Under the pieces are notes generated by a model. The model was not told the origin of the DNA. It did not search any database and was given only the letters and a program-made list of their open reading frames with translations. A stretch of DNA of 64,000 nt from assembly GCF_009936135.1 (NCBI RefSeq), contig NZ_CP047901.1:152984-216983 (forward strand). The letters run 5' to 3'. A program made the translations under genes and the position numbers. Positions 1 through 64,000 of the stretch are shown piece after piece. The first letter of the stretch is position 1; the number at the start of each line of letters is the position of its first letter. This DNA is from Candidatus Chazhemtobacterium aquaticus. Its GTDB lineage: Bacteria; Patescibacteriota; Microgenomatia; UBA1400; Chazhemtobacteraceae.

Positions 1-750
1 CCCCGGTACCAACCACGACAACACTACCGTATCCTGCTGTACATCATCCCTATGTATAAACTCTCGCTCCCCTGGTTTAATCTCACCCCTTCGTGGCCTC
101 GACAACCTTCCCTGATTACCCACAAAGATATCTCTCACCATCTTTTTTGCCTCCTCCACCTCAAAATCTCCCGTCAACGACAACACACAGTTTTCGTTAA
201 CAAAATACTTACCATGCAACTCCTTTAAATCATCTCTGCTTAAACTTGCAATATACTCTGGCTGACCCATTCCATCTCTTGTATATCTATGACTCTTGCC
301 AAAATGCTGCTCCTCAAAAGCTCGTTGAAACCGATTGTGAGGTGAGTCCCACTTATCGTTGTACTCCTGCCTAATTACCTCAATCTCCCTCTCCATTACC
401 TCTTCTGGTATCACCGGCTCAAACACCAACTCATAAAGCAACTCCAATGCCTGCTTAAATGATGAACTGGGACCATATGTGTAATACGAGATATCCTCCC
501 TCCCCGTCCCCGCATTGTTATTCAATCCATACTCTTCCTTAAACAACTCCAGCTCCAACTTGTTTTTAAACCTCTTCGTCTGGTGAAAAGTTAAGTGTTC
601 AATAAAGTGAAACGCACCCCAATCCTTCCCCTCCTCATAACTACTACCAGCCCTAATCACCAAATTCGCCTTCACCGCCGGTAATCCTTTAATTGGATAA
701 AGTATTACTCGCAAACCATTAATCTTGTCCAAAATATACGGTTTCGTCAT
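1..750 (-). CDS. M16-family zinc metallopeptidase (insulinase-like), N-terminal part; gene runs off the window start
   Basis: Minus-strand translation from the ATG at 750 reads MTKPYILDKINGLRV...GAFHFIEHLTFHQTKRF..., with the inverted zinc-binding motif HxxEH (HFIEH) and a downstream REIEVIRQE glutamate region as in M16 peptidases. It is missing from the ORF track because it has no stop within the window. Confidence 0.55.
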   Translation of the reverse strand, partial: MTKPYILDKINGLRVILYPIKGLPAVKANLVIRAGSSYEEGKDWGAFHFIEHLTFHQTKRFKNKLELELFKEEYGLNNNAGTGREDISYYTYGPSSSFKQALELLYELVFEPVIPEEVMEREIEVIRQEYNDKWDSPHNRFQRAFEEQHFGKSHRYTRDGMGQPEYIASLSRDDLKELHGKYFVNENCVLSLTGDFEVEEAKKMVRDIFVGNQGRLSRPRRGEIKPGEREFIHRDDVQQDTVVLSWLVPG

Positions 751-758
751 CAATAACC

Positions 759-980
759 CTAATATATCACCTCAACCACCTTTCGTTTAGACTTATGACC
801 TGCCACTATATCCACCTGACTTTTCCCAACTTCAAAATACTCAGCCAACATCTCTACTACCGCCTTGTTTGCCCTACCCTCTAATGCCGGCTTGTTTACA
901 TGCACATGCACCACTCCCAACAAGTCCTTCTCCACCCTAGCTCTTCTTGAATTCACATGCACTAATATCTCCAGTCGCAT
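759..980 (-). CDS. DUF167/YggU-family small protein
   Basis: 73 aa; the pattern VKANLV...GKANKAVVEMLAEYFEVGKSQVDIVAGHKSKRKVV resembles the YggU/DUF167 family. Confidence 0.45.
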   Translation of the reverse strand: MRLEILVHVNSRRARVEKDLLGVVHVHVNKPALEGRANKAVVEMLAEYFEVGKSQVDIVAGHKSKRKVVEVIY

Positions 981-1053
981 ACTTCATTTTCACCTCCACC
1001 ATTCTTAAATGCAAAAGAGCCGGTGTTGGTGGTGATAACACCGGCTCTTTCTC

Positions 1054-1500
1054 TTACTCCTCAACCACGATGAAGTTGACATCTCCCCGATGAAGCCGAT
1101 ACTGCACCTCATCAGCATCATGGAAGCAGAATGTCTCATCCTCAACCCGGTCAAAGACCAACCGAGCCCCTGCTTCCAACTCGCCCTCTTCGTCGTTGAT
1201 GAGCACCCACATCCAGATCTGAGTCAAGTAGGTCTTACCCACCTCCAACTCAATCGGCTCAAGGATCAGTTCGATCTTCCCATCCAGCAGATACGGCGCT
1301 CCGCCTGCCCTGCTGAACATCAGATGTCCACTTTCTGAGTGGACCCTACCGCACTTTACACACGCACAACTCGACGTGTAAGAGTGACAGCCGGTCTGCA
1401 TTGGGAAAGACTGCGAACCCAACTCTCCATCACATCCCAACATCTGGCATTTCATCACGTGCCTCCTATATATCGCGGTTGAAATGTACTGACGTCCCAA
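1054..1500 (-). CDS. hypothetical cysteine-rich protein
   Basis: ORF of 148 aa with several Cys/His clusters (CxxC-like). No recognised family. Confidence 0.35.
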   Translation of the reverse strand: MGRQYISTAIYRRHVMKCQMLGCDGELGSQSFPMQTGCHSYTSSCACVKCGRVHSESGHLMFSRAGGAPYLLDGKIELILEPIELEVGKTYLTQIWMWVLINDEEGELEAGARLVFDRVEDETFCFHDADEVQYRLHRGDVNFIVVEE

Positions 1501-1573
1501 TATACCAAATCACATCCCTATTTTCAACACTATCGGACACACACTTTATTTCCCACCTATCCAAAAAACCTCG

Positions 1574-2080
1574 CTAATCCAACCTCTTCTTGTTAAGACC
1601 TCTATCAATCATCAATGGCATTACAAACAACGCCACCAACACCCATATCCACGTCTCACCCTTCCAAAAATAATATGTCTGTAAAACATCACCCATGCTC
1701 AAACCTCGCAAATGCAAACTCATCCCCGTCTCAAACACCACTGTCATCACCACCCACATCAATCCAACCAACACCAAATCTCGATCTGTATATTCTCCCC
1801 GAACCATCTTCAAGAACCACAGAATCGCCCAGTAAAACAACACTATTCCCGTCAATGAACTCAGCTGATGTGCCCACATTCCAAGATATGGCTCCAGGAT
1901 AGGCTTATACGTCATCTCCCGCACCACCGCATTAAATATTGCCAACACCAACAAAACCAACCAAAACAATACTGCCTTGATATAAAACTTTTTCATTTCC
2001 ACTTGATTATACAAACAAAAAACCTCCACATATAACAAACAGCCCTCGGACTTAACACCTCGGGCTGTTCGTTTAATCAA
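1574..2080 (-). CDS. hypothetical polytopic membrane protein
   Basis: 168 aa with about 4 hydrophobic helices. Confidence 0.4.
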   Translation of the reverse strand: MIKRTARGVKSEGCLLYVEVFCLYNQVEMKKFYIKAVLFWLVLLVLAIFNAVVREMTYKPILEPYLGMWAHQLSSLTGIVLFYWAILWFLKMVRGEYTDRDLVLVGLMWVVMTVVFETGMSLHLRGLSMGDVLQTYYFWKGETWIWVLVALFVMPLMIDRGLNKKRLD

Positions 2081-2085
2081 GAGCC

Positions 2086-2784
2086 TTAGAACTTACCAAA
2101 ACCCGGACCCACCGGACTCTTGTACAAAACTCCATGCTCTCCAGTGCCTTGGTCGTTATATACTTCCAAAACGGTAGCAAACTCACCCCATATAACAGGA
2201 CCTATTTCCTCACCATCACTGGTGTACCACATACCACCATCCTTATAAGCATCAGCCGGTGCTGCCACTATTTTAGTAAAGTAATTCCACTCATATGTCT
2301 CATCCTCTTCTTCATAAGAATCCCACATATGATTAGTCAACCATGCTCCTGAACCTATATAGCTTGGATAATCGTAAAGGCGATCCAGCTCTCCATCATC
2401 ATCACAGTCTTTATTGCTCAACCAAGCATCATCCCACTTCATCAATAACTGCGTAGTGCGATATGGCCAATACCATGTACCCTCCGCTGTCGGATTATCA
2501 TCCAAATATGCTTCGTCATCACCCTCGTACGGCGGGAAACCATCCTTACCTAAATAAGTATTAGCGTAAGAGCCCTTAAACATATGGCCTTGGTAGTTGT
2601 AACCATAAGCATCAAAGCCATTAACCAGTGGCTCTCCCTCCAAAAAGTGACCAGCCGAATACGTCAACACACCATCCTGGATGGTGACACATTTATCAGC
2701 CTTAGCCTCAACCGTTGTTAAAGTGACCAAACCAAATAATGCCATCAACACCATCCCTATAAACATAAATGTTATCTTTTTCAT
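2086..2784 (-). CDS. hypothetical secreted protein (Sec signal peptide)
   Basis: N-terminus MKKITFMFIGMVLMALFGLVTLTTVEAKA; acidic and aromatic-rich mature part. No family recognised. Confidence 0.45.
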   Translation of the reverse strand: MKKITFMFIGMVLMALFGLVTLTTVEAKADKCVTIQDGVLTYSAGHFLEGEPLVNGFDAYGYNYQGHMFKGSYANTYLGKDGFPPYEGDDEAYLDDNPTAEGTWYWPYRTTQLLMKWDDAWLSNKDCDDDGELDRLYDYPSYIGSGAWLTNHMWDSYEEEDETYEWNYFTKIVAAPADAYKDGGMWYTSDGEEIGPVIWGEFATVLEVYNDQGTGEHGVLYKSPVGPGFGKF

Positions 2785-2951
2785 CTTTTTCTCACCTCCC
2801 TTCCTATCTATCTAAATAAAAAAAGCCGCCTATAGCGGACTAATACTTAATAACCAACCGGGAATAAACACCAACCACCCTCATTACCTTTAACCTACCA
2901 CACCACCACCAATAGTCAACCCAAAACAATCTTGCCCACCCCTCCATTTCC

Positions 2952-3254
2952 TTATGCCTTCTTCTTATCCAGCTTATCAAGTCCTAACATCTTGACTCCA
3001 AAATAAACCACCAAGGCAATCACCACAAAATCAATAAACACGTTAAGAAAGTCTCCCCACATAATCTTGGCTGCACCCACCTGAACATAAGCACTCTGTA
3101 GATTCTCAACATTGCTTAACCCAAGAGCCAATACCGGACCAATAATGTCCTCTACCAAAGCAGAGACTAGTTTTGATACCGCTCCTCCTAAAATAAAACC
3201 AACTGCCAATCCCACCACACCTTGCTCACGAATAAAATCAATAAATCCCTTCAT
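2952..3254 (-). CDS. mscL: large-conductance mechanosensitive channel MscL
   Basis: 100 aa; MKGFIDFIREQGVVGLAVGFILGGAVSKLVSALVEDIIGPVL...NVFIDFVVIALVVYFGVKMLG...KKKA matches the MscL TM1, loop and TM2 pattern. Confidence 0.8.
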   Translation of the reverse strand: MKGFIDFIREQGVVGLAVGFILGGAVSKLVSALVEDIIGPVLALGLSNVENLQSAYVQVGAAKIMWGDFLNVFIDFVVIALVVYFGVKMLGLDKLDKKKA

Positions 3255-3328
3255 CTCTACCTCCCTTTCTTTTTCTCTAAAGAACTAATACCAACCTACC
3301 TACGTTATAGATCTCCCCACTAACAATG

Positions 3329-3568
3329 TCAATTTACCCCCTCTTTATATTTTTTTAACCTAAACACCCCCCTACTCGGCTTATACACTCTATCCGGATA
3401 CTTCTCTACCAATCTCCACACACAGCCATTAACTGTCTTTGGATGAAACTCTGGATTAGACTCACCAATTCTTTTCAACAAATCCGTCCATCGCACTCCC
3501 TCAGGACTTTCCTCCAATAACTCAAACACTTTCTCATAAATCTGTCTCGTTACTGTCTTTTTACTCAT
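3329..3568 (-). CDS. small hypothetical protein, possibly winged-helix
   Basis: 79-aa ORF. No family assignment. Confidence 0.3.
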   Translation of the reverse strand: MSKKTVTRQIYEKVFELLEESPEGVRWTDLLKRIGESNPEFHPKTVNGCVWRLVEKYPDRVYKPSRGVFRLKKYKEGVN

Positions 3569-3657
3569 ACTAAAACTGTACCAGTCCAGACAACTATAAA
3601 CACATCAAGGCTCAAAAAGTATCACGTCGTACAACAACCATTACAATGTTTTTGTCA

Positions 3658-3939
3658 CTACTTGTTAAAGAAGGAATATGCCACCCCGATGAGAAACTTA
3701 ACAACAATTATTCCCAGAAGAAAAACCAGCGCCTCCCTATCTCCGGATATAAACAAAAATCTATTTCTAACCATTACCGACAAAAACAAAACTAAAGCCA
3801 AGATACCTAACGCATAACCAGCAATTGCATAAATACTCATCCAGTCATTGTTCTTGGCGATCAAGCCAATCCCCCGACTACAAAGAGCCATCCCAATAAT
3901 AAAAACAGCAATAAAAACATGGCGAACAGAAACACTCAT
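3658..3939 (-). CDS. hypothetical small membrane protein
   Basis: 93 aa with 3 hydrophobic segments. Confidence 0.3.
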   Translation of the reverse strand: MSVSVRHVFIAVFIIGMALCSRGIGLIAKNNDWMSIYAIAGYALGILALVLFLSVMVRNRFLFISGDREALVFLLGIIVVKFLIGVAYSFFNK

Positions 3940-4019
3940 ATAGCCATATTAACATCCTCACATCGATACCAAAAGGCAAATTTAAGACCTCATTACCCAA
4001 CACAGCGTATAATACCCTT

Positions 4020-4322
4020 ATGAGCAAGAATCCTATCCTCAACGCTCTCACTGCCACTGCATATATCACCCTTGTTTCCTCAATCATGTACTATGGCACC
4101 CAGTTCGCCCCCAAAAACGACTCTTTCCTTGCTCCCATTGCCATGCTCTCTCTATTCACGCTCTCAGCTGCCGTCATGGGCTATCTTTTCTGCTACCAAC
4201 CTCTTCTTCTACTTTTCGCCAAAAAACAAAAGGCTGCTCTCAATCTCTTTCTTCAAACCCTGGCTATCTTTGCCGTTACCACCATATTGTTTCTCCTACT
4301 TCTTTTCTCCGGACTAATCTAG
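4020..4322 (+). CDS. hypothetical small membrane protein
   Basis: 100 aa with 3 hydrophobic segments. It is the only + strand ORF in this stretch. Confidence 0.3.
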   Translation: MSKNPILNALTATAYITLVSSIMYYGTQFAPKNDSFLAPIAMLSLFTLSAAVMGYLFCYQPLLLLFAKKQKAALNLFLQTLAIFAVTTILFLLLLFSGLI

Positions 4323-5366
4323 TCAAACCACACTCACAACAACTGGATTAACTGACTCCTCACTCCCTACCAACACCTTATTCTCCCCAGCCTCCCTTAA
4401 CTCCTCCTTGTACAAATACTCAACTATCTCACCTGCTACATCCCGAGACTCTCCCTCCATCGGATAATGACGAATATCAATCCCAGGACAATCATTTAAC
4501 TCCAACACTGTCGGATTATTCAACATCTTGTCATAAATCATATCTACCCCCGTTATCTCCATCCCCACCGCTTTTGCCGCCCTCACCGCTATCTCTTTAA
4601 TTTCATCACTTACCTCATCAGTTGCATCAACCCCTATTCCCCCAGTGCTGATATTAGCGTTTTGTCGCAGAAACACCTTCTCTCCTCTTTGCGGAACATA
4701 TGTCAATTTCATATTTAGTTTTTTAAGATTCCTCATTATCTCTCCATTCACTTTTATCCTGCACAAAGGCTTCTCGTATCTCTCACCCACATCTGGATTC
4801 TCGTTGTATCTCTTAATCAGCTCTCGAATATTTTTAACACCATCACCTACCACATGAGCCGGTATTCTCTCCATCACCGCAACTACCCTGTCACCCACCA
4901 CAAAGAAACGATAATCCTTACCCTTTATATACTCCTCAACTAAAACATTCTTTTTCCCCGGACTCGTAAAAACCATCGACAACACCTCCTCAAACTCATC
5001 CAACGACTCAATATTGACCACCACCCTTCTACCATGAGCCCCTCTAACCGGCTTTAACACACAAGGGAAAAAATCTTTATCAGTCACCAACTTTCTCGCC
5101 TCAACCTTAGTTCTAACTAGCCAGCTTCTTGGTACCGGAATCCCATTAGCCAACAACACCTTCCTTGTCAGAAACTTATTATTTGCCACAAAACAAGCAG
5201 GTTGAGAGTTAACCGGAAAAGAAGTTCCCATCACAAATACCGATCTTCCTTTGTGTGAAAGCTCAAGTAAGTTAAAGCGGCTAGAGATCACCTTTACATC
5301 CAATCCTCTCACCAAAATTGCCTCCAAAATTAACTGGGCACTGTTTGTTTTAAGAACGGTCTTCTT
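4323..5366 (-). CDS. ATP-grasp family ligase (RimK / cyanophycin-synthetase-like)
   Basis: FPCVLKPVRGAHGRRVVVNIESLDEF...EEYIKGKDYRFFVVGDRVVAVMERIP... matches the ATP-grasp fold. The likely start is MKKTVLK at 5366, although the ORF track extends to 5402. Confidence 0.55.
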   Translation of the reverse strand, partial: KKTVLKTNSAQLILEAILVRGLDVKVISSRFNLLELSHKGRSVFVMGTSFPVNSQPACFVANNKFLTRKVLLANGIPVPRSWLVRTKVEARKLVTDKDFFPCVLKPVRGAHGRRVVVNIESLDEFEEVLSMVFTSPGKKNVLVEEYIKGKDYRFFVVGDRVVAVMERIPAHVVGDGVKNIRELIKRYNENPDVGERYEKPLCRIKVNGEIMRNLKKLNMKLTYVPQRGEKVFLRQNANISTGGIGVDATDEVSDEIKEIAVRAAKAVGMEITGVDMIYDKMLNNPTVLELNDCPGIDIRHYPMEGESRDVAGEIVEYLYKEELREAGENKVLVGSEESVNPVVVSVV

Positions 5367-5706
5367 CATATTAATTACCAAAAAACTACATAAATCAAAC
5401 AAATACTAATCACTTACTAAAGACACCCAAAACAATCAAAAGCAAACTATTCACCGTGAACATTCTCCTCAACAATTTCAATCCGCACCAACCCAAACGT
5501 ATATCTATTGCTCAGCTAATGACCACAAGATAATCACTTACTCAATCCCGATTATCACTTCTTCAATAAGCCTATTTAGATCATTATAGTCCCTTAATGC
5601 CATTCTGGCTATTTTCCCTCTCTTCACACCCTTAATCTAAAAAAACAAAGACCTAAAACACACATAGCAAAAATTAGTCAAATTCAAGCTAGATAAATAA
5701 AGTAAT

Positions 5707-6993
5707 TTACTGGCAATCACTATCACAAGCTATACCGTCCTTGTCTGCATCCCTTGCCCCACATCCGCAAGCATTCAACTGGTATTGAGCTTCGGCACAA
5801 GATGACATTTGAGAGCAAGTTTTAGAACAATCACAAGCATAGCTCCCTGAAGTTTGGTTAGACGGTCGAGGCTGAGTAGGAGTAGTGGTCTGCTGAATAA
5901 TCTGGGTTGGGGTAATAGTCTTTTGCTGGACTTGAGTGGGTTGGACATTACAGACATCTCCCCATAATCCTTTTTTCTCCTCTCTCGCTTGTCTTTGGGC
6001 TTCAACAAACTTATTTTGATACTTTAAATCTGGAGGGTAACTGCTTGATTGAGCATAACCTTCCCTAACTAGGTATTCATTCACCAATATATCACCAAGC
6101 CAAACATACCTTAAAAGTCTGCCATACCTATCGGTTTCAGAAACATCTTTTTCTAACCTAACTTCCTTGCCTTCAACCAACTCCCTATTCTTATCGGAAG
6201 CCTCCTTGCCAAAACACTGGACTGGTTTACTGGGGTGAACTGTTTCAGGTGTATCGATTCCAATATACCTGACTACTTGACCACCCTCAATTTTGATGGT
6301 GTCGCCGTCAACAACATTGATTACTTTTGCCTTATATCTGGAAGGGTTAAAGTTCACAAAAGTCCCGCCAACCGCACTCTCATTGCCAACAGCATCGATT
6401 GCCTTAACACTAATTGTATTAGCACCTAAAACCAAACCGGTTTTAATCTCAAACTCGCCTTTATCATTGGTTGTAGTAGCGGACAGCTCGTTATCCTGGA
6501 TAGAGGCAACAATTTTTACGTTAGGCTCAGAAACACCCTTAATAACTATTTCTTCTTCGCTATCATCAGGAAGATTATCGGGTAAAAAAATTTCTGGCTT
6601 AGGGGGAGAGGTTTGATCTATCGTAATGACGATATTTTCATTCCTACACTTTCCTTTTTCTTCTGAGCTACACACCTCAACCATATAGTTGTAGCTGCCA
6701 TCGGTTAGGTCATTCAAGACAAAGAAAAACTTCCCGCTGGAATCAGACTTAACTGATTGGATAACCTCATTATCTTTGATAAGATACACGGGTTTTCCTG
6801 AGTAGGTTTTACCAGCGATAGAAACAGAGCCTTTATTGATTGGGTCATTTTTTTCTAAGGTAAGGGAGGGAGCGGAAGGAAAGATAATAACCATCAAGAT
6901 TACAAAGACAAGCAAGTAAAAACCAGAGGCAATTATAGATTTCCACCACTTGCCAGATCGAAAACCAGGGACTCTCCTTAACCAAGAAAACAT
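5707..6993 (-). CDS. membrane-anchored secreted nuclease: N-terminal TM, Ig-like (Big) region, SNase/thermonuclease domain, C-terminal Excalibur Ca-binding motif
   Basis: SNase signature YKAKVINVVDGDTIKIEGGQVVRYIGIDTPE...RYGRLLRYVW. Cys-rich C-terminus ...RDADKDGIACDSDCQ (Excalibur DxDxDG-type). N-terminal hydrophobic anchor. Confidence 0.65.
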   Translation of the reverse strand: MFSWLRRVPGFRSGKWWKSIIASGFYLLVFVILMVIIFPSAPSLTLEKNDPINKGSVSIAGKTYSGKPVYLIKDNEVIQSVKSDSSGKFFFVLNDLTDGSYNYMVEVCSSEEKGKCRNENIVITIDQTSPPKPEIFLPDNLPDDSEEEIVIKGVSEPNVKIVASIQDNELSATTTNDKGEFEIKTGLVLGANTISVKAIDAVGNESAVGGTFVNFNPSRYKAKVINVVDGDTIKIEGGQVVRYIGIDTPETVHPSKPVQCFGKEASDKNRELVEGKEVRLEKDVSETDRYGRLLRYVWLGDILVNEYLVREGYAQSSSYPPDLKYQNKFVEAQRQAREEKKGLWGDVCNVQPTQVQQKTITPTQIIQQTTTPTQPRPSNQTSGSYACDCSKTCSQMSSCAEAQYQLNACGCGARDADKDGIACDSDCQ

Positions 6994-7111
6994 TTGCCGC
7001 GATTATACTATCTTACTTGAAGAATTTGTATAACTACGTCCTGGCCACACACTTTTGTCACAAGCTCCCTGTCTCCAAAGCAATACAAACCACAATCAAA
7101 TCGTGATTTAT

Positions 7112-7561
7112 TTATTGAACACAAAACCCCGAAAATGATTGGCTACCTGCCCAAACACTAGTACTCGATCGAGAAAACGTACCATCATTCTTATTTATAG
7201 TAATATTATCAGTACCCCCCGATGACGTAACAACCCCAATAGTTACTACATTTTCGTCTTCTAAGAGCTTATCCCAAACTTGAGTTCCCCCTAAAGGAAA
7301 ATTTACCGACGGAGTATTGGTAAACATATCTGTAAGAACCAGAAAATCACCAACGTCTGATTTTTTTGTTGATTCGGTTATTTCACATCTTAAAATGTTA
7401 GCCATTTGAAAAATAGGCTTATACAAATCCGATGTCCCAATCAATCCACTCATCCTTATCCAAAGACCACTAGCTATCATCAACATTATCACCAAAACAG
7501 CTTTATAAACTTTCTCATCAATCCACTTTTCACGAGTGGTTTCCTCTTTTATTACTGCCAT
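7112..7561 (-). CDS. hypothetical protein with N-terminal TM
   Basis: 149-aa ORF. Confidence 0.35.
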   Translation of the reverse strand: MAVIKEETTREKWIDEKVYKAVLVIMLMIASGLWIRMSGLIGTSDLYKPIFQMANILRCEITESTKKSDVGDFLVLTDMFTNTPSVNFPLGGTQVWDKLLEDENVVTIGVVTSSGGTDNITINKNDGTFSRSSTSVWAGSQSFSGFCVQ

Positions 7562-7568
7562 TTTATTT

Positions 7569-8522
7569 CTATTTATAAATATCCCTATGCAAATATAAAA
7601 ACGATTGCTCTGATAACCTTACTGCCTCAGGTATTTGCCTGCTATCAGATACAAGAGTATGACACGAACCATTGGTCCAATGGCCAACTTTGGAACAATC
7701 AATCATTTCCAAAGAAGTTTTAACATAATCGTGGTGGAAACGATAATATATCTTGAGCCCTCTTTTATTGGGAACGATTTCAGCATAATTGCGACCATGT
7801 CTTGACATGTAGGCAATATATTTCTTGGTATATTTAACCTTCGTTTCAGGTTTTACCACCATCAATTGTTTTTCAAACTCCGCAAGCAATGTCAACGTCT
7901 CTTCCCAGCCCTCTTTTACCAAGTCTTCAAGCTCATATACCTTAACTTCTTTTGCCACATCTTTTATAAGCTTATCCTTTGTGTATGCCTGAATTGATAC
8001 GGTCGTCTTAAAAGGTTTTATGGGGTCAAATTCAACTATTCCGTTTTCATACGTTTTTACCTCATATAAGGAAAACGGCAGATCTTTAAAGTTAATTGCG
8101 TTCTTCTGATAATTAGTAAACTCCGGAGAAATAAAGATCAATCTTGATTGCTCCCAGTCAATATCACCCTTATCAAAGTTTTTTTTCAAACGCCGATTAA
8201 GCTCTAAAACAAACTCAGCTTTATTATGAAGCATGGCAGAAAGATAAGAAAAACCCTGATCAATAACGCTAAAATTCCTGTCCTTCTTATACTCAATAAT
8301 TACGAACGATTTTTGATGTTCGTCAAAAGTCAGAGTGTCAATATAAAAATCCTGCTCCTGAACCCGTACACTAAACTCATTATTCAGATAACCACTAACA
8401 AATCTTAAGCCAAAAATTGTTTCTAGATTTTCCTCGGTAAGCTTCTGAATATCACGCTCAAGGCCAAGCCTTTTCTCTCTTACTAGTTCTAATCGATTCC
8501 CTTTCTTTGTATAAATTGCCAT
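7569..8522 (-). CDS. hypothetical protein with PD-(D/E)xK-like nuclease motif (NucS/DUF91-like N-domain)
   Basis: N-terminal region ...FYIDTLTFDE...FVIIEYKKD fits a D...ExK restriction-endonuclease-like core. Remainder unassigned. Confidence 0.3.
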   Translation of the reverse strand: MAIYTKKGNRLELVREKRLGLERDIQKLTEENLETIFGLRFVSGYLNNEFSVRVQEQDFYIDTLTFDEHQKSFVIIEYKKDRNFSVIDQGFSYLSAMLHNKAEFVLELNRRLKKNFDKGDIDWEQSRLIFISPEFTNYQKNAINFKDLPFSLYEVKTYENGIVEFDPIKPFKTTVSIQAYTKDKLIKDVAKEVKVYELEDLVKEGWEETLTLLAEFEKQLMVVKPETKVKYTKKYIAYMSRHGRNYAEIVPNKRGLKIYYRFHHDYVKTSLEMIDCSKVGHWTNGSCHTLVSDSRQIPEAVRLSEQSFLYLHRDIYK

Positions 8523-8709
8523 ATTAACTTACCTAGCTCCACACTGTAAACAGCGTTAGAAACATTATACGACAACAAGAAGAGTATATTTGTCTTTCAA
8601 ACTTAAAAAATAAGACAAACGAAATTAAAGATGTAGTGGCATGGCAACTATTCTAAAAAACACTATTGCAATTATGTAATAATTGTTTTAAATTTCAAAC
8701 AATTATTGT

Positions 8710-9456
8710 ATGACTAAAATCACAAAACCCGGACCAAAACCAGCTAAAAACACCTTCGGCTTTATGGACGAGGTGGGACTACTACACTCACCCTCAACAG
8801 AACGACTATTCGGCTTAGGGTTACTTAAGCTCCACCACCCATCAGAACTACATAAAAGTATCGTCAACTATAAAAATAAGACAGGGTTTCATTCAGAATT
8901 CAAGTTCGCAAATGTCAGCAATAGCAATCTCACGCTATATAAAGGATTTATAGATTTGTTTTTTGATACTAAACATTCCCACTTTAATAGCATATTGTTT
9001 GACAAAAAGAACCTAGATCTAAAAAGCTACTTTAGAAACAATCATCACAAAGCTTACAACTCTTTCACAAGCAAACTTATTGCGGAGTCACTTGAGGCAG
9101 GTGAATATATTGTTGTCCTCGCTGACGATTTGAGCACGCCTAAGCACGATAACTTTGAAAAAGAAGTTAAGAAAAAAGTTAAGGTGAAAGCCAGAAGGAA
9201 CGCCCTGTATGGTATTTGCCGGCTCGAATCTCATGCTGTAAGCGAACTTCAAATGGCAGATGTCCTCATTGGAACAGTGGCGTATTCATTTAAAATTAAA
9301 TACAAAGTGGCTGGGCTTAACAGAAAAAACGCCAAGTTCAGACTACTAGTTCATCTTCAAAACAAACTTAACACTGACTACTTAGCAGAATCTCACAACT
9401 ATAAAGCAAAATATGGAATTAAATTTAAAATTAACGAATTCTTTGATGAAAAATAA
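8710..9456 (+). CDS. DUF3800-family protein
   Basis: N-terminal FMDEVG motif (DUF3800 IDESG-like) and C-terminal H..SELQMADVLIG motif. Confidence 0.5.
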   Translation: MTKITKPGPKPAKNTFGFMDEVGLLHSPSTERLFGLGLLKLHHPSELHKSIVNYKNKTGFHSEFKFANVSNSNLTLYKGFIDLFFDTKHSHFNSILFDKKNLDLKSYFRNNHHKAYNSFTSKLIAESLEAGEYIVVLADDLSTPKHDNFEKEVKKKVKVKARRNALYGICRLESHAVSELQMADVLIGTVAYSFKIKYKVAGLNRKNAKFRLLVHLQNKLNTDYLAESHNYKAKYGIKFKINEFFDEK

Positions 9457-9562
9457 AAATAGACAGCGCTATGAATACAATCCCGAACAAGCAGGAATTC
9501 ACGCTCTCTGTCTATAAAACTATTATATTGTGATCCCCAAAATACGTCAACACTTCTAATAA

Positions 9563-9970
9563 TGACGAATTACTAAGGACTTCTGTGTTATAAAACGAAA
9601 AGAGTATCGGGTAAAACAGAAGGCAATCAACAAGAAAATTGAGAAGCTACAGTTTGCCGATGAGGAATACTACATAACCTCATCTTACCTGCTAAAGCTG
9701 GCTGAAAACGCTGGAAAAATCTTTGAGAGTTCTGAAGCTCACGAAAAACGGCTACTTTTGAAAATGGCACTTCAGAACTTAGAGCTAAAGGGCAAAAAAG
9801 CCCGATATGACTGGATAAAACCGTTTGACAAGATAGCTTTTTACGCCTCTCGTCAAAGTTGGCTCGAGGATCGCAGTGTTAATATAACTAACTTATTTAT
9901 AGCGCCTAAGAATTATAAGTTAGTTAGTAAGTTACAAAAAGAGATGGAGGAAACCAAGAATTCTTCTTAA
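9563..9970 (+). pseudogene. C-terminal gene fragment of an unidentified (recombinase/integrase-like?) family, copy 1 of 2
   Basis: The open frame begins right after a stop at 9563 with no catalytic N-terminal part. Its product ...KEYRVKQKAINKKIEKLQFADEEYYITSSYLLKLAENAGKIF...KRLLLKMALQNLELKGKKARYDWIKPFDKIAFYASRQSWL is homologous to 20439..20723. Confidence 0.35.
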
Positions 9971-10346
9971 CTTTTTCGTCTTGGGCGACGTTAATTCCTT
10001 GTTGTTTCTTTAGATTTTCCTCAAATTCCTTCTGCCTTGCTTTATACTCTTCTTCTGTTACCAATCGCTCTTCGTATAAAGATTGGTAAAGAGAAAACGC
10101 TGATGCTTCAAGTGTCCAAACGGCATTTGCAACGTCTTTTACTGCAGAATACATATTATTGTTAACGTCGACAACAATTCTCCTTAAACCTGTGGATATG
10201 CCGTTCGCGTCCTGCTGCCAAATTTTAACCTGTGATTTCTTATGTTCAGCGTCTTTACGAGCAGCAGAAAACTGCCAAATGTTAATACCTACAGAAATAA
10301 TTCCAAATACTGTAGTAAAAATAGTCCAACCCTCGGCAGTATCCAT
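9924..10346 (-). CDS. hypothetical protein with N-terminal TM
   Basis: 140-aa ORF. Confidence 0.3.
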   Translation of the reverse strand: MDTAEGWTIFTTVFGIISVGINIWQFSAARKDAEHKKSQVKIWQQDANGISTGLRRIVVDVNNNMYSAVKDVANAVWTLEASAFSLYQSLYEERLVTEEEYKARQKEFEENLKKQQGINVAQDEKVKKNSWFPPSLFVTY

Positions 10347-10717
10347 ATTATATTGGTTATATTAACAACTAACCTGCTCCGAGCGCTGGACGCTATTCGA
10401 ACTTGCATTAAGCATGATAATACCAGCTTTTACTCCCTCCTAAGCGCTTAAATACTGTAAATTGCCTCCACTGCTTCCACTGCCTCCATTTTCCCATTGG
10501 TTTTTATGTAACGATTACACACCTCTGTCCTCGAGGGGTACCCCCGGGGTGGCCTTGTTAAAACCTCTTACCTCCCCTGATGGAACAAAGCGCGAGTAAA
10601 GTAGCACCACCATAGAGATGTCGTTACCACCCCACACTATAAGCAAGATCTAATCTTTTTGAACCCTCCCTTCCGCTCTAACAGCTATAATTCACACTAT
10701 TCCTTCATTTATTCAGT

Positions 10718-11854
10718 TCATCTCAACACCACGTCCTCCAACAAATATTGACATAGGACCTCAGCCGAATATCGTTTGCTTCCTTCCAAACAGCTCTGTG
10801 ATAACTGACTCCAGTTACCAGGATCGTTAAGTAAGTTTAAAAACTGCACCATTTCTTTTCTTTGATCCATATCCATCAATGCTCCGAACGATCCATTAGT
10901 CTCTTCAAAAATTTCTAACGAACCTGGAGACGGCAAACACAAAACTGGAGTACCTTCTCTAGCCGCTTCAACGGTCACCTGTCCCCAACTTTCCGTCCGC
11001 GATGGCATAAACAAGAGATGTGATCCTGCGTAATAGTCGGCCAATTCCGGCCATCCTTTTTCTCCAACAAACTCAACAGGTAAACCACTAGTCTCTTGTT
11101 TTAACATCTGAAAATATTTCGGATCAGCAATTGGCCCAACTACTCTTATGTTCCAGTTCTCAATATTACTTCGCTTTAGTTCCTCTCCCAGCAATCTGAT
11201 GTTTTCTAAACCTTTCTCTGAAGATATCCTCGACACAACCAATATATTAAATTGGGATACACCTCGTTGATCAAAACTTAAATACTCCCTCTCTGGTCTG
11301 GGATGAAGTGGCGGTCTGTGGATAGTCACACCATTTTCGTCTTGAGCAATACCGGCCAAGACCAGCGAGTGCGCCACCGATCTTGAGTTAGCAATATGCC
11401 TTACACCATAGTCCTTCATTGACCGCCGCAAAGCGGTGACTAACCCCCTAGATGGCTTCCTTAACCAATGCTTTACTTCATCAATGGCTTTATCAAACTT
11501 TCTCTCGTGAGGCTGGTCTGTTTTAGTACGCCAATAAGCCACTACCCTACCCTTTAACTCATCTGGCAGCATATAAAAAGTTGCCAAGCCGTATCTCGTC
11601 GGATGGATCAATAAAATGGAGTCCGGGTTAACTCTTGAAATTTCTTCTGCAGCATCATGGGCTTCCAAGATAAAGTTTTTATCCCCACGTGGAGATAAAA
11701 ATTTCAGACCACCCAGTTGCGATGTCCATAGGTCAGCGTATGTCTGTAGCGAACTCGGTATACCACCTACCCCGTCCATACCATGGTCTGAAACTACAAC
11801 CAAATTCGATCCCGCCAACCTTTCCTTGGAAACTTCCCTCTCCAGGCGACTCAT
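10718..11854 (-). CDS. glycosyltransferase family 4 (GT-B fold)
   Basis: C-terminal SRTESWGQVTVEAAREGTPVL EX7E-type motif typical of GT4. Confidence 0.6.
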   Translation of the reverse strand: MSRLEREVSKERLAGSNLVVVSDHGMDGVGGIPSSLQTYADLWTSQLGGLKFLSPRGDKNFILEAHDAAEEISRVNPDSILLIHPTRYGLATFYMLPDELKGRVVAYWRTKTDQPHERKFDKAIDEVKHWLRKPSRGLVTALRRSMKDYGVRHIANSRSVAHSLVLAGIAQDENGVTIHRPPLHPRPEREYLSFDQRGVSQFNILVVSRISSEKGLENIRLLGEELKRSNIENWNIRVVGPIADPKYFQMLKQETSGLPVEFVGEKGWPELADYYAGSHLLFMPSRTESWGQVTVEAAREGTPVLCLPSPGSLEIFEETNGSFGALMDMDQRKEMVQFLNLLNDPGNWSQLSQSCLEGSKRYSAEVLCQYLLEDVVLR

Positions 11855-12345
11855 TTTAATAACCTAGTAAGCTGCCTATACAAATAAGTCAAAATTATTT
11901 CCGGCGACCGCAAATAATATAAAAAGAGCTTCTTGGTATTTATGTCCTGTTTTCTTTCAATAACACTTTCCAAATTCTTCGCAGCATCCTCAACCCAAAC
12001 CTTTTGATAAAAAGGTAGCTGAGAAGGTAGGCGTTTTAATGGCCAATACCTAACCGCCGCCGTTTCTTTTCCCAAACGGGGCTTTCCCGACACCACCCGA
12101 CACTCAAAGACATAGGTCTTGCCAGTTGGCTTGTTAGTCTGTTTTTGATAAACACCAGTTTGTCTTACCACCCTAACCTTAAAGCCCGTCTCCTCTTCGG
12201 TTTCCCTCTTAGAAGCATACTTGGGCTCTTCATTTGGGCCAATGCCTCCTCCAGGTACTACCCATACAGGCAGATCCCGCCTCTTTACCAGCAACACTCC
12301 TTTTCTAGTTTTGTTAAACACAATACCTGCCGCTCCATTTGTCAT
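11851..12345 (-). CDS. NUDIX hydrolase
   Basis: Nudix box GGGIGPNEEPKYASKRETEEETG (Gx5Ex7REUxEExGU). Confidence 0.7.
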   Translation of the reverse strand: MTNGAAGIVFNKTRKGVLLVKRRDLPVWVVPGGGIGPNEEPKYASKRETEEETGFKVRVVRQTGVYQKQTNKPTGKTYVFECRVVSGKPRLGKETAAVRYWPLKRLPSQLPFYQKVWVEDAAKNLESVIERKQDINTKKLFLYYLRSPEIILTYLYRQLTRLLK

Positions 12346-13271
12346 TTGTTTTTTAAGTGATATTTGATAACTTTACTCGCGGAAATGCCCCAATATACCA
12401 ACAGTCCCGCTTCAAGCATAATTCTCATCAGTAAATTATGCTCTGGAAGAAAGTGTTTGTTGTTAAACCTTCTCATTGAGCGGTAAAGATCAAGACTGGA
12501 CTTAAATGGAGCCTTTGCCCTACTCTTTCCTCCATGATGTACAACCTCAACCTCTGGAAAATAAAAAATGTCCCAAGTTTCACCAGTTTCCGGGTTGACT
12601 GTTTGACCTATACGATACATCCAATCAACGTCTTCTATCATCATGAAATATCCTTCATCCAACAAACCTGCCTGCTCAATTGCTTCCCTTCGTACCATCA
12701 TACAAGCCCCTGATACTGCCCCAACCTCTGCGGTTTCATTAGGATCGAGGTGACTAAGACTATATTGGCTAAATCGCGGATCATCAGGAAACAACTTCTT
12801 CAAGCCCAAGGCCTTGGCCAACATATTTTGGGGCGTTGGTAAACCCCTGCGGCAACGCCAATCAACCGAACCATCATTGTGGACTAACTTGGGGCCAACC
12901 ACTCCCACATTTTGGTTCTCCTTTAAGAAGTTAACCAAACTACCTAATGCTTCCTCAGTTACCTCTGTATCGGGGTTTAGAAGCAATACGAAAGGAGTAT
13001 CTGTCTCTTCAATTACCTTGTTATTTGCCCCAGCAAAACCGACATTTTTCTCGCTCTCTATTACCCTCACTTCAGGAAATTTATCAGTTACTTGCCTAAA
13101 CGGCTCTGGCGAAGCATTGTCAACCACTACGGTTTCAAAGATTACCCCTTGATCCTGACGTAAAGACTCCAAACAAGCATCAAGATAGTCGGCACTATTG
13201 TAGTTGACTATAATTACCGAAAGCTCTGGTCTATTTTCTCTTTCAGCCATATTAAAAGATACTATGTTCAC
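12342..13271 (-). CDS. glycosyltransferase family 2
   Basis: LSVIIVNYNSADYLDACLESL... GT2 N-terminal signature with DxD-like region. Confidence 0.65.
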   Translation of the reverse strand: MNIVSFNMAERENRPELSVIIVNYNSADYLDACLESLRQDQGVIFETVVVDNASPEPFRQVTDKFPEVRVIESEKNVGFAGANNKVIEETDTPFVLLLNPDTEVTEEALGSLVNFLKENQNVGVVGPKLVHNDGSVDWRCRRGLPTPQNMLAKALGLKKLFPDDPRFSQYSLSHLDPNETAEVGAVSGACMMVRREAIEQAGLLDEGYFMMIEDVDWMYRIGQTVNPETGETWDIFYFPEVEVVHHGGKSRAKAPFKSSLDLYRSMRRFNNKHFLPEHNLLMRIMLEAGLLVYWGISASKVIKYHLKNK

Positions 13272-14211
13272 CCATTGTTAAATACCAATTATCTACTAAC
13301 TCCTGGGCCGGAAAAAAGCCACCTGCAGTAAACATCGCCAACCGTCTTCCCCAACTGTTTTTTCTAAAACCCAACTCCTGTAACCACTGGCTCTCTGGAG
13401 CCACCAAGGGATAAGAAGAAACAAGTTTCATCCCCATTTGTGCTAATGCCTGTTGGCTGCCATCAACAACTTCTAAGAAACTCTCCTTGCCCATCGCTAC
13501 AACATCAACAATGTGCCCCTTGGTCTCTCCATAACTCTTAATAACCGCTACTGCCTCGCCTGACGAGGAACCAATAAAGCGGTAGTTACCAGACGGGTTT
13601 TCTAAATATCTCCATCTTAGATAGTCCACGCTTCTTACTGTTCCCGGGTTGGCAAATAGTCTCCGGTAATACAAAGCTGGCGCTAAACTCAAAAATTCCT
13701 CACCACTTAGCTCTACAAAAGTTCCCTTAACAGAAACTAATGGCCTCTCCCATAAAAATGCTTCCCTTTGTGCCGTCGCCCTCTTAAGCACCGTCCCTGC
13801 CGAAAAACTATTTGGAAATAAAATTGCGAAGTCAATACCATTAACATCAATTAGCTGGTGACGCACCTCCTGTATCAATTTATAAAGAGTGATGCCGCCC
13901 CTTAGTGATGGTTTGACTACACCCTCAATAATCTCTGCCCCTCTTATTGTATGATCACCTACCTGAACATCCTTAATTGTCGCTCCCAAATGGCCGGCTA
14001 CTTCTCCATCCTCCTGAAGCGCAACCAACCGTACAGAAGACCCATCCCTATATCTCCAGTCCCAACCGCTCATGTCACCTGCCATTAATTGTTGGATATA
14101 CGGACTGTAGTCCTTATAACCAAAAACATCCTGGTATAACCTTAAAGTGCTTTCGCTATGCTTAGCTTCAAAGGGAACTGTTTGAGTGTAAAAACCTCTT
14201 AGTCTTTCCAT
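13252..14211 (-). CDS. hypothetical protein (possible duplicated acyltransferase-like fold)
   Basis: 319-aa ORF; weak resemblance only. Confidence 0.3.
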   Translation of the reverse strand: MERLRGFYTQTVPFEAKHSESTLRLYQDVFGYKDYSPYIQQLMAGDMSGWDWRYRDGSSVRLVALQEDGEVAGHLGATIKDVQVGDHTIRGAEIIEGVVKPSLRGGITLYKLIQEVRHQLIDVNGIDFAILFPNSFSAGTVLKRATAQREAFLWERPLVSVKGTFVELSGEEFLSLAPALYYRRLFANPGTVRSVDYLRWRYLENPSGNYRFIGSSSGEAVAVIKSYGETKGHIVDVVAMGKESFLEVVDGSQQALAQMGMKLVSSYPLVAPESQWLQELGFRKNSWGRRLAMFTAGGFFPAQELVDNWYLTMGEHSIF

Positions 14212-14213
14212 TA

Positions 14214-15236
14214 TTAATCAATTAATTGATAAAAACCCTCTACTGCTTTAGCCATGACAACTTTCGACAAGTCTTTTTGCCGCAGCAAGCTATAAAACCT
14301 TGATGAGCTTAGAACAGCCATCCTCGACAAAAAAACCAGTTGATAACACGCCGCCCGCTGCTTCCACGAGTTATCCCCGACACTTGTAAGATAACTCCCC
14401 AGCACCATTGCCTCTGTTTCCATTAGTGAAACCAAATTGGGAACATCAGCCGAGTACTCAATTACATTTTTATTTCCCCGGAGAGAGTAAGAGCAACTGA
14501 CATCATTGGGATCATTAACGGTCAATGCCCACTGTCCGATCTGTCTAGCAATGATGTAGGCCGGGTCATACCAACCAGCCTTTTCAAAGTCAATTAATAC
14601 CCATCTTCCATCTTGAGCTATCAAAATATTTGATCCATTGGCATCACCAGTATCCAGCACTATCTCTTCTGGCTCTCCCACCAAAGAAACAGCCAAACCA
14701 AAAGTATCCTTCAAAGAAGGGTACTCTCTACCATTAATTACCATTGGTTGATCCCCGGCAAAACCAACTTTTCCACTTTCCAAACTCTTACCTATTTTCT
14801 TCAAGGTTTTTTCTGTCAAACGGCGGTGGTCATATACAGTCTTTTCCTCACCCGCCTTCCGCATATTTCCCGTCCATAATGCCATAGTCCTGTCTACATA
14901 GTCCTGATATGTTTGAAACGCTTCTTGCCTGTCTCCTCGAACCAAGTCAAACAACTCTTCTCCCTCAAAAAACTCATACTCGATCCCCCAATTAGAAACG
15001 GACAATATTTTAGGCTTAGGAAATATCTCTGGCACCAAACCATACCCTTCAACCTCTTTCTTCACTCTTCCCGGCGTCCCCATCTTCAAAATAATCTTCT
15101 CCCCATCCTCCTTCTCAAGGACACAAACATAAAAAGGGGAACCCGGACGAACTTCTATCTCGCTGGAAAAATTAGCTTCTTTAAGTTTGGGCAGGTTGAC
15201 GATACGGCTGACTTGCCGCTCAACCATTTCTAACAT
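14214..15236 (-). CDS. protein-kinase-like phosphotransferase (APH/choline-kinase family)
   Basis: DTGDANGSNILIAQDGRWVLIDFEKAGWYDPAYI matches the catalytic-loop and DFE motifs of the APH/CotS-like fold. Confidence 0.55.
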   Translation of the reverse strand: MLEMVERQVSRIVNLPKLKEANFSSEIEVRPGSPFYVCVLEKEDGEKIILKMGTPGRVKKEVEGYGLVPEIFPKPKILSVSNWGIEYEFFEGEELFDLVRGDRQEAFQTYQDYVDRTMALWTGNMRKAGEEKTVYDHRRLTEKTLKKIGKSLESGKVGFAGDQPMVINGREYPSLKDTFGLAVSLVGEPEEIVLDTGDANGSNILIAQDGRWVLIDFEKAGWYDPAYIIARQIGQWALTVNDPNDVSCSYSLRGNKNVIEYSADVPNLVSLMETEAMVLGSYLTSVGDNSWKQRAACYQLVFLSRMAVLSSSRFYSLLRQKDLSKVVMAKAVEGFYQLID

Positions 15237-15355
15237 TATGTGTGCATTATATAAGGTATTTCCCTATCTGTCGATAAAAAACTCCTCAAATGTAGTTCAA
15301 ATTTTTTGCGGAATCAGATACTAACTTTCCTCTCCGATCCTTCTCCCAACCCCTT

Positions 15356-15976
15356 TTAGACCGACTTCTTCTCAGCGTCCACCATCCGTTTATCCCAATC
15401 TCCATCCCACCCCTGAATTTTGGCTTGCTGACAAAGTTCAATAAGTTCTTTGTACTTACCTTGCTTCTTTAGGATGATAGCCAATTGCGTGTACCCAGCG
15501 TGACCAGGTAATGGCTGTTTGGGATATTCCTTCAGGAATTGTTTAGCTGCTGCCGGAGCAATCTTTATTTGGTTCTCACAAGCCTTAATTGCTTCATCTA
15601 GTGCATCGGGGTTAGCATCCCGTTCTCGATAGTAAATCTCCATCCGTTGTTGTAGTGCAAAATGCTGATCAAGAATATCATCACCTTCATCAGCCAACTC
15701 GTTTGCTTTTTCGATGATTTTCTTCGCTATCTCTCTGTCTCCTGGCTTGTTAAACCAACCAGCAAGGCAATGCAACAAACCCGCCGCGGTTTGTGATGAG
15801 TAGGTAAGCTTTCCCTCTGTTAGCGGCTTTGTTTCAGAATCACCACCCATGGGATGATACACCTCTTCAATCCGGTTTCTTTCATCCTTGGTAAACATGG
15901 ACAACCACCAATCCTCCAAACCATAGTAACCAATATCACCTTCGATTTTCTTTGGTTTGTTAAAAAGTCCCAGCAT
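15356..15976 (-). CDS. hypothetical protein
   Basis: 206-aa ORF whose stop overlaps the start of the 15976..17118 ORF (same coordinate). Confidence 0.35.
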   Translation of the reverse strand: MLGLFNKPKKIEGDIGYYGLEDWWLSMFTKDERNRIEEVYHPMGGDSETKPLTEGKLTYSSQTAAGLLHCLAGWFNKPGDREIAKKIIEKANELADEGDDILDQHFALQQRMEIYYRERDANPDALDEAIKACENQIKIAPAAAKQFLKEYPKQPLPGHAGYTQLAIILKKQGKYKELIELCQQAKIQGWDGDWDKRMVDAEKKSV

Positions 15977-17118
15977 TATTTAATCCTCACTAATAATGCG
16001 ATGTGATGCTCAAATGTTTTAGCAAACTCAGTAAAGGCGTCAAAGTTACTAAACATAAAAGACTCCTCTAGTCCCGCCTCTGAAGTGAGTGTTAAGTCAC
16101 CGTACTTCACAATCGGAATTTGGTAGTTACCCTTAAATCGTCGATCGCGAGAACCATCTTTGTTTGTTTTCTTCCATGTATGCTGGATTACCTCGGTGTC
16201 ACCAGGAACTTTTTCTTCTTCGACATATCCAGTAAGCTTCATTACTGCCTTTATTTCTTTCAAATCAAAAATACCAAACTCTTGATTGCCCTTATACAAA
16301 AGTAAAAAAGTGGGAAAGAAAAACAAATCTGGACCGTTACTATTTGCTAGGTACAAAGAGGGCAGATCACTTTTGATGAAATCGACCACTTTTTTATCAT
16401 CTCCGTTAATGAGAGTGCGCTTAGTGGCGGTTTGGGCAATAGTACGAGCTTTGGCTTTATCAACCGACTCAGCGTAGGTTAAATCCCAAATCTTCTTACT
16501 CTTCATCAGCTCGTCGAATGCGTCAATGCAGTTTAGCCAGCTCTTCTCCAACTGTGACTTATCTGCAAAGGTAAGCTTGACGTAAGTTTCCAAGACTAAT
16601 TCCTCAATTTTTTTGACGAGCTTTTGCTGATCGGTACGCATAACAGCGATTTTCTTGTTGAAGAATCCAACAATCAAAGGAAAACTGAGTAAATGAGCAG
16701 CTGTTAAGGCGTAAAACTTGATCTTAGCTGACCGAAGTTCTTTGTTAAGCTCCATTCGCTTGTTATAGATGTCAGTCACCTGATTTCGCAGCTCCACAAA
16801 ATTCTTACTCGTCACAGTTAAGGCCTTACTAGAGCTCCTGATTATGTTCCCCGTATTTGATATTTCGATGCCTGGACGAAGATCGTCATTAGCATTACGC
16901 GAGGATGAGTTCTTTCGCGTTTTCGGGACTTTAAGGAGCCTGTCAACACCCACAGTGGTCCTACTATAGACACGGTTGTAAAGTGCTTTTTTGGGATTTG
17001 TAAGCAACCCCATACCTCTTGGAGCCTTAAGACCCAAACTATGACGCACAACTCGCTTCCAGGAGGTTCTGGCAGCAATTCTTTTTTTAAGAGAGGGTGT
17101 TCTTAGTCCAAATTTCAT
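15976..17118 (-). CDS. hypothetical protein
   Basis: 380-aa ORF with a basic N-terminus. Confidence 0.35.
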   Translation of the reverse strand: MKFGLRTPSLKKRIAARTSWKRVVRHSLGLKAPRGMGLLTNPKKALYNRVYSRTTVGVDRLLKVPKTRKNSSSRNANDDLRPGIEISNTGNIIRSSSKALTVTSKNFVELRNQVTDIYNKRMELNKELRSAKIKFYALTAAHLLSFPLIVGFFNKKIAVMRTDQQKLVKKIEELVLETYVKLTFADKSQLEKSWLNCIDAFDELMKSKKIWDLTYAESVDKAKARTIAQTATKRTLINGDDKKVVDFIKSDLPSLYLANSNGPDLFFFPTFLLLYKGNQEFGIFDLKEIKAVMKLTGYVEEEKVPGDTEVIQHTWKKTNKDGSRDRRFKGNYQIPIVKYGDLTLTSEAGLEESFMFSNFDAFTEFAKTFEHHIALLVRIK

Positions 17119-17120
17119 AA

Positions 17121-18215
17121 TTAAAGACCACTTTCTAACTCCAAAACATCCAAACCTTTAAATGTCGGTATAGAAGATTGTCCAGCTATTCCTTGAACAT
17201 TCCCACAAACCCCCGCCAAGCCTAATAAATATCTATTTAATTGTTGTTCTCGCTTTTTCCATGAAGATTCATAAGCTTTCCTTTCTCTATCAATTTGATC
17301 TTTCATTTCCTGGTGAACCTCTACCATTGCCTCTACTTGTTGGCGAAATTCCGTCCCAGTAATGTAGTCAAACATCAAATCAGCCTTTTTACCTCTGTGT
17401 TCTCCTATTGCTTTTTGACGTGCGACATCATGTAAACGATCACGAAGTGCTGTAGCAAGAGGGACGACCAAGCTTGGCTTACAAACCCAAACGCCATCCC
17501 TAAATTCCATATCAGACTGCATGTTATTTGGAATCGTGCTCGAAACCAAAATCGCTACATCAGCACTTTCATTCCGTTGATCTTGTTTAAGTTTAGACAA
17601 CCAACTATCTGACCAGTTCTTCTGGTAGTTTTTAAATTCCCAAAGAATCACCCCACATTTCGTCCCATTTCGAGAACAAACCGTCTGTCTAATGTCTGCC
17701 CCGTTTTGTCCCTTTTTAATCTCATCTACCAAATCAAAGGCAAAGGTATCTCTTAATAGAGATTCTATTTCCAGCTCTAGGATCTCGCCTTGTGTTTGCT
17801 GAGATCCTTGTTGCAACTTGATCTGAGCATCTTTAAGTTGCTGCTCGAGATCACTCAACTTCTTGTCTTTTTCCCTATCCTTCAATTGATGCTCCGATTC
17901 TGCTTGCCTTCTAGCGTCAAGTCTAATCTTTTCTTCTTCCTCAGCTATAGTTTTTTTCATCTGAAGATCTCTCTCCTCATCCTTTCTTCTCAGACCTCTA
18001 ATCTCTGTATTTAAATCTTCCAATTGTTTAAGCAAGGCTTTATTCCTATCTTTTTCTTCATTTGCAGTTTCCGTGAGATTCTTGACTGTGAGCTCATATT
18101 GAGACTCAAGTTTTTTACCAGCATCCTGCTCTGCTTGTTTCCTCACTGATTCGAGCTCTTCCTCATGTTTTACACGCTCTGCTGCAATAACCTCATCCTG
18201 TATCTGCCTCGTCAA
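17121..18215 (-). CDS. coiled-coil protein with conserved C-terminal domain (DUF2130-like)
   Basis: N-terminal highly charged heptad-like region (EEELESVRKQAEQDAGKKLESQYELTVKNL...) followed by a Cys- and Trp-containing globular C-terminal part. Confidence 0.35.
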   Translation of the reverse strand: MTRQIQDEVIAAERVKHEEELESVRKQAEQDAGKKLESQYELTVKNLTETANEEKDRNKALLKQLEDLNTEIRGLRRKDEERDLQMKKTIAEEEEKIRLDARRQAESEHQLKDREKDKKLSDLEQQLKDAQIKLQQGSQQTQGEILELEIESLLRDTFAFDLVDEIKKGQNGADIRQTVCSRNGTKCGVILWEFKNYQKNWSDSWLSKLKQDQRNESADVAILVSSTIPNNMQSDMEFRDGVWVCKPSLVVPLATALRDRLHDVARQKAIGEHRGKKADLMFDYITGTEFRQQVEAMVEVHQEMKDQIDRERKAYESSWKKREQQLNRYLLGLAGVCGNVQGIAGQSSIPTFKGLDVLELESGL

Positions 18216-18309
18216 AGCTTCCGAAATTTCATTCTCCTCCCCCTACTGGACTCGTTCCTCAACCAAGAAATTGATCTATCAGAAACACTAATAAAGCTAG
18301 AAACCAAAA

Positions 18310-18999
18310 CTATTGCACCTCTATATCAAACTCTGGGGTAAGTAAAACTTCTTTACCTGTAGGTTTGAATTTATCTCCTTCAGTTTTCCCAAAAGACGAC
18401 GTTATAAAGGACCTTTCTTCCTTTGTGCCTAACACCTTGTCATAATCAAGATCTATTGCCACTATGTTAGGAAATACTTGCGTAATTCTCCATTCCTTTG
18501 AATCAGGAGTAACATCACCGATATACCAAATATCCTTAACTTTAGGATTTAAATTTGCAAATTTATCCTTCAAGATGGTTGCAGGGGGAATTACAACATT
18601 TCTCCGAACATAACAAAGTAAGGTAATATTTGGATCTACAATCTTATTCAATTTAATCTTCTTTACAGCTTCTACAATATCTTCTTCTTCAACTTCTTTC
18701 CTCCATTCAAAAACTTCAAGTTTCAACAGTTCCTTCGAATTACCAATCTCCCCTTCCACAAACGAGTAACAGTTAAAGTCTGGTGAACCATCATCTCTTA
18801 CAGGTGTAAACCACCATTCCATGCCAAACTTATCTTGAAGTGCGATCAGAAACATAGAAGCGATCCACGCCTCCCTCGTAACCTTATATCGCCTATCACT
18901 CAGTAAAACACCACCAACATTCAGATATGTCTTGGCAAAAAGACGCACGGCGGTGTAGGGACTAATCAAGACTTCTTCTTGTTTTTTACCCTTGGTCAT
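18310..18999 (-). CDS. hypothetical protein
   Basis: 229-aa ORF. Confidence 0.35.
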   Translation of the reverse strand: MTKGKKQEEVLISPYTAVRLFAKTYLNVGGVLLSDRRYKVTREAWIASMFLIALQDKFGMEWWFTPVRDDGSPDFNCYSFVEGEIGNSKELLKLEVFEWRKEVEEEDIVEAVKKIKLNKIVDPNITLLCYVRRNVVIPPATILKDKFANLNPKVKDIWYIGDVTPDSKEWRITQVFPNIVAIDLDYDKVLGTKEERSFITSSFGKTEGDKFKPTGKEVLLTPEFDIEVQ

Positions 19000-19007
19000 T
19001 CACAAAC

Positions 19008-19190
19008 CTAATAAAGACTCAAAGACGAAGTTGTCCGCCATTTTCCTTCTGTAGTAATCTCTTCTCTTTTTGTCTCAGGAATAAACGGCCCCATATCAAC
19101 ATAAATTTTCTTATACTCTTGCTTTGCCTTTTCAATTTTCTTAGTAATCTTCTTAACAGATGTAGCTTTTTTTATCGTCTTCTTCATACT
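19008..19190 (-). CDS. small Lys-rich hypothetical protein (not in ORF track)
   Basis: My own translation gives MKKTIKKATSVKKITKKIEKAKQEYKKIYVDMGPFIPETKREEITTEGKWRTTSSLSLY (60 aa) between two annotated genes. Confidence 0.2.
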   Translation of the reverse strand, partial: SMKKTIKKATSVKKITKKIEKAKQEYKKIYVDMGPFIPETKREEITTEGKWRTTSSLSLY

Positions 19191-19199
19191 TTCAATATA

Positions 19200-20096
19200 T
19201 CATTGATGTGCATCAATGCTGGAGACATATGACTGTTCTCTACTTTCCACGCACTTGGTTACCTGATTAGAAACAAAACTATTCAGACGCACAAATAGTT
19301 CATAACTAGGCGACCAAACCTTATCATCTTTTTCCATGTTCTCAACCACCAACTTGCAAGAATTAGCCTTGTCTCTATCAATTAGGCGGCCATGAGCCTT
19401 TGTAACTTTTGGCGTTAAGAACATCTTTATGTTCTTTTTTATGTCTTTTTTACTTAATGACGACATCATCCCTGTTTTCAAAGCTCCGACCGCAATATCT
19501 GCTGACAAGGAGATTGCATCTTCGTATTCTTTTATTTCTCTTGAGTCATATCTGAGAAGTTGTTGGAGATAAGGTTCGAGATTCCCTTTTTCATTTGTCG
19601 CCTTATCGAACAAGTCTCTATAACTCTCCACAATGTTATATAGCGAAAACCTCTTATACCTACCATCTTCCACAAACGACAATTGAGGATCAATAGGTCC
19701 CAACTCCGAAGCTGGTCCCATATATATTTTGCTTGCACCGAAACATACCATAGTCGCAGCAGATTTAGCTTTCCCTGGAATGATTACCCAGTAGTCACCT
19801 GTGCCACTGTACCGTCTACAAATATTTATTATTCGTTCTGCGGCCAAACCACTTCCGCCTGGCGAACTTAGCAATAAAGCAATACCATCACTCAAGTCCA
19901 TTGTCTGCAATAAAGCCTCTAGCATATCAGCATCATCATCACTCAAGATAACTGGATATTTAAAGCTAGTAAAAAGAGAAATAACAGTCCTGCCCAACTC
20001 TCGTTCAAGCTTAATTATTACCTTCTTTCTCGTATCGTGAGATTGATTTCTCTCATTAAGCACCTGTCCTATTACAGGTATCTTACTGCCTGCCAT
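19200..20096 (-). CDS. ClpP-fold serine protease (SDH / S49-like family)
   Basis: LLLSSPGGSGLAAERIINICR...GKAKSAATMVCFGASKIYMGPASELGPIDPQL matches the SPGG serine motif of ClpP/SppA-fold proteases. Confidence 0.55.
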   Translation of the reverse strand: MAGSKIPVIGQVLNERNQSHDTRKKVIIKLERELGRTVISLFTSFKYPVILSDDDADMLEALLQTMDLSDGIALLLSSPGGSGLAAERIINICRRYSGTGDYWVIIPGKAKSAATMVCFGASKIYMGPASELGPIDPQLSFVEDGRYKRFSLYNIVESYRDLFDKATNEKGNLEPYLQQLLRYDSREIKEYEDAISLSADIAVGALKTGMMSSLSKKDIKKNIKMFLTPKVTKAHGRLIDRDKANSCKLVVENMEKDDKVWSPSYELFVRLNSFVSNQVTKCVESREQSYVSSIDAHQ

Positions 20097-20157
20097 GAGC
20101 AGATTCTAACATAAACTTGATAAAATAAGATAAACAACAATAAAGATGTAACGACTA

Positions 20158-20541
20158 ATGACCTACGAAGAAAAACTCAACATCACTGTTGAAGCTATTA
20201 ACGAAGCTAGACAGTTCACTAGCAAAGAATACTTCACCAAACTCAGACTTGGCACAGGTAACGGACTTTCAAGAATTGATTTAGGCCAACTTCACGACAT
20301 CCTTCTTCAACTGGAACAAGACGAAAAGATAATCAAAATCGAAGACACTCCAACAGCTCTCAAAAGCCTGACCAATAAGACCTCTGACATCATGAATGCA
20401 GGAGGTAACAAGAACTACTTTCTTATAGATGTATTACTATGGACTTCTATGAGAAAAAACGAGAAGAGTATCGCAATAAACAAGACGAAATATCAACAAA
20501 AATATCAAGACTCCAAACAGTCGACAAGGACTACTATCTAG
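20158..20541 (+). CDS. hypothetical ORF, possibly the upstream part of a frameshifted gene
   Basis: 127-aa ORF that overlaps the fragment-copy-2 frame at 20439 in another frame. Confidence 0.25.
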   Translation: MTYEEKLNITVEAINEARQFTSKEYFTKLRLGTGNGLSRIDLGQLHDILLQLEQDEKIIKIEDTPTALKSLTNKTSDIMNAGGNKNYFLIDVLLWTSMRKNEKSIAINKTKYQQKYQDSKQSTRTTI

Positions 20542-20723
20542 CCTCAGAATACATCCTAAAACTCGCCAACAAGGCAGCAGATCTGCTAAAACGTTCCGAA
20601 CAGAAAGAAAAACGCATCCTAATCAACATGACACTTCAGAACCTTACCTTAGATGGCAAAAAAGTGCGATATGAATGGAAAAAACCATTCGACAAAATCG
20701 CATTTTATGCACATCGTCAAGCC
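20439..20723 (+). pseudogene. C-terminal gene fragment, copy 2 of 2 (homologous to 9563..9970), truncated by tRNA-Asn
   Basis: ...REEYRNKQDEISTKISRLQTVDKDYYLASEYILKLANKAADLL...KRILINMTLQNLTLDGKKVRYEWKKPFDKIAFYAHRQAW, after which the frame runs into the antisense of the tRNA (…LPGLDSNQRP). Confidence 0.35.
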
Positions 20724-20798
20724 TGGCTCCCCGGGCTGGATTCGAACCAGCGACCTTGAAGTTAACAGCTTCCTGCTCTACCGCTGAGCTACCGGGGA
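20724..20798 (-). tRNA. tRNA-Asn (anticodon GTT)
   Basis: Folded by hand on the minus strand: acceptor TCCCCGG/CCGGGGA, D-arm GCTC-AGCGGTA-GAGC, anticodon loop CT-GTT-AA, T-arm GCTGG-TTCGAAT-CCAGC, discriminator G, CCA encoded. Confidence 0.8.
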
Positions 20799-20865
20799 AT
20801 AAAAGAACTCTCTCATTCTACCGTAAAACTAATAAAACCTCTACCTCTCCAGCCTCAAAAAAACT

Positions 20866-21084
20866 TTATTTCTTCCCCTTTTTCTCAAAAAACAGCATAT
20901 AAACCACCGGCAATATCCCCACGCTATTTATCACCAACATTGCCACAAACCAGCCTTGCTGTCCTTTTCTAGCCGCTCTCCACATTCCCATGCCTCGTAA
21001 AATCACATCAGCCACGATTATCAACATCAACACCGTCCACCACCCACCCATTGCCGCCTCCATTATCTCCCAGTTACCTCTCAT
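20866..21084 (-). CDS. small two-TM membrane protein
   Basis: 72 aa, ...WRAARKGQQGWFVAMLVINSVGILPVVYMLFF... Confidence 0.35.
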   Translation of the reverse strand: MRGNWEIMEAAMGGWWTVLMLIIVADVILRGMGMWRAARKGQQGWFVAMLVINSVGILPVVYMLFFEKKGKK

Positions 21085-21413
21085 CTAATCCTTGATAGCA
21101 CCATATTAACCAAAGACAACATCACCGCTGCCAGTAACGCCACCCAGAAACTCACAATCTCAAATCCTGGTACCAATCTAGCCGTCAACATAAGTAGCAA
21201 CGCATTAATCACAAAGGTAAACAATCCCAGTGTTGCGATATTCACCGGCAACGTTAGTAATACCAGTAATGGCCTCACCAGCATCGCCATTATCCCCCAC
21301 ACTACCGCCACTACTAACAAAGCCTCCCATCCTGCAATCTCCACCCCAGGAATCAGATAAGCTACTACATAAAAAGCAATCGCATTCACTACTAAGTTTA
21401 CTAACATACCCAC
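21081..21413 (-). CDS. YvlD / phage-holin-4_2-family membrane protein
   Basis: 110 aa; MGMLVNLVVNAIAFYVVAYLIPGVEIAGWEALLVVAVVWGIMAMLVRPLLVLLTLPVNIATLGLFTFVINALLLMLTARLVPGFEI... matches the PF04020-type pattern. Confidence 0.5.
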   Translation of the reverse strand: MGMLVNLVVNAIAFYVVAYLIPGVEIAGWEALLVVAVVWGIMAMLVRPLLVLLTLPVNIATLGLFTFVINALLLMLTARLVPGFEIVSFWVALLAAVMLSLVNMVLSRIR

Positions 21414-21470
21414 ATCCTATCATTTCTTTCTCCCCTTGCAAACTTTTTTTAGGGCCATATAATCACCCCT

Positions 21471-22163
21471 GTGGCAGTTCCAAAAGAAAAACGAAACCAC
21501 GTAGAAAACCTTCGCGGAAAAGACGGCAAACTCCGCGTCATCGACGCCTCCATGTACTCCGGCAAAACCGAACGCCTCATCACCATGGCCAAACGATTTG
21601 AACGCTCCGGCATCCCCACCCAAGCCTTCAAGCACCCCATTGATAATCGTTACAACGGCCCCACTACCCTAAACTCCCACTCTGGTCTCTCCCATCCTTG
21701 CGAAGCCTATGCCCACCCTTTTGAGGTCTACCAACACATTAAGCCGGAAACTCTAGTCGTTCTCTGGGACGAAGCCCAGTTCTACACTGATCCCGACGAT
21801 CCTCATAAAGCCCACCAACTTCACCAAGCCATGATTCTCACTGTCGAACAACTGGTTCATGAAGGTCGCCTAGTTGTCATCGCCGGTCTCGGCCTTGACT
21901 TTAAAGGTGAGGGTTTTGGTCCCATGCCCGAACTCCTAGCCCATGCCAGCCAAGTCGAAAAGTTAACTGCCGTTTGTGCTCACTGTGGCTCACTCGATGC
22001 CGATCGCACCCAACGCCTCATTGATGGCCAGCCCGCTCCCTACAACAGCCCTCTCATTGTTGTTGGTGCCCAGGAAAACTACGAAGCCCGATGCCGTGAC
22101 TGCCATGATGTTCCAGGCGCTCCCAGCTTCCATGATCTCCTCGCTTCCTTTTTGGAAGAATAA
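21471..22163 (+). CDS. tdk: thymidine kinase
   Basis: P-loop ...SMYSGKTERL, WDEAQFYTD, VIAGLGLDFKGEGF, and C-terminal CAHCG...RCRDCH zinc-ribbon typical of Tdk. Confidence 0.8.
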   Translation: MAVPKEKRNHVENLRGKDGKLRVIDASMYSGKTERLITMAKRFERSGIPTQAFKHPIDNRYNGPTTLNSHSGLSHPCEAYAHPFEVYQHIKPETLVVLWDEAQFYTDPDDPHKAHQLHQAMILTVEQLVHEGRLVVIAGLGLDFKGEGFGPMPELLAHASQVEKLTAVCAHCGSLDADRTQRLIDGQPAPYNSPLIVVGAQENYEARCRDCHDVPGAPSFHDLLASFLEE

Positions 22164-22166
22164 CTC

Positions 22167-23276
22167 CTAAAGATAATCCTGCAGTTTTTTCTTTGATGAT
22201 GGATGGCGCAGTTTTCTTAATGCCTTAGCTTCAATCTGTCTAATCCGCTCTCTGGTCACTCCAAACTCTCTCCCCACCTCTTCTAAAGTCATTGGCTTCT
22301 CACCATGCAATCCAAATCGCATCTCTAACACCTTCTTCTCCCGATCAGACAACGAGTCCATCACTTCCTGTACATTTTCCTTAAGTAATCTCTGAGAAGT
22401 CTGGTCATAAGGTGAAGCCTGTGTCTCATCAGGAATAAAATCACCCAATAGCGAATCCTCTTCATCTCCAATCGGTGTCTCTAGTGAGGTTGTCTTCTGA
22501 GCAATCTTAAAAATCTCCCTAACTCTATCAGGATCTATCTCCAGCACACTTCCTACCTCTTCCGGAGTTGGCTCTCTGCCCAGTTCTTGCATCAACTGCC
22601 TCTGTGTCTTCATTAGCTTGTTGATTGTCTCCACCATGTGAACCGGAATTCGAATCGTCCTTGCCTGATCTGCAATCGCTCTAGTGATCGCCTGTCTAAT
22701 CCACCAAGTTGCATAGGTTGAAAACTTAAAACCCTTGGTCCAGTCATACTTCTCTACCGCTCGAATTAGTCCCTTGTTTCCCTCCTGGATTAAGTCCAAG
22801 AAGCTCATTCCTCTGCCGATATACTTCTTTGCAATCGACACCACCAATCTCAAGTTACTCGAGGTCAACTTCTCCTTTGCCTTTACATCTCCCTTATCCA
22901 CTCTCTGCGCTAAAGAAATCTCCTCCTCTCGAGCCAACAAAGGAATCCGACCAATCTCTTTTAAATACATTCTTACCGGATCCTTAATCGCCTTATCATC
23001 CAAAGCCGTTAATGCCTCAAGTTCCTTTTCTAGTTCCTCACTTACCTCGCTTACCTCAACCTCTTCACCTTCCTCCACCGTCTCAAATACATCAATCTCC
23101 TCCTTCAATAACTGATCATATAGCTTGTCAACCTCATCAATATGCTCCTCAGCCTCAGGAAATAGGCGCAAAATATCCTCTTGAGTCACAAACCCCTGTT
23201 CGCGGCCCTGTTCCAGCAATCCTTCCCAACTGATGGTTTGCTTTGGGATCGTTATCTTATTCTTCTTAGTAGCCAT
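22167..23276 (-). CDS. rpoD: RNA polymerase sigma-70 factor RpoD
   Basis: Regions 2-4 present: [37 protein letters not shown]..., [15 protein letters not shown]..., [30 protein letters not shown]. Confidence 0.9.
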
Positions 23277-23359
23277 CCTTTATACAACTGAAAAAATCCA
23301 CCCCTTTCTTTGGGTGGTTCATCAAACTGCGCCTAATATATCATTGCTTCTCATCTTTT

Positions 23360-25096
23360 TCAAACTTTAGCTATTTTTTTGCTCAATCTCACCACTTTAT
23401 CCCGAAGCTTAGCCACTCTCTCATCGTCTCCATTTTCCTCTGCTTCAACCAGCTCTTTCCTTAAGCTCTCCATCACCTCTCTCCACCTTTTTTTTCTCCA
23501 CTGTTCTACCACTTCACGTAAATCTCTCTCTGCCCTCTCTTCATCAACCTCCTGAATATACGCCTCCTCTGCCAAACCTCGTAGCTCAGCCGGCAGTGAT
23601 TTAATAAACTCAACCACTTCTTTCTTGCTTCCAAACCATTCCTTAACCACTCTTTGTAAACTATCCTCCATTAAATCCACTACTTCTTCTAATACCCCCT
23701 CACCTTTCTCTTTATCTAACCGCAACAACAAAGCCAATATCTGTCTCTCCATTCCACTACCCCTATCCTTCACCTCGCTCACATCCTCACTCATATTTTC
23801 TCCTCGCACCACACTCATCCTCCCTACTCTGGACATCTCACTTAAAACCACCTCCGTCTCCACCTCCAAGACTCTCGCCAACTTCTTTGCATAATGCATT
23901 CTCATGACTTCATTCTCGATTCTTGCCAGCACCGGCACCACCTCCTCACTCATCCTCCGTTTATCTTGTGCTTGAGCACCACCATATCTCTCCACCGCAC
24001 TCTCGATATAGTAGTCATATACATCCACCGCCTGTTCCACCATCTTCCGCCACTCTCCTGGTTTTTCCCTAGCCACGTCATCAGGATCCTTACCCCCACT
24101 TACCTTCACTACCCGCACATACATACCTTCCTTCTCAGCCAACTCAATCGACCTTCTTGTCGCCGTCTGACCAGCACCATCTGCATCCAACGCCAATATC
24201 AAATTCCTCGTCATCCTCCTTATCAGCCTTATCTGCCCCTCTGTTAATGCTGTTCCCTTTACCGCGACTGTTTCTCCCACACCTGCCACAAAACTACTAA
24301 TCATATCCATCTCACCCTCCACTAACACTACTCGATCCTTTTCTCGTATAGCTTGCTTGGCTTGATAAAAACCATACAACATCTCTGACTTGTGATACAC
24401 CTCAGTCTCGGGTGAGTTAATATATTTAGCCCCCGCTTTCTCATCAGCCCCTGGCATTACTCTACCTGCCAATCCCACCACCCTTCCCCTGTGATCAATC
24501 AATGGAAAAACCACCCTGTCCCTAAATCGATCATATGCCTTGTTCTCTCCCGTCTTGACCACCAAACCAGCTTGTTCCAGCAAATCAATCTTGTAACCCT
24601 TCTTACCCACCAAATACTTCACTAAACCATCCCACGTGGGCAATGCATATCCCAATCTAAAACTCTCTATCACCTTCTCGTTTAATCCTCTTCCCGACAA
24701 ATACTTTCTCGCTTCTCCTCCCACTTGGTGTTTACTTAACAAAAAATGATAATACTCAGCTGCCGCCTCATTCACAGCCAATAACTGATCTCTTACCCCT
24801 CCCCCTTGCTTACGCTCAAATTTTAAAACCACACCTGCCTTCTCAGCCAACATCTCCAGTGCCTCCCTAAACTCCACCCCTTCCACCTCCTGAATAAAGG
24901 AGATCGCATCGCCACCCTTTCCACACCCAAAGCACTTGTATATCTGCAGCTCCGGATTAACCATGAATGACGGCGTCTTTTCCTGATGAAACGGACACAA
25001 ACCCTTAAAGTTCCTCCCCGCCTGCTTTAGGTTCACATACGACCCCACCAACTCCACGATATCGATTTTTGCCTTAATCTCTTCTATTTGATCCAT
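23360..25096 (-). CDS. dnaG: DNA primase DnaG
   Basis: Zinc-binding CPFHQEKTPSFMVNPELQIYKCFGCGKGGD. TOPRIM region VVLVEGEMDMIS...LALDADGAG. Conserved dnaG-rpoD order. Confidence 0.9.
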   Translation of the reverse strand: MDQIEEIKAKIDIVELVGSYVNLKQAGRNFKGLCPFHQEKTPSFMVNPELQIYKCFGCGKGGDAISFIQEVEGVEFREALEMLAEKAGVVLKFERKQGGGVRDQLLAVNEAAAEYYHFLLSKHQVGGEARKYLSGRGLNEKVIESFRLGYALPTWDGLVKYLVGKKGYKIDLLEQAGLVVKTGENKAYDRFRDRVVFPLIDHRGRVVGLAGRVMPGADEKAGAKYINSPETEVYHKSEMLYGFYQAKQAIREKDRVVLVEGEMDMISSFVAGVGETVAVKGTALTEGQIRLIRRMTRNLILALDADGAGQTATRRSIELAEKEGMYVRVVKVSGGKDPDDVAREKPGEWRKMVEQAVDVYDYYIESAVERYGGAQAQDKRRMSEEVVPVLARIENEVMRMHYAKKLARVLEVETEVVLSEMSRVGRMSVVRGENMSEDVSEVKDRGSGMERQILALLLRLDKEKGEGVLEEVVDLMEDSLQRVVKEWFGSKKEVVEFIKSLPAELRGLAEEAYIQEVDEERAERDLREVVEQWRKKRWREVMESLRKELVEAEENGDDERVAKLRDKVVRLSKKIAKV

Positions 25097-25224
25097 ATCT
25101 TCTCCTCTATTCCGACATAGTATAACCCCTCAACAAATATCTATTCACAATATTTGACTTCACAATATCCATTCAGTCCCAATTCTACTTCATCTAGCCA
25201 TATAAATGGTAAAATTACCTATCT

Positions 25225-25298
25225 GCACCCGTAGCTCAGCTGGATAGAGCACCAGTTTGCGGAACTGGGGGTCGTGCGTTCGAATCGCGCCGGGTGCG
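25225..25298 (+). tRNA. tRNA-Arg (anticodon read as GCG)
   Basis: Hand fold: acceptor GCACCCG/CGGGTGC, D-arm GCTC-AGCTGGATA-GAGC, anticodon stem CCAGT/ACTGG with loop TT-GCG-GA, T-arm GTGCG-TTCGAAT-CGCGC. CCA not encoded. Confidence 0.7.
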
Positions 25299-25313
25299 CA
25301 TCCATATCCATTA

Positions 25314-25403
25314 GGTGGGGTGCAGGAGTGGTTGAACTGGTCGCTCTCGAAAAGCGATGTAGGCGCAAGCTTACCGTGGGTTCGAATCCCACCCCCACCG
25401 CCA
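25314..25403 (+). tRNA. tRNA-Ser (anticodon CGA)
   Basis: Acceptor GGTGGGG/CCCCACC, anticodon stem TCGCT/AGCGA with loop CT-CGA-AA, long variable arm, T-arm GTGGG-TTCGAAT-CCCAC. CCA encoded. Confidence 0.75.
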
Positions 25404-25419
25404 AATTTCATTCCCTCTA

Positions 25420-25491
25420 GCCCTCATAGTTTAATGGATAAAACAACGGTTTCCGGAACCGTAGCTGGAGGTTCGATTCCTCCTGGGGGCA
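25420..25491 (+). tRNA. tRNA-Arg (anticodon CCG)
   Basis: Acceptor GCCCTCA/TGGGGGC, D-arm GTTT-AATGGATA-AAAC, anticodon stem ACGGT/ACCGT with loop TT-CCG-GA, T-arm GGAGG-TTCGATT-CCTCC. Confidence 0.75.
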
Positions 25492-25570
25492 CTTCACCAC
25501 CAAATCAAACATCACCAGATCTCCCTAAATCTACTACTCAATAAAACAAGTCTTGGCCTTGGTATAATAA

Positions 25571-25656
25571 ACAAACTCCGGAGGAGTCAGATAGCGGTCC
25601 ATTCTGCCTGCTTGGAAAGCAGGTGTGCGCAAGCACACGTGGGTTCGAATCCCACC
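25571..25656 (+). tRNA. tRNA-Ser (anticodon GGA)
   Basis: Acceptor GGAGGAG/CTCCTCC, anticodon stem CCTGC/GCAGG with loop TT-GGA-AA, long variable stem-loop GTGTGC-GCAA-GCACAC, T-arm GTGGG-TTCGAAT-CCCAC. Confidence 0.75.
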
Positions 25657-25678
25657 TCCTCCGCCCCGTATAACCTAT

Positions 25679-26203
25679 CTACTCCAACGGAACTTTCTCA
25701 TTAAACCAACTCACCATCTTGTCTATTCTCGTCACAGTAGGCACCTCCCACTCCAGATACTCACTCAACACTCTCTTAACATCGTTTTCATTTACTCCAC
25801 CGCTCTTAGGTAACACCATTACCAACCTTGTCGGCCACCGTCGATATGTCATCACGTGCAATACCTTTCTACCTTCCTGCTCATCAATCCAATAATTGCC
25901 TAGCTCATCCCAAACATATCTTGCCCCTTCAGTCACAATTCCTTTATTCGTAATCTGATGCATCACTATTCTCGGCTCTGCATTAATCAATGCATACCCT
26001 ACAAATAAAATTGCCGCCACCACCAACACTGGCATAATTCCTTCAATGAAAAACAACACAATACCTACTAAGATCGCCAACACCATCATTGTGCTATAAA
26101 AATCCCTCGACTTCTTTATAGCCAACCTCTCCTCAGCTTCCCATCGCAACAACTCTCTCTCCTGACCATAATCCTGCACCACCTCTCCTTTCTTTTTCTC
26201 CAT
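25679..26203 (-). CDS. hypothetical membrane protein (2 TM)
   Basis: 174-aa ORF. Confidence 0.4.
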   Translation of the reverse strand: MEKKKGEVVQDYGQERELLRWEAEERLAIKKSRDFYSTMMVLAILVGIVLFFIEGIMPVLVVAAILFVGYALINAEPRIVMHQITNKGIVTEGARYVWDELGNYWIDEQEGRKVLHVMTYRRWPTRLVMVLPKSGGVNENDVKRVLSEYLEWEVPTVTRIDKMVSWFNEKVPLE

Positions 26204-26266
26204 ACCTTAATCGTATCATTTTTCCTCTTCTCACCAACCACACTAAAATACTTTAAATAATTACTC

Positions 26267-26351
26267 TGCGGAGACGGTGGGATTCGAACCCACGTGTCCC
26301 GTTAAGGACGCGGGTTAGCAACCCGCTGCCATCGGCCTCTAGGCGACGTCT
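26267..26351 (-). tRNA. tRNA-Ser (anticodon GCT)
   Basis: Minus strand: acceptor GGAGACG/CGTCTCC, anticodon stem GCGGG/CCCGC with loop TT-GCT-AA, long variable arm, T-arm GTGGG-TTCGAAT-CCCAC. Confidence 0.75.
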
Positions 26352-26369
26352 CCATGCTTATACATTCTA

Positions 26370-26996
26370 TCATGCCACCAGCCTCAGAACGCCTGAAGCC
26401 CACCTCGAATAAATCCCCATCAACCTGATATTCATCGAATAATCATAGTATCTCAAGCTACACGTTCCATGATAAACGCTCCTATACTTCCCACCAACCT
26501 TCCTCGTCACTTTAGGTCTGTAGAACCGTGACACAGGGATTGACAAAACGCCTGACCAAAACCCAATAACCTCCGACCTGTCGTGAGACTCATGAATCTG
26601 CAACCATACCCTAAATTTAGTCTCATCAAGAACAAACCCTCTTCTCAACAAACCAATAAAAACTTTTTGCATTTGCTCATCACTACTTGTAAACCCGAGG
26701 TGTGTCGTTGATGGATATTTACTTCCTTCACACCAATACAAAATTGCAGCCAAAACTCGAGCCTCGTCATCCCTCAAACTATCAACACTAACTCTATCCA
26801 TTCTGTAAAATCTCATTCTCTTTAAATGATTTTTCCTAACCAAACCATTTCTTTTCACCACCGACCTACCCAAATCGTTACACCAACAACTCACCATCGA
26901 GGGGTGCACTCCCAATTTTGACGCTATGGCCCTGTAACACCAACCCTCATCCCTAAGTTTCCTTGCTAAAACCACCTTAGACTCTCTCCCAACCAT
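26370..26996 (-). CDS. free-standing HTH plus LAGLIDADG-like homing-endonuclease-family protein
   Basis: N-terminal HTH (VLARKLRDEGWCYRAIASKLGVHPSMVSCW) and a single LAGLIDADG-like motif LAAILYWCEGSK. It sits between tRNA-Ser(GCT) and tRNA-Ser(TGA). Confidence 0.45.
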   Translation of the reverse strand: MVGRESKVVLARKLRDEGWCYRAIASKLGVHPSMVSCWCNDLGRSVVKRNGLVRKNHLKRMRFYRMDRVSVDSLRDDEARVLAAILYWCEGSKYPSTTHLGFTSSDEQMQKVFIGLLRRGFVLDETKFRVWLQIHESHDRSEVIGFWSGVLSIPVSRFYRPKVTRKVGGKYRSVYHGTCSLRYYDYSMNIRLMGIYSRWASGVLRLVA

Positions 26997-27037
26997 ACTA
27001 TTACCCTAACAAAACCCAAACACGCAGTCAACTACCT

Positions 27038-27122
27038 GGCGGTGGGGACAGGACTCGAACCTGCAAGCCCTTGCGGGCGCCAGTTTTCAAGACTGGTTCC
27101 TTACCATTCGGAGCACCCCACC
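27038..27122 (-). tRNA. tRNA-Ser (anticodon TGA)
   Basis: Minus strand: acceptor GGTGGGG/CCCCACC, anticodon stem CCAGT/ACTGG with loop CT-TGA-AA, long variable arm, T-loop TTCGAGT. CCA encoded. Confidence 0.75.
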
Positions 27123-27151
27123 AACACCATAATTTTACCATTTTTCAGCCT

Positions 27152-27805
27152 CTAGCCTGCCAAGGCCCATCCACCCACCCATCTTGCACCTCCCTTCTTA
27201 AGCACCTTAGCTACCTCCTTCATAGTTCCTCCTGTTGTCACTACATCATCTACCACCACCAATCTCTTCCCCTTAATCAACTCCATATTTACCAGCTCAA
27301 ATGCTCCCAAAATCTCCCTTTCCCTCTCATTTTTTCCCATCTCTGCCACAGGCCTGGTCGCTTTTTTTCTTTTAACCACTTCCAACACCTTAACACCCCA
27401 ACTCTCTGCCAAAATCTCAGCCAACATCATTGCTTGATTAAAACCTCTCCAGTTCTCTCTTACTCTATGTAGTGGCACCGGCACCACCCCATCCACTCTC
27501 ATAAAAACCTGTCTCCTTCCATACTCTCCCACGCACTCTCTAAGCAACTGGTGTCTAAACCGGTACTTAACTGCCTTAATTACCCTCTGCATCAATCCTT
27601 CATATCTAAAAACTCTAAAAACCGCATCTAGGCCCAACTCTTTACAACACCTCTTGTGAGTCCGACCACCAATCGAACCTTTTCTACACTCAACACAAAC
27701 CTGCCTCGCCTTAACTAACCTCAATCTACACCCCTCACACAACTCCACCCCCTCCTTACCACAACCAGCGCACTTAACTGGAAACAACCACTCCCATCCT
27801 CTCAC
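27152..27805 (-). CDS. comF: ComF-family phosphoribosyltransferase-domain protein
   Basis: N-terminal Cys4 zinc-finger CAGCGKEGVELCEGCR...CVEC, and a C-terminal PRTase motif RLVVVDDVVTTGGTMKE. Confidence 0.65.
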   Translation of the reverse strand: MRGWEWLFPVKCAGCGKEGVELCEGCRLRLVKARQVCVECRKGSIGGRTHKRCCKELGLDAVFRVFRYEGLMQRVIKAVKYRFRHQLLRECVGEYGRRQVFMRVDGVVPVPLHRVRENWRGFNQAMMLAEILAESWGVKVLEVVKRKKATRPVAEMGKNEREREILGAFELVNMELIKGKRLVVVDDVVTTGGTMKEVAKVLKKGGARWVGGWALAG

Positions 27806-27857
27806 TCTTATATCCTAAACCAAAAAAAAGACGCCCCCTAAAGGCGCCTTTCTTTTC

Positions 27858-28247
27858 TTGGTGGAGACGGTGGGAGTCGAACCCACGTCCGCAAACAATC
27901 TTTAATCAGCTTCTACAAGTTTAGTCTGTCTTTACTACTACCCGACAACAGCCGACAAACAGGTTTCATTATCAGGAGATGATTTTTTACTTAAGAAAGA
28001 CTCAATCACCTTCTTTCCTGCAGCTTGAGTATTTTCCACTCCTAGAGTTGCCCCAAGCATCTCCTCTAAGCGTGTCTTAGGCAGCGTAAGCGAAAGCGAA
28101 CGCAGCTTCAGAAGCGGGCTCACCTAAAGGTGAGTCGCTGGCTGAGATGATTTTATCCTCAGTTGTTTTTTTTAAGCCGTTTTACGAGTTGTGCCTAGCT
28201 CGACTTGCCGCTGTCAAAGTTCATCCACGTCAAAATCCTGACGTCCC
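27858..28247 (-). ncRNA. ssrA: tmRNA (ssrA)
   Basis: The minus strand begins GGGGACGTCAGGATTTTGACGTGG... and ends ...GTGGGTTCGACTCCCACCGTCTCCACCA, a tRNA-Ala-like T-arm and acceptor with a G3:U70 pair. The internal tag frame ...GEPASEAAFAFAYAA ends in TAA. smpB lies about 320 bp away. Confidence 0.8.
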
Positions 28248-28311
28248 CAATAGGAAACATTCTATCATCTTTAGCCTCAAAAATCAACTAAATAGCCCGA
28301 TATACCAACTA

Positions 28312-28572
28312 CTAAGCCCTTATCTCTTTAAACCACGTAATTATCTCCGTCAAATCAGTTCCCACAATACCCATGCCCGATGCTTTAATCACCAGCTGCG
28401 CTGTAAACAAATCGAACTCAGCCTCATCCAGATTTTTAAGCACTCCTTTCAAAGACTTCTGCACATCATCCTTTTTTTGGTTTTTTTTCAAAGCTGACCC
28501 CCACTCAAACCCCTCAACACAACTAGGTACCACCTCACTCCAAAATTTATCAGCCAACTTTAACTCACTCAA
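28312..28572 (-). CDS. hypothetical small protein
   Basis: 86-aa ORF overlapping the smpB start by 4 nt. Confidence 0.3.
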   Translation of the reverse strand: MSELKLADKFWSEVVPSCVEGFEWGSALKKNQKKDDVQKSLKGVLKNLDEAEFDLFTAQLVIKASGMGIVGTDLTEIITWFKEIRA

Positions 28573-29033
28573 TTTAGCCTCCTCTTTTTATAAGCTTGCT
28601 CTATTTCTCTCTTCTCACTTCTTTTCCTCAACTCCTCCCTTTTTTCGTACTTCTTCTTCCCCCGAACTAGAGCCAGCTCCACTTTTATTAAACCACGACT
28701 ATTATAGCACTTTAGAGGCACTACCGTCAAACCTTTTTGCCTCATTTTACCCGCCATCTCGTGCACCTCATCCCGCCTCAAAAGCAGCTTTCTTCGCCTC
28801 ACTGGGTCATACTCCTCATCACCTGAATACTCATACGGACTTATCTGCATTCCAACCACCCAAACCTCCTCTTTTCCACCATCATCCAACACCACTACCC
28901 GCGAACCACTCATCGATAACGCCCCCTTCTTCGCACTCTTAACCTCAGCACCCGTCAGCACTATTCCAGCCTGCCACTTATCTAGCACCTCATAATCACT
29001 CAAGGCCTTCTTATTTACCGCTTTCATGACCAT
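28569..29033 (-). CDS. smpB: SsrA-binding protein SmpB
   Basis: LSDYEVLDKWQAGIVLTGAEVKS...ISPYE...YDPVRRRKLLL...KGLTVVPLKCY...KVELALVRGKKKYEKRE matches the SmpB family. Confidence 0.85.
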   Translation of the reverse strand: MVMKAVNKKALSDYEVLDKWQAGIVLTGAEVKSAKKGALSMSGSRVVVLDDGGKEEVWVVGMQISPYEYSGDEEYDPVRRRKLLLRRDEVHEMAGKMRQKGLTVVPLKCYNSRGLIKVELALVRGKKKYEKREELRKRSEKREIEQAYKKRRLN

Positions 29034-29084
29034 ATTCTAACTCAAGTCCACACAAAAACCCTCGTTTACTCACAAAATCAACCT

Positions 29085-30947
29085 TTATATCCCCACCACC
29101 CACACCTCACCCTCAATTACCACCATCAATCTACCTCTCTCTTCATCAAAATCTACCCCCCCTGCCCTACCAAAACCCTCCCAAACCAATTTCTGTAAGT
29201 AATCTCCACTCTCTCTATCAAACTCAACCACCGCCCCCATCTCTCTATCCCAAACCCACACCCTGCCTCTCTCCTCGCTTACCATTATCTTTTCAGGCTT
29301 CTGCCACTCCTCAACTGGCTTTAATTCATAATCAACTACTAAGCCTTGGTTTAATCTCACCACCTCCCCATTACTCGCCAACAACCACACCTCTCCATCA
29401 ATGGCCATATCCACCACTCCACTCATATCCACCACCACACCAGGCGACAAAAATCGCCTTCTCTTACCATAACCTTCCCCCGTTCCTGGAAACCTAAACA
29501 AGTCATCCCCAGCCACCACATACGCATTAATCCCATATCCCTCCACCAACCTACCTACAACTCCTTCCATATCAAGCCTTGCTGTCTCTTCTCCTTCTTC
29601 GCTCACCACCACCACGTCACTCCCGTTTAGAGCCAAAATCTCTTCATCTGCCCCCGCAATATCCACCACCCCACTTAAGCTCTCACCCCCAGCCACCACC
29701 TCACCACTTTTGTCACTCAAGCTTACTCTCACCACCACTCTCTCATCCTCACCCCACAAATACATCCACTCATCCCGAACATCCACTCCTTCCATCCTTA
29801 GTCCCTCCTTAAACACTCCAGCATCCAACCACATCTGCCCCTCTGTCCTCACCTCACCACTCACCTCCCACCACACCTCATCGACTCTCTTGGCCAACTC
29901 CGCCCACTCTTCACTCAACCTACCTTCTACAAATCTATCTCCCTGACTCACTATCTCTTCTTTTGCCTCTATAACCAAACTCCTCGATCTCACCGCGTTC
30001 ACACTCTTAAGTCTCACCGCTTCCTCCAGCGCATACTCAATCGGTTCGCTCACCCCCTCAAACTCCTCACGTTCCTTCATCACCGATCTTCTTCCAGCTC
30101 CAACCACCACACTTACTAAAAATATCACCAAAAACACACTCCCCAATACCATCGCCCACCGTCTCTTTCCACTCTCTTCACTTCGCAGCGTAATTCCTCT
30201 ACCACCCAATCCCAACTTTCTCTTTAATCTAGCTAAACCTCTCTTCCAACCAGGTTCTTCATTAACTACCATCACCTGTGCTTTTGATGGCTCTATCCCA
30301 CTTATCTCAGGCTCAACCAACTCAATAATGCCCTCTTGCTCATTATCAACAACCTCCTCAACTAACTTAATTCTTTTTACCTTTACCACCAACCCTGCCA
30401 CCTTAGCTCCATCCTCCATCTCTCCCATCTTAGCCACCATCTCAACCTCACTCGCCCCCTCACTCCAAATACCATTCACAAATTCCTCACTCCCTATCAC
30501 CACTTCATCCTCTTCCAACAACCAGCCAGACACCGCTTCTCCACCTCCCCAAACCTCCACTCTCTCCCCTCCTCTCACTAACACCACCTTCATACCTCCC
30601 CAACCTCCTATATACACTCCTCGCTTCCCCTCATCATCAACCAATACCTGACCCACCACTACGCTTCCAATATCTCCTATCTCACTTCTTAACCTGTCCA
30701 CTTGTTCAACCACCCACTCCCATCCTTCTTTTTCACCCAACACAAAACTCTCCACCACCTCCTCCATCAATCCTCTCCCCTTCTCTTTTACTCCCCCCTC
30801 GCCACTCATCACCTCCTCCAAACTCATTACCACCAACATCGCCCGACCCTTCTCACCACCACTCTCCCAACGCACCTGAGACCAAACCTCATCACTAGCA
30901 CCACCCACCACCTGCTTCCACTCAATTCCCAGTCTCTTATCTCTCAT
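29085..30947 (-). CDS. hypothetical Gly/Val/Glu-rich membrane-anchored protein
   Basis: 620-aa ORF with one central TM (AMVLGSVFLVIFLVSVVVGAG). Its composition is driven by the G/T-rich coding strand. It is far longer than any antisense ORF. Confidence 0.4.
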   Translation of the reverse strand: MRDKRLGIEWKQVVGGASDEVWSQVRWESGGEKGRAMLVVMSLEEVMSGEGGVKEKGRGLMEEVVESFVLGEKEGWEWVVEQVDRLRSEIGDIGSVVVGQVLVDDEGKRGVYIGGWGGMKVVLVRGGERVEVWGGGEAVSGWLLEEDEVVIGSEEFVNGIWSEGASEVEMVAKMGEMEDGAKVAGLVVKVKRIKLVEEVVDNEQEGIIELVEPEISGIEPSKAQVMVVNEEPGWKRGLARLKRKLGLGGRGITLRSEESGKRRWAMVLGSVFLVIFLVSVVVGAGRRSVMKEREEFEGVSEPIEYALEEAVRLKSVNAVRSRSLVIEAKEEIVSQGDRFVEGRLSEEWAELAKRVDEVWWEVSGEVRTEGQMWLDAGVFKEGLRMEGVDVRDEWMYLWGEDERVVVRVSLSDKSGEVVAGGESLSGVVDIAGADEEILALNGSDVVVVSEEGEETARLDMEGVVGRLVEGYGINAYVVAGDDLFRFPGTGEGYGKRRRFLSPGVVVDMSGVVDMAIDGEVWLLASNGEVVRLNQGLVVDYELKPVEEWQKPEKIMVSEERGRVWVWDREMGAVVEFDRESGDYLQKLVWEGFGRAGGVDFDEERGRLMVVIEGEVWVVGI

Positions 30948-31001
30948 ACCTCTATATTAACAAGCCCGCCCTAATCAAACTAATCCCAATCCTCCAAAAG
31001 G

Positions 31002-31232
31002 TTAAAGTGTTCCCATCGCCCAAATCAATCCTACAGCTGCTCCAGCCATTAATCCTAAACCCATCACCTTCAAAGGCACTTCCAACACTCCATTTAAGGT
31101 TCTCGCCATCAACACTATCTGTCTCCACACAATCACTGAAAAAATCAAATACACTCCAAAGGCTGCCAAGTAAAACCACTTTACCAGTATCCAAATCTGT
31201 CCTGTCTCTCCTGTTATTTCTCCTAAGTCCAT
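31002..31232 (-). CDS. small two-TM membrane protein
   Basis: 76-aa ORF. Confidence 0.25.
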   Translation of the reverse strand: MDLGEITGETGQIWILVKWFYLAAFGVYLIFSVIVWRQIVLMARTLNGVLEVPLKVMGLGLMAGAAVGLIWAMGTL

Positions 31233-31271
31233 TTTTTACTCAACTTAATAATTTATACATCTTCCATCCAC

Positions 31272-31922
31272 CTATTTTAATCTACCTTCTAACTCCTCTT
31301 GTTGCTCCTCCTGCTGAAGCATATACAGAATCTCCACCACTCTTCCCGGATTTGGCACTCTCAAGAAATCAAACTCTCTCTGCTCTGCCGCCGTCTGAAT
31401 AAACACATCACCATAATTAAAAATGGCTGCCATACCCCCAGTCTGCACAAAGTTAACATCTTGTACATTAGCAATCTGTGTTACCGCCAAGTTCCTATGA
31501 ATCAGCCCGTGAAAATCAATATCCACTACTCGTTCATCAGTCACTATATACACATTAAAGTACCAATTTAAGAACTTCTCCAATACGTAAGCCAACACCA
31601 ATAAATACCACAGCACTGCGGTTGCCAATTGAAACCTCACCGGCAACCATGAAAACGGCAAATACTCCCAAAACGCTGGCATCAAGGCCATTCCCACTGC
31701 TACCACTATCCAACCTAAATTAACCACTGGATGCTGTCTCAACAATAGAATAATTTTCTCGTCTGGCTCCTGGGTCTCAAACCGCAAGTTAGGAGGAGTA
31801 ACAGCGAAAGCACTCCATACAGCACTATCTCTCTTCTTTGACAACTCCTCAAACACCGGACTATACCGACCCCCTCGTCTTCTTCCTTCACCTTTTTTCT
31901 TTGCGTCAAATACCTGAGGCAT
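31272..31922 (-). CDS. membrane-flanked bacterial PH domain protein (bPH_2 / YdbT-like)
   Basis: Two TM helices followed by ...YIVTDERVVDIDFHGLIHRNLAVTQIANVQDVNFVQTGGMAAIFNYGDVFIQTAA, typical of DUF304/bPH_2. Confidence 0.5.
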   Translation of the reverse strand: MPQVFDAKKKGEGRRRGGRYSPVFEELSKKRDSAVWSAFAVTPPNLRFETQEPDEKIILLLRQHPVVNLGWIVVAVGMALMPAFWEYLPFSWLPVRFQLATAVLWYLLVLAYVLEKFLNWYFNVYIVTDERVVDIDFHGLIHRNLAVTQIANVQDVNFVQTGGMAAIFNYGDVFIQTAAEQREFDFLRVPNPGRVVEILYMLQQEEQQEELEGRLK

Positions 31923-31940
31923 ATACTTAATTGTACCTCA

Positions 31941-33695
31941 TCACTTACTCTCAATATTAAACAAACCGCTCTTCACCGCTACCCTACCCGGCGCCCTCAA
32001 GTTAAACGCCTTGTAAAACTCCTCTCCCTTAATTGATATCGATCCCTTATCCGTCTGAAAATTAACCGAGTCAGTCACCCCATCATCTCGGTAAGTCACA
32101 CTCACCCCAGTCACTCTTCCATACCCACCCTTACTCTTAAGCTCAGATATTGAATACGGATTACCTCCCCAACAAGATCCAATTGGAGTCACCCGGTCAT
32201 CACTTTCACCTCTCTGATAAACCACTACCCAAGCATTAATAATGTCAGCCATCTCCTCTCCCGACAGCCATGGATTATCTCTTCCGCACATATCACCACT
32301 TCTACTCTTGTACCAAGCCTTGTAAAACCACGGACTGCCCGCCCTACTCTCCCATGCATTTGACGTCCAACCACTCCTTCCTCCCTCAGCATCCCAAAAC
32401 CCCGGCGTTGTGTGACCCAATGTCTGATAAGACTCCTGATATCCTCCTGACGTGCTGGCATACCATGCACTAATAATCTCCCCCGTATTGTTACTCACCA
32501 AAATCTTGCCCTTAGTATTATTCACTGCCTCCCCCCACTTAGCGTCCCCCACCTTGCTTGATCGATAGACCTGACAACTCTCTGTTGTACAAATCGAACC
32601 AGACGCTGATCTGTTTCCCATCCGCCACCCCACATATGACAACGCATAGCTTCTTGCCGCAATCGCCTGTGCCTCTAACGCCGCCATCCCTCCTTTATCC
32701 GCCCAAGAAGAGGGCATCTCTGAAATTCCTCTCATATAATTATCCTCAAAAGGCAAGCTCCCAACCGAGGTATTGATCGAAAAACTTGTATCAACCGTCT
32801 CAATCCTTACATTCCCGTAATAAGCCTTTAAAATCTCTTCCGCTGATTGTCCAGCCTTAGCCCTCCCATAGGCTCCATACTGACTCATTCCCTTAAAATG
32901 GGGCGCTCCAAAAGAAAATACTGCAAAACTTCCTCCAGGAGCTGAATTCCGAAAACCCTCTATTGAAGCGTTGTAATCATCCGCCAACGGCACATCACCT
33001 ACGGTCGTACTAAACGTCTCTGCCTTTGCTGACAAAACCGATTGTTGTAAAGCTGACAAACTCGCAATCTTACCCTCCAAACTCTTCTGATACTCCTTCG
33101 CCCCCGCAATCTCTTTCTTAAAGAAATCCGCCTCCTTATCCAAACTCGCTTGCAACCCCGACAACCTCGTTTTACTTGCCTCCAAATCAGCCCTATCAGA
33201 CTCGAGCCCTGCAATCTCCTCCGCTAATGATGCAATCATCACCCTGTCCTGATTCACTGCCACCTCCCGATAACCCAACTCTTGCTGCAACTCACCACTC
33301 CCCACCGCCAACAACCACTCTACTGCTCCTGAAGAAGTCCTCATCCTCTTGTAATATCCTTTTGTTTTCTCAGCCAACAGCAGGTACTGAACCGCCAAAT
33401 CTTTCTCCCTATCCTCTATCTCATCCGCTAAATCATCCAGCCTATCTTCCGCAGCTCCAATCTGCCTCTGAATTGAAGCAATCTCTCTCTCCAACCTATT
33501 TACTTCAGACTCTAGTGGTGCCGTCGCTGCCTTGCTATCTGCCAAGGCTTTAGACAAGTCGGTAATCTGCCTGCCTAAACATTCATACAGCGGCTCACCT
33601 CCCAAACCCTCACAATTTGTTTCTGCCACCACCGGCTTCGTCAACCAACCCAGCAAACCCACCAATAGCAACACTAGTATTACTCTCCATCTCAT
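31941..33695 (-). CDS. SpoIID/LytB-domain peptidoglycan-modifying protein with N-terminal signal peptide and coiled coil
   Basis: Signal peptide MRWRVILVLLLVGLLGWLTKPVVA. Long coiled-coil region. SpoIID-like core ...AALEAQAIAARSYALSY...AWYASTSGGYQESY. Confidence 0.6.
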   Translation of the reverse strand: MRWRVILVLLLVGLLGWLTKPVVAETNCEGLGGEPLYECLGRQITDLSKALADSKAATAPLESEVNRLEREIASIQRQIGAAEDRLDDLADEIEDREKDLAVQYLLLAEKTKGYYKRMRTSSGAVEWLLAVGSGELQQELGYREVAVNQDRVMIASLAEEIAGLESDRADLEASKTRLSGLQASLDKEADFFKKEIAGAKEYQKSLEGKIASLSALQQSVLSAKAETFSTTVGDVPLADDYNASIEGFRNSAPGGSFAVFSFGAPHFKGMSQYGAYGRAKAGQSAEEILKAYYGNVRIETVDTSFSINTSVGSLPFEDNYMRGISEMPSSWADKGGMAALEAQAIAARSYALSYVGWRMGNRSASGSICTTESCQVYRSSKVGDAKWGEAVNNTKGKILVSNNTGEIISAWYASTSGGYQESYQTLGHTTPGFWDAEGGRSGWTSNAWESRAGSPWFYKAWYKSRSGDMCGRDNPWLSGEEMADIINAWVVVYQRGESDDRVTPIGSCWGGNPYSISELKSKGGYGRVTGVSVTYRDDGVTDSVNFQTDKGSISIKGEEFYKAFNLRAPGRVAVKSGLFNIESK

Positions 33696-33770
33696 TACCT
33701 ACTATAATAACGCATCCAGGCCTACTCTTCCTTCTTTTACCAATGCTATCATCAAACTATACACTCAACC

Positions 33771-34154
33771 ATGAAAAAACTTTACTTTAATCTTCTCACC
33801 CTTATCACTACATCTCTTCTTTTTCCCTCATCAGTTCTCGCTCAAAACCCTGGCGATCTGTTCTGTAACGATAGCTCCGGCATCGCCACTGCTATCGGCT
33901 GTGTCTCACTTGAGCCTGGTGACTTTGCCGGAGACATCCTAAGATTCTCTGTTGGCATTGGTGGTGGTATTGCCCTCCTTCTCCTTCTTTACGGTTTTAC
34001 CCTACTCACCATGTCAGCTGGATCGCCCGACAAAGTCAACGCTGCTAAAGAAATCATCACCTCCGCCATCGGTGGTCTTATTTTTGTCACCATGGCCACT
34101 GTCCTCATGGGTTTTATCGGTATCAACATTCTTAATCTACCCGGCCTTAATTAA
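33771..34154 (+). CDS. VirB2/TrbC-like pilin paralogue P1 (Sec signal peptide plus two hydrophobic helices)
   Basis: Signal peptide ...SSVLA|QNPGD. Mature part has helix 1 (SVGIGGGIALLLLLYGFTLLTM), a polar loop (SAGSPDKVNAAKE), helix 2 (IITSAIGGLIFVTMATVLMGFIGI) and a GINILNLPGLN tail. It is a paralogue of the nine downstream genes. Confidence 0.55.
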   Translation: MKKLYFNLLTLITTSLLFPSSVLAQNPGDLFCNDSSGIATAIGCVSLEPGDFAGDILRFSVGIGGGIALLLLLYGFTLLTMSAGSPDKVNAAKEIITSAIGGLIFVTMATVLMGFIGINILNLPGLN

Positions 34155-34158
34155 TAAA

Positions 34159-35310
34159 ATGCGTACAACAATCTTCCTTTTCATCTTCCTCACAAACCTC
34201 TTTCTTTTCTCCGCTTCCCCCGCTCAAGCCGAATGTTGCGCCGCCAGCAGTTCTACATGCACCGGACCCTTCACCTGCGAAGGAGGCGAACTTATCTGTA
34301 CCACCTCTGCCGAATGCCCTCGCGATCCTTCCTGTTTTGACAGTGGCCAACCTTGCAACTCACTAAAGCCCTGCTGCGAAGAGGGTTTTGCCTGTTCTCC
34401 AACTACTTCAACCTGTCTGTCAACCGCTGCCCCCACCCCAGGCCCAGAACCAAGACCTATTGAGTGTGCACTCGCCCACATCGGCGCCGGCAGGGGAGGC
34501 CAAAACTGGGACGTCACTTACTGTGTCGCCGCCGACACTATTGAGGACCTCCATCGCGTCGCCCAAATCACCGGCATCTGCCGCCGCGGCGCCACCAGCA
34601 TTCTCGGCCAGTATGTCAACAACTGCTCTTGTCATGACGACGATTGGTACGACAACCCGCTCACTGCCGTGGGGGCTCGAGCGGTCTGCTGTGTCGCCGG
34701 ACTAGGTCGCTGCCCGTCAGCTGTTCGCACTACCCAAAGTGTCTCCGGCCAATTCCCCACTCTTTTTGACCCAAACACCAACCGCTACTACACCTGTTTC
34801 ACTCTCCAAGGCATTGATCGAAACGTTGGTATCATGGAAGTTCAGATCAAAGACGCCGATGGGCAACAAGTCTGTAGTGTTCCTCGCGTCACCGTCGCTC
34901 CGGGCAACTACAGCTGGTGGGAATACTTTGACAACACCCTTGAAACCCGCTTCGACACCTCTCTGCCTTTCTACGAAGACCCCACCGAACAAGATCGCTA
35001 CGATCTCACCTGTAGTACTGTCACTGGCAAGCGCGGCATCAACACCGCCATTGGCTGCATTGCCGTCAAACCAGTCGAATTTACTCAAGATTTCCTCACT
35101 GTCAGTATAGGCATTGGTGGTGGTATAGCTCTTTTACTGCTTCTCTATGCCACTGCTCTTATTACCCTTTCTCAAGGCAATCCTCAAAAAATCCAGTCGG
35201 GACAACAAATCATCGCCGCCGTCATCCAAGGCCTCATCCTCATTACCCTCTCAGTAGTTATGCTTAACTTCCTTGGTATTAACATTCTCAACCTCCCTGG
35301 TTTACAATAA
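34159..35310 (+). CDS. pilin-fusion P2: signal peptide, ~290-aa cysteine-rich extracellular domain, C-terminal VirB2-like pilin module
   Basis: The true start is the ATG at 34159 (MRTTIFLFIFLTNLFLFSASPAQA|ECC...). The ORF-track start at 33952 overlaps P1 in another frame. The mature N-domain has ~30 Cys (ECCAASSSTCTGPFTCEGGELICTTSAECPRDPSCF...). The C-terminal ~90 aa (GINTAIGCIAVKPVEF...SIGIGGGIALLLLLYATALITL...GINILNLPGLQ) is near-identical in pattern to P1. Confidence 0.55.
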   Translation: MRTTIFLFIFLTNLFLFSASPAQAECCAASSSTCTGPFTCEGGELICTTSAECPRDPSCFDSGQPCNSLKPCCEEGFACSPTTSTCLSTAAPTPGPEPRPIECALAHIGAGRGGQNWDVTYCVAADTIEDLHRVAQITGICRRGATSILGQYVNNCSCHDDDWYDNPLTAVGARAVCCVAGLGRCPSAVRTTQSVSGQFPTLFDPNTNRYYTCFTLQGIDRNVGIMEVQIKDADGQQVCSVPRVTVAPGNYSWWEYFDNTLETRFDTSLPFYEDPTEQDRYDLTCSTVTGKRGINTAIGCIAVKPVEFTQDFLTVSIGIGGGIALLLLLYATALITLSQGNPQKIQSGQQIIAAVIQGLILITLSVVMLNFLGINILNLPGLQ

Positions 35311-35314
35311 AGCC

Positions 35315-35653
35315 ATGCTACTTGCTCAAGCTGACATTACCAATGTCCCTAACCCTGCCACCAACTTTACCGACCCCGCCACCTGGAATATTGCTGGCCT
35401 TCTTACTGGGGGTACTGGAAGTTTTAATCTTGTCAACCTAGCCTTCTTCCTCGTCGGCTTCGTCTTCTTCTCAAACCTAGTCATCGCCGCCGTCACCTAT
35501 ATTATGTCCGAAGGTTCTCCCGATAACGTCTCCAAAGCCAACTCGCGCTTCACCACTGGATTAATTGGCCTCATCGTTGTCTTTGCCAGCTTTGTTATAG
35601 TCCGTTTAGTTGCTGCTCTTTTCAGTCTTGATGCTAGCGTTCCAATAAACTAG
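35315..35653 (+). CDS. VirB2/TrbC-like pilin paralogue P3
   Basis: Two-helix hairpin ...LVNLAFFLVGFVFFSNLVIAAVTYIMSEGSPDNVSKANSRFTTGLIGLIVVFASFVIVRLVAALF. The start is uncertain, either 35273 or 35315. Confidence 0.45.
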   Translation: MLLAQADITNVPNPATNFTDPATWNIAGLLTGGTGSFNLVNLAFFLVGFVFFSNLVIAAVTYIMSEGSPDNVSKANSRFTTGLIGLIVVFASFVIVRLVAALFSLDASVPIN

Positions 35654-35662
35654 AAACAAAAC

Positions 35663-36061
35663 ATGAAAACAAAAAAACTTCTCATTCTTCCACTAACCAC
35701 TCTCTTCTTTATCTCAAATCCCCATCTTGCCCACGCTCAACTCAATCCCTTTCAAACCAACCTTAAAGACATGTTTCCTGCTGCCCAAAACCTTCCCAAT
35801 CCAGGCAGTGGTGGCGTTCTCTCTACTTTCCTCAACCCAATCGTTAGTTTCGTTCCCATCGTCACTGGCATTCTCTCCTTCATTATTATCATCATTGCCG
35901 GCATCAAATATATAAGTCACGCAGGCAATGCCCAAGAAACCAAAAAAGTCAACGATATGATAACATACGCCTTAGTAGGACTGGCCTTGTCAGCCATCGC
36001 TTTCTGGATCACCCGCCTTCTCTTTATGGTCGGCGCTGGTGACTCTCAAAACTTATTCTAA
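35663..36061 (+). CDS. VirB2/TrbC-like pilin paralogue P4
   Basis: Signal peptide ...NPHLAHA|QLN, followed by two hydrophobic helices separated by the loop HAGNAQETKKVNDM. Confidence 0.5.
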   Translation: MKTKKLLILPLTTLFFISNPHLAHAQLNPFQTNLKDMFPAAQNLPNPGSGGVLSTFLNPIVSFVPIVTGILSFIIIIIAGIKYISHAGNAQETKKVNDMITYALVGLALSAIAFWITRLLFMVGAGDSQNLF

Positions 36062-36063
36062 CC

Positions 36064-36435
36064 ATGAACCTAATCAAACTCCTTATACCCGTCGTTTACG
36101 CTCAAACCGATCCTATTGGCACCATTCAAGCTCCCGCCTCTATTGTTACTGGACCCAGCGATATCTACAAAATATTTAACTCAGTCGTTAATCTCTTAGT
36201 TGTCGTTGCTGGTATCTGGTTTCTTGTCCAAATCATTCTAGCCGGTTTCAACTACATCACCGGTGCTGGTGATAGCAATAAAACTGGCGAAGCCATGAAA
36301 AAAATCACCGACTCTGTCATTGGTCTTGTGGTTGTCGCCGCCGCCTTTATCATCACCTACATTGCTGGTGCTCTCTTTTTTGGCACAGGCTTTAACATCC
36401 TACAACCAACCATAAAAACCATTACTGATTTCTAA
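36064..36435 (+). CDS. VirB2/TrbC-like pilin paralogue P5
   Basis: Short leader MNLIKLLIPVVYA|QTD. Helix 1, then loop GAGDSNKTGEAMKKITDS, then helix 2. Confidence 0.55.
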   Translation: MNLIKLLIPVVYAQTDPIGTIQAPASIVTGPSDIYKIFNSVVNLLVVVAGIWFLVQIILAGFNYITGAGDSNKTGEAMKKITDSVIGLVVVAAAFIITYIAGALFFGTGFNILQPTIKTITDF

Positions 36436-36440
36436 TAATC

Positions 36441-36812
36441 ATGAATCTAGTCAAACTTTTCATCCCCCAAGCTCACGCTGCATTCACCCAAGGAGGTGAT
36501 ATTGTCGGCCCGGGATCTCATCAAAACATCAGCTCCGCTACTGCTGGCACCTCACTTGAAACCCTCATTAGCACTCTTCTTGGTGCACTCACTGCCATCG
36601 CTGGTTTAGGTTTCCTCATCTACTTCGTCATTGGCGGCATCAACTGGATCACCGCTGGTGGTGACCAACAAAAACATCAAAAGGCCACCAAACAGCTTAC
36701 CGACGCCGCCATAGGCCTTATCGTCGTCGTCGTCGCCTACGCTATCGCCGGTATTGTTGGCACAGTCCTTGAAGTTGATATATTAAATCCAGCCAGCCTA
36801 CTCGGCTTATAA
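36441..36812 (+). CDS. VirB2/TrbC-like pilin paralogue P6
   Basis: Leader MNLVKLFIPQAHA|AFT. Conserved core GGINWITAGGDQQKHQKATKQLTDAAIGLIVVVVAYAIAG. Confidence 0.55.
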   Translation: MNLVKLFIPQAHAAFTQGGDIVGPGSHQNISSATAGTSLETLISTLLGALTAIAGLGFLIYFVIGGINWITAGGDQQKHQKATKQLTDAAIGLIVVVVAYAIAGIVGTVLEVDILNPASLLGL

Positions 36813-36819
36813 CCACAAT

Positions 36820-37158
36820 ATGTTTATCAAATCCGCCTACGCTGCCATCTCCAACCCTGCCCTCCAAAATTTTGGTACCGACACTACTGGTGGAGCCGGT
36901 TTAGCTTTCTATGTTTCTCAGCTCTGGAAAACCCTCGTCGTCGTTGGCGGCCTCGCCTTCCTCCTTTACACCATTATTGGCGGAATCAACTGGGTCATTG
37001 CCGGAGGCGACAAAACCAAAGTCGAATCCGCTCAAAAACACCTCACCAACGGACTCACCGGCCTTATCGTTCTTGCCGCTTCTTACGCCATCATGGCCGT
37101 GGTCAGTGATGTTGTTGGTATCAATATTCTTAATATTGATTGGACCTTTGGCAACTAA
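36820..37158 (+). CDS. VirB2/TrbC-like pilin paralogue P7
   Basis: Leader MFIKSAYA|AIS. Core GGINWVIAGGDKTKVESAQKHLTNGLTGLIVLAASYAIMA. Confidence 0.55.
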   Translation: MFIKSAYAAISNPALQNFGTDTTGGAGLAFYVSQLWKTLVVVGGLAFLLYTIIGGINWVIAGGDKTKVESAQKHLTNGLTGLIVLAASYAIMAVVSDVVGINILNIDWTFGN

Positions 37159-37162
37159 AACC

Positions 37163-37477
37163 ATGAATATTATCAAACCCGTCTACGCTCAAACATCAGA
37201 TATTGATAGCCAAGTCACCGGCTTCTTTGCTTATAGCAACGTTGGTGATCTTGTCAGCACCCTCGTCACCACTGCCATTGTCGTTGGTGCCCTTGCCACC
37301 CTTATCTATCTCATCATAGGTGGTATCAACTGGATCACCTCAGCCGGAGATACCCAAAAAGTCGAATCCGCTCAAAAACACCTCACCAACGCCCTTATTG
37401 GCCTAGTAATTCTCGTCGCTGCCTATGCCATTTTCACTGTCGTTAAAGCTTTTCTTGGTATCGGTGATGAAATCTGA
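37163..37477 (+). CDS. VirB2/TrbC-like pilin paralogue P8
   Basis: The true start is the ATG at 37163 (MNIIKPVYA|QTSD). The ORF-track start at 36911 overlaps P7 in another frame. Core GGINWITSAGDTQKVESAQKHLTNALIGLVILVAAYAIF shares an identical ~34-nt stretch with P7. Confidence 0.55.
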   Translation: MNIIKPVYAQTSDIDSQVTGFFAYSNVGDLVSTLVTTAIVVGALATLIYLIIGGINWITSAGDTQKVESAQKHLTNALIGLVILVAAYAIFTVVKAFLGIGDEI

Positions 37478-37543
37478 CCCATTTGACAGGGTCAAACCCA
37501 TCTGAATATAATCAGCTTAACCATTAATTATCTTATCCAAAGC

Positions 37544-37888
37544 ATGAAACTACTTGAATCGCTTATCAAACCAGTACAAGCCCAGTCCGATCTTGGTGTT
37601 CCCGAACCAGATTACGCTGTTAGTAGCATTGGCAACCTTCTCTCTGGTCTAGTTAACGCCGCTATCGTTATCGGCGCTCTCGCCGCCTTCCTCTATCTCA
37701 TCCTTGGTGGCCTTCAATGGATCACCGCCGGTGGAGATAAAACCAAAACCGAAGAAGCTCAGAAAAAAATCACTAATGCCATTATCGGCTTAGTCATTAT
37801 TGCTGCTGCCTATGCCATCATCACCGTCGTTGTCCAATTCCTTGGAATCGGTGAAATCAGCAGTCTTTCTCTTCCTGCCATCGAATAA
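37544..37888 (+). CDS. VirB2/TrbC-like pilin paralogue P9
   Basis: Leader MKLLESLIKPVQA|QSD. Core GGLQWITAGGDKTKTEEAQKKITNAIIGLVIIAAAYAIIT. Confidence 0.55.
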   Translation: MKLLESLIKPVQAQSDLGVPEPDYAVSSIGNLLSGLVNAAIVIGALAAFLYLILGGLQWITAGGDKTKTEEAQKKITNAIIGLVIIAAAYAIITVVVQFLGIGEISSLSLPAIE

Positions 37889-37916
37889 CTTTATTTTCAA
37901 CAAAGTTAATCAAAAG

Positions 37917-37941
37917 AACCTTCCACCAGGAAGGTTTTTTT
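37917..37941 (+). terminator. Rho-independent terminator between pilin genes P9 and P10
   Basis: AACCTTCC-ACCA-GGAAGGTT forms a perfect 8-bp stem with a 4-nt loop, immediately followed by a T7 run, in the 80-bp gap after P9. Confidence 0.65.
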
Positions 37942-37968
37942 GTTATCCCGCCATGCTACAATCTGCTC

Positions 37969-38322
37969 ATGAAGCTAAACTTCACCGCTCATGCCCAAGA
38001 CTGGGCTAGTATTGACCCAAACTGCGTTGCTGGACCCAACAACGATGTTGCCACCATCCAGGGCTTCAAATGTATCATCACTAATCTACTAGCTATCATC
38101 GCCCCCATCATCACCCTCGTCGCCATTGGCATGATCATCTTAGGCGGCGCCAAAATGATAGCAGGCGCAGATAACCCCAAAGCCGTTGACGAAGCCAAAA
38201 AAATCATCACCTTCGCCATCATTGGTGTCATTGGTATTGCTGCTGCCTGGATCATCCTCGTCCTCATTCAAGAATTTACCGGCGCTCCCGTCACCCAGTT
38301 CCAAATCATCACCAATCCTTAG
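37969..38322 (+). CDS. VirB2/TrbC-like pilin paralogue P10 (divergent, Cys-containing)
   Basis: Leader MKLNFTAHA|QDW. Two helices with the loop GGAKMIAGADNPKAVDEAKKII. Two Cys in the mature N-region. Confidence 0.5.
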   Translation: MKLNFTAHAQDWASIDPNCVAGPNNDVATIQGFKCIITNLLAIIAPIITLVAIGMIILGGAKMIAGADNPKAVDEAKKIITFAIIGVIGIAAAWIILVLIQEFTGAPVTQFQIITNP

Positions 38323-38386
38323 CCCCAAACCAGCTCTCACCCCAAGACCCATCTTCACCTCTACCCAAACCAGGCTAAAATGAATT

Positions 38387-41300
38387 ATGCGTTATCTACT
38401 CGCCACCCTCTCCACCCTACTAATCACATCTCTACTCACCAACACAGTTTTTGCCCAAGCTAACCCTGCGGGAACCGTTGGACCTGAAATAGCTGTTCCT
38501 AATGCGGGCACCACTGTCATAGCTGCCCAAAGTTACACTGGTGTTGTCTCTGTGATCAACTACATCGATATTGATGGTCCAGTCGCCTTTAACTCAGTGC
38601 CCATCAAAAATCTTAATGTTCCCACCATTTTAAGAGTCGACATTTCCGCTAACACCTCCAATGAAGACATTGTTGCCTACGCCAACAGTCTTAACAGCGT
38701 TGTCGACACTGAGTTTCCTAATGGTCTGAAAGTTGTTGTCCTAAGCGTCGAAACTAACAATCTCGACTGGTGGTACGGCAGCCCTGGCCAGTCCAATGAT
38801 GAAGCCTCCATCCGCCAAGGCGCGCGAGAATATGCCGAAAAATTCATCCTCTTTGCCCAAACTATTCGGCAAGACCTTCCCCTAGCCCCAGCTCCACCAG
38901 ATCTTTTCAATGGCGTCTTTAACGCCGATCCCTGGATGGACGAATTTACTCGTTCAGGCACATGTCCTTATGTGGATTACAATGTCTCCGATATTTTTGA
39001 GCTAACTCCCACTGTTGGTGGCGGAGCCTATGCTTGGAACACTGTCCACCTCTATCAACAAGAAAAAATGTGTGGCAAGGATGTCATCCATTTTGAAGGC
39101 TGGGGTATTAATCCCAACAACCCTCCGCCAACCGTTAAACAACAAGTTGATTGGTTTCAAAACACTCCTCTCCCTCCTGGCATTGAAACCGCCACCACTC
39201 TCATTCTTCCTCACTGTCCTCCAGAATATGACGCTAGTCTTGACCAAACCGTCAACGGCTTCATAGATTGGTGGTACTACATCAACGGCCGGGTCTTTAC
39301 CTCCGATGGACTTGAAATTGATCCCGAAAGCTGTACCGAAAGAGAAAAACCTGATTGTTACTACGACGGCAATCTCACCCGACCTGGTGGTACCTGCAAA
39401 TCCAGAGTTCCCTACGTCCATAGTGCTCTTGAACAATACGCACCTCAATGTACTCTCACGCCTCAAGGATCACTCTCCCGAACTTCTTGTGGCATTCCAC
39501 CCACCATCACCAATTTGCCCAATGACCCCCAGGAGTACATGGATGTACGACTCCTTGTTAACTACTCACAACTCCAACTTGGTGGTTTAGGACCAGACCA
39601 CACCGCCTGGCGATCTATACCTATCGACAACCTAGCTCGCGGCTACCCTTACAACGCCCTTGCCGATAAACCACTTTCTGTTACAGAAGATACTCCCAAA
39701 GAAGCCTTTCGTACCTGGTGGCGCCTATTAAGCCTCCGTCAACAAATTGAGGCCAAAGCTGAATTCTTCCAACGCTTCCGTATTCAAGACCCTCCCATTT
39801 TTGACTCCGAGTTTGCCTATTCTCAAGGTGGCAGCACTCAGACCTACACCATCAGTGAACTAGAGAACATTCTTCCCGACTGTCTTCGCCTTTTTCCAGT
39901 TCCCAATCGCTGTGGCATAACCGCTGATTCTCTTACCCCTGAACAAACCTACTACAGGCTCCCTGAAACTACTCGTGCCATGTACGACGCCTTTCTCCCT
40001 TTCGACTTCGACAACGTGCGCGGATATCTTGCTCTTCAATACAAAGACCCTACCGATTTCCTATCAGGAGAAAACCGCAATCGAGCCGGGGTCATCGCCG
40101 ACAATCTCCCATATATTCAAGCCCTAGTCGATATCTTAAGCAATAAAGTTAGTGGCATCTTAACCGCCCTAAGCCCTCAATGGCTAAACACCCTAAGAAC
40201 CGACACTCTACCTACCTCAAAAGATTACACCATCGAATACGAAGAAAGTGGCGAAATCAACCTCACCCCCGAATCCCAACAATCCTTCACTCACATGGCA
40301 GCCGCTGCTCGCACTAACTCAGAATATGGAGCAGACTGGGCTTCAGATCTAGCTACCACCTGTTACAATCCCGAAAATCAAGACCCAACTCTTTCTTCAC
40401 CCCTCACCTACCCTCAAAAGCTTGAGGCGCAAGACCCATATCTTCCTCTTCCTGGATCAGAATATACCGACGTTCTTGATCAATCAGTTCTTATCCCCAC
40501 CGAGACTTCAATTTACTATGGCACTCCCACCACCTCTGGATCAGATATCACTTGTACCTACGAAACTGGCAATACTTGCTCTTACGACATCAACACCGGC
40601 TCTTGTCCTCCTCTTTACATCACCAATACCACAGGTGGCATTCCTGGACAAAGAGACCCGGACCTTCCGGTTCGTTCTCAAGTCGGTCGTTCCATCATCA
40701 CCTTTGCCAACCCCCTTATGACAGACATTAGTCGCCTCATCTCCGAACCGTATCTTGGTATGCCTGACACCAGTGGTACATACAACTGGGCCTCCCATAT
40801 GAACCTCTCTCTCTACCATCAAATGCTCACTCGCGACTTTACCCCCCAACCCCAACCTTTTACCGAAATGTTTTCCGAATACACAGAAGATCCCATGTAT
40901 GCCAAACAAGCTCAGTATCAAGCTAGTAAAGACAATGACTCAGCTGTCACCCTCTCTGCCCAAGCCGGTGGAACTGGTGACCAAACAGGACTAGTCGCAC
41001 GCAAAGGTGGCCAACTTGAAATTGATCTCTGCAAACTTCGAAACTTCTGGCTCCGTCCCGATTCTCTCCAAATTGGTGACCCTGAAGATTGCCAACAACT
41101 TGATCAATACATCTCCACACCAAACCAACCCTATGAACTCACCACTCCTGGATCAACCGACTCAGCCTGTCAGGTCAAACAATATCTTTTCGAAAACATC
41201 TGTCCTGGCGGATCATGCTCTTCATACGTCGTCGACACAGCCCTCTCCACCTCTTGTTCTGGTAAAGTTATAAATCCTTACTTCGCCATCACTGTTGCTC

Positions 41301-41737
41301 TCAACGAAAACGGAGGGCTAACCAGCATTCACAGCGACGGCACCAATGTTAAACACTTCGGATGTGCTCCTTTTGATATCGGTGCCACAATGTACGGACA
41401 TGACATTCCCTCCAAAACTTCCTGTTTTACTGACACCATATCCAACGACTGTCGAGACAATAAAACTGACCTAGAAACCCTTCAAGAATATGGTTACTCC
41501 GCCTCCTATCTTCGCACCTTAAACAACATCCTGAGAGTCTTAGGTGCATGCTCCGCAGACCAAGTCAATCAACAACAGCTTTGCGTTCCCATCTGGGTTA
41601 GTCCTTCCCAGGCCCAATCCATCTCCAACAGTCTTCTACCCATTCTCACCTCTCAACGTAGTCTCTGGTTCCGCTACTACCAGGGGTATCTTGAAGCCAT
41701 GGCCACCGACAATCAGTGTTCACTCTACCAACCATAG
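38387..41737 (+). CDS. large (1116 aa) secreted protein of unknown function, candidate pilus- or T4SS-associated surface/adhesin component
   Basis: Sec signal peptide MRYLLATLSTLLITSLLTNTVFA|QA. No TM or sorting motif after it. Many Cys, Trp and Tyr. Co-oriented and tightly spaced with P10 upstream and the VirB6-like gene downstream. Confidence 0.5.
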   Translation: MRYLLATLSTLLITSLLTNTVFAQANPAGTVGPEIAVPNAGTTVIAAQSYTGVVSVINYIDIDGPVAFNSVPIKNLNVPTILRVDISANTSNEDIVAYANSLNSVVDTEFPNGLKVVVLSVETNNLDWWYGSPGQSNDEASIRQGAREYAEKFILFAQTIRQDLPLAPAPPDLFNGVFNADPWMDEFTRSGTCPYVDYNVSDIFELTPTVGGGAYAWNTVHLYQQEKMCGKDVIHFEGWGINPNNPPPTVKQQVDWFQNTPLPPGIETATTLILPHCPPEYDASLDQTVNGFIDWWYYINGRVFTSDGLEIDPESCTEREKPDCYYDGNLTRPGGTCKSRVPYVHSALEQYAPQCTLTPQGSLSRTSCGIPPTITNLPNDPQEYMDVRLLVNYSQLQLGGLGPDHTAWRSIPIDNLARGYPYNALADKPLSVTEDTPKEAFRTWWRLLSLRQQIEAKAEFFQRFRIQDPPIFDSEFAYSQGGSTQTYTISELENILPDCLRLFPVPNRCGITADSLTPEQTYYRLPETTRAMYDAFLPFDFDNVRGYLALQYKDPTDFLSGENRNRAGVIADNLPYIQALVDILSNKVSGILTALSPQWLNTLRTDTLPTSKDYTIEYEESGEINLTPESQQSFTHMAAAARTNSEYGADWASDLATTCYNPENQDPTLSSPLTYPQKLEAQDPYLPLPGSEYTDVLDQSVLIPTETSIYYGTPTTSGSDITCTYETGNTCSYDINTGSCPPLYITNTTGGIPGQRDPDLPVRSQVGRSIITFANPLMTDISRLISEPYLGMPDTSGTYNWASHMNLSLYHQMLTRDFTPQPQPFTEMFSEYTEDPMYAKQAQYQASKDNDSAVTLSAQAGGTGDQTGLVARKGGQLEIDLCKLRNFWLRPDSLQIGDPEDCQQLDQYISTPNQPYELTTPGSTDSACQVKQYLFENICPGGSCSSYVVDTALSTSCSGKVINPYFAITVALNENGGLTSIHSDGTNVKHFGCAPFDIGATMYGHDIPSKTSCFTDTISNDCRDNKTDLETLQEYGYSASYLRTLNNILRVLGACSADQVNQQQLCVPIWVSPSQAQSISNSLLPILTSQRSLWFRYYQGYLEAMATDNQCSLYQP

Positions 41738-41773
41738 CTTTTTCTTCTCATTATCTTGTTATAATCAACCCAG

Positions 41774-43564
41774 ATGCTCAAGAAAATCCTTCTCACTTTC
41801 ACCACTCTCTGCCTGTTTTTTACCTTATCCATTCCCGCTCATGCTCAAACAGACACTAAAGACATCTTAAGAGATTTCTGCGACAGTCGCCAAGGCAATG
41901 TTATCAATCTAGAAACCTGGTATGCCGGCAGATGCGATCCTGAGAGTGAAACATCAACTTTCATGGGTCAAAACCGCGGCTTTGGAGATATTGTCATCCT
42001 CCATCTCTATGAACTGATAAATGGCGAGCAAAACAAGGCAGATGAGGATATGATCAAAGACTTCTTCGAGTCCCTTGTTGACACCATTTCTCAAAACAAC
42101 GGCTTTAATTATCTCACCTACATTCAAGAAAATAATGCCACATTCAAAAACACATCATCGAACTCAGGTATGATATCCCAAATTAGTGGTGGCATTTCCT
42201 ACTTAATCTCAACCCCTCCGGCGAGTACCCAACAATATATCGCCTACATCAATAACAACCTCCAAAGACATAGCCTAACCCAACCAGCATACGCTCAAAA
42301 CGCCACTGGAGAAGGTGGTGGATATGGCTTTGCCCGTCTTGAAGGTTTTCTACCTCTCTGGAAAGCTTTCCGCAACATAGCCTACTTCTTCTTCATTCTC
42401 GCATTCGTCATCTACGGCTTCATGATCATGTTCCGTGTCAAAATTAACCCTCAAACAGCTGCCAATATTCAACTAGCTCTTCCTAAACTAATAGTCACCC
42501 TCATCCTCATCACCTTTTCCTATGCCATAGTCGGTCTACTTATCGACTTTATGTGGGTTGGTTACTATCTTATACTCAACACCTTAGACAGCTTTGGAGT
42601 CTTTGGAGAATCCAAAGGAGTACTTGGGTTCGTCAATGATATATTCCGCGGCCTCGCCTCAGGAGGAGGCGGACTAATCCTCACCTCAATTTTCCAAACA
42701 ATTTTAGCTGTTTACGCCGGCGTGCCTGGAACCTTAGGAGCCCTCACCGGAATATCTGGAAACATATTTACCATTATTATGGCACTCACTACTTTTACCG
42801 GCATAGGGCTAATTCTCATCCTTATCATACTCATTGCCGTCATTATCGCCCTCATTAAGCTATTTGTTAAACTTGTCACTGCTTACGTCACCATCTTTAT
42901 CAACCTAGTTCTTTCTCCCCTCATACTTCTTAGCGGTATTTTTCCCGGCAAGAATGACGTTTTTAGTACTTGGATTACCAACCTTGTTGCTAACATTATT
43001 GTCTTCCCTGTCGCCTCCATCCTTCTTCTTTTCTCCGGATATTTTATGACCCAACCAGTCGCCTCCTTAATCCAGGATACATTAAATGGTTTAGCAAACA
43101 TAATCCCCGGAATAGACGGGAATGTCTCACTGTCCCTAATAGAAAACACCCAAAGAATTCCTAACGTCCCCCTCCTATCACCTCAAACTGAGTGGCTTAG
43201 TAATTTTCCTATAATAGGAAGCGCGGTTGCCGCTGGAGCGTCCGAGTGGTATGCCCTGATAGGCCTCGCTCTTCTCCTCATGTCACCTAAGTTCGTAGAT
43301 ATGGTCATGGATGCCTTCAAAGTCAAACCATTCCCCTACGGTTCTGCTGCCATAGAATCTTTAACCGCAGGCTACAAAGCTGAGGCGGGCTTAATTGGTA
43401 AAGCTACTGAAGAAGGAGGGGTGTTAGCGAGAAGATTGCCTAGGTTTAGCAGTAAACTTAGAGGTAGGCAGGAGCAAATCGACACAAGCGTCAACATCCT
43501 CTCAGGAGGAAAAGTCAAACCAGCCGGCACTGAAGGAGATCAAACTCCAGTTAGTAGGTCATAA
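41774..43564 (+). CDS. VirB6/TrbL-like polytopic inner-membrane T4SS component with N-terminal signal peptide and ~190-aa extracytoplasmic domain
   Basis: Signal peptide MLKKILLTFTTLCLFFTLSIPAHA|QTD, followed by at least 6-7 hydrophobic helices (e.g. IAYFFFILAFVIYGFMIMF, LIVTLILITFSYAIVGLLIDFMWVGYYLIL, GIGLILILIILIAVIIALIKLFV...). Confidence 0.5.
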   Translation: MLKKILLTFTTLCLFFTLSIPAHAQTDTKDILRDFCDSRQGNVINLETWYAGRCDPESETSTFMGQNRGFGDIVILHLYELINGEQNKADEDMIKDFFESLVDTISQNNGFNYLTYIQENNATFKNTSSNSGMISQISGGISYLISTPPASTQQYIAYINNNLQRHSLTQPAYAQNATGEGGGYGFARLEGFLPLWKAFRNIAYFFFILAFVIYGFMIMFRVKINPQTAANIQLALPKLIVTLILITFSYAIVGLLIDFMWVGYYLILNTLDSFGVFGESKGVLGFVNDIFRGLASGGGGLILTSIFQTILAVYAGVPGTLGALTGISGNIFTIIMALTTFTGIGLILILIILIAVIIALIKLFVKLVTAYVTIFINLVLSPLILLSGIFPGKNDVFSTWITNLVANIIVFPVASILLLFSGYFMTQPVASLIQDTLNGLANIIPGIDGNVSLSLIENTQRIPNVPLLSPQTEWLSNFPIIGSAVAAGASEWYALIGLALLLMSPKFVDMVMDAFKVKPFPYGSAAIESLTAGYKAEAGLIGKATEEGGVLARRLPRFSSKLRGRQEQIDTSVNILSGGKVKPAGTEGDQTPVSRS

Positions 43565-43618
43565 AACCCCAATACAACTTACTCAACCCGTCATGGTGTA
43601 CAAACTAATCACCACCAA

Positions 43619-46147
43619 CTACCTGCCAGCTGAAGGAACCGCTCTCGAATCAAATTTCCTTTGTCGCTCAAGCTTAGCCTTCTTTCTATCACCCTCATTC
43701 CTACTCGACCCAAAAACCAAAACGGTCTTCCCCCAAACCAATTCTGCGTACCTCCGAAAGTCGCTCATTACTCTCACACTTCGTTCATAAGCCTCCATGT
43801 CCTCCTCGTATTGTTCATTGGACGCATACTCTTCAGGCACTGGTTTCTTACTCAAAGCAAAAAAACCCGAATCAAGCGCTCTGTGAAAAGCCATTCTTAC
43901 GTTACCTGGGTCATTAAACTGATTAGCCTTTTGGTTATACGGACTGTAATACCATAACAAGGATTTTGCATACAACAACTTCACCAAATCAGCCTCTTCA
44001 GGCGTCAACACACCCTGCGCTTTAAGTGCTTCAATTTTAATTTTCCATCCAACCCACATACCTTCAGTAGTTAACTCTTGTTGCTTAACCTCGGGAATCT
44101 TGATCACCATCTCCCATACCCCCTTAGAAGCAACTGCCGCAGTCACCATGTTCTCGTATGGCGATCTATCCATTTCGGACAAGGCTAATCTAGATATCAA
44201 TCTGCCCTCACGGATTAAATTCCATCCATTTTGCCCTGACACAGTCATCAACTCAAACCCATCCTTCATTAACCTAGGAATGTCTCCCCCACCTCTTTCA
44301 TACTTCTCTCCTTCTGCTCCACTCAAGAATCTATCAAGCGCTCCCCAAAACCGACCTGGCCCTGACTCTCTCTCACTCTTCAAAAACTCACCTACCGGTA
44401 ATATACCCTTCTCTAAAAACTTCTGTCTAAAATTTACCGCATTATATAGAGGATGGCCAGGCCACAATCCTGCCTCCGCCTCATGGCTTTGCCAAAAATC
44501 CCAAGCGAGATCCAAAGCGTCGCGAACTCCTGGGCTACCTCCACCAAAGGCTTGAATCATTCTACGCCTCACCTCATTTCTGCTCGCATCAGTCAGCTCC
44601 CCACCTGGAGCATACCCCCCCCTCTCCACCTCAGTATACAACCACTGCAATGCCCTATCCATTAACGCCACTGAAAATCCTCCAGCCTCTTGCATCCTAC
44701 CCAAAACCACATAATCGGGCACCCTCAAACCCACCTGATCCCACTCTGGTTTTTTCATCAACTCCTGCCAATTCTCCACCCATGTCGAGTAATCCCCACC
44801 TTTTCTCGCCACCATGCCATTATGCAGCCTTACTCGCATCCCAATCTCCGCTTCCAACACCTCTCTGTACGCCCCCATCACCTCGGGAACACGATATCTA
44901 GCAAAACCTAAATCAATTACCCCAATTCCTGACATCAGCTCACTTGGGTCTACAAAATCCATTGAGTTAGACAATCTCTGTCTTACCAACCTTCTAACCT
45001 CAACAAACAATTCCTCACGCGATGCAGGCAACTCAACCACACCAGAGTCACTCTCCACTGAACCACTATCTCTGCCAACCGCACTTCTGGCTCTAACCTC
45101 ATCTCTTCTTCCAACATACTCCTCATATCTCCCTGATCTTCTTATCTCTCTCATCACATTCCTTCTCACACTTCGATTCATATATCCTCTATCCCTATAC
45201 TCAGCCATCCAGTCAATCAACAGACCAACGTCACCATCTTCAGCCAATGCATCCATCGCCGCATAATACTCTCCCTCAAAGTTCTGGATGTCTCTCATAA
45301 TCTCAGGATTATCTCTCACATCCTTTCTTATCTCCGAACAACTACCACACCTTAACCCTCCGTCGTTATGACCTCCACAGCTATCGCAATCAAACGGCGT
45401 TCCCCAATAAGGCTCCTCCATTGGCTCTTCATCATCATCTTCTTTTCTCTCTCCATTACCACCATCAGGGGGTGGAGGCACCCCATCCCCTCTACCACCT
45501 TCCCCATTATTCCTTCTGTTGCCACCCCCTCGTCCACCTCCTTCAGTTTCACCTCCACCTCCACCACCCCCACTATCTCCACTCACCGGATCTAATGACT
45601 GGTTAGGCACAGCAATATTCATTCTAGCTTGCGCAATTTCCTCGTCGGTCATTGGCCTATGTCCTTCTTCACCGTCATCACTACCAGTGTTATCGCTTTC
45701 ACTCTCATTCACACTCTCACTTCGAGGGGGAGTCCACTCCTCCCAACTCTCAGGTACGCTCGCTTTTATCCTCTCCTTTACATCTCCTCTAACTGGAAAA
45801 CCATTCTTGTTAATATTCTCCATCTCTCTCACGAATCCTGCATGCACCTGCGCTCGTAACACCTGTCGTTCCTCAATTTCTTCTGGCGTTGGACCTATTC
45901 TCTGCTCCAATACCCCCAATCTCACCACTCCCTCTCTTTTGCCCAAACCAATCATTGTCCTTAGCTCCATATCACTCGCTTTTCTATCCGGATTAATCAC
46001 ATTGACCGTCTGACCACCCCTCTCCTCAGTCACAAACATACCTTTCAACTCATCCCTCAAAGCATCTCCGGAGTTTTCCAAAACCTGAACCACAGTTTCC
46101 TGTCTTCGTCTTTCTCGTTCCATATCTGACTGAGCCTTCTCACTCAT
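43619..46147 (-). CDS. hypothetical 842-aa protein with Gly-rich low-complexity segment and Cys4 zinc-ribbon-like motif
   Basis: Minus-strand ORF inside the + strand locus. Contains GGGGGGGETEGGGRGGGNRRNNGEGGRGDG and CDSCGGHNDGGLRCGSC. No recognised family. Far longer than the low-complexity + strand ORFs overlapping it. Confidence 0.4.
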   Translation of the reverse strand: MSEKAQSDMERERRRQETVVQVLENSGDALRDELKGMFVTEERGGQTVNVINPDRKASDMELRTMIGLGKREGVVRLGVLEQRIGPTPEEIEERQVLRAQVHAGFVREMENINKNGFPVRGDVKERIKASVPESWEEWTPPRSESVNESESDNTGSDDGEEGHRPMTDEEIAQARMNIAVPNQSLDPVSGDSGGGGGGGETEGGGRGGGNRRNNGEGGRGDGVPPPPDGGNGERKEDDDEEPMEEPYWGTPFDCDSCGGHNDGGLRCGSCSEIRKDVRDNPEIMRDIQNFEGEYYAAMDALAEDGDVGLLIDWMAEYRDRGYMNRSVRRNVMREIRRSGRYEEYVGRRDEVRARSAVGRDSGSVESDSGVVELPASREELFVEVRRLVRQRLSNSMDFVDPSELMSGIGVIDLGFARYRVPEVMGAYREVLEAEIGMRVRLHNGMVARKGGDYSTWVENWQELMKKPEWDQVGLRVPDYVVLGRMQEAGGFSVALMDRALQWLYTEVERGGYAPGGELTDASRNEVRRRMIQAFGGGSPGVRDALDLAWDFWQSHEAEAGLWPGHPLYNAVNFRQKFLEKGILPVGEFLKSERESGPGRFWGALDRFLSGAEGEKYERGGGDIPRLMKDGFELMTVSGQNGWNLIREGRLISRLALSEMDRSPYENMVTAAVASKGVWEMVIKIPEVKQQELTTEGMWVGWKIKIEALKAQGVLTPEEADLVKLLYAKSLLWYYSPYNQKANQFNDPGNVRMAFHRALDSGFFALSKKPVPEEYASNEQYEEDMEAYERSVRVMSDFRRYAELVWGKTVLVFGSSRNEGDRKKAKLERQRKFDSRAVPSAGR

Positions 46148-46207
46148 CTGGGCAGTAAAAATAACCTATAACTACCTCTAGATTTTAACATACTTACCCT
46201 CAAACAA

Positions 46208-47330
46208 CACCTGGGTGTACAGGTTACACACATATTGGACTTTTCGGGGTTTGGTAATTGATATTGTAACCGATGACTTGTGAAGGGGTTTGATCAGCTA
46301 AAGATTCATGGATTCGGTCGTGGTGATAGAAGGTAAGATACTCTTTGATTCGCTGGTTGATGAGTTTAAGATCTAGCATTTCATCCTGATATTGATCAAG
46401 GCAATCTTCCTGGATCGTTCGGTTGAATCTCTCAACTACTCCGTTGATCTTAGGAGAGTGAGGATAGGTCCAGCAATGCTTAATCTTTTGTTGCTGGCAG
46501 TATTGATCAAAGACTCCTTCAAACTCACTACCATTGTCTGTTTGGACGGTGTGAATTGATACCGGTAGGACACTGGCAATGGTCTTTAATACCTCAAGAG
46601 CGTTCCTGGCATGTTTGGTAGTAAAGGTTTGAGCGTAGACAACCTTTAACTTAACATCAATAGCAGTAATGGTGTAACGCCTAATCCCATCAATAATGGT
46701 TTCAATGGTGTCTAACTCTACATATCCTCCAGTTTCTGGTTTAGGAGCCTTGTTTACTCTCGTTTTCTGTTTCTTTTGAGGCTGCTTTCTCCCCGGATCA
46801 TGGTAACCAAAGGTGGGTTGATCGTAGAAGAGACGATTCCGTTTGATGATCTTGCCAATGGTAGATTCCTTAGGAGCAACAAGACCTAAACTATCGGTAT
46901 ATCGTTTAACAAGAGGGTAGAGTTTGTGTTTACCCAAGCGGTAATGGGTTTTTCTTAACCTACAGATTTCCGCTAGAACCAGAGGATGGGTGTTCATCTG
47001 GCGAAACACTTTAGGGCGAGTAGTCTTGGGAATTAAGGAGGACAATTTACCTCTACTTTCCTTTAACGTTTTCTGCCAAAGAAACAAAGTGCTTCTTTTA
47101 ACCGGAAAAGCAGACAAAGTGGCAGCCAAACCAAACCGATGGTAGTGGGTGATGACTCGCAAGCGATATCGGGCAGTTTCAGAATCAGCAAAGGCTGAAG
47201 TGGAAACAACTTTTTTCATCCAGACATTGTAGCCAGGACGTCTGGGGAGAATGGTTCTAAGTCTGTCTGTTTCGTGACTCATATGGACTTTCCCTAGTCC
47301 AATATGTGTCGTAACTTATGCACTGGGCTA
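46208..47330 (-). mobile_element. IS481-family insertion sequence (IS3 superfamily) with imperfect terminal inverted repeats
   Basis: A single 352-aa transposase ORF at 46224..47282 is flanked by GTTACACACATATTGGAC (46223..46240) and its inverted copy GTCCAATATGTGTCGTAAC (47298..47316). The + strand here is G-rich, opposite to the rest of the window. Confidence 0.6.
46224..47282 (-). CDS. IS481-family DDE transposase (HTH plus rve integrase core)
   Basis: rve core ...TVQTDNGSEFEG...HSPKINGVVERFNRTIQEDCL... (D, D, 35-E spacing). N-terminal HTH. Single uninterrupted ORF of ~350 aa, as expected for IS481. Confidence 0.65.
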   Translation of the reverse strand: MSHETDRLRTILPRRPGYNVWMKKVVSTSAFADSETARYRLRVITHYHRFGLAATLSAFPVKRSTLFLWQKTLKESRGKLSSLIPKTTRPKVFRQMNTHPLVLAEICRLRKTHYRLGKHKLYPLVKRYTDSLGLVAPKESTIGKIIKRNRLFYDQPTFGYHDPGRKQPQKKQKTRVNKAPKPETGGYVELDTIETIIDGIRRYTITAIDVKLKVVYAQTFTTKHARNALEVLKTIASVLPVSIHTVQTDNGSEFEGVFDQYCQQQKIKHCWTYPHSPKINGVVERFNRTIQEDCLDQYQDEMLDLKLINQRIKEYLTFYHHDRIHESLADQTPSQVIGYNINYQTPKSPICV

Positions 47331-47363
47331 TACTAGTTTCATTACCAACCAAGCTTAAGGCAT

Positions 47364-48353
47364 ATGCCCGTCCAACAGCATCCCATCCCCCAAAACGTCA
47401 CCAGCTATCAATTCCGCTTAGTTGGCGACATGACTCTCAAACAATTTCTCCAGCTAGCAGCTGGCATAGTCATTGGTCTAGTTATCTACGCCACCCCCCT
47501 TCCTTCCTTCTTCAAATGGCCTCTCATCTCTATCATTGTTGGCCTTGGTGCTGCCATTGCCTTTGTCCCTGTTCAGGGCCGACCCTTGGATCAATGGATT
47601 GTTGCCTTTATCCGCTCCATCTACGCTCCCACCATCTATGTCTGGCAAAAACCCAACAACCAACAACCATCTCTAAACCAAGCTCCCACCTCCATTACGC
47701 AGGCTCTACAATCCTCTCCCCCCACTAGTCCTTCCCCCACTGCCACTCAACCTCAAACCTCAAAAATCGAGCGCCCTAATTTAGTCCCTCAAATCCACAC
47801 CTTAACCAGAGCTACTCCACCCACTCCCAACCCTACTCCACCACCCCAACCCGAACCCCTCATCCCCACTAGCCAAGATATCAAAAAATCAGCCAAAAAC
47901 GTATTTGCTTCACCACCAAAACCAATTGCTGTCACTCCGCAATCTCATCAAAACACCAATCATCAATCAACTCAATCCTCTTCTAAGCCCGCTCCAACCA
48001 CCTCTACCGCTACTGTTTCCGATACACCAGCTCAACCAGGAACCTCCGCTTCCTTCTCAACCGACCTCCCCATCCCCAGCACCCCTCAAACCCCCAACAC
48101 TATCGTTGGCATGACTCTCTCCCCACAGGGTAAAATCCTGGAATCAGTCATTGTTGAGATCCTTAAAAACGGTCAGACCATCCGCGCCACCAAAAGCAAC
48201 AAGCTCGGCCAGTTTCTCTTTGCCAAACCTCTTGATGACGGAATCTTCCAGATTACTGCCGACAAAGACGGTTTCACTTTTCCCCGCTTCGATCTTAAAC
48301 TAGACGGTCAAATCATTCCCCCAATTAAACTCCAAGCCACAGGTACAAAATAA
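47364..48353 (+). CDS. PrgI/VirB3-like T4SS membrane protein fused to a Pro/Thr-rich linker and a C-terminal CarboxypepD_reg-like beta-sandwich domain
   Basis: N-terminal ~100 aa (SYQFRLVGDMTLKQFLQLAAGIVIGLVIYATPLPSFFKWPLISIIVGLGAAIAFVPVQGRPLDQWIVAFIRSIY) fits the PrgI/VirB3 two-TM pattern and precedes VirB4 as in Gram-positive-type T4SS. The C-terminus ...ILESVIVEILKNGQTIRATKSNKLGQFLFAKPLDDGIFQITADKDGFTF resembles CarbopepD_reg/Cna-B folds. Confidence 0.45.
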   Translation: MPVQQHPIPQNVTSYQFRLVGDMTLKQFLQLAAGIVIGLVIYATPLPSFFKWPLISIIVGLGAAIAFVPVQGRPLDQWIVAFIRSIYAPTIYVWQKPNNQQPSLNQAPTSITQALQSSPPTSPSPTATQPQTSKIERPNLVPQIHTLTRATPPTPNPTPPPQPEPLIPTSQDIKKSAKNVFASPPKPIAVTPQSHQNTNHQSTQSSSKPAPTTSTATVSDTPAQPGTSASFSTDLPIPSTPQTPNTIVGMTLSPQGKILESVIVEILKNGQTIRATKSNKLGQFLFAKPLDDGIFQITADKDGFTFPRFDLKLDGQIIPPIKLQATGTK

Positions 48354-48354
48354 C

Positions 48355-49476
48355 ATGATCGACAAAGCCATCAAAGCTACCACCCAAGAACATCTTGATA
48401 TTTACACCATCAAAGAACACTTTGTTATCTTAAAAGACGGTTCAACTGCTCTAGTTCTTCAAATTTCTGCCATAAACTTTGGTCTTCTCTCTGAGGAAGA
48501 ACAAGATGCTCTCATCTTCTCCTACGCCTCACTCCTAAACTCTCTTTCCTTTCCTATCCAAATCATTGTCCGCTCCGTCAAAAAAGATATCACTTCATAC
48601 TTAGAGCTTCTTGATGATCGTCTCGAACAAACCTCTTCTCAAAAGCTCAAAGAGCAGATCGTCAAATACCGCAGCTTCATCAGGAGTCTTGTTAAAAAGA
48701 ACAAAGTTCTTGAAAAAAAATTCTACGTCGTCATCCCTTACAGCTATCTAAGTGTCAATCAAGTCTCCAACAACCTTAATCCACTCGCTAAACCACCCCA
48801 AAAACCACCCCAAGATGTTGACTTTCTCGTTGCCAAATCCAAACAAGAACTCTATCCTCGTCGCGACCACCTCATTCGTCAATTTGCTCGTTTAGGCCTC
48901 CAGTGTCGCCAACTCACCACTCAAGAGCTAGTTACCCTTTTCTACAAAACCTACAACCCCTCCACTCAAGGCATTGAGCAATATCTCACTCTACCCACTG
49001 ACTATGAAACCCCAGCCGTTCAAACCAAAGTCAGAAATCTGTACACCGAAAAAGACACTCCCACTACCCCTATCGCCCCAACACCAACGGCTCCTACTCC
49101 TTCTCCAACCACCCCCACTCAACCCACGACTCCAACTCCACCCATTCCCCCTATTACTCCACACCAAACTACCACCACCCCTCAAAACCAACCTCATTCA
49201 CCTACTCCTCAACCAGTAACTCCACCCAATCCTTCTCCTATCACACCACCAACTCAACCAACCTTTTCTTCTCCATCACCCTCTCCATTACCATCTCCAT
49301 CGCCCACACCCCCGCCAGCCTCACCAACACAAAACCAAACTCTATCCATGCCCACTCCACCATCTACACCCACTAACCCAAACCCCCAAACCTCTCCACC
49401 TCCCGACCCAGCCGACTCAGTTATCCCTCCCTCCCCTCCGGTCACCTCACCGCCTCCACCTTTTCCTTTCTCGTAA
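48355..49476 (+). CDS. VirB4/TrbE N-terminal domain (CagE_TrbE_VirB-like) followed by a Pro/Thr-rich tail; first half of a split VirB4
   Basis: ...LDIYTIKEHFVILKDGSTALVLQISAINFGLLSEEEQDALIFSYASLLNSLSFPIQIIVRS... (the hallmark L.KDGS region of the VirB4 N-domain), then ~160 aa of PTPS low complexity ending at a TAA. Confidence 0.5.
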   Translation: MIDKAIKATTQEHLDIYTIKEHFVILKDGSTALVLQISAINFGLLSEEEQDALIFSYASLLNSLSFPIQIIVRSVKKDITSYLELLDDRLEQTSSQKLKEQIVKYRSFIRSLVKKNKVLEKKFYVVIPYSYLSVNQVSNNLNPLAKPPQKPPQDVDFLVAKSKQELYPRRDHLIRQFARLGLQCRQLTTQELVTLFYKTYNPSTQGIEQYLTLPTDYETPAVQTKVRNLYTEKDTPTTPIAPTPTAPTPSPTTPTQPTTPTPPIPPITPHQTTTTPQNQPHSPTPQPVTPPNPSPITPPTQPTFSSPSPSPLPSPSPTPPPASPTQNQTLSMPTPPSTPTNPNPQTSPPPDPADSVIPPSPPVTSPPPPFPFS

Positions 49477-49538
49477 CACACTTCCTGCCTTGATATACTT
49501 TAACCACTGTCATCAGTATTTAACTTCTTACCCTACAT

Positions 49539-51437
49539 ATGGCTTTCCTGCCCTTTTTAACCAAAAAAACACCCACCCCTAACTCTGCTCCACCACCACC
49601 CAACCTTGCTACCACACCCAAAGCCAGTCCGCTTACTCCACCACTGTCTCAACTAGACAATCAACACACCTCTCCAAATCAACCTCAAAAACCTGGTGGT
49701 GAAGTCAATATCCAAGATATCATCGCTCCTCCTTCAATTGAGGTCGATTTTTCTCACCTAAAAATTGGCTCAACCTACTTCCGTACCATTTTTATTGCCG
49801 GTTACCCCCGCTATGTCTCTGCCAACTGGCTTTCCCCCCTTATCAATTTCGATCACAGTATCGACGTCTCCATGTTCATCTATCCAGTCGAGGTCAAAGG
49901 CACTCTCGAACAACTCCGTCGTCGTATTGCTGAAATGGAGGCCGAGATATCAGCTGACATCGAACGCGGCCGCATCCCTCAAGCCTCAACCCAAGCCCAA
50001 CTAGAAGATGCCAACTCCCTCCAAGAACAACTCGTCAAAGGTATCGAGCGCTTCTTCCAGTTCTCTCTCTATATCACCATTTCTGCAGACTCCAAAAAAG
50101 AACTAGACACCGTCACCAGCCAAGTCCAAAGCCTTCTCGGATCTTTAATCATAGTCAGTAAAATTGCCTCGTATTCTCAAGTTGAAGCCTTCAAATCCAC
50201 CCTTCCATACTGTAAAGACAAGCTTCTTGTTACCCGCAATATGGACACAACCGCTCTCTCCACTACTTTCCCATTTACCAGCTCCGAACTCACCGACAAT
50301 AAAGGCGTCCTTTTCGGAATCAACGAACACAACGAGTCACTCGTCATTTTTGATCGCTTCTCTATGGAAAACGCCAACATGCTCATTCTCGCCACTTCCG
50401 GGGCCGGCAAATCCTACGCCGTCAAAATCGAAATTATGCGCTCCCTCATGTTTGGCACTCATGTCATCATCATCGATCCAGAAAATGAATATGAAATGCT
50501 TTGTAAGGCCGTCGGCGGTAACTACATTGCTTTTAATGTCAGCAGCAATCATAAAATCAACCCCTTCCAACTAGCCGACCCAGACAACAGCTCTGAAGAC
50601 GAGATGGGTTACAAATATCTCTATCTCAACTCTCTGCTCAAAATCATGCTCGGATCTATGTCGGCCGACGAAGACGCCATTTTAAACCAGGCTCTCGTCC
50701 TAGCGTACCAGCAAAAAGGCATCACCCAAGACCCACTCACTCACACTAAAGAACCTCCCCGCATGGAGGACCTTTACAAGGCCTTAATTGGTATGGAGGA
50801 GCCAGAAGCCATTTCTCTATCTCGCCGTCTTGAAAAATACGTTAAAGGGGCCCTTAAAGGCATCTTCGATCAACAAAGCAATGTCTCTATCGACTCACCC
50901 ATCACTGTCTTTACTCTCCGCGAACTCGCCGACGAAATTCGCCCCATTGTCATGTTCATGATCCTGGACTACATCTGGACCCAAATCCGTAAAGAACTCA
51001 AGCGCCGTCTTCTAGTTGTCGACGAAGCCTGGTATCTCATGCGCCACGAAGACTCTGCCAAAGTCCTTCAGGGTTTGGTCAAGCGCGCTCGCAAATACTA
51101 CCTTGGCGTCTCCATCATTTCCCAAAACGCCGATGACTTTTTAGGCTCTCCCTATGGCAAAGCCATTGTCACCAACTCGGCCATTCAGTTTTTAATGAAA
51201 CAATCGCCTGCCGCCATCGACGAAGTTGCCCAAGTCTTCTATCTCTCCCAAGGAGAACGCTCCCTCCTCCTTTCAGCCAATGTCGGAGAAGGCCTCTTCT
51301 TTGCAGGCCAAAACCATATTGCTCTCAGAGTTGTCGGTTCTCCCGATGAACACGCTCTTGCCACCAGTAAACCTCAAGACATCCTCGCCCGCCAACAGCA
51401 GGCCAAGAAGGAACAATCTCTTTCCTCTGCCCTCTAA
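49539..51437 (+). CDS. virB4: VirB4-like T4SS ATPase (central and C-terminal ATPase domains)
   Basis: Begins with a Pro-rich segment, then ...IAPPSIEVDFSHLKIGSTYFRTIFIAGYPRYVSANWLSPLI.... Walker A LILATSGAGKSYAVK. Walker B-like LLVVDEAWYLM (the DEAW characteristic of VirB4/TraC). Confidence 0.7.
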   Translation: MAFLPFLTKKTPTPNSAPPPPNLATTPKASPLTPPLSQLDNQHTSPNQPQKPGGEVNIQDIIAPPSIEVDFSHLKIGSTYFRTIFIAGYPRYVSANWLSPLINFDHSIDVSMFIYPVEVKGTLEQLRRRIAEMEAEISADIERGRIPQASTQAQLEDANSLQEQLVKGIERFFQFSLYITISADSKKELDTVTSQVQSLLGSLIIVSKIASYSQVEAFKSTLPYCKDKLLVTRNMDTTALSTTFPFTSSELTDNKGVLFGINEHNESLVIFDRFSMENANMLILATSGAGKSYAVKIEIMRSLMFGTHVIIIDPENEYEMLCKAVGGNYIAFNVSSNHKINPFQLADPDNSSEDEMGYKYLYLNSLLKIMLGSMSADEDAILNQALVLAYQQKGITQDPLTHTKEPPRMEDLYKALIGMEEPEAISLSRRLEKYVKGALKGIFDQQSNVSIDSPITVFTLRELADEIRPIVMFMILDYIWTQIRKELKRRLLVVDEAWYLMRHEDSAKVLQGLVKRARKYYLGVSIISQNADDFLGSPYGKAIVTNSAIQFLMKQSPAAIDEVAQVFYLSQGERSLLLSANVGEGLFFAGQNHIALRVVGSPDEHALATSKPQDILARQQQAKKEQSLSSAL

Positions 51438-51482
51438 TACCTCGCTGCTGTAAACTGTAACCATCACCAATCCCGATTATCT

Positions 51483-54104
51483 ATGGAAAGCCATAAAATC
51501 CACGAACTTACCCAAGAACTTCGCCTTTTACGGACTCTTCCTCAAAGTCCAGACGTTCTCGACCAAATCAACTCTATCTACGAGCAACTATCTAGCCTTG
51601 GTATCAATCCACAATCCGTTATCACCAATCTTGAACATGAAGCACTTCTACAATCCCATAGCGGCGCTGATGTCGACCTCCTCGCTCTCCTTACTGGCCA
51701 GCAGAATCTTCTCACTGAAAAACTCAATCTCGACAAAAGCAAGCTTACTGATAAACAGATAGCCATCATCGAACTTTTAGTGGAACGCCGCCGTCGCCAA
51801 ATCTTACGCGACAAATTTCAAGCCAAACTTGATCAGCAAAAACAATTAAGGTCCCAGCTTTCTTCTGCTCTATCAGGCAAACCAGAAACTGACCCCAGCC
51901 GCACTAATACACAAGACGCCACCACTCTGATTGAGCGTAAACAGCTCACCACCAACACCACTCTTTCTTCCGATCAAACAAAGCAAGCTGTTGCCCAACT
52001 TTCTTCCGACTTAGTCACTCTCAGCGCCCTCACACCATCTCTACCCCACGCAACCCCCGACTTCGACGAAGAAATCAGTCCTCAACCACTATCCCCCCTT
52101 GGTATTGCTCTCATCACAGAACTTGCTTTCGCTAAAGTCGCCGGACCATCCTACTCATCACCTAGTACAGAACTAGAAACAATCATTGATCAAATCGTTC
52201 GACCAGCTACTGAAACAGATTATCAAATCACCATTACTAATTCAGACCAAGATCAACTCACCTACGACCACACTGGATACGTAGTTGTTCAAGATCAATC
52301 TCTAACCGAAGCAATCACCCAACCAGCTATCCTGCAAACACTCACCACCCTTTCCATACCACCCGAGCACAACCCACTAGTTGCCGACCTAGCCTCATCA
52401 GCTTATCGAGATGCTCCCGAACAAGATCCTCTCATCACCGATGCTATTCCCAAGCACCAAATAAGTAATACATATGCCACTGTCAGTATTCTCACCAATC
52501 AAACACTCTCACGCCAACTCAATCAAGCCACTGGTATCAAATCCAACCAAGCTGAAACTCTTATCATCTCAGAAATAGGCCAACAACCTGTCAGGTCCTT
52601 CCAAGATTTGTCGAGTATTGGCCACTCTATTCATCCCTCACCCTACGCTGCTGCCGCTGCCGCCGTCTCTACCTCTTTCCCTCAACAAAACACTCTCAGT
52701 CCAGAACTAGCCCGGCTTCTAGGTAGAGGTATCTCCTCAGATCAAATAATTGCCACTGCTCAATCAGCTCTTAATAAACGTGGTGCCAAATTCTCCCCCG
52801 ATCAAAGACGCCTTCTCTCCCAACTTGTAAGCCAGGCTCGTTCTGTCAGTAAACCTTTAGAGACAGATTTGCTCGCCTCAGCCAAACCTCGACTCTTTGG
52901 CGCCAGGGTTCCGCGCTACATCGAACGCTTTAATTCATATCTTAACGGCTCTAGAAACAAATTCCTGTCTGCTTTCTCAGGTAGATATGCTCGTTTTTTC
53001 CAAGCCGCTACCAATCCTATGGGTTTCGCCTCCAGTCAACTTGGAACCTACGCTGGCAAGCGCATCGCCAGCCACCTAGCCGGCAAACTTAGCTCCACCG
53101 CTCTTAAAGAAGGTTTTGGCATCATGGCCAATCAAGGCTTTAAACAGGGTATCAACTTCTTAAGCCAAGAAGCGGCCAAAAAAGTTGGTGCCAAGTTACT
53201 CTCAAACGCCGCCGTTCACGCCCTCGCTCAATCATTAAACGTCATTCCAGGACTAGGTATCATCGTCGACATTGCCCTCACTCTGGCTATGGCTGCTATC
53301 GATAAAATCAAAAACTCTCTTCACCAACTAGCCATCTCTCTCTATGGCAGTAAAATCGACGCTAAAGAAGCTGCTGCCGGAGGAGCCGCCTTTATTGGTG
53401 GAGCGATTGTCTCAGGAATCGCCCTTGTTGGTCTCGGTGCCCAAGCAGCTCTAGCTGCCACCTTTACCGCTGCTGCCTCCGCTTTCGCAACTCTCTTTTT
53501 TGCTGCTGCTGCTGCCATCATTATTTACTTAAGTGCTTTTAACATAGCTCCCATTATTTCCACCATCGCTCAACTAGACTCAGGCCTGGGTACTTCCGGT
53601 TATGGTTCCAATCTCAATGTTGACTACGGCGAATACACTGGCCCAGTCATCCCAGGATGCCATCCAATCTGGCCAACCAATACTGGAGAAATTATTCAAG
53701 GCCCGTATGGATCCTTCTCACACAAAACCATCGAGGCCATCGATGTCGATGCTCAAACCGGCGAACCAGTTTACTCAATCTCAGACGGGGAAGTTATTGC
53801 TGCTGGCTGGGCTATCTCAGAACCTGTTTACGGCAACTGGGTTATCATTCAGTCTACCATTCAAGGTAGAACCTATCGCGTTTTATACGGCCACTTATCA
53901 ACTTGGAATGTAGAAACTGGACAGCAAGTATCTACCGGCGACCCTATTGGAGCTGTAGGTGCTACCAGCTCTGTTGGACTTTATCAAAACTCCCACCTAC
54001 ATCTTGAGTATCGCGGGCTAGTCTATAACGAATGTCCGGCAGCTGGTCAACAAATTCGCAATGGTTGCTATGGCTTTGCATCCTGTGGAAGCATAGCTTG
54101 GTAA
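51483..54104 (+). CDS. T4SS-associated cell-wall hydrolase candidate: N-terminal coiled region, hydrophobic Ala/Gly-rich membrane segment, C-terminal M23 (LytM-type) metallopeptidase domain
   Basis: C-terminal ...GPYGSFSHKTIEAIDVD...YGNWVIIQS...LYGHLS...GDPIGAVGATS...NSHLHLEYR has the M23 H..D and HLHxE motifs. A long hydrophobic stretch sits at ~aa 610-690. Directly downstream of VirB4. Confidence 0.55.
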   Translation: MESHKIHELTQELRLLRTLPQSPDVLDQINSIYEQLSSLGINPQSVITNLEHEALLQSHSGADVDLLALLTGQQNLLTEKLNLDKSKLTDKQIAIIELLVERRRRQILRDKFQAKLDQQKQLRSQLSSALSGKPETDPSRTNTQDATTLIERKQLTTNTTLSSDQTKQAVAQLSSDLVTLSALTPSLPHATPDFDEEISPQPLSPLGIALITELAFAKVAGPSYSSPSTELETIIDQIVRPATETDYQITITNSDQDQLTYDHTGYVVVQDQSLTEAITQPAILQTLTTLSIPPEHNPLVADLASSAYRDAPEQDPLITDAIPKHQISNTYATVSILTNQTLSRQLNQATGIKSNQAETLIISEIGQQPVRSFQDLSSIGHSIHPSPYAAAAAAVSTSFPQQNTLSPELARLLGRGISSDQIIATAQSALNKRGAKFSPDQRRLLSQLVSQARSVSKPLETDLLASAKPRLFGARVPRYIERFNSYLNGSRNKFLSAFSGRYARFFQAATNPMGFASSQLGTYAGKRIASHLAGKLSSTALKEGFGIMANQGFKQGINFLSQEAAKKVGAKLLSNAAVHALAQSLNVIPGLGIIVDIALTLAMAAIDKIKNSLHQLAISLYGSKIDAKEAAAGGAAFIGGAIVSGIALVGLGAQAALAATFTAAASAFATLFFAAAAAIIIYLSAFNIAPIISTIAQLDSGLGTSGYGSNLNVDYGEYTGPVIPGCHPIWPTNTGEIIQGPYGSFSHKTIEAIDVDAQTGEPVYSISDGEVIAAGWAISEPVYGNWVIIQSTIQGRTYRVLYGHLSTWNVETGQQVSTGDPIGAVGATSSVGLYQNSHLHLEYRGLVYNECPAAGQQIRNGCYGFASCGSIAW

Positions 54105-54120
54105 AATTATTACAAACTAC

Positions 54121-55158
54121 ATGAACAACATCACCAGCTCTCTTCACCAAACCATCTTAGTACTTCGTAAGACCAAGTTTGTCATCCTTGCTGGTATAGT
54201 CTTAGTTCTCCTTATTCTCGTTATTATTCAACAACAATCTCGCCAGACACTAACCCAACCACAACCCACAACACCACCACCTTCCCCCAATCTACCCACT
54301 CCACCACCAGACCGAGACTTGAAAATTGTCTGGAATATAACTCAACCCTCGCTTCCCCAAAGTCTTCCTTACTACCAATCAAACCCTGTAACCTTCAACA
54401 CTCAGTATACCGACAACTTCGTCTCTTACCTCGGCTTTGCTCCAAATCATCTTCTTTCTACAAATCCGCACACTCGTCTCTGGGTAAACGATCAATTATC
54501 ACTCAATATAAATCTTCCTTACGGACCACTAACTTTCATCAACAGCTCACTTCCAGACTCAACCTCACCACCATCTCTCGATTTCCTACTTCAATCAGCC
54601 ACACAGCATCTAAACAACATCTTCCCTGCTCTCCAAATCAATCCGGACCTCAAAAATATTAAATATCTAGCCACAGACCCAAATACTACTGCTTTTAAAG
54701 AGACTACTTCAGACCAAGCTGAATATACCTTAATTGGCTTCTATCAAACCATCGAGTCACTTCCAACCATCGCACCGTCAAGTACTACCACCCCCATCAC
54801 CATCGTTCTAAACAATTATGGGCAGATTCAACAACTGGAAGTTATATCAATCATCAATCAACATCAAAAAATATCTGGCAATATATCACTCCTCTCTTTT
54901 GAAGAACTTATGCAAATAGCACCCCAACAAGCTATTAAAATATCCTCCGACAAAATAGACACAGAAACCAATCTAACCAAAGATAAAGATCAAACACTTA
55001 CAGTTAACCAATTAGACCTAGTCTATCTATCCATCTCTAATGACGACATTCTCCAACCTGTTTTCCGTCTCACTGGTACACTTTCCACTTCCACCACATC
55101 CTTCCCGGCTGTCTTTATCGTTCCTGCTTTCGCCAACTCAACAAATCCTCAAAACTAA
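54121..55158 (+). CDS. bitopic membrane protein (N-terminal TM, PT-rich linker, extracytoplasmic domain); possible VirB8-like T4SS component
   Basis: TM FVILAGIVLVLLILVII, then PPPSPNLPTPPP, then a ~270-aa domain. The VirB8-like call rests only on size, topology and position. Confidence 0.3.
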   Translation: MNNITSSLHQTILVLRKTKFVILAGIVLVLLILVIIQQQSRQTLTQPQPTTPPPSPNLPTPPPDRDLKIVWNITQPSLPQSLPYYQSNPVTFNTQYTDNFVSYLGFAPNHLLSTNPHTRLWVNDQLSLNINLPYGPLTFINSSLPDSTSPPSLDFLLQSATQHLNNIFPALQINPDLKNIKYLATDPNTTAFKETTSDQAEYTLIGFYQTIESLPTIAPSSTTTPITIVLNNYGQIQQLEVISIINQHQKISGNISLLSFEELMQIAPQQAIKISSDKIDTETNLTKDKDQTLTVNQLDLVYLSISNDDILQPVFRLTGTLSTSTTSFPAVFIVPAFANSTNPQN

Positions 55159-55160
55159 TA

Positions 55161-56270
55161 TCAACTCTGTACTCTCACTGGCATAATAATATGGACCCAT
55201 TCTTCACCCTCTTCTCGAAAAACTCCTGGTTTCAATGATCCCTCGCTTTCAATTATTACCTTATTCGCTCTCACCACTCCTAAATACTCAAGCAAATACC
55301 GACTGTTAAATGCCATCTCTACCTCCTCACCCTCAGTCTCAACATCTATACCAGTCTCACTACTTCCCAACTGCGGACTGTTAGCACTCACCTTTAGCTG
55401 ATTATCACCCATCTTCACCTTCACAATATTTGCACTCTCCCTAGCGAATATAGATGCCCTTTTAACCGCCTCTGTTAGCTCTTCCCGACTTACCAACACT
55501 CGAGTCGAATAACTCTCCGGCATTATCTGTTCAAAGGGCGGAAAATCGCCAGCAAGCAACCGGCTCACTATCTCAATCTCACCAATCTTAAAAATTACCT
55601 GTTGTTTATTAATCTCAAACTTAATCAACACTGTTTTAACTTCCTGTTTATCTACTATTCTTACCAACTCCAACAATGCTCTTGCTGGCAAAATCAGCTT
55701 ACTCAAGCCCTCCTTTTCAACCGATAATCTTAAACCTCCAATCCCCAGTCTGTATCCATCAGTCGCCACCAATCGAATTCTATCCTTCTCAAACTTCCAC
55801 AACACTCCCATTAACACCGGACGCGCATCGTCTTTAGCAACAGCCACACCAACTCGCTCTATTTCCTCAACCAACTCTTCTACTCCAATTTCAATATCAC
55901 ATTTACCTGAAAAACTCGGAATCGAAGGATACTCTCCCGAAGCCATACCTGCCACCATAGACCTAATTCCATTAGTCTCTATCACCAAACTATCTTTATC
56001 AACTTCTAAATCAACCGGACCAGCTGGTAATGTCCCCACCAGCTCACTCAACACCCTTCCTGAAACACTCACTTCACCTTCCTCTCTAACCTTTGCCCCT
56101 ACTTTAATCCGAAAACTAATCTCTAAATCAGTACTTAAAATCTCAACTCCACCAGCCGTTGATCTGATCAATACATTTGCCAACACTGGCAATTGAGGTC
56201 TACTCGCCACTCCTCTACCAACCACAGCAAGCGCATTACTTAAGCGTTCATTCAAAATCGTTACTTTCAT
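55161..56270 (-). CDS. dnaN: DNA polymerase III beta sliding clamp DnaN
   Basis: MKVTILNERLSNALAVVGRGVASRPQLPVLANVLI... with the three-domain length typical of DnaN. Located immediately downstream of dnaA. Confidence 0.85.
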   Translation of the reverse strand: MKVTILNERLSNALAVVGRGVASRPQLPVLANVLIRSTAGGVEILSTDLEISFRIKVGAKVREEGEVSVSGRVLSELVGTLPAGPVDLEVDKDSLVIETNGIRSMVAGMASGEYPSIPSFSGKCDIEIGVEELVEEIERVGVAVAKDDARPVLMGVLWKFEKDRIRLVATDGYRLGIGGLRLSVEKEGLSKLILPARALLELVRIVDKQEVKTVLIKFEINKQQVIFKIGEIEIVSRLLAGDFPPFEQIMPESYSTRVLVSREELTEAVKRASIFARESANIVKVKMGDNQLKVSANSPQLGSSETGIDVETEGEEVEMAFNSRYLLEYLGVVRANKVIIESEGSLKPGVFREEGEEWVHIIMPVRVQS

Positions 56271-56591
56271 CTTTCTATTCTTCTTTCTTATTAATTAAAT
56301 TAGTAGCAGTCATAATAGGTACTGTGGATATGTTAATTTCGTGCTAAATATATGCCTCGCAATATTGTTGTTATTTAATAATCATCGGCTAAACCAACCA
56401 TTTCTCTAAATCAACCCTTTGCTCAACGCTCACCTTTTCGGGTTTTTGTCTCCGCATATCAACTAGCATTCTGTGGATAATTTTGCGAAAAACTTATTTT
56501 CCCAAGTGTATAACATTTTTCTATCAACTTGAGTTTCTCACAATCACAGTGTTTTTTCACCAAGTCCATAACAGTTTTCCCCAATCTAGCC
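56271..56591. promoter_or_regulatory. candidate oriC segment (dnaA-dnaN intergenic, AT-rich, DnaA boxes)
   Basis: 321-bp AT-rich spacer (TTATTAATTAAATTAG...) containing TGTGGATAA at 56472..56480 (a perfect reverse-orientation DnaA box) and TGTGGATAT at 56322..56330 (1 mismatch). Confidence 0.45.
56472..56480 (-). promoter_or_regulatory. perfect DnaA box (TTATCCACA on minus strand)
   Basis: The + strand reads TGTGGATAA. Confidence 0.5.
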
Positions 56592-58010
56592 TCAATTTGA
56601 ACCATAGATTTCTTGTTTCATTCTAATTACCTGTTCTCTAACCTCCTGATTGATACCAATCTCTCTCTCCATTTTCTCTACCGCGTGCATTACTGTCGTA
56701 TGATCCCTTCCTCCCATTAACTGAGCCACGTTCTGAAGTGTTAAACCCATCTCTTCTCTGAGTAAATACATGGCAATATGTCTTGCTCGTACCAGTTCCG
56801 CTCTCCTGCTTTTACCCACAATCTCCTTGTTTTTACACTCAAACTGCTTAGCCACCAAACTTATTAGCTGCTGAGGCCTTAATTTCTTAACCTCCCTTTT
56901 CGCACTTACTCCAATCTCCTTCTCCACCAAATCCTTAGTTAAATAACCATTGCCAAGAGTAGCCGCATTTACCAGTCTAGTTAAAATCCCCTCCAACTCT
57001 CTTGCGTTAGTGTTTACACTACTTGCGATTAACTCCAATGCTTCATTATCTGCATCCGTTTTTAGTTCACTACACTTCTGTTTTAATATAGCCAGCCGCA
57101 TTTCATAATCCGGTAATCCAATATCAACTGTCAGTCCGCCCAAGAATCTAGAAATCAATCTTTGCTCCACTTGTTCAATATCCTGAGGCCTACGGTCAGA
57201 CGTCAGGATAATTTGCTTACCCTTCATATACAACTCGTTGAAGGTGTGAAAAAACTCCTCCTGAGTACTCTCCTTTCCTGCGATAAACTGAACGTCGTCA
57301 ATTAACAACACATCAACATTCCTATATTTTTTCTTAAAACTATCAACACTCTTGCTTCTAATTGTCGCAATCAGCTCATTAGTAAACTGCTCACTAGTTA
57401 CTGCTCTCACCTTCATCCCCTTGGCTAACAACATCCTTCCCACGGCGTGCATTAAGTGTGTTTTTCCTACCCCTACTCCACCCCACAAAAACAAGGGATT
57501 GTGTTTTACTCCCGGACTGTCCGTCACTCCTTTGGCTGCCGCGTAAGCCAAGTTATTCGACCCTCCAACCACAAAGTTTTCAAAACTAAATCTAGGGTTA
57601 AGCCCCACCTCAATCAGTTGTTGAGAATCAAACTCACTTTCCTTATCCTCGCTAAACAAGTCATTAGCCTCTTCATTTTCTGGCTCCACACTTTCGATTC
57701 TTTGTTTTACAACCAATCCAATCTCACACCTTTTACCTACTTGTCGTTCCAGTATTTGTTTAATTTGTCCATAATATCTTTCATCAATCGTTCGCAAGTG
57801 AAATCCTGACGGACACGCCAGCTCTATCAACCACCTCTCCGCATCTATTTCATTTATAGAATCAATAAAACACGGCTTAACCCAGGATGAAAAAGCAGCT
57901 GGAGATATGCTCACCTCAAGCTCTCCTAATACATTTTTCCAAATCTCGTTACTGTCCAGATTATCGATCATTTTCATCGCTACTCTATCCAAGTTTTCCA
58001 CAACTGCCAA
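56592..58010 (-). CDS. dnaA: chromosomal replication initiator DnaA
   Basis: AAA+ Walker A GGVGVGKTHLMHAVG. Walker B VDVLLIDDVQF. C-terminal DNA-binding domain ...LVRARHIAMYLLREEMGLTLQNVAQLMGGRDHTTVMHAVEKM. Confidence 0.9.
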   Translation of the reverse strand: MAVVENLDRVAMKMIDNLDSNEIWKNVLGELEVSISPAAFSSWVKPCFIDSINEIDAERWLIELACPSGFHLRTIDERYYGQIKQILERQVGKRCEIGLVVKQRIESVEPENEEANDLFSEDKESEFDSQQLIEVGLNPRFSFENFVVGGSNNLAYAAAKGVTDSPGVKHNPLFLWGGVGVGKTHLMHAVGRMLLAKGMKVRAVTSEQFTNELIATIRSKSVDSFKKKYRNVDVLLIDDVQFIAGKESTQEEFFHTFNELYMKGKQIILTSDRRPQDIEQVEQRLISRFLGGLTVDIGLPDYEMRLAILKQKCSELKTDADNEALELIASSVNTNARELEGILTRLVNAATLGNGYLTKDLVEKEIGVSAKREVKKLRPQQLISLVAKQFECKNKEIVGKSRRAELVRARHIAMYLLREEMGLTLQNVAQLMGGRDHTTVMHAVEKMEREIGINQEVREQVIRMKQEIYGSN

Positions 58011-58089
58011 CCCCGAATATTCCCAAATAAAAACTTTGATTTCTTTGATCCACCCTCATCAAAACCCAGAATCCGAACATCACATAATC

Positions 58090-58098
58090 TTATCCACA
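58090..58098 (+). promoter_or_regulatory. perfect DnaA box TTATCCACA in the dnaA-rpmH spacer
   Basis: Exact consensus 9-mer, 80 bp upstream of the dnaA start and 109 bp upstream of rpmH. A weaker TGTCCACG lies at 58184..58191. Confidence 0.5.
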
Positions 58099-58206
58099 TT
58101 GCTTTCACACAAGCTCAATGAACAACTTATTGAACAATACTCTTAACTCAGGCATAAAAGGCCTCACAATCTTTCTTTAAGGCTGTCCACGTGTTAAAAT
58201 CACTTC

Positions 58207-58338
58207 ATGCCAAAAAGAACCTATCAACCCAAGAAAACTAAAAGAGCACGCACTCACGGCTTTCTGCATCGACAAGCTAAACATACCAAAGTCATAAAAC
58301 AGCGTCGACTTAAAAAACGCCGCCAGCTTTCTGCATAA
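58207..58338 (+). CDS. rpmH: 50S ribosomal protein L34
   Basis: My own translation gives MPKRTYQPKKTKRARTHGFLHRQAKHTKVIKQRRLKKRRQLSA (43 aa). It is missing from the ORF track because it is shorter than 60 aa. Canonical position upstream of rnpA. Confidence 0.85.
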   Translation: MPKRTYQPKKTKRARTHGFLHRQAKHTKVIKQRRLKKRRQLSA

Positions 58339-58373
58339 ACAAAACACCCCCATCTTTAGGATAAGATAGACCT

Positions 58374-58718
58374 ATGCTTCCCCGCCATCATCGCCTTCCT
58401 CTTCGCTTTTTTCGCCATCAGCTTCAAAAAAGTGGCCGCTCAATCTCCACCCTCGACCTGACACTGTATTACGGTTCTCGGGAATCACCCGAGTCACCAT
58501 CTCGACTAGCCATAATCATCTCTAAAAAACTAATCCCCTCAGCAGTCAAAAGGAATCTCTTTCGTCGCCAGCTTCAGCATCATCTTCACTCTCTATTACC
58601 CACCATTCCGGTCGGATATGATTTTCTCATCTTACCCAAACCTTCATCACTCCACCTCAACTTTGACCAACAAAGAGAGTCCCTAGAAAAACTTTTTTCA
58701 AAAATTAACACAGATTAA
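58374..58718 (+). CDS. rnpA: RNase P protein component RnpA
   Basis: ...[30 protein letters not shown]... is the RnpA basic motif. Located between rpmH and yidD. Confidence 0.8.
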
Positions 58719-58732
58719 TCAAAACACCGAAC

Positions 58733-58954
58733 ATGATAATCTCTATTTATCAGCGTTATGTCTCACCAGTCCTTCACGGTTTAATCTCCTTGGTTTTTGG
58801 TTCTCCCGCTGGTTGCCGCTTTTACCCGACTTGTTCTGAATATAGTCATCAAGCTATCCGCAAATATGGTATTATTCGAGGCAGTGTTTTAAGTCTTAAA
58901 CGCTTACTCCGCTGTCACCCTTTATCATCCGGAGGTTATGATCCTGTTGTTTAA
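58733..58954 (+). CDS. yidD: membrane protein insertion efficiency factor YidD
   Basis: [10 protein letters not shown]...[36 protein letters not shown] is a YidD family signature. Confidence 0.8.
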
Positions 58955-58962
58955 TATATCTC

Positions 58963-59706
58963 ATGCTTTCATTTCTCACTGACCCCATTGTCCACCTACT
59001 AATCTTTCTTTACGGCAACCTAGGCCAGAGTCTGGGTCTCGCCATCATAGTTCTTACCCTCTTGGTCCGAACTGCCCTTCTTCCCATCTCGCTACCCGCA
59101 CTTAAATCAGCTCGAAAAATGCAGGAGCTTAAGCCTCAACTTGACAAACTTAAGAAAAAACATAAAGACAAGACCAAACTCCAACAGGCTCAACTTGAGC
59201 TCTATCGTCACCATGGCATCAATCCCCTAAGCGGCTGCCTACCCCAACTTGTTCAAATCGTTGTTCTTATTGCACTTTATCAAGCTTTTATCGGTTTTAT
59301 CACCAGTGGCCAATTCAACGGTTCAGCCCTTCACACCTCTTTTCTCTGGCTTGACCTTTCTCAGTCTGATCCTTATTACATATTGCCAATTCTAGCCGGT
59401 GGGACTCAACTACTTTATTCACTTGCCATGCAAACCGGCTTAGAATCCCACCTCAAAGCTCCTAAACAAAAATCACCTCGTCAAAAGGAAGAAGACTCAC
59501 TTGAAATGGCTCAGTCCATTCAACAACAAATGATCTATCTTATGCCTCTTATGACCCTCATTATCGCCACTCGTTTTCCTTCTGGACTTGCTCTCTACTG
59601 GGTTGTTACCACCATTTATTCATTCGTCCAACAACTCATTATTTCCGGACCTGGTGGACTTACTCACTACAAGAACTTAATACTTGCTAGGTTTAATTTT
59701 CGCTAA
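58963..59706 (+). CDS. yidC: membrane protein insertase YidC (short Oxa1-like form)
   Basis: ...AIIVLTLLVRTALLPIS...KMQELKPQLDKLKKKHKDK...LYRHHGINPLSGCLPQLVQIVVLIALYQAF... matches YidC conserved TM2/TM3 motifs. Confidence 0.8.
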   Translation: MLSFLTDPIVHLLIFLYGNLGQSLGLAIIVLTLLVRTALLPISLPALKSARKMQELKPQLDKLKKKHKDKTKLQQAQLELYRHHGINPLSGCLPQLVQIVVLIALYQAFIGFITSGQFNGSALHTSFLWLDLSQSDPYYILPILAGGTQLLYSLAMQTGLESHLKAPKQKSPRQKEEDSLEMAQSIQQQMIYLMPLMTLIIATRFPSGLALYWVVTTIYSFVQQLIISGPGGLTHYKNLILARFNFR

Positions 59707-59751
59707 TCATCGGTTATAATCCGCCTTGGTCAATTACTAACACAACATATC

Positions 59752-60219
59752 ATGGACTCACAACAACAAACAAAGATTACCGATATCATCAACAACGTCT
59801 TCTCGTTGCTGGGCATTCCAGTAGATCAATTTGAACTTGACTTTAATAAAGACTCTCTTGTTGTTCAAATCAATTTACCAGCCGAGGAGTCAGGTGTTTT
59901 TATTGGTCATCAAGGTGAAACTCTATCTTCTCTTCAATTAATACTTTCCTTAATCGTTAGTCAGCGACTAAATCAATGGTATCGAATTAAAGTCAATGTC
60001 GGCGATTATCAACAACGCCGAGAGCAACAGCTTATTGTCAAAGCCGATCAAGCAGCTCAAAGAGCAGTTGAAAACGGACAGGAAATTATCATCCCTGGTC
60101 TCAACTCTTATGAGCGCCATCTTATTCACGACCATCTCAGTCATAACTCTCAGGTTGCCACCGAATCTCGAGGAGAAGAACCCAACCGACAACTCTTTGT
60201 CTCACCCAAAAACAGCTAA
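59752..60219 (+). CDS. khpB: Jag/KhpB-like RNA-binding protein (KH plus R3H)
   Basis: C-terminal R3H motif LNSYERHLIHDHLSH. Conserved position after yidC. Confidence 0.65.
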   Translation: MDSQQQTKITDIINNVFSLLGIPVDQFELDFNKDSLVVQINLPAEESGVFIGHQGETLSSLQLILSLIVSQRLNQWYRIKVNVGDYQQRREQQLIVKADQAAQRAVENGQEIIIPGLNSYERHLIHDHLSHNSQVATESRGEEPNRQLFVSPKNS

Positions 60220-60237
60220 GACTCGTATACTGTCCAT

Positions 60238-61416
60238 ATGCTTCGGACGGTCTTGACTCTCATCACTTTTCTGCTCCCTACTCAGCTAGGGCTTCATCTC
60301 TGGCCGTCATGGTCTTTCCTCCATGGTTTATCCATAGACTATCTCTCTATCACTGTTTATTTCACTGATCTACTCCTACTCACTCTTCTATTCATTCACC
60401 CACCACGCTTTCTGTTTAACAAATCGGTAAAAATTGTGGTTTCCACGATTCTCCTCTCCTCGTTCCTCGGACTGCAACCTCTCAACTCACTTGTCCTTCT
60501 TTTTCGCATCCTACTTCTTTTAAATTTTTCTCTTGCAGTATCGACCCAAAACAAGTCAACTCTATCCTCACTCCTTACCTCTATCTCGGTCTCAACAATC
60601 CTAGTCTCCTTACTTGCCATTTTCCAGTTTATATCCCAATCGTCACTTGATGGCCCCTTTTATTGGTTGGGTGAGAGACACTACTCTCTCACCACACCAG
60701 ATATCGCCAAAACCATTCTACCCTTTACCGGCCAACAAATTTTAAGATCATACTCAATGTTTTCTCACCCAAACTCACTTGCTGGATATCTAGTTGTTGT
60801 ATCCCTTTTGATTATTATCCTTAAAAGAAAACTTAATCTCAAAAACGTCTTAATCCAAATAACACTATTACTCAGTTTTCTCGCACTTCTTACCACATTT
60901 TCAAGATCAGCTATATTTGCGCTTATCGCATCCGTAATATCACTATTTTTTTCTGTTTCATACTCACCCTTCCTAATCATTCTGATTCCCCTACTTCTCA
61001 CTCTTATCTTCACAGTTCCACTATCACTTGGATCTCAAGTCAGCGTTACCACACGTCAACTTCTCAACTTCTATGCACTCAAAGCGACTTGGTCACATCT
61101 CTTTTTTGGCTTAGGTCTTAACAACTTCACCATATATTTAAGCCAAATTACTCCTCCTCTAAATCACTATCTACTTCAGCCGGTTCATAATATATACCTT
61201 CTTCTTTTATCTGAACTAGGTTTTGTCCCAATAATTACCCTTCTCTCCATCAGACCACAACGAAAAATAAACACACTTTTTCTTCCCGTCATTCTTGCCA
61301 TTCTCATTACTGGATCTCTAGACCACTACTGGCTTACTCTACCCCAAAACCGCTTGCTTATTAGTTTCTTTGTTGGATTATTATTCAACTCGAACCTCTC
61401 CAGACACTCCAGCTGA
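60238..61416 (+). CDS. polytopic membrane protein, O-antigen-ligase (Wzy_C)-like
   Basis: 392 aa with about 10 TM helices. ...TTFSRSAIFALIASV... resembles the Wzy_C core. Confidence 0.4.
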   Translation: MLRTVLTLITFLLPTQLGLHLWPSWSFLHGLSIDYLSITVYFTDLLLLTLLFIHPPRFLFNKSVKIVVSTILLSSFLGLQPLNSLVLLFRILLLLNFSLAVSTQNKSTLSSLLTSISVSTILVSLLAIFQFISQSSLDGPFYWLGERHYSLTTPDIAKTILPFTGQQILRSYSMFSHPNSLAGYLVVVSLLIIILKRKLNLKNVLIQITLLLSFLALLTTFSRSAIFALIASVISLFFSVSYSPFLIILIPLLLTLIFTVPLSLGSQVSVTTRQLLNFYALKATWSHLFFGLGLNNFTIYLSQITPPLNHYLLQPVHNIYLLLLSELGFVPIITLLSIRPQRKINTLFLPVILAILITGSLDHYWLTLPQNRLLISFFVGLLFNSNLSRHSS

Positions 61417-61428
61417 TACAATACCACC

Positions 61429-61848
61429 ATGTCAACCCTAACAATTCATACCGATGGCGGATCTCGCGGCAACCCAGGACCGGCTGCTTGTGCTGCAGTT
61501 TTTCTCAACCCTGACCGAGAGGTTGTCTACTCCACCAGTCGCTATCTAGGCCATACAACCAATAACGAAGCTGAATATCGTGGCGTTATTCTTGCTCTCG
61601 AAACTATTCTTGCCGACCTCAATAAGTACTCCGAGTTTTCCAGTCTTCAATTCGTGCTCGACTCCGAACTTGTGGTTTTTCAACTAACTGGTCGGTATAA
61701 AATCAAAAACACCAATCTTCAACAGCTTGCCACGACTACCCATCAACTTATCCGTCAAATCAACAAACCTACTAGCTTTACTCACGTCAAACGTCACCTC
61801 AATACTCTTCCAGACGAACTCCTTAATCAAGAACTCGATCGACACTAA
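61429..61848 (+). CDS. rnhA: ribonuclease H (RNase HI-like)
   Basis: LTIHTDGGSRGNPGPAACAAVF...NNEAEYRGVILALE contains the DEDD-family RNase H catalytic motifs. Confidence 0.75.
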   Translation: MSTLTIHTDGGSRGNPGPAACAAVFLNPDREVVYSTSRYLGHTTNNEAEYRGVILALETILADLNKYSEFSSLQFVLDSELVVFQLTGRYKIKNTNLQQLATTTHQLIRQINKPTSFTHVKRHLNTLPDELLNQELDRH

Positions 61849-61886
61849 GCCTTTCATTCTCTAGGATTTGTATAACTCATCATCCT

Positions 61887-61895
61887 TGTGGATAA
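61887..61895 (-). promoter_or_regulatory. additional perfect DnaA box (TGTGGATAA on + strand)
   Basis: Exact 9-mer in the 263-bp AT-rich spacer between the rnhA stop (61848) and the ATG at 62112. Confidence 0.3.
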
Positions 61896-62111
61896 AGAGA
61901 TATCTATTTGTACCTAGGTTTTCATGTGGAAGCGTAAGAACAAAAGCACGGCATATATACGCACAATCAACAGCTAACAACAAGGCTAAACACTAACACA
62001 AAAAACGTACATACGAAATAATCAAGATCTCTAACTACTTATATAAGCCTAATAAACACGAATTGCCGCCACTCATCCAACCCGGTATGCTAATAACAGA
62101 CCCAAACCGCC

Positions 62112-64000
62112 ATGAAAGACCTGCCCATCATTGAACAACAATCTCAAAAACCAAAAGCAGCTATTCTTAGCCACACATCACTTCTAGCAGGAGAACTTTC
62201 TAATGCCCTACAAACACTACAAATTGAAGCTCAGCTCATCTTTCTTCCTTCCGCACTTGGAGATGTTTCTCGATCTTCATTAACACATCAACACACAAGA
62301 GTCAGCTCTATCACCCAGGCTAAAACACAAGGTATCGATTATCTCTTTTACCTCTATCCCTCTCTTGGTGCCATTAGTCCACACGAATACGAACGCTTCT
62401 TCTATAACACCCCACCCCAATCCAAAATAATAATCATTGACAACTTTCGTAATCAAGCCAAGACAGACCAGCTCATCACCTATCTCCGCAACCACAACTT
62501 TAGAGTTGCCTTGTTAACCGATGTATTTGGACCACTTACCACGCCTCAGTACACCAACCCAGCTCTCTCACATATTTCCCACGCACTAAACCATCAATCC
62601 CTCGAGCTTATGGATACAGGACAGACACCTTTGTATCCTACATACAGCCAGGATGTCGTCAAGGGAATTATCAAAGCAATTTTTTCTGGTAATACCCAGT
62701 CACAGTCTTACCTCCTCTCCACCCTTGAACCCATATCTGAACTAAGCTTCTCCCAACACCTCAAAACACACTCCGCAGAGATTCTTGACCACACTCCACC
62801 CATTGAGTATATTTCCCCAGCTCCCAACCCTCCAGTTTTACCTGATCCTAACCAAATAATTGCCACTCAAGCCCAATTAAACTGGTCCCCAGACACAGAC
62901 CTTGACATTGCTATTAGCGAAACACTCGCCATTAGTCATGAAGTTTATTCACCTCCAATCAACGAGAGTTTAACTCAGGAAACTCGACCACCATTATCAC
63001 CAACACCAAACCAAAGCGTTCAGTCAGATCAAGTTAATGACATTCCACCAAAACCATCTTTGACTAAATCTCCAAACTATTTTGATTTAGCCAAGAAGCC
63101 TAAGACGAAAAAAAGAAAAAAAGCCCTCTTGCTCTTTCTTTCTGTCGTGTTTATTGTTTTTCTCCTACCTCTAATATCTCTCTACATCACAATTACCCAG
63201 GGGATTAGTCAGTTTAGCCAGTCCTACGCGTATCTCGAGCAGGGGAGATATCAGCAATCTCAAACAGCCGCACAAAAATCAAAATCATCATTCATTCGTG
63301 CACGAGTCACCTTAGGAATCACAAAAAAGCTCATACCTCTTTTTCCAAAAACTAAATACGACAAATATGACCAACAACTCGATATTGCCGTAAGACTTAG
63401 CGATATTCTAAGTCTAACCTCAACCACTCTCGTCAAGGCTGACCAACTTTACTCCATCATAACCAATACTAATACCGGAAACTTTCACTCAGCTAACTCC
63501 GACCTCAAGGTTAGCCTAGACTCGCTCTATCAACATCTCTCATTAGTCCAAGCGAGTGTTGATCAGGTTGACTTTAACTCAAATCTATTTGCTTATGACA
63601 AACTAAAAACCGCCAAGGACAATCTACCAGAAATGAGAAAAACAACTGAACAGGCCTTAAAACTAGTATCCATTCTTCCTGATCTAATCGCCCAGGAACA
63701 ACCACAAACACACCTTCTTTTACTCCAGAATAATCTAGAACTTCGTCCTGCTGGAGGCTTAGTGGCGGTTGCTGGTTTACTTACATTCACCAATGGGCGA
63801 TTGACCAACTTTCAAACCTATAACGTGCCAACCCTCGACAGCCAACTTGACGGTATTGTTACACCACCTCCCGATATTGCCACCTATCTGGGGGAGGATC
63901 GATGGTTTCTACGAGACTCAAACTGGTCTGCTCACTTTCCTTCATCTGCTCTCCAAGCTCAATGGTTTGTCGACAAAATGCTTAACCGGCCCACCAATGG
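62112..64000 (+). CDS. membrane protein with DUF4012-like extracytoplasmic domain (partial, continues beyond window end)
   Basis: Open frame from the ATG at 62112 to the window end with no stop. It is missing from the ORF track because it has no stop within the window. TM ALLLFLSVVFIVFLLPLISLYITI at ~aa 335. Downstream ...LLLLQNNLELRPAGGLVAVAGLLTFTNGRL is typical of DUF4012. Confidence 0.5.
   Translation, partial: MKDLPIIEQQSQKPKAAILSHTSLLAGELSNALQTLQIEAQLIFLPSALGDVSRSSLTHQHTRVSSITQAKTQGIDYLFYLYPSLGAISPHEYERFFYNTPPQSKIIIIDNFRNQAKTDQLITYLRNHNFRVALLTDVFGPLTTPQYTNPALSHISHALNHQSLELMDTGQTPLYPTYSQDVVKGIIKAIFSGNTQSQSYLLSTLEPISELSFSQHLKTHSAEILDHTPPIEYISPAPNPPVLPDPNQIIATQAQLNWSPDTDLDIAISETLAISHEVYSPPINESLTQETRPPLSPTPNQSVQSDQVNDIPPKPSLTKSPNYFDLAKKPKTKKRKKALLLFLSVVFIVFLLPLISLYITITQGISQFSQSYAYLEQGRYQQSQTAAQKSKSSFIRARVTLGITKKLIPLFPKTKYDKYDQQLDIAVRLSDILSLTSTTLVKADQLYSIITNTNTGNFHSANSDLKVSLDSLYQHLSLVQASVDQVDFNSNLFAYDKLKTAKDNLPEMRKTTEQALKLVSILPDLIAQEQPQTHLLLLQNNLELRPAGGLVAVAGLLTFTNGRLTNFQTYNVPTLDSQLDGIVTPPPDIATYLGEDRWFLRDSNWSAHFPSSALQAQWFVDKMLNRPTN

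What the first reader, a model, noticed from the sequence alone, without database searches (positions are those of the whole stretch)
46208..47330. IS481-family element inserted within the T4SS-like locus with inverted strand composition
A single-ORF rve transposase is flanked by 19-bp inverted repeats, GTTACACACATATTGGAC and GTCCAATATGTGT(C)GTAAC. The element separates the pilin/VirB6 half from the VirB3/VirB4 half. Over the element the + strand is G-rich, whereas everywhere else in the window it is C-rich. The transposase coding strand therefore carries the same C/A-rich bias as resident + strand genes, but in the opposite orientation. That is consistent with a recent transposition from the other strand or another replichore. 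It may have split an ancestral operon.
Basis: seen in the sequence. Interest (0 to 1): 0.6.

Follow-up and report, generated by a model that had tools for sequence, protein, structure and literature searches.

The report
Promoter-seeking IS481-like insertion sequence
This is an intact, recently inserted 1.1-kb jumping gene in a tiny-genome groundwater bacterium; the element is ordinary, but it and its relatives are almost always found exactly five bases upstream of a gene's promoter, which looks like a way of inserting without damaging genes.

Summary
Window 46216-47322 is a 1107-bp IS481-like insertion sequence. It has one 352-aa DDE transposase on the - strand, imperfect 26/27-nt terminal inverted repeats (TGC…ACA), and a 5-bp target duplication, CTGGG. 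Six contigs from near-identical strains carry the empty site with a single CTGGG, so the insertion is recent.

The source is Ca. Chazhemtobacterium aquaticus Ch65, whose genome paper reported no mobile elements.

The + strand GC skew over the element is +0.11, the only positive 1107-nt window in 64 kb. It is not a mirror image of resident genes. This genome has no oppositely skewed replichore, and every near-identical copy elsewhere has the same composition. The anomaly therefore marks an unameliorated newcomer, not a strand flip.

The element did not split an operon. It sits in a ~109-bp divergent intergenic region that exists in IS-free strains.

One unexpected result: at 26 independent junctions of this family, the flank beyond one fixed end reads 5 nt, then a -35-like hexamer, 17 nt, then a -10-like hexamer. 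ISKpn28-like relatives in proteobacterial plasmids mostly do the same. I found no description of this among the papers I could search.

The parts
46216..47322 (-). Complete insertion sequence, 1107 bp, oriented by its transposase gene
   Evidence: Homology to independent copies (L002, 97.2%; L033-L042, 98.0-98.2%) starts and stops exactly at these bases. Empty-site alleles join 46215 directly to 47328, with a single CTGGG between the flanks.
47296..47322 (-). IRL, the inverted repeat upstream of the transposase: TGCATAAGTTACGACACATATTGGACT
   Evidence: The same terminus is found in relatives down to 54% aa identity. It resembles the ISKpn28 IRL, TGTGTAAGTTCACACAGATATTGCAATT.
46216..46241 (+). 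IRR, the inverted repeat at the transposase-distal end: TGTACAGGTTACACACATATTGGACT when read inward. It contains the transposase stop codon.
46211..46215 (.). Target-site duplication, left copy (CTGGG)
   Evidence: The sequence is present once in the empty sites of L027-L032.
47323..47327 (.). Target-site duplication, right copy (CTGGG)
46224..47282 (-). DDE transposase, 352 aa (RefSeq uses the start at M22, 47219, giving 331 aa). Catalytic residues: D191 (46710-46712), D249 (46536-46538), E284 (46431-46433).
   Evidence: Pfam rve_3/rve and NCBIfam IS481. D191, D249 and E284 are invariant in 13 homologues; codons checked. The protein is QHO63193.1 / WP_161931586.1.
46182..46210 (-). Host promoter-like site immediately outside IRR: -35-like GTGTTG (46210-46205), 17-nt spacer, TGn-extended -10 TAAAAT (46187-46182). 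Inferred promoter of the 842-aa gene.
   Evidence: It is in the same register as the -35/-10 motifs at 26 independent junctions of this IS family, and it is host DNA because it is present in the empty-site strains. Promoter function is inferred, not shown. It scores 7/12 against the consensus, below the scanner's threshold.
43619..46147 (-). Downstream co-oriented host gene (842 aa, unknown function). Its ATG lies 68 nt beyond the IS end.
   Evidence: homologues of 764-883 aa in related strains; codon-position skew typical of resident - strand genes.
47364..48353 (+). PrgI-family gene, first gene of the + strand T4SS-like block. Its ATG lies 41 nt from the IS.
   Evidence: Pfam PrgI, E 1.6e-08; distance.

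Best explanation
Window 46216-47322 is an intact, probably active insertion sequence. It belongs to an ISKpn28-like branch of the IS481 family that is widespread in Patescibacteria (CPR).

Its single DDE (DD-35-E) transposase recognises the TG…CA-tipped inverted repeats and integrates with staggered cuts 5 bp apart, which produces the CTGGG duplication. A copy-out-paste-in pathway is inferred only from the family's kinship with IS3.

The element entered the Ch65 lineage's ~109-bp divergent spacer between the 842-aa gene and the PrgI-led T4SS-like block after Ch65 split from strains that are ~99% identical at this locus. It has had no time to take on the chromosome's extreme C-over-G strand bias, which is why it stands out in skew.

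Its position and orientation are not random. Elements of this family are found with their transposase-distal end (IRR) exactly 5 bp upstream of the -35 hexamer of a sigma-70-type promoter, with the transposase co-directional with the downstream gene. Here that is the TGn-extended TAAAAT promoter-like site of the 842-aa gene.

The association is shown. I infer that target choice by the transpososome is the cause, through either direct reading of a TTGAC-like motif or capture of promoter-bound RNA polymerase/sigma. In gene-dense genomes, purifying selection probably sharpens the pattern. The likely benefit is insertion that leaves both the coding sequence and the targeted promoter intact. The divergent PrgI promoter may have been displaced as a side effect; that was not tested.
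For: Identity and boundaries.

Insertion event: six empty-site contigs from two sample series align to both flanks, and the two alignments overlap by exactly the 5-nt CTGGG.

Mobility:
- The same 1107-bp element (98.0-98.2% identical to the window copy) is found at seven other sites with perfect 5-bp duplications: TGGAG, GAAAC, AGGGG, TTGTC, AAAGT, TCGCC, TAAAG.
- These include three copies with identical sequence in one 850-kb genome.
- A 65%-identical relative has the duplication TCACC.
- Many homologues sit on ~1.1-kb stand-alone contigs.

Composition: skew statistics; the same intrinsic skew in every copy.

Promoter register, from 26 distinct IRR-side junctions:
- Mean match to TTGACA-N17-TATAAT is 8.38/12 at the offset just after the duplication, against 1.96-4.27 at 20 other offsets and 3.0-4.0 for IRL-side flanks.
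- 0 of 20,000 shuffles reach the observed value (maximum 4.85).
- T at +6 in 24/26, A at +30 in 25/26, T at +34 in 25/26.
- The annotated start codon is often 6-10 nt after the -10, as expected for leaderless genes.
- Similar -10-to-ATG spacing occurs at other genes in this window.

Proteobacterial and campylobacterotal relatives, with their 5-bp duplications:
- CACTC then TTGACT-17-TATCGT, upstream of cvi.
- AATAA then TTGACT-18-TAAAAT.
- GCACA then TTGACT-17-TAGGTC.
- TCTCC then TTGCCT-17-TATCCT.
- A solo end then TTGATC-17-TATAAT.
Against: - The window's own -35-like hexamer is weak (GTGTTG, 2/6); only its extended -10 is good.
- Two of 26 CPR junctions score 6/12 or less.
- Two ISKpn28-type sites show no promoter (L069; pSTW0522-39-1 position 46557). 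Both look rearranged.
- ISKpn28 has been recovered inside the mgrB ORF under colistin selection (PMC6101004), so targeting is not absolute.
- No transcription start sites are known for these organisms, and sigma-70 consensus use in CPR is assumed.
- Many metagenomic contigs are chimeric across copies: their left and right flanks do not match. I therefore analysed junctions one side at a time.
- Post-insertion selection in very compact genomes could produce part of the pattern.
- The NCBIfam IS481 score (164) is below the curated cut-off (224).
- Transposase activity and the transposition pathway are inferred, not shown.
Confidence: 0.85

Rival explanations
1. The element is an old resident of this chromosome that recently hopped from the opposite strand or from another replichore, and so carries the mirror-image mutational signature.
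For: Over the element the + strand is slightly G-rich (+0.113) while every other part of the window is C-rich. Third-position skew of the transposase (-0.235) has the same sign as that of resident + strand genes.
Against: - The magnitude is about one third of resident genes.
- The chromosome has a single uninterrupted skew with no opposite replichore (PMC7143001), and there is no flip across dnaA/dnaN in the window.
- The exact protein is on record at only one place in the 801,504-bp genome, so no donor copy is visible.
- Copies 98.0-98.2% identical to the window copy, in other genomes, have the same skew (-0.116 to -0.120) whatever their site.
- More distant family members in weakly skewed hosts range from -0.15 to +0.07, so the value is intrinsic to the family.
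Confidence: 0.05
2. The promoter association results only from purifying selection. The IS inserts more or less at random, or with only a trivial preference, and in ~0.8-Mb genomes that are nearly all coding only insertions just upstream of promoters survive.
For: CPR genomes are extremely compact (838 genes in 801 kb). Plague 2010 (PMC2942039; abstract only) hypothesises that intergenic ISs are non-randomly placed because insertions upstream of genes can hit regulatory sites. In less constrained plasmids one ISKpn28 site keeps the -35-like TTGACT but lacks a -10, so the -10 signal could owe something to selection.
Against: - Selection alone does not explain a single-nucleotide register (26 junctions, sharp peak at one offset).
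- It does not explain the strict orientation, with the promoter always on the IRR side.
- It does not explain the lack of insertions downstream of genes or further upstream.
- Six copies identical in sequence, hence very young, already obey the rule.
- The same register appears on large accessory plasmids, where most DNA is dispensable.
Confidence: 0.15
3. The ORF is a fixed or domesticated integrase-like host gene, or a remnant of an integrated element belonging to the T4SS island, and is no longer a mobile IS.
For: The GenBank record calls it a hypothetical protein, and the genome paper reports no mobile elements. It is single-copy in Ch65.
Against: It has intact inverted repeats, a perfect target duplication and an intact DDE triad. 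Empty sites exist in sister strains, and multiple identical copies occur at other loci in related genomes.
Confidence: 0.02

Closest known systems
ISKpn28 and ISKpn28-like IS481-family elements of enterobacterial plasmids
   Same: - Best named match: 34-36% aa identity over ~90% of the transposase.
- About 1.1 kb with a single ORF.
- Similar terminal repeats (TGTGTAAGTTCACA…ATATTGCAA against TGCATAAGTTACGA…ATATTGGAC).
- 5-bp target duplications.
- Most sites examined have a -35/-10-like pair in the same register beyond the same end.
   Different: - Distant in sequence, and the host phylum is different (Patescibacteria).
- Termini are TGC/TGT…ACA rather than TGT…ACA.
- ISKpn28 has also been reported inside an ORF (mgrB +91) under selection.
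- I found no published description of a promoter preference for ISKpn28.
IS481 (Bordetella pertussis) and the IS481 family as defined in ISfinder
   Same: A single DDE transposase related to IS3 OrfB and lacking a frameshift; TG…CA / TGT…ACA termini; short target duplications in the family's 2-15-bp range (PMC10045372).
   Different: - Most IS481 members make 6-bp duplications; this one makes 5 bp.
- From my own knowledge, IS481 itself prefers the palindrome NCTAGN, not promoters.
- The NCBIfam IS481 profile score is below the curated cut-off.
IS3 family (IS2 subgroup)
   Same: DD(35)E core, TG…CA ends, and 5-bp duplications in the IS2 subgroup. The copy-out-paste-in mechanism I assume by analogy comes from this family.
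   Different: There is no orfA/orfB pair and no in-frame slippery site. The IS3 profile scores only 79 bits against a cut-off of 160.
Promoter- or safe-site-targeting mobile elements (yeast Ty3 and Ty1 at Pol III genes, S. pombe Tf1 at Pol II promoters, Tn7 at attTn7, IS1202-subclass elements at XerCD sites) — functional analogy only, recalled from my own knowledge
   Same: Integration at a fixed distance from a transcription or recombination landmark, in a defined orientation, which avoids gene disruption.
   Different: These elements use unrelated enzymes or adaptors. No tethering factor is known here, and I found no report of a bacterial IS with single-base register to -35/-10 elements.

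Membership tests
IS481 family | DDE transposase with an RNase-H-like (rve) core and DD(35)E spacing | tested here: met
   Pfam rve_3 at 44.4 bits (cut-off 26.5) and rve at 28.5 bits (below its 32.6 cut-off). D191, D249 and E284 are invariant in 13 homologues, with D-E spacing of 35.
IS481 family | One long transposase ORF, no programmed frameshift | tested here: met
   A single ORF, 46224..47282, covers 96% of the element. The A6G run at codons 22-24 is not in the frame required for a -1 slip (sequence inspection).
IS481 family | Terminal inverted repeats with TG…CA (typically TGT…ACA) tips | tested here: met
   TGC…ACA here; TGT…ACA in the P0059/P0050-type relatives. Family definition from PMC10045372.
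IS481 family | Short target-site duplication (2-15 bp, most often 6) | tested here: met
   5 bp at this site and at 8 other CPR sites and 4 plasmid sites. This is within the family range but is not the commonest length.
IS481 family | Sequence profile match above the curated threshold (NCBIfam NF033577 transpos_IS481) | tested here: not met
   164.3 bits against a cut-off of 224. It is nonetheless the best family by a wide margin (IS3 79, IS30 35), and the match covers model positions 16-283 of 284. The nearest annotated relatives are IS481-like ISKpn28. I therefore call it IS481-like, a divergent clade. An ISfinder assignment could not be tested with these tools.
IS3 family | Two overlapping ORFs (orfA/orfB) fused by a -1 frameshift, and a profile match | tested here: not met
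   Single ORF. NF033516 scores 79.2 bits against a cut-off of 160.
Recent, mobile insertion (as opposed to a fixed gene) | An empty orthologous site in close relatives with a single copy of the duplicated target | tested here: met
   In L027-L032 the two flank alignments overlap by exactly 5 nt, and the sequences around CTGGG are base-for-base identical.
Target-specific IS (promoter-edge insertion) | A non-random, register-specific and orientation-specific sequence feature in the target DNA at independent insertions | tested here: met
   26 junctions; score peak of 8.38/12 at one offset only; 0 of 20,000 shuffles reach it; the IRL side shows nothing. Five of seven proteobacterial/campylobacterotal sites agree.
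Target-specific IS (promoter-edge insertion) | The motif is a functional promoter, and targeting is carried out by the transpososome | not testable with these tools
   This needs transcription start site mapping and transposition assays. The only indirect support is the ATG lying 6-10 nt after the -10 at many sites.

The most novel reading that the evidence does not exclude
An ISKpn28-like branch of IS481 elements, spanning Patescibacteria, Campylobacterota and Enterobacterales, actively targets sigma-70-type promoters. The transpososome would be positioned by promoter-bound RNA polymerase/sigma, or by a sigma-like reading of the -35 element. The element would then integrate exactly 5 bp upstream of the -35 hexamer in one orientation. 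This would be a bacterial counterpart of Ty3/Tf1-style promoter tethering and a 'safe-haven' strategy that lets ISs persist in minimal genomes. As a by-product, its insertion sites would mark real promoters in uncultured CPR bacteria.
Probability: 0.3. Interest if true: 0.8.

Novelty: new variant of a known kind. Interest (0 to 1): 0.55.

Why it matters
As an insertion sequence the element is ordinary, and the skew anomaly has a simple explanation: it is a young arrival in a genome with extreme strand bias. Three points go beyond that.

1. It corrects the published description of the only closed Ca. [quoted passage not shown] It also gives a dated, strain-polymorphic marker beside the T4SS-like genes.

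2. Because the chromosome's mutational strand bias is so strong, unameliorated islands such as this one are easy to spot. They could be used to time acquisitions in these lineages.

3. The fixed-register, fixed-orientation association with -35/-10 elements would be a new target specificity for a DDE insertion sequence if it reflects targeting. It can be tested directly with ISKpn28 in E. coli or Klebsiella. It bears on how transposons survive in gene-dense genomes, on IS-driven changes in promoter context on resistance and virulence plasmids (the hok/sok and colicin V loci seen here), and on promoter annotation in uncultured bacteria.

Tried and rejected
- **Genome-contig scan with the transposase.** Returned only one 30%-identical Aeromonadaceae hit, so no copy census in GTDB genomes was possible.
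- **Metagenome-contig scan with the exact IRR.** Two loci only: a solo-end remnant and a 79%-identical relative.
- **Viral-contig scan with a degenerate IRR.** Nothing found.
- **Promoter/terminator scanner on 45950-47500.** No sigma-70-like site at its 9/12 threshold, and terminator-like hits no more frequent than in shuffles. Effects on PrgI or 842-aa gene expression therefore cannot be predicted from consensus alone.
- **Rfam on 43000-49000.** No RNA family.
- **Pfam on the N-terminal 185 aa of the transposase.** No domain, so no clue to a sigma- or RNAP-binding module.
- **Polarising window-specific substitutions to look for early amelioration.** Only one private substitution, which is uninformative.
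- **Orientation bias relative to the G-rich strand.** All 8 sites with a target duplication have flanks that are on balance G-rich on the transposase strand (three only weakly). Two further junctions (L054, L055) lie in C-rich flanks. I judge this too weak to claim. It may simply follow from which promoters are hit.
- **A junction promoter in a hypothetical circular intermediate, and a hybrid PrgI promoter.** I examined both by eye only. Matches were 3/6 at best, so I do not claim either.
- **A wider census of ISKpn28 sites.** Impractical, because most of the ~2,300 plasmid hits are the same inherited hok-adjacent insertion.
Full report
**1. What is at the coordinates.**

The region holds one long ORF, 46224..47282 on the - strand, 352 aa. 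It matches the integrase-core Pfam families rve_3 and rve. Among NCBI's transposase profiles it scores best with IS481: 164 bits over model positions 16-283 of 284. IS3 follows at 79 bits. The IS481 score is still below that model's curated cut-off of 224.

Within the 64-kb window this core occurs only at those two places.

**2. Exact ends, target duplication and catalytic residues.**

I compared the element plus 150-nt flanks with independent copies recovered from public assemblies.

- With a 97.2%-identical copy at an unrelated site (L002), the alignment covers exactly 1107 bp, window 46216-47322. The flanks are unrelated.
- Copies at 77% and 69% identity (L003, L004) share the same tips, TGCATAAGT…TGTACA.

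The repeats therefore extend to the tips. IRL is TGCATAAGTTACGACACATATTGGACT (47322→47296) and IRR is TGTACAGGTTAC-ACACATATTGGACT (46216→46241). They share 23 of 26 aligned bases, with one gap.

CTGGG flanks the element directly on both sides, at 46211-46215 and 47323-47327.

D191, D249 and E284 (DD-35-E spacing) are invariant in an alignment of 13 homologues that go down to 51% identity.

The ORF starts 14 nt inside IRL, and its stop codon lies inside IRR. This is a compact, complete IS.

**3. Source organism and published annotation.**

The left-hand neighbour is 100% identical to a protein of Candidatus Chazhemtobacterium aquaticus, on an 801,504-bp contig. The transposase is QHO63193.1, 'hypothetical protein MICH65_0212'. 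RefSeq re-annotated it as a 331-aa 'integrase core domain-containing protein'.

The genome paper (Kadnikov et al. [quoted passage not shown] It also describes a near-linear fall of cumulative GC skew over the whole chromosome, with 29.8% C and 15.0% G on one strand.

The exact protein is on record at one place only in that genome.

**4. It is an insertion, and a recent one.**

Homologues of the 842-aa neighbour led to contigs from other metagenomes, SRR30949866-77 and SRR33870714. In six of them:

- window 47600→47323 aligns at 99.3% identity;
- window 46215→46131 aligns at 97.6-100% identity;
- the two alignments fall on adjacent stretches that overlap by exactly five bases.

Printed side by side, the empty sites read …caaacaacac CTGGG ctatactag…, base-for-base identical to the window's two flanks. 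Gene order around the site is the same with and without the IS.

**5. It is mobile elsewhere.**

The 90%-identity cluster of the transposase has 18 members. One of them, OQA82822.1, is seen on 67 contigs. Its loci carry the same 1107-bp element, 98.0-98.2% identical to the window copy, and six loci are identical to one another.

Three copies lie in one 850-kb genome, GCA_048500475.1.

Perfect 5-bp duplications flank the element at seven further distinct sites: TGGAG, GAAAC, AGGGG, TTGTC, AAAGT, TCGCC, TAAAG. A 65%-identical relative shows TCACC.

More than 1,200 homologues exist, mostly in Patescibacteria-type metagenomes. Many sit on contigs of ~1.1 kb, the usual signature of a repeat that assemblers cannot place.

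Where contigs lack a duplication, their left and right flanks recur in other combinations. This shows chimeric assembly across copies. For that reason I analysed junctions one side at a time.

**6. The strand-composition claim.**

| Measure | Element / transposase | Comparison |
|---|---|---|
| + strand GC skew, 1107-nt windows | +0.113 | 60,681 other windows: mean -0.363, sd 0.144, maximum -0.002 |
| Third-codon-position skew, coding strand | -0.235 | resident + strand genes -0.60 to -0.73; most resident - strand genes +0.63 to +0.86 |

The anomaly is real, but it is not a mirror image of resident genes.

The 'other replichore' does not exist in this genome. In this window the skew also stays negative across dnaN (55161..56270) and dnaA (56592..58010).

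Every near-identical copy has the same skew on its transposase strand, -0.116 to -0.120, whatever its site or host. More distant relatives range from -0.15 to +0.07.

The simplest reading is that the element carries its family's intrinsic, nearly unskewed composition. It has not been at this site long enough to be reshaped.

**7. The 'split operon' claim.**

The gene on the left (43619..46147) is on the - strand. Its codon-position skew matches other - strand genes, and it has conserved homologues of 764-883 aa. It diverges from the PrgI-family gene at 47364.

The IS lies 68 nt from the ATG of the 842-aa gene and 41 nt from the PrgI ATG. Without the IS the spacer is about 109 bp, and that is the arrangement in IS-free strains. 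So the insertion is in a divergent promoter region, not inside an operon.

The surrounding genes do look like a Gram-positive-type T4SS module:
- two T4SS_pilin-like ORFs, one of them below the Pfam threshold;
- PrgI;
- a TraC-like protein;
- a VirB4-like ATPase;
- an M23 peptidase.

'VirB6' rests only on a 596-aa protein with about seven hydrophobic segments and no profile match.

**8. An unexpected regularity in where the family inserts.**

I lined up the DNA just outside the IRR tip, in transposase orientation. Nearly every distinct junction reads: 5 nt, then a -35-like hexamer at +6..+11, 17 nt, then a -10-like hexamer at +29..+34. A TG often sits at +26/+27.

There are 26 distinct junctions from several sub-lineages, down to 54% aa identity with the window's transposase. 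The statistics below are unless another call is given.

| Quantity | Result |
|---|---|
| Mean match to TTGACA-N17-TATAAT at the offset just after the duplication | 8.38 of 12 |
| Same score at 20 neighbouring offsets | 1.96-4.27 |
| Same score for flanks outside the IRL tip | 3.0-4.0 |
| Shuffles reaching the observed value | 0 of 20,000 (maximum 4.85) |
| -35 positions | T 24/26, T 21/26, G 19/26 |
| -10 positions | T 22, A 25, A 24, A 18, T 25 (of 26) |
| IRL side | no signal |

The motif is host DNA. In the window it is GTGTTG-N17-TAAAAT with a TGn extension (46210→46182, - strand), and it is present unchanged in the empty-site strains.

The next gene downstream is co-oriented with the transposase at almost every site. 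At many sites its annotated ATG lies 6-10 nt after the -10, as expected for leaderless transcripts. The window itself contains other genes with a strong -35/-10 pair ending 5-9 nt before the start codon. The motifs therefore behave like real promoters, although no transcription start site data exist.

**9. The same rule in named relatives.**

The closest annotated elements are IS481-like ISKpn28 transposases on enterobacterial plasmids, at 34-36% identity over 90% of the protein. ISKpn28's ends resemble this element's (TGTGTAAGTTCACACAGATATTGCAATT…CCCATACA), and it also makes 5-bp duplications.

| Site | Duplication | Flank beyond IRR |
|---|---|---|
| hok-adjacent site | TCTCC | TTGCCT-17-TATCCT |
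| 76%-identical E. coli plasmid element, upstream of cvi (colicin V immunity) | CACTC | TTGACT-17-TATCGT |
| Nitrosophilus labii plasmid element (36% aa identity) | AATAA | TTGACT-18-TAAAAT, with TGn |
| K. quasipneumoniae plasmid, further site | GCACA | TTGACT-17-TAGGTC |
| Same plasmid, solo end | none | TTGATC-17-TATAAT |

Two sites do not fit: L069 and position 46557 of pSTW0522-39-1. Both look rearranged; the first has lost the hok leader and the second has no duplication.

ISKpn28 has also been found inside the mgrB ORF in colistin-resistant isolates (PMC6101004). The preference is strong but not absolute.

**10. Mechanism.**

*Shown:*
- The element's structure.
- The 5-bp staggered integration.
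- Its recent arrival.
- Its mobility in related genomes.
- A highly non-random, orientation- and register-specific association with promoter-like DNA.

*Inferred:*
- Copy-out-paste-in transposition. This rests only on the family's kinship with IS3.
- The transpososome itself chooses the site.

Two versions of site choice fit the data:
- The transposase reads a TTGAC-like motif that abuts the cut site. Selection in gene-dense genomes then enriches true promoters, which would explain the one plasmid site that has a -35 but no -10.
- The transpososome captures promoter-bound RNA polymerase/sigma. This would explain why the best-conserved positions are the ones sigma-70 reads, 23-28 bp from the cut.

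Selection alone cannot easily give a single-base register, a single orientation, compliance by sequence-identical (hence very young) copies, and the same pattern on dispensable plasmid DNA.

For the window, the rule explains both position and orientation. The IS sits just upstream of the 842-aa gene's promoter-like site and leaves it intact.

If the PrgI promoter is the TTACCC-17-TATACT pair that spans the insertion point (46194-46199 / 47329-47334), the IS has separated its two halves. That is speculative. Both the old and the new -35 candidates match only 3/6, and the scanner reports no site at its threshold.

**11. Comparison with what is known, and novelty.**

By architecture the element fits the IS481 family: TG…CA tips, a single DDE ORF, and a duplication within the family's 2-15-bp range, for which 6 bp is most common (PMC10045372). 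By profile score it is a divergent member. I file it as IS481-like, nearest the ISKpn28 group.

On IS orientation, Gómez et al. 2014 found a weak lagging-strand tendency for IS481 elements (PMC3971601). Here the eight duplication-bearing sites lie on the G-rich strand, but two other junctions do not. I leave that open.

I found no paper describing promoter-register targeting by IS481-like or other bacterial ISs in the searchable library. ISfinder/TnPedia could not be consulted, so the novelty claim is provisional.

**12. Verdict.**

Two of its interpretive points (strand or replichore origin, operon splitting) are not supported. As an IS it is a routine new member of a known family and a small correction to a published genome description.

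The added value is the promoter-edge insertion rule. It is statistically solid as an association and plausible as a targeting mechanism, and it can be tested directly with ISKpn28.

Noticed in passing
window 1-64000; dnaN 55161-56270 (-), dnaA 56592-58010 (-): The + strand is C-rich throughout (GC skew -0.36 overall, down to -0.79), and the skew does not change sign across dnaA/dnaN. This agrees with the published one-directional skew of this genome. Proteins on the + strand are rich in Pro/Thr/Ser/Gln and those on the - strand in Gly/Glu/Arg, so strand bias is shaping amino-acid composition.
   Followed up: partly
loci L033-L038, L047, window; counter-examples L054, L055: All eight insertion sites with a target duplication have the transposase on the strand that is on balance G-rich in the host flanks, though three only weakly. 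Two further junctions (a solo end and a 79% relative) lie in C-rich flanks. This could be a replication-related orientation bias, or a by-product of which promoters are hit. It is unresolved.
   Followed up: partly
window 21436-21463 (+), 38354-38381 (+), 15274-15246 (-), 7030-7002 (-): Strong -35/-10-like pairs end 5-9 nt before the start codons of the genes at 21471, 38387, 15236 and 6993. This suggests that leaderless or near-leaderless transcription is common in this organism.
   Followed up: partly
L054 6482-6510: A solo 29-nt IRR remnant, with no transposase and no IRL, is embedded in a strongly C-rich contig. A perfect TTGACT-17-TATAAT follows it directly at the usual register. It is probably a relic of a deleted copy.
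   Followed up: partly
L066 464-1562 and 1563 onward; L069, L071, L072 (record ~22.3 kb and ~71.6 kb): ISKpn28-type elements sit at the same relative position, ~13 nt from the hok start codon, in three different homologous hok loci, and once as a head-to-tail tandem pair sharing the TCTCC duplication. The promoter-like motif beyond the IRR there may be the sok antisense promoter. If so, these insertions would cut the hok mRNA leader.
   Followed up: partly
window 43619-46147 (-): The 842-aa protein of unknown function has a Gly-rich low-complexity tract (GGGGGGGETEGGGRGGGN…) and varies in length among close strains (764, 842 and 883 aa). It has no Pfam match and no predicted membrane segment, yet sits in the middle of the T4SS-like genes on the opposite strand.
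   Followed up: partly
window 20724-28248: A cluster of seven tRNA genes and a tmRNA gene (27859-28248, tag EPASEAAFAFAYAA) lies about 6 kb upstream of the first pilin-like gene. tmRNA genes are common island integration sites. I did not examine whether the T4SS-like block is an integrated element.
   Followed up: no
protein cluster of the transposase: Near-identical transposases are deposited under Burkholderiaceae and Anaerolineales MAG names, on contigs of 1.4-9 kb. These are probably binning errors caused by short repeat contigs, not evidence of host range.
   Followed up: no
L003 68-1151 and 1178-2287: A 77%-identical copy of the element lies immediately downstream of an IS3-like element (HTH_Tnp_1 plus rve ORFs), so one IS has inserted next to another.
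   Followed up: no
window 46209-46224 (- strand): The IRR tip, the duplicated CTGGG and the next flank bases form a small hairpin (ACCTG-TACACC-CAGGT) followed by a T-rich run. The scanner flagged it as terminator-like, but such hits are no more frequent than in shuffled sequence.
   Followed up: partly

Follow-up and report, generated by a model that had tools for sequence, protein, structure and literature searches.

The locus at positions 48355–51437 of the window (the whole stretch of 64,000 nucleotides analyzed here) raises the question of whether a VirB4 ATPase that is spread over two open reading frames (ORFs) is naturally split or is a single gene that has recently been broken. An earlier note on this DNA had proposed both possibilities. 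The genome is placed in the Patescibacteria, Microgenomates, probably as a Collierbacteria-like member. Our reading, to which we assign a probability of about 0.92, is that the locus is the VirB3-VirB4 module of a chromosomal T4SS in which the N-terminal domain and the ATPase of VirB4 are separate genes, and that this split is ancient and selected.

Organization of the locus

ORF1 (48355–49476, 373 aa) ends with a TAA stop codon at 49474–49476 and is followed by an intergenic spacer of 62 nt (49477–49538) and by ORF2 (49539–51437, 632 aa), which lies in the +2 frame relative to ORF1. All features of the locus are on the plus strand. The earlier description of a VirB4 over two ORFs was borne out, with the correction that the stop codon had been placed at 49477. 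ORF1 consists of a TrsD-like ("TraC-like") core domain, the counterpart of the VirB4 N-terminal domain (aa 1–215, 48355–48999), a hypervariable Pro/Thr/Ser-rich tail predicted to be disordered (aa 216–350, 49000–49404), and a better conserved C-terminal peptide, DPADSVIPPSPPVTSPPPPFPFS (aa 351–373, 49405–49476 with the TAA). The segment reported as the hallmark of the VirB4 N-domain, FVILKDGSTALVLQ, is located at aa 23–36. ORF2 starts with the conserved peptide MAFLPFLTKK (49539–49568); the Pro-rich stretch with which ORF2 had been said to open is a low-complexity linker of 45 aa that comes after this peptide (aa 11–55, 49569–49703). The middle and ATPase domains follow (aa 56–632, 49704–51437), and both motifs noticed earlier, Walker A GAGKS (aa 288–292, 50400–50414) and Walker B DEAW (aa 495–498, 51021–51032), are intact.

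Directly 5' of ORF1 lies the gene of a PrgI/VirB3-like membrane protein of 329 aa (47364–48353; Pfam PF12666 PrgI, E 1.6e-8, aa 7–89), which carries its own PTSQ-rich tract (aa 93–244) and an additional C-terminal region. The gene downstream of ORF2 (51483–54104) encodes a protein of 873 aa with an M23 peptidase domain at the C terminus (Pfam Peptidase_M23, E 9.9e-21). The PrgI-like gene is kept at its position in related loci, and the M23 peptidase gene keeps its place downstream of VirB4 in such loci as well as on a Pontibacillus plasmid. Further upstream, the T4SS_pilin family (Pfam PF18895) was detected on nine consecutive ORFs (33771–38322), an array of VirB2-like pilin genes that belongs to the same chromosomal T4SS locus as the TrsD-like/VirB4 pair. 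The locus is close to dnaN (55161–56270) and dnaA (56592–58010), followed by rnpA (58374–58718) and yidC (58963–59706). No relaxase or VirD4 match was obtained among the large ORFs scanned between 33.7 and 55.2 kb, several of which (38387–41737, 41774–43564, 43619–46147, and 54121–55158) had no Pfam match of any kind.

Such a setting is familiar in the Patescibacteria. According to Quinonero-Coronel et al. 2025 (PMC12102498), VirB2-like pilin arrays are described for this group, TrsD is its most abundant T4SS component, 1664 of 2272 TrsD homologues adjoin virB4, and for S. epibionticum TrsD is given as essential. Patescibacteria depend on the T4SS for their epibiotic growth (Southlakia epibionticum T4SS, Wang et al. 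2023, PMC10633639).

The Pro/Thr-rich tail and strand bias

The tail of ORF1 had been described as ~160 aa of "PTPSP repeats." The PT-rich stretch is real, with 39% P, 22% T, and 12% S over the 143 residues at aa 231–373, but it is of low complexity and not a repeat array: Tandem Repeats Finder detected no real array in the tail, only a 12-nt unit in three copies (49270–49305). With no predicted secondary structure and pLDDT values of 35–53, the tail is predicted to be intrinsically disordered. Compared with a diverged related locus (L004), the tail overall differed by 32 synonymous and 59 non-synonymous codons and by one 15-nt indel, which was in frame. The differences at aa 216–350 were 25 synonymous and 56 non-synonymous. 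The last 23 codons had 3 non-synonymous differences, against 56 in the 129 codons of the remaining tail (Fisher p 0.005), and the C-terminal peptide was kept in proteins P0003–P0005. By this codon comparison, evolution is nearly neutral in the center of the tail, where every indel keeps the frame, and constraint acts on the last ~23 residues.

In related loci, the tails were 0 to 266 aa long. Long Pro-rich tails are frequent throughout the family (median length, 344 aa), in which 103 of the best 150 representatives are at least 300 aa and 30 at least 500 aa long, and an LPPIAEI-type motif was found at the C terminus in 27 of 90 long-tailed TrsD representatives. The idea that this motif reflects a ribosome-binding site for virB4 was dropped because loci L063 and L057 carry it with gaps of 44 nt and 560 nt before virB4.

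It had also been suggested that the PT-rich tracts are a by-product of the C-rich strand bias. In its full form, this alternative holds that the tracts are functionless and tolerated at the ends of both genes, which we regard as rather unlikely. The composition of the tail agrees with it. The GC skew of the tail is −0.80 with only 5% G, and across genomes the fraction of residues with G-initial codons (A, V, G, E, and D) in the tails falls with genomic skew (rho 0.62, p 1e-4). The near-neutral center, the tails of zero length, a fused lineage (below) that has no tail, and an open frame that is only weakly unexpected (3.8% of shuffles) point in the same direction. By contrast, long Pro-rich tails are the norm of the family, and genomes with almost no skew (L062, L063, and L068) have them too. 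Tail length as an effect of strand bias was rejected, since length did not rise with negative skew (rho +0.36, a correlation that ignores phylogenetic non-independence). Moreover, although the bias is common to all plus-strand genes, such tracts were found only in PrgI and TrsD among the 61 ORFs in the window, and the in-frame indels, the constrained last 23 residues, and the recurrent LPPIAEI-type ending speak against a functionless by-product. Since long tails are found even where strand bias is lacking, the C-rich bias sets the composition of the tail and not its existence.

Complementary homology of ORF1 and ORF2 to VirB4

ORF2 matched the CD1110-family VirB4 model NF045971 (MPF-FATA class) at positions 185–733 of 752 (E 4.5e-108), and its score of 362.5 bits was above the curated cut-off of 325. 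The Pfam families P-loop_TraG, AAA_10, DUF87, and CagE_TrbE_VirB were also matched, as was the VirB4 C-terminal domain of known structure (PDB 4ag5, E 2.6e-45). Positions 1–184 of the VirB4 model are not covered by ORF2, and the N-terminal domain is not in the same chain. Three NCBIfam models of VirB4 matched ORF1, all at N-terminal positions: ORF1 aa 10–128 with VirB4_plasma at positions 104–234 of 894 (E 2.4e-11), VirB4_CagE at positions 18–142 of 792 (E 8e-4), and another VirB4 model at positions 26–137 of 752. The HMM coverage of one VirB4 is thus complementary between the two ORFs, and by these alignments the VirB4 positions missing from ORF2 are supplied by ORF1. In a fused VirB4 of 797 aa, residue 213 aligned with ORF2 aa 56, and the 212 residues ahead of this ORF2-equivalent start compare with the ~215 aa of the ORF1 core.

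Could ORF1 nevertheless be an accessory T4SS protein with an origin unrelated to VirB4, accompanied by a naturally short VirB4? Pfam scans of ORF1, both full length and core, gave no family, the ORF1 family profile gave no match to PDB sequences at E ≤ 1, and in PMC12102498, TrsD is without an assigned function. The lack of a Pfam family is explained by the absence of PF26593 from the model set scanned; precomputed tables assign PF26593 (TraC-like) to P0001, a protein identical to ORF1, as well as to every one of the 120 homologues listed. With aa 10–128, ORF1 also matched the TrsD/TraD model NF041427 (E 4.7e-8), with a score of 33.1 bits that is far under the curated cut-off of 200. In profile-profile comparison (hhalign), the ORF1 family of the CPR matched TrsD of pSK41 (E 4.6e-5, probability 68%) and the 274-aa protein of a Pontibacillus plasmid (E 2.8e-23); against one fused clostridial VirB4, the ORF1 profile gave a non-significant E of 0.62, with the motif aligned at the expected place. 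The AF2 model of the ORF1 core (pLDDT 72.9) was used for a Foldseek search of the PDB, in which the best 11 matches were all TrwK/VirB4; the match to the VirB4 N-terminal domain was weak (E 3.5e-3, TM 0.41) and came without residue ranges. The N-terminal model matches at precisely those positions that ORF2 lacks, the agreement in length with the fused VirB4, the fold matches, and the existence of a natural TrsD-VirB4 fusion argue against an unrelated origin, which we consider very improbable. The homology of ORF1 and ORF2 to VirB4 exceeds chance by these scores.

The junction between ORF1 and ORF2

The 62-nt spacer had the same length and 87% identity in L004, and no conservation was found in L009 and L010 except beside the ATG. 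Promoter and terminator scans of 47000–51600 gave background-level signals, with nothing in the spacer, and the predicted RNA fold of the spacer was non-significant (z −1.16). No clear Shine-Dalgarno-like sequence was found at any plus-strand gene of this G-poor strand. The two ORFs are probably co-transcribed.

A short spacer might suggest that programmed recoding, by stop readthrough or frameshift, joins both ORFs into one protein, and in four loci (L012, L070, L073, and L088) the virB4 ATG directly follows the stop codon in frame. In the locus studied here, however, simple readthrough cannot join ORF1 and ORF2, since ORF2 is in another frame and the ORF1 frame, when extended past the TAA, meets a second stop after 9 codons. 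The two genes share a frame in 22 of the 87 loci rows with the frame given (manual count), which is about chance, the spacers vary from overlaps to tens of nucleotides, and no spacer sequence or RNA structure is conserved. Recoding is therefore highly unlikely.

Downstream of the spacer, the first 10 codons of ORF2 were nucleotide-identical in L004. An LPFxKK-type motif was recognized at the VirB4 N terminus in 60 of 85 loci, compared with 2.9 in shuffles, by regular expressions composed after the data had been seen. In these 60 loci, the distance from the initial Met to the core was 29–71 aa. The linker between peptide and core, which differs in sequence and length from locus to locus (one 3-nt in-frame indel relative to L004), is present in the aligned orthologues and in most of the 85 loci, and is essentially missing in L033, L034, and L044.

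Conservation of the split

In each of the 89 related loci examined, a stop codon separates the parts; these loci include 80 species-representative genomes of the Collier-, Woese-, Shapiro-, Beckwith-, Chisholm-, Gottesman-, and Amesbacteria and of the Paceibacterota. Overlaps of the two genes by 4 nt (as in L007) or 8 nt (as in L006) are frequent. The order PrgI-ORF1-VirB4 was the same in pSK41 and in every related locus with flanks present. The search with ORF1 returned 3830 homologues, of which the best 120 were all 205–385 aa long; among the 2549 cluster representatives, ORF1 homologues were free-standing in 149 of the best 150. The nearest named homologues, among the matches listed, were from Collierbacteria or Patescibacteria MAGs. 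In one lineage (P0144), TrsD and VirB4 are encoded by one gene, found in two assemblies with the same synteny. This fusion shows, as far as gene structure goes, that both parts form one functional unit. Since the fused lineage has neither the PT-rich tail nor the N-terminal LPFxKK-type peptide, a VirB4 can work without either.

These comparisons bear on the second possibility of the earlier note, in which a recent nonsense mutation or frameshift turned a single VirB4 gene of ~1000 aa into a pseudogene. Taken together, both ORFs do cover one VirB4 only 62 nt apart. But besides the general occurrence of the split, the ORF1 core differed from that of L004 by 71 synonymous and 4 non-synonymous codons, which demonstrates strong purifying selection on the core domains at the codon level, both parts being under such selection. 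The start and N-terminal peptide of ORF2 are conserved as far as pSK41, and the Walker motifs are intact; the chance of a recent pseudogene is negligible. We give as little credence to an assembly or sequencing error, in spite of the error-prone C-rich low-complexity sequence and of a variant known from a single contig (P0002) with a frameshifted C-terminal end, since the identical layout of 373 aa, 62 nt, and 632 aa is present in three independent assemblies from different samples (ERZ794933, ERZ794928, and ERZ27240673), and in the diverged L004 both the spacer length and the place of the stop with respect to the conserved C-terminal peptide are unchanged.

ORF1 and ORF2 are, on comparative grounds, two real, separately conserved genes, and alignment of the loci demonstrates the order prgI-trsD-like-virB4-hydrolase. 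The earlier note had named, as a finding that would count against its observation, orthologues in which each part is a conserved gene with a start signal of its own. The two genes were separately conserved in every orthologous locus examined, by which standard the split is no anomaly, and of the two possibilities, the naturally split VirB4 with a tail predicted to be disordered is the one that stood. The split is an ordinary gene arrangement that has already been published (PMC12102498).

A working model for the split VirB4

In the preferred reading of an ancient, selected split, the N-terminal domain of VirB4 is a gene of its own (ORF1), with the middle and ATPase domains in ORF2. By analogy with fused systems, the free TrsD domain would perform the role of the VirB4 N-terminal domain and would rejoin the ATPase non-covalently, plausibly via the LPFxKK-type peptide at the ATPase N terminus. 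In this reading, the ORF1 tail (143–158 aa) and the ORF2 linker (45 aa) are disordered extensions that flank the ancestral junction, and the makeup of the tail, rich in P, T, and S and poor in A, V, G, E, and D, is set by the extreme G-depletion of the strand.

A further proposal, possible but one that we would not favor, is that the detached TrsD in the Patescibacteria has evolved into a tethering adaptor that assembles or regulates the T4SS through peptides instead of a covalent link. The folded domain would sit with PrgI/VirB3 and continue into a long disordered spacer, tunable in length between 0 and about 500 aa, that ends in a short docking motif. In many lineages this motif would be of the LPPIAEI type, and here it would be DPADSVIPP...PFPFS. 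The ATPase would offer the counterpart, an N-terminal LPFxKK peptide borne on a linker of its own. No description of such a scheme was found in the literature searched.

If TrsD and the short VirB4 together make one VirB4, TrsD gains a concrete working role with a testable interface. This role is supported by the break point, which Gram-positive plasmids share, by a rare case of natural re-fusion, and by the peptides conserved on either side of the junction. For annotation, the TrsD-like/VirB4 pair should not be marked as a broken gene. In this window, the split is ordinary and leaves nothing unexpected. The PT-rich tail is the form that a common disordered extension takes in this lineage, with a composition that mirrors the extreme strand bias. 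The points that appear to be new, all from comparative analysis, are minor: the LPFxKK-type peptide, the LPPIAEI C-terminal motif, and one re-fused lineage.

Comparison with known systems

One comparison is with TrwK/VirB4 of R388 (PDB 7o41, 8rtb, and 8rtd), the sole family recovered by the fold search with the ORF1 core. In R388, the VirB4 N-terminal domains link the protomers, sit at the membrane, and contact VirB3 and VirB8 (PMC12857230), the role that TrsD would take here. TrwK differs in being a single 823-aa chain of a diderm system, with a modest structural similarity (TM 0.41) and no detectable sequence similarity to ORF1. The fused CD1110-family VirB4 of Clostridium botulinum pCDC3875 (797 aa) shares 30% identity with the ORF2 core across 558 residues (E 7e-75) and has 212 N-terminal residues in place of the TrsD core. 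At the equivalent junction, it carries GLKFSNKK, similar to the LPFxKK peptide, but it is one polypeptide, with ~20 residues from N-domain to core and no low-complexity insert.

TrsD and TrsE are encoded by the staphylococcal plasmids pSK41 and pGO1, the latter being the prototype of the MPF-FATA class. In pSK41, the order is the same, with a small membrane protein, a 227-aa TrsD, and a 672-aa VirB4, and a cell-wall hydrolase farther downstream. Alignment demonstrates that the break point is that of trsD/trsE (TrsE aa 36 aligns with ORF2 aa 60) and is also that of the Pontibacillus plasmid. The ATPase N termini are alike (MIMAFLKKKK in TrsE and MAFLPFLTKK in ORF2). Between TrsD and ORF1, the similarity is remote, as seen in the hhalign E value and the NCBIfam score under the cut-off given above. 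pSK41 differs in being a conjugative plasmid, whose record has relaxase genes and a VirD4-like coupling-protein gene, in having a TrsD without a disordered tail, and in its hydrolase, a CHAP-domain protein at the position held here by the 873-aa M23 protein.

The plasmid of Pontibacillus sp. ALD_SL1 (NZ_CP062975, 355093–361354) has the same gene order and break point, in a module of a 116-aa protein, a 274-aa TrsD-like protein, a 621-aa VirB4 that shares 36% identity with the ORF2 core, and a large M23 metalloendopeptidase. Its TrsD-like protein, from the Bacillota, differs by an N-terminal hydrophobic segment and by the lack of a PT-rich tail, and its VirB4 N terminus, MKFDLSKVNEGG..., is without an LPFxKK-type peptide.

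The T4SS of the Patescibacteria clade (PMC12102498 and PMC10633639) has in common with the present locus a chromosomal position beside dnaN/dnaA, a VirB2-like pilin array, and adjacent PrgI/VirB3-like, TrsD-like, and VirB4 genes; the ORF1 family is the family counted as TrsD homologues in PMC12102498. In that paper, the words "disordered," "proline," and "low complexity" are absent, and no mention of a conserved VirB4 N-terminal peptide was found. Relative to this clade, the present locus is distinguished by the PT-rich tail of 143–158 aa on its TrsD-like protein and by an M23 peptidase that occupies the position of the hydrolase.

ORF1 and ORF2 jointly cover one VirB4

ORF1 (48355-49476, + strand, 373 aa; TAA stop at 49474-49476) is separated by a 62-nt spacer (49477-49538, + strand) from ORF2 (49539-51437, + strand, 632 aa), which lies in the +2 frame relative to ORF1. 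When translation was continued past the ORF1 TAA, a second stop was encountered nine codons later in the same frame. The two ORFs and the motifs that an earlier note had quoted for them were confirmed: FVILKDGSTALVLQ corresponds to aa 23-36 of ORF1, while GAGKS (aa 288-292) and DEAW (aa 495-498) are present in ORF2, whose N-terminus, MAFLPFLTKK, is followed by a 45-aa Pro-rich stretch.

The two products were then compared with known VirB4 proteins. In NCBIfam, aa 10-128 of ORF1 matched positions 104-234 of the 894-position mycoplasma-type VirB4 model (E 2.4e-11) and the TrsD/TraD family (E 4.7e-8), with weak matches to positions 26-137 and 18-142 of two more VirB4 models. ORF2 matched positions 185-733 of the 752-position CD1110-family VirB4 model with 362.5 bits, exceeding the curated cut-off of 325 bits. 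It also contained the Pfam domains P-loop_TraG, AAA_10, DUF87, and CagE_TrbE_VirB, and matched the structure of the VirB4 C-terminal domain (4ag5, E 2.6e-45). Residue 56 of ORF2 aligned with residue 213 of a fused VirB4 (797 aa) from a C. botulinum plasmid; this protein is thus longer at its N-terminus by 212 residues, which matches the conserved ORF1 core in size (about 215 aa). Furthermore, when the AlphaFold2 model of the ORF1 core (pLDDT 72.9, pTM 0.63) was searched against the PDB with Foldseek, ranks 1-11 were all TrwK/VirB4 chains of the R388 system (best match: E 3.5e-3, probability 1.0, TM 0.41). The match of this predicted fold is specific, though modest. ORF1 and ORF2 are jointly one VirB4.

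The separation of the two genes is conserved

A search with the ORF1 core gave 3830 homologues; the best 120 of these were all 205-385 aa long and carried the precomputed Pfam assignment PF26593 ("TraC-like"), and the named ones among them came from Candidatus Collierbacteria or Patescibacteria MAGs. Relatives at 56-69% identity keep the order PrgI, TraC-like protein, VirB4 (622-636 aa), and a large protein in the hydrolase position, with the TraC-like and VirB4 genes overlapping by 4 or 8 nt. Scanning species-representative genomes yielded 80 further loci beside the close relatives (89 in total), spanning Collier-, Woese-, Shapiro-, Beckwith-, Chisholm-, Gottesman-, and Amesbacteria and Paceibacterota. 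In this comparison with orthologues, which the earlier note had proposed, a stop codon ended the TrsD-like frame ahead of the VirB4 core in 89 of 89 loci; two separate genes were kept throughout, and no TrsD-VirB4 fusion was found among them. Together with the complementary coverage of VirB4 models, these results indicate that "naturally split VirB4", one of the readings offered in the earlier note, is the right one.

Programmed recoding that would join ORF1 and ORF2 is unlikely, because the frame relation between TrsD and VirB4 differs between lineages at about chance expectation and neither conserved sequence nor conserved structure was found in the ORF1/ORF2 spacer. A recent pseudogenising stop, also suggested previously, is ruled out by the 89 split loci, by the same arrangement in three assemblies, and by selection on the core: compared with L004, a diverged relative with the same layout, the ORF1 core showed 71 synonymous and 4 non-synonymous codon differences. 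In the same comparison, indels in the tail and the ORF2 linker were all multiples of three (15 and 3 nt), and codons 1-10 of ORF2 were nucleotide-identical. Assembly error is excluded by contigs of three different assemblies that carry an ORF1-identical 373-aa protein, the 62-nt spacer, and the 632-aa ORF2.

A near-identical ORF1 variant of 378 aa (P0002), present on one ENA contig, changes frame ~45 residues before its end and stops (...TFSFLVTHFLP) 14 nt downstream of the window's TAA, within the spacer. The cause is either a frameshift that is tolerated or a misassembly of the C-rich tract.

ORF1 and ORF2 are the ordinary, published TrsD and VirB4 layout, neither a lesion nor an oddity of the Chazhemtobacterium genome.

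Length, sequence, and composition of the TrsD tail

Residues 231-373 of ORF1 consist of 39% Pro, 22% Thr, and 12% Ser. The earlier description of this region as "PTPSP repeats" holds for composition but not for repetition: the tail is low-complexity, and the sole result of Tandem Repeats Finder was a 12-nt unit present three times. In the full-length ORF1 model, no secondary structure was predicted past residue 209 (pLDDT 35-62). Tail length ranged from 0 to 266 aa across 84 non-redundant loci; 33 loci had tails of 40 aa or more, and 23 had tails of 100 aa or more. When 1.84 billion cluster representatives were searched exhaustively with a profile, 2549 TrsD family members were recovered. Among the best 150 of these, the domain was N-terminal and lengths were 188-787 aa (median, 344 aa), reaching at least 300 aa in 103 and at least 500 aa in 30. 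These lengths indicate that long low-complexity tails are normal for the TrsD family.

The sequence of the tail was also compared. About half of the codons in the tail centre (aa 236-335) differed between the window and L004, and the last 23 residues of ORF1 (DPADSVIPPSPPVTSPPPPFPFS) had three non-synonymous changes (Fisher p 0.005). Among long-tailed representatives, 27 of 90 have P[PL][ILV][APS]E[ILV] at the C-terminal end (NLPPIAEIT, for instance), where shuffles expect 0.007, and in many an I(N/D)xxL(K/N)(E/Q)-like motif precedes this end by ~15-50 residues; both patterns were written after the sequences had been inspected. Neither motif was recognisable in the lineage of ORF1. Many TrsD-like tails are 200-500 aa long and Q/N/P/S/T-rich with this common LPPIAEI-type end, examples being found among representatives P0121-P0269 (P0193, P0196, P0204) and loci L054, L056, L063, and L074.

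Across the window (1-64000), the top strand is C-rich, with a GC skew of -0.10 to -0.64 in each 2-kb bin. The skew belongs to the strand, independent of coding direction: third-position skew was -0.45 to -0.74 in + strand genes and +0.53 to +0.82 on the own coding strand of - strand genes (dnaN, dnaA, and 43619-46147). DnaA boxes are clustered around dnaA (56323-58098), from which rnpA and yidC diverge as in a typical oriC; no change in the sign of the skew was found across this oriC-like region (56-64 kb). The same strand bias is present in Collierbacteria-like relatives, and almost none is present in other Microgenomates and Paceibacterota. Two Gly-rich - strand ORFs opposite the tail (48991-49197, 68 aa; 49254-49481, 75 aa) are, judging from their composition, more likely to mirror the reverse complement of the Pro-rich coding sequence than to be genes.

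The earlier note had considered that the PT-rich tracts may be a by-product of this bias. Tracts with at least 70% P+T+S+Q occurred only in PrgI (aa 93-244) and TrsD (aa 223-373) among 61 window ORFs, and none was found in large + strand genes of the same bias. Tails of 130-266 aa with a Pro content of 19-30% also exist where the genome lacks strand bias (L062, L063, and L068). Thus, the bias explains the Pro/Thr/Ser make-up of the tail but not its existence. Tail length did not rise with negative skew (rho +0.36). When skew was taken from third codon positions of the adjacent VirB4 gene, the share of tail residues encoded by G-initial codons (A, V, G, E, D) fell with it (rho 0.62, p 1e-4); both statistics ignore phylogeny. 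The lineage-specific feature is that this common type of disordered tail is particularly rich in Pro and Thr, coloured by extreme strand bias.

A conserved VirB4 N-terminal peptide and a TrsD-VirB4 fusion

The virB4 gene nearly always starts with a short hydrophobic-Pro-basic peptide, MAFLPFLTKK in the window and LPLPFLKK, NLFSLGKK, and similar elsewhere; a pattern written after inspection matched 60 of 85 loci, compared with 2.9 for shuffles. pSK41 TrsE begins with MIMAFLKKKK, and the fused clostridial VirB4 has GLKFSNKK directly after the N-domain. The ancestral break thus lies just before the peptide, and in Patescibacteria disordered inserts have grown to either side of it.

A 787-aa protein, P0144, is a direct TrsD-VirB4 fusion without the tail and without the LPFxKK peptide. 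It was found in two independent assemblies (L093, 4001-6364; L094, 877-3240) in the order PrgI, fusion, M23, a 332-aa protein, and dnaN. Its N-part shares 51-61% identity with TrsD proteins that stand alone, so the simplest reading of P0144 is a secondary re-fusion. The fusion is "Rosetta stone" evidence that TrsD and VirB4 act as one unit. Descriptions of the VirB4 N-terminal peptide, the TrsD C-terminal motif, and this fusion were not found in the literature searched.

Genomic context and a possible division of labour

Nine consecutive ORFs of 112-383 aa (33771-38322), all matching T4SS_pilin PF18895, form a tandem array of divergent VirB2-like pilin genes upstream of the T4SS core genes. 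The VirB3-like PrgI (47364-48353) precedes ORF1, and ORF2 is followed by an M23-peptidase protein (51483-54104) and by dnaN, dnaA, rnpA, and yidC (55161-59706). This neighbourhood fits the published chromosomal Patescibacteria T4SS near replication genes.

PrgI is 329 aa long here, versus 132-135 aa in C. botulinum pCDC3875 and pSK41, and its orthologues in relatives are also long (273-337 aa). Its PrgI domain is followed by the PTSQ-rich tract and then by ~85 residues that are seemingly not low-complexity and had no Pfam match. Divergent from prgI is a Gly/Glu/Arg-rich 842-aa ORF (43619-46147, - strand) without a Pfam match; its composition mirrors the G-rich bottom strand, and it is kept in place in L001 (868 aa), L004 (820 aa), L005 (842 aa), and L006 (872 aa). 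Between the two lies an rve-type integrase (transposase) gene (46224-47282, - strand, 352 aa), which L001 and L004 lack although these contigs are syntenic in other respects. Unlike the neighbouring - strand genes, it departs from the strand-specific bias (coding-strand skew -0.12), and it looks like a recent IS insertion. Among the records with a Patescibacteria-type locus (L010-L089), many are titled "uncultured Pseudomonadales" or "uncultured Gammaproteobacteria", one "Spirochaetia", and one "Vitreimonas"; judged by gene content and by the relatives named as Collierbacteria, these titles look wrong.

It is established that two conserved genes jointly cover VirB4, that the ATPase is intact, and that the neighbourhood with a VirB3-like protein is kept. 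In VirB4, protomers are connected through the N-terminal domains, which also embed in the membrane and make contact with VirB3 and VirB8 (R388 cryo-EM, reviewed in PMC12857230). From these contacts, we infer that TrsD would supply the anchoring and oligomerisation domain in trans, beside PrgI. The ATPase would bind TrsD non-covalently, possibly via the conserved VirB4 N-terminal peptide. The disordered segments would serve as flexible spacers that can drift freely in sequence, and the constrained TrsD C-terminal peptide may be a docking site. Alternatively, the TrsD tail may be largely dispensable, which we consider rather unlikely.

Comparison with published and plasmid-borne systems

According to Quinonero-Coronel et al. 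(Microb Genom 2025, PMC12102498), 1664 of 2272 TrsD homologues adjoin virB4, TrsD beyond Patescibacteria is limited to the pGO1-type subclass of MPF-FATA systems, and the homologue in S. epibionticum is among the genes listed as essential. The plasmid prototype, pSK41, has the gene order of the window: TrsD (227 aa) follows a small membrane protein and precedes a VirB4-type ATPase of 672 aa, and a CHAP-domain hydrolase is encoded further along. The CPR TrsD profile aligned with pSK41 TrsD over 178 columns (E 4.6e-5), and aa 60 of ORF2 aligned with aa 36 of TrsE (E 3e-48), indicating that pSK41 and the window are split at the same break point. Among annotated plasmid matches, the VirB4 of a Pontibacillus plasmid showed the best coverage of and similarity to the ORF2 core (36% identity). 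A 274-aa TrsD-like protein is encoded upstream of it (hhalign E 2.8e-23), and an M23 metalloendopeptidase follows it, as in the window.
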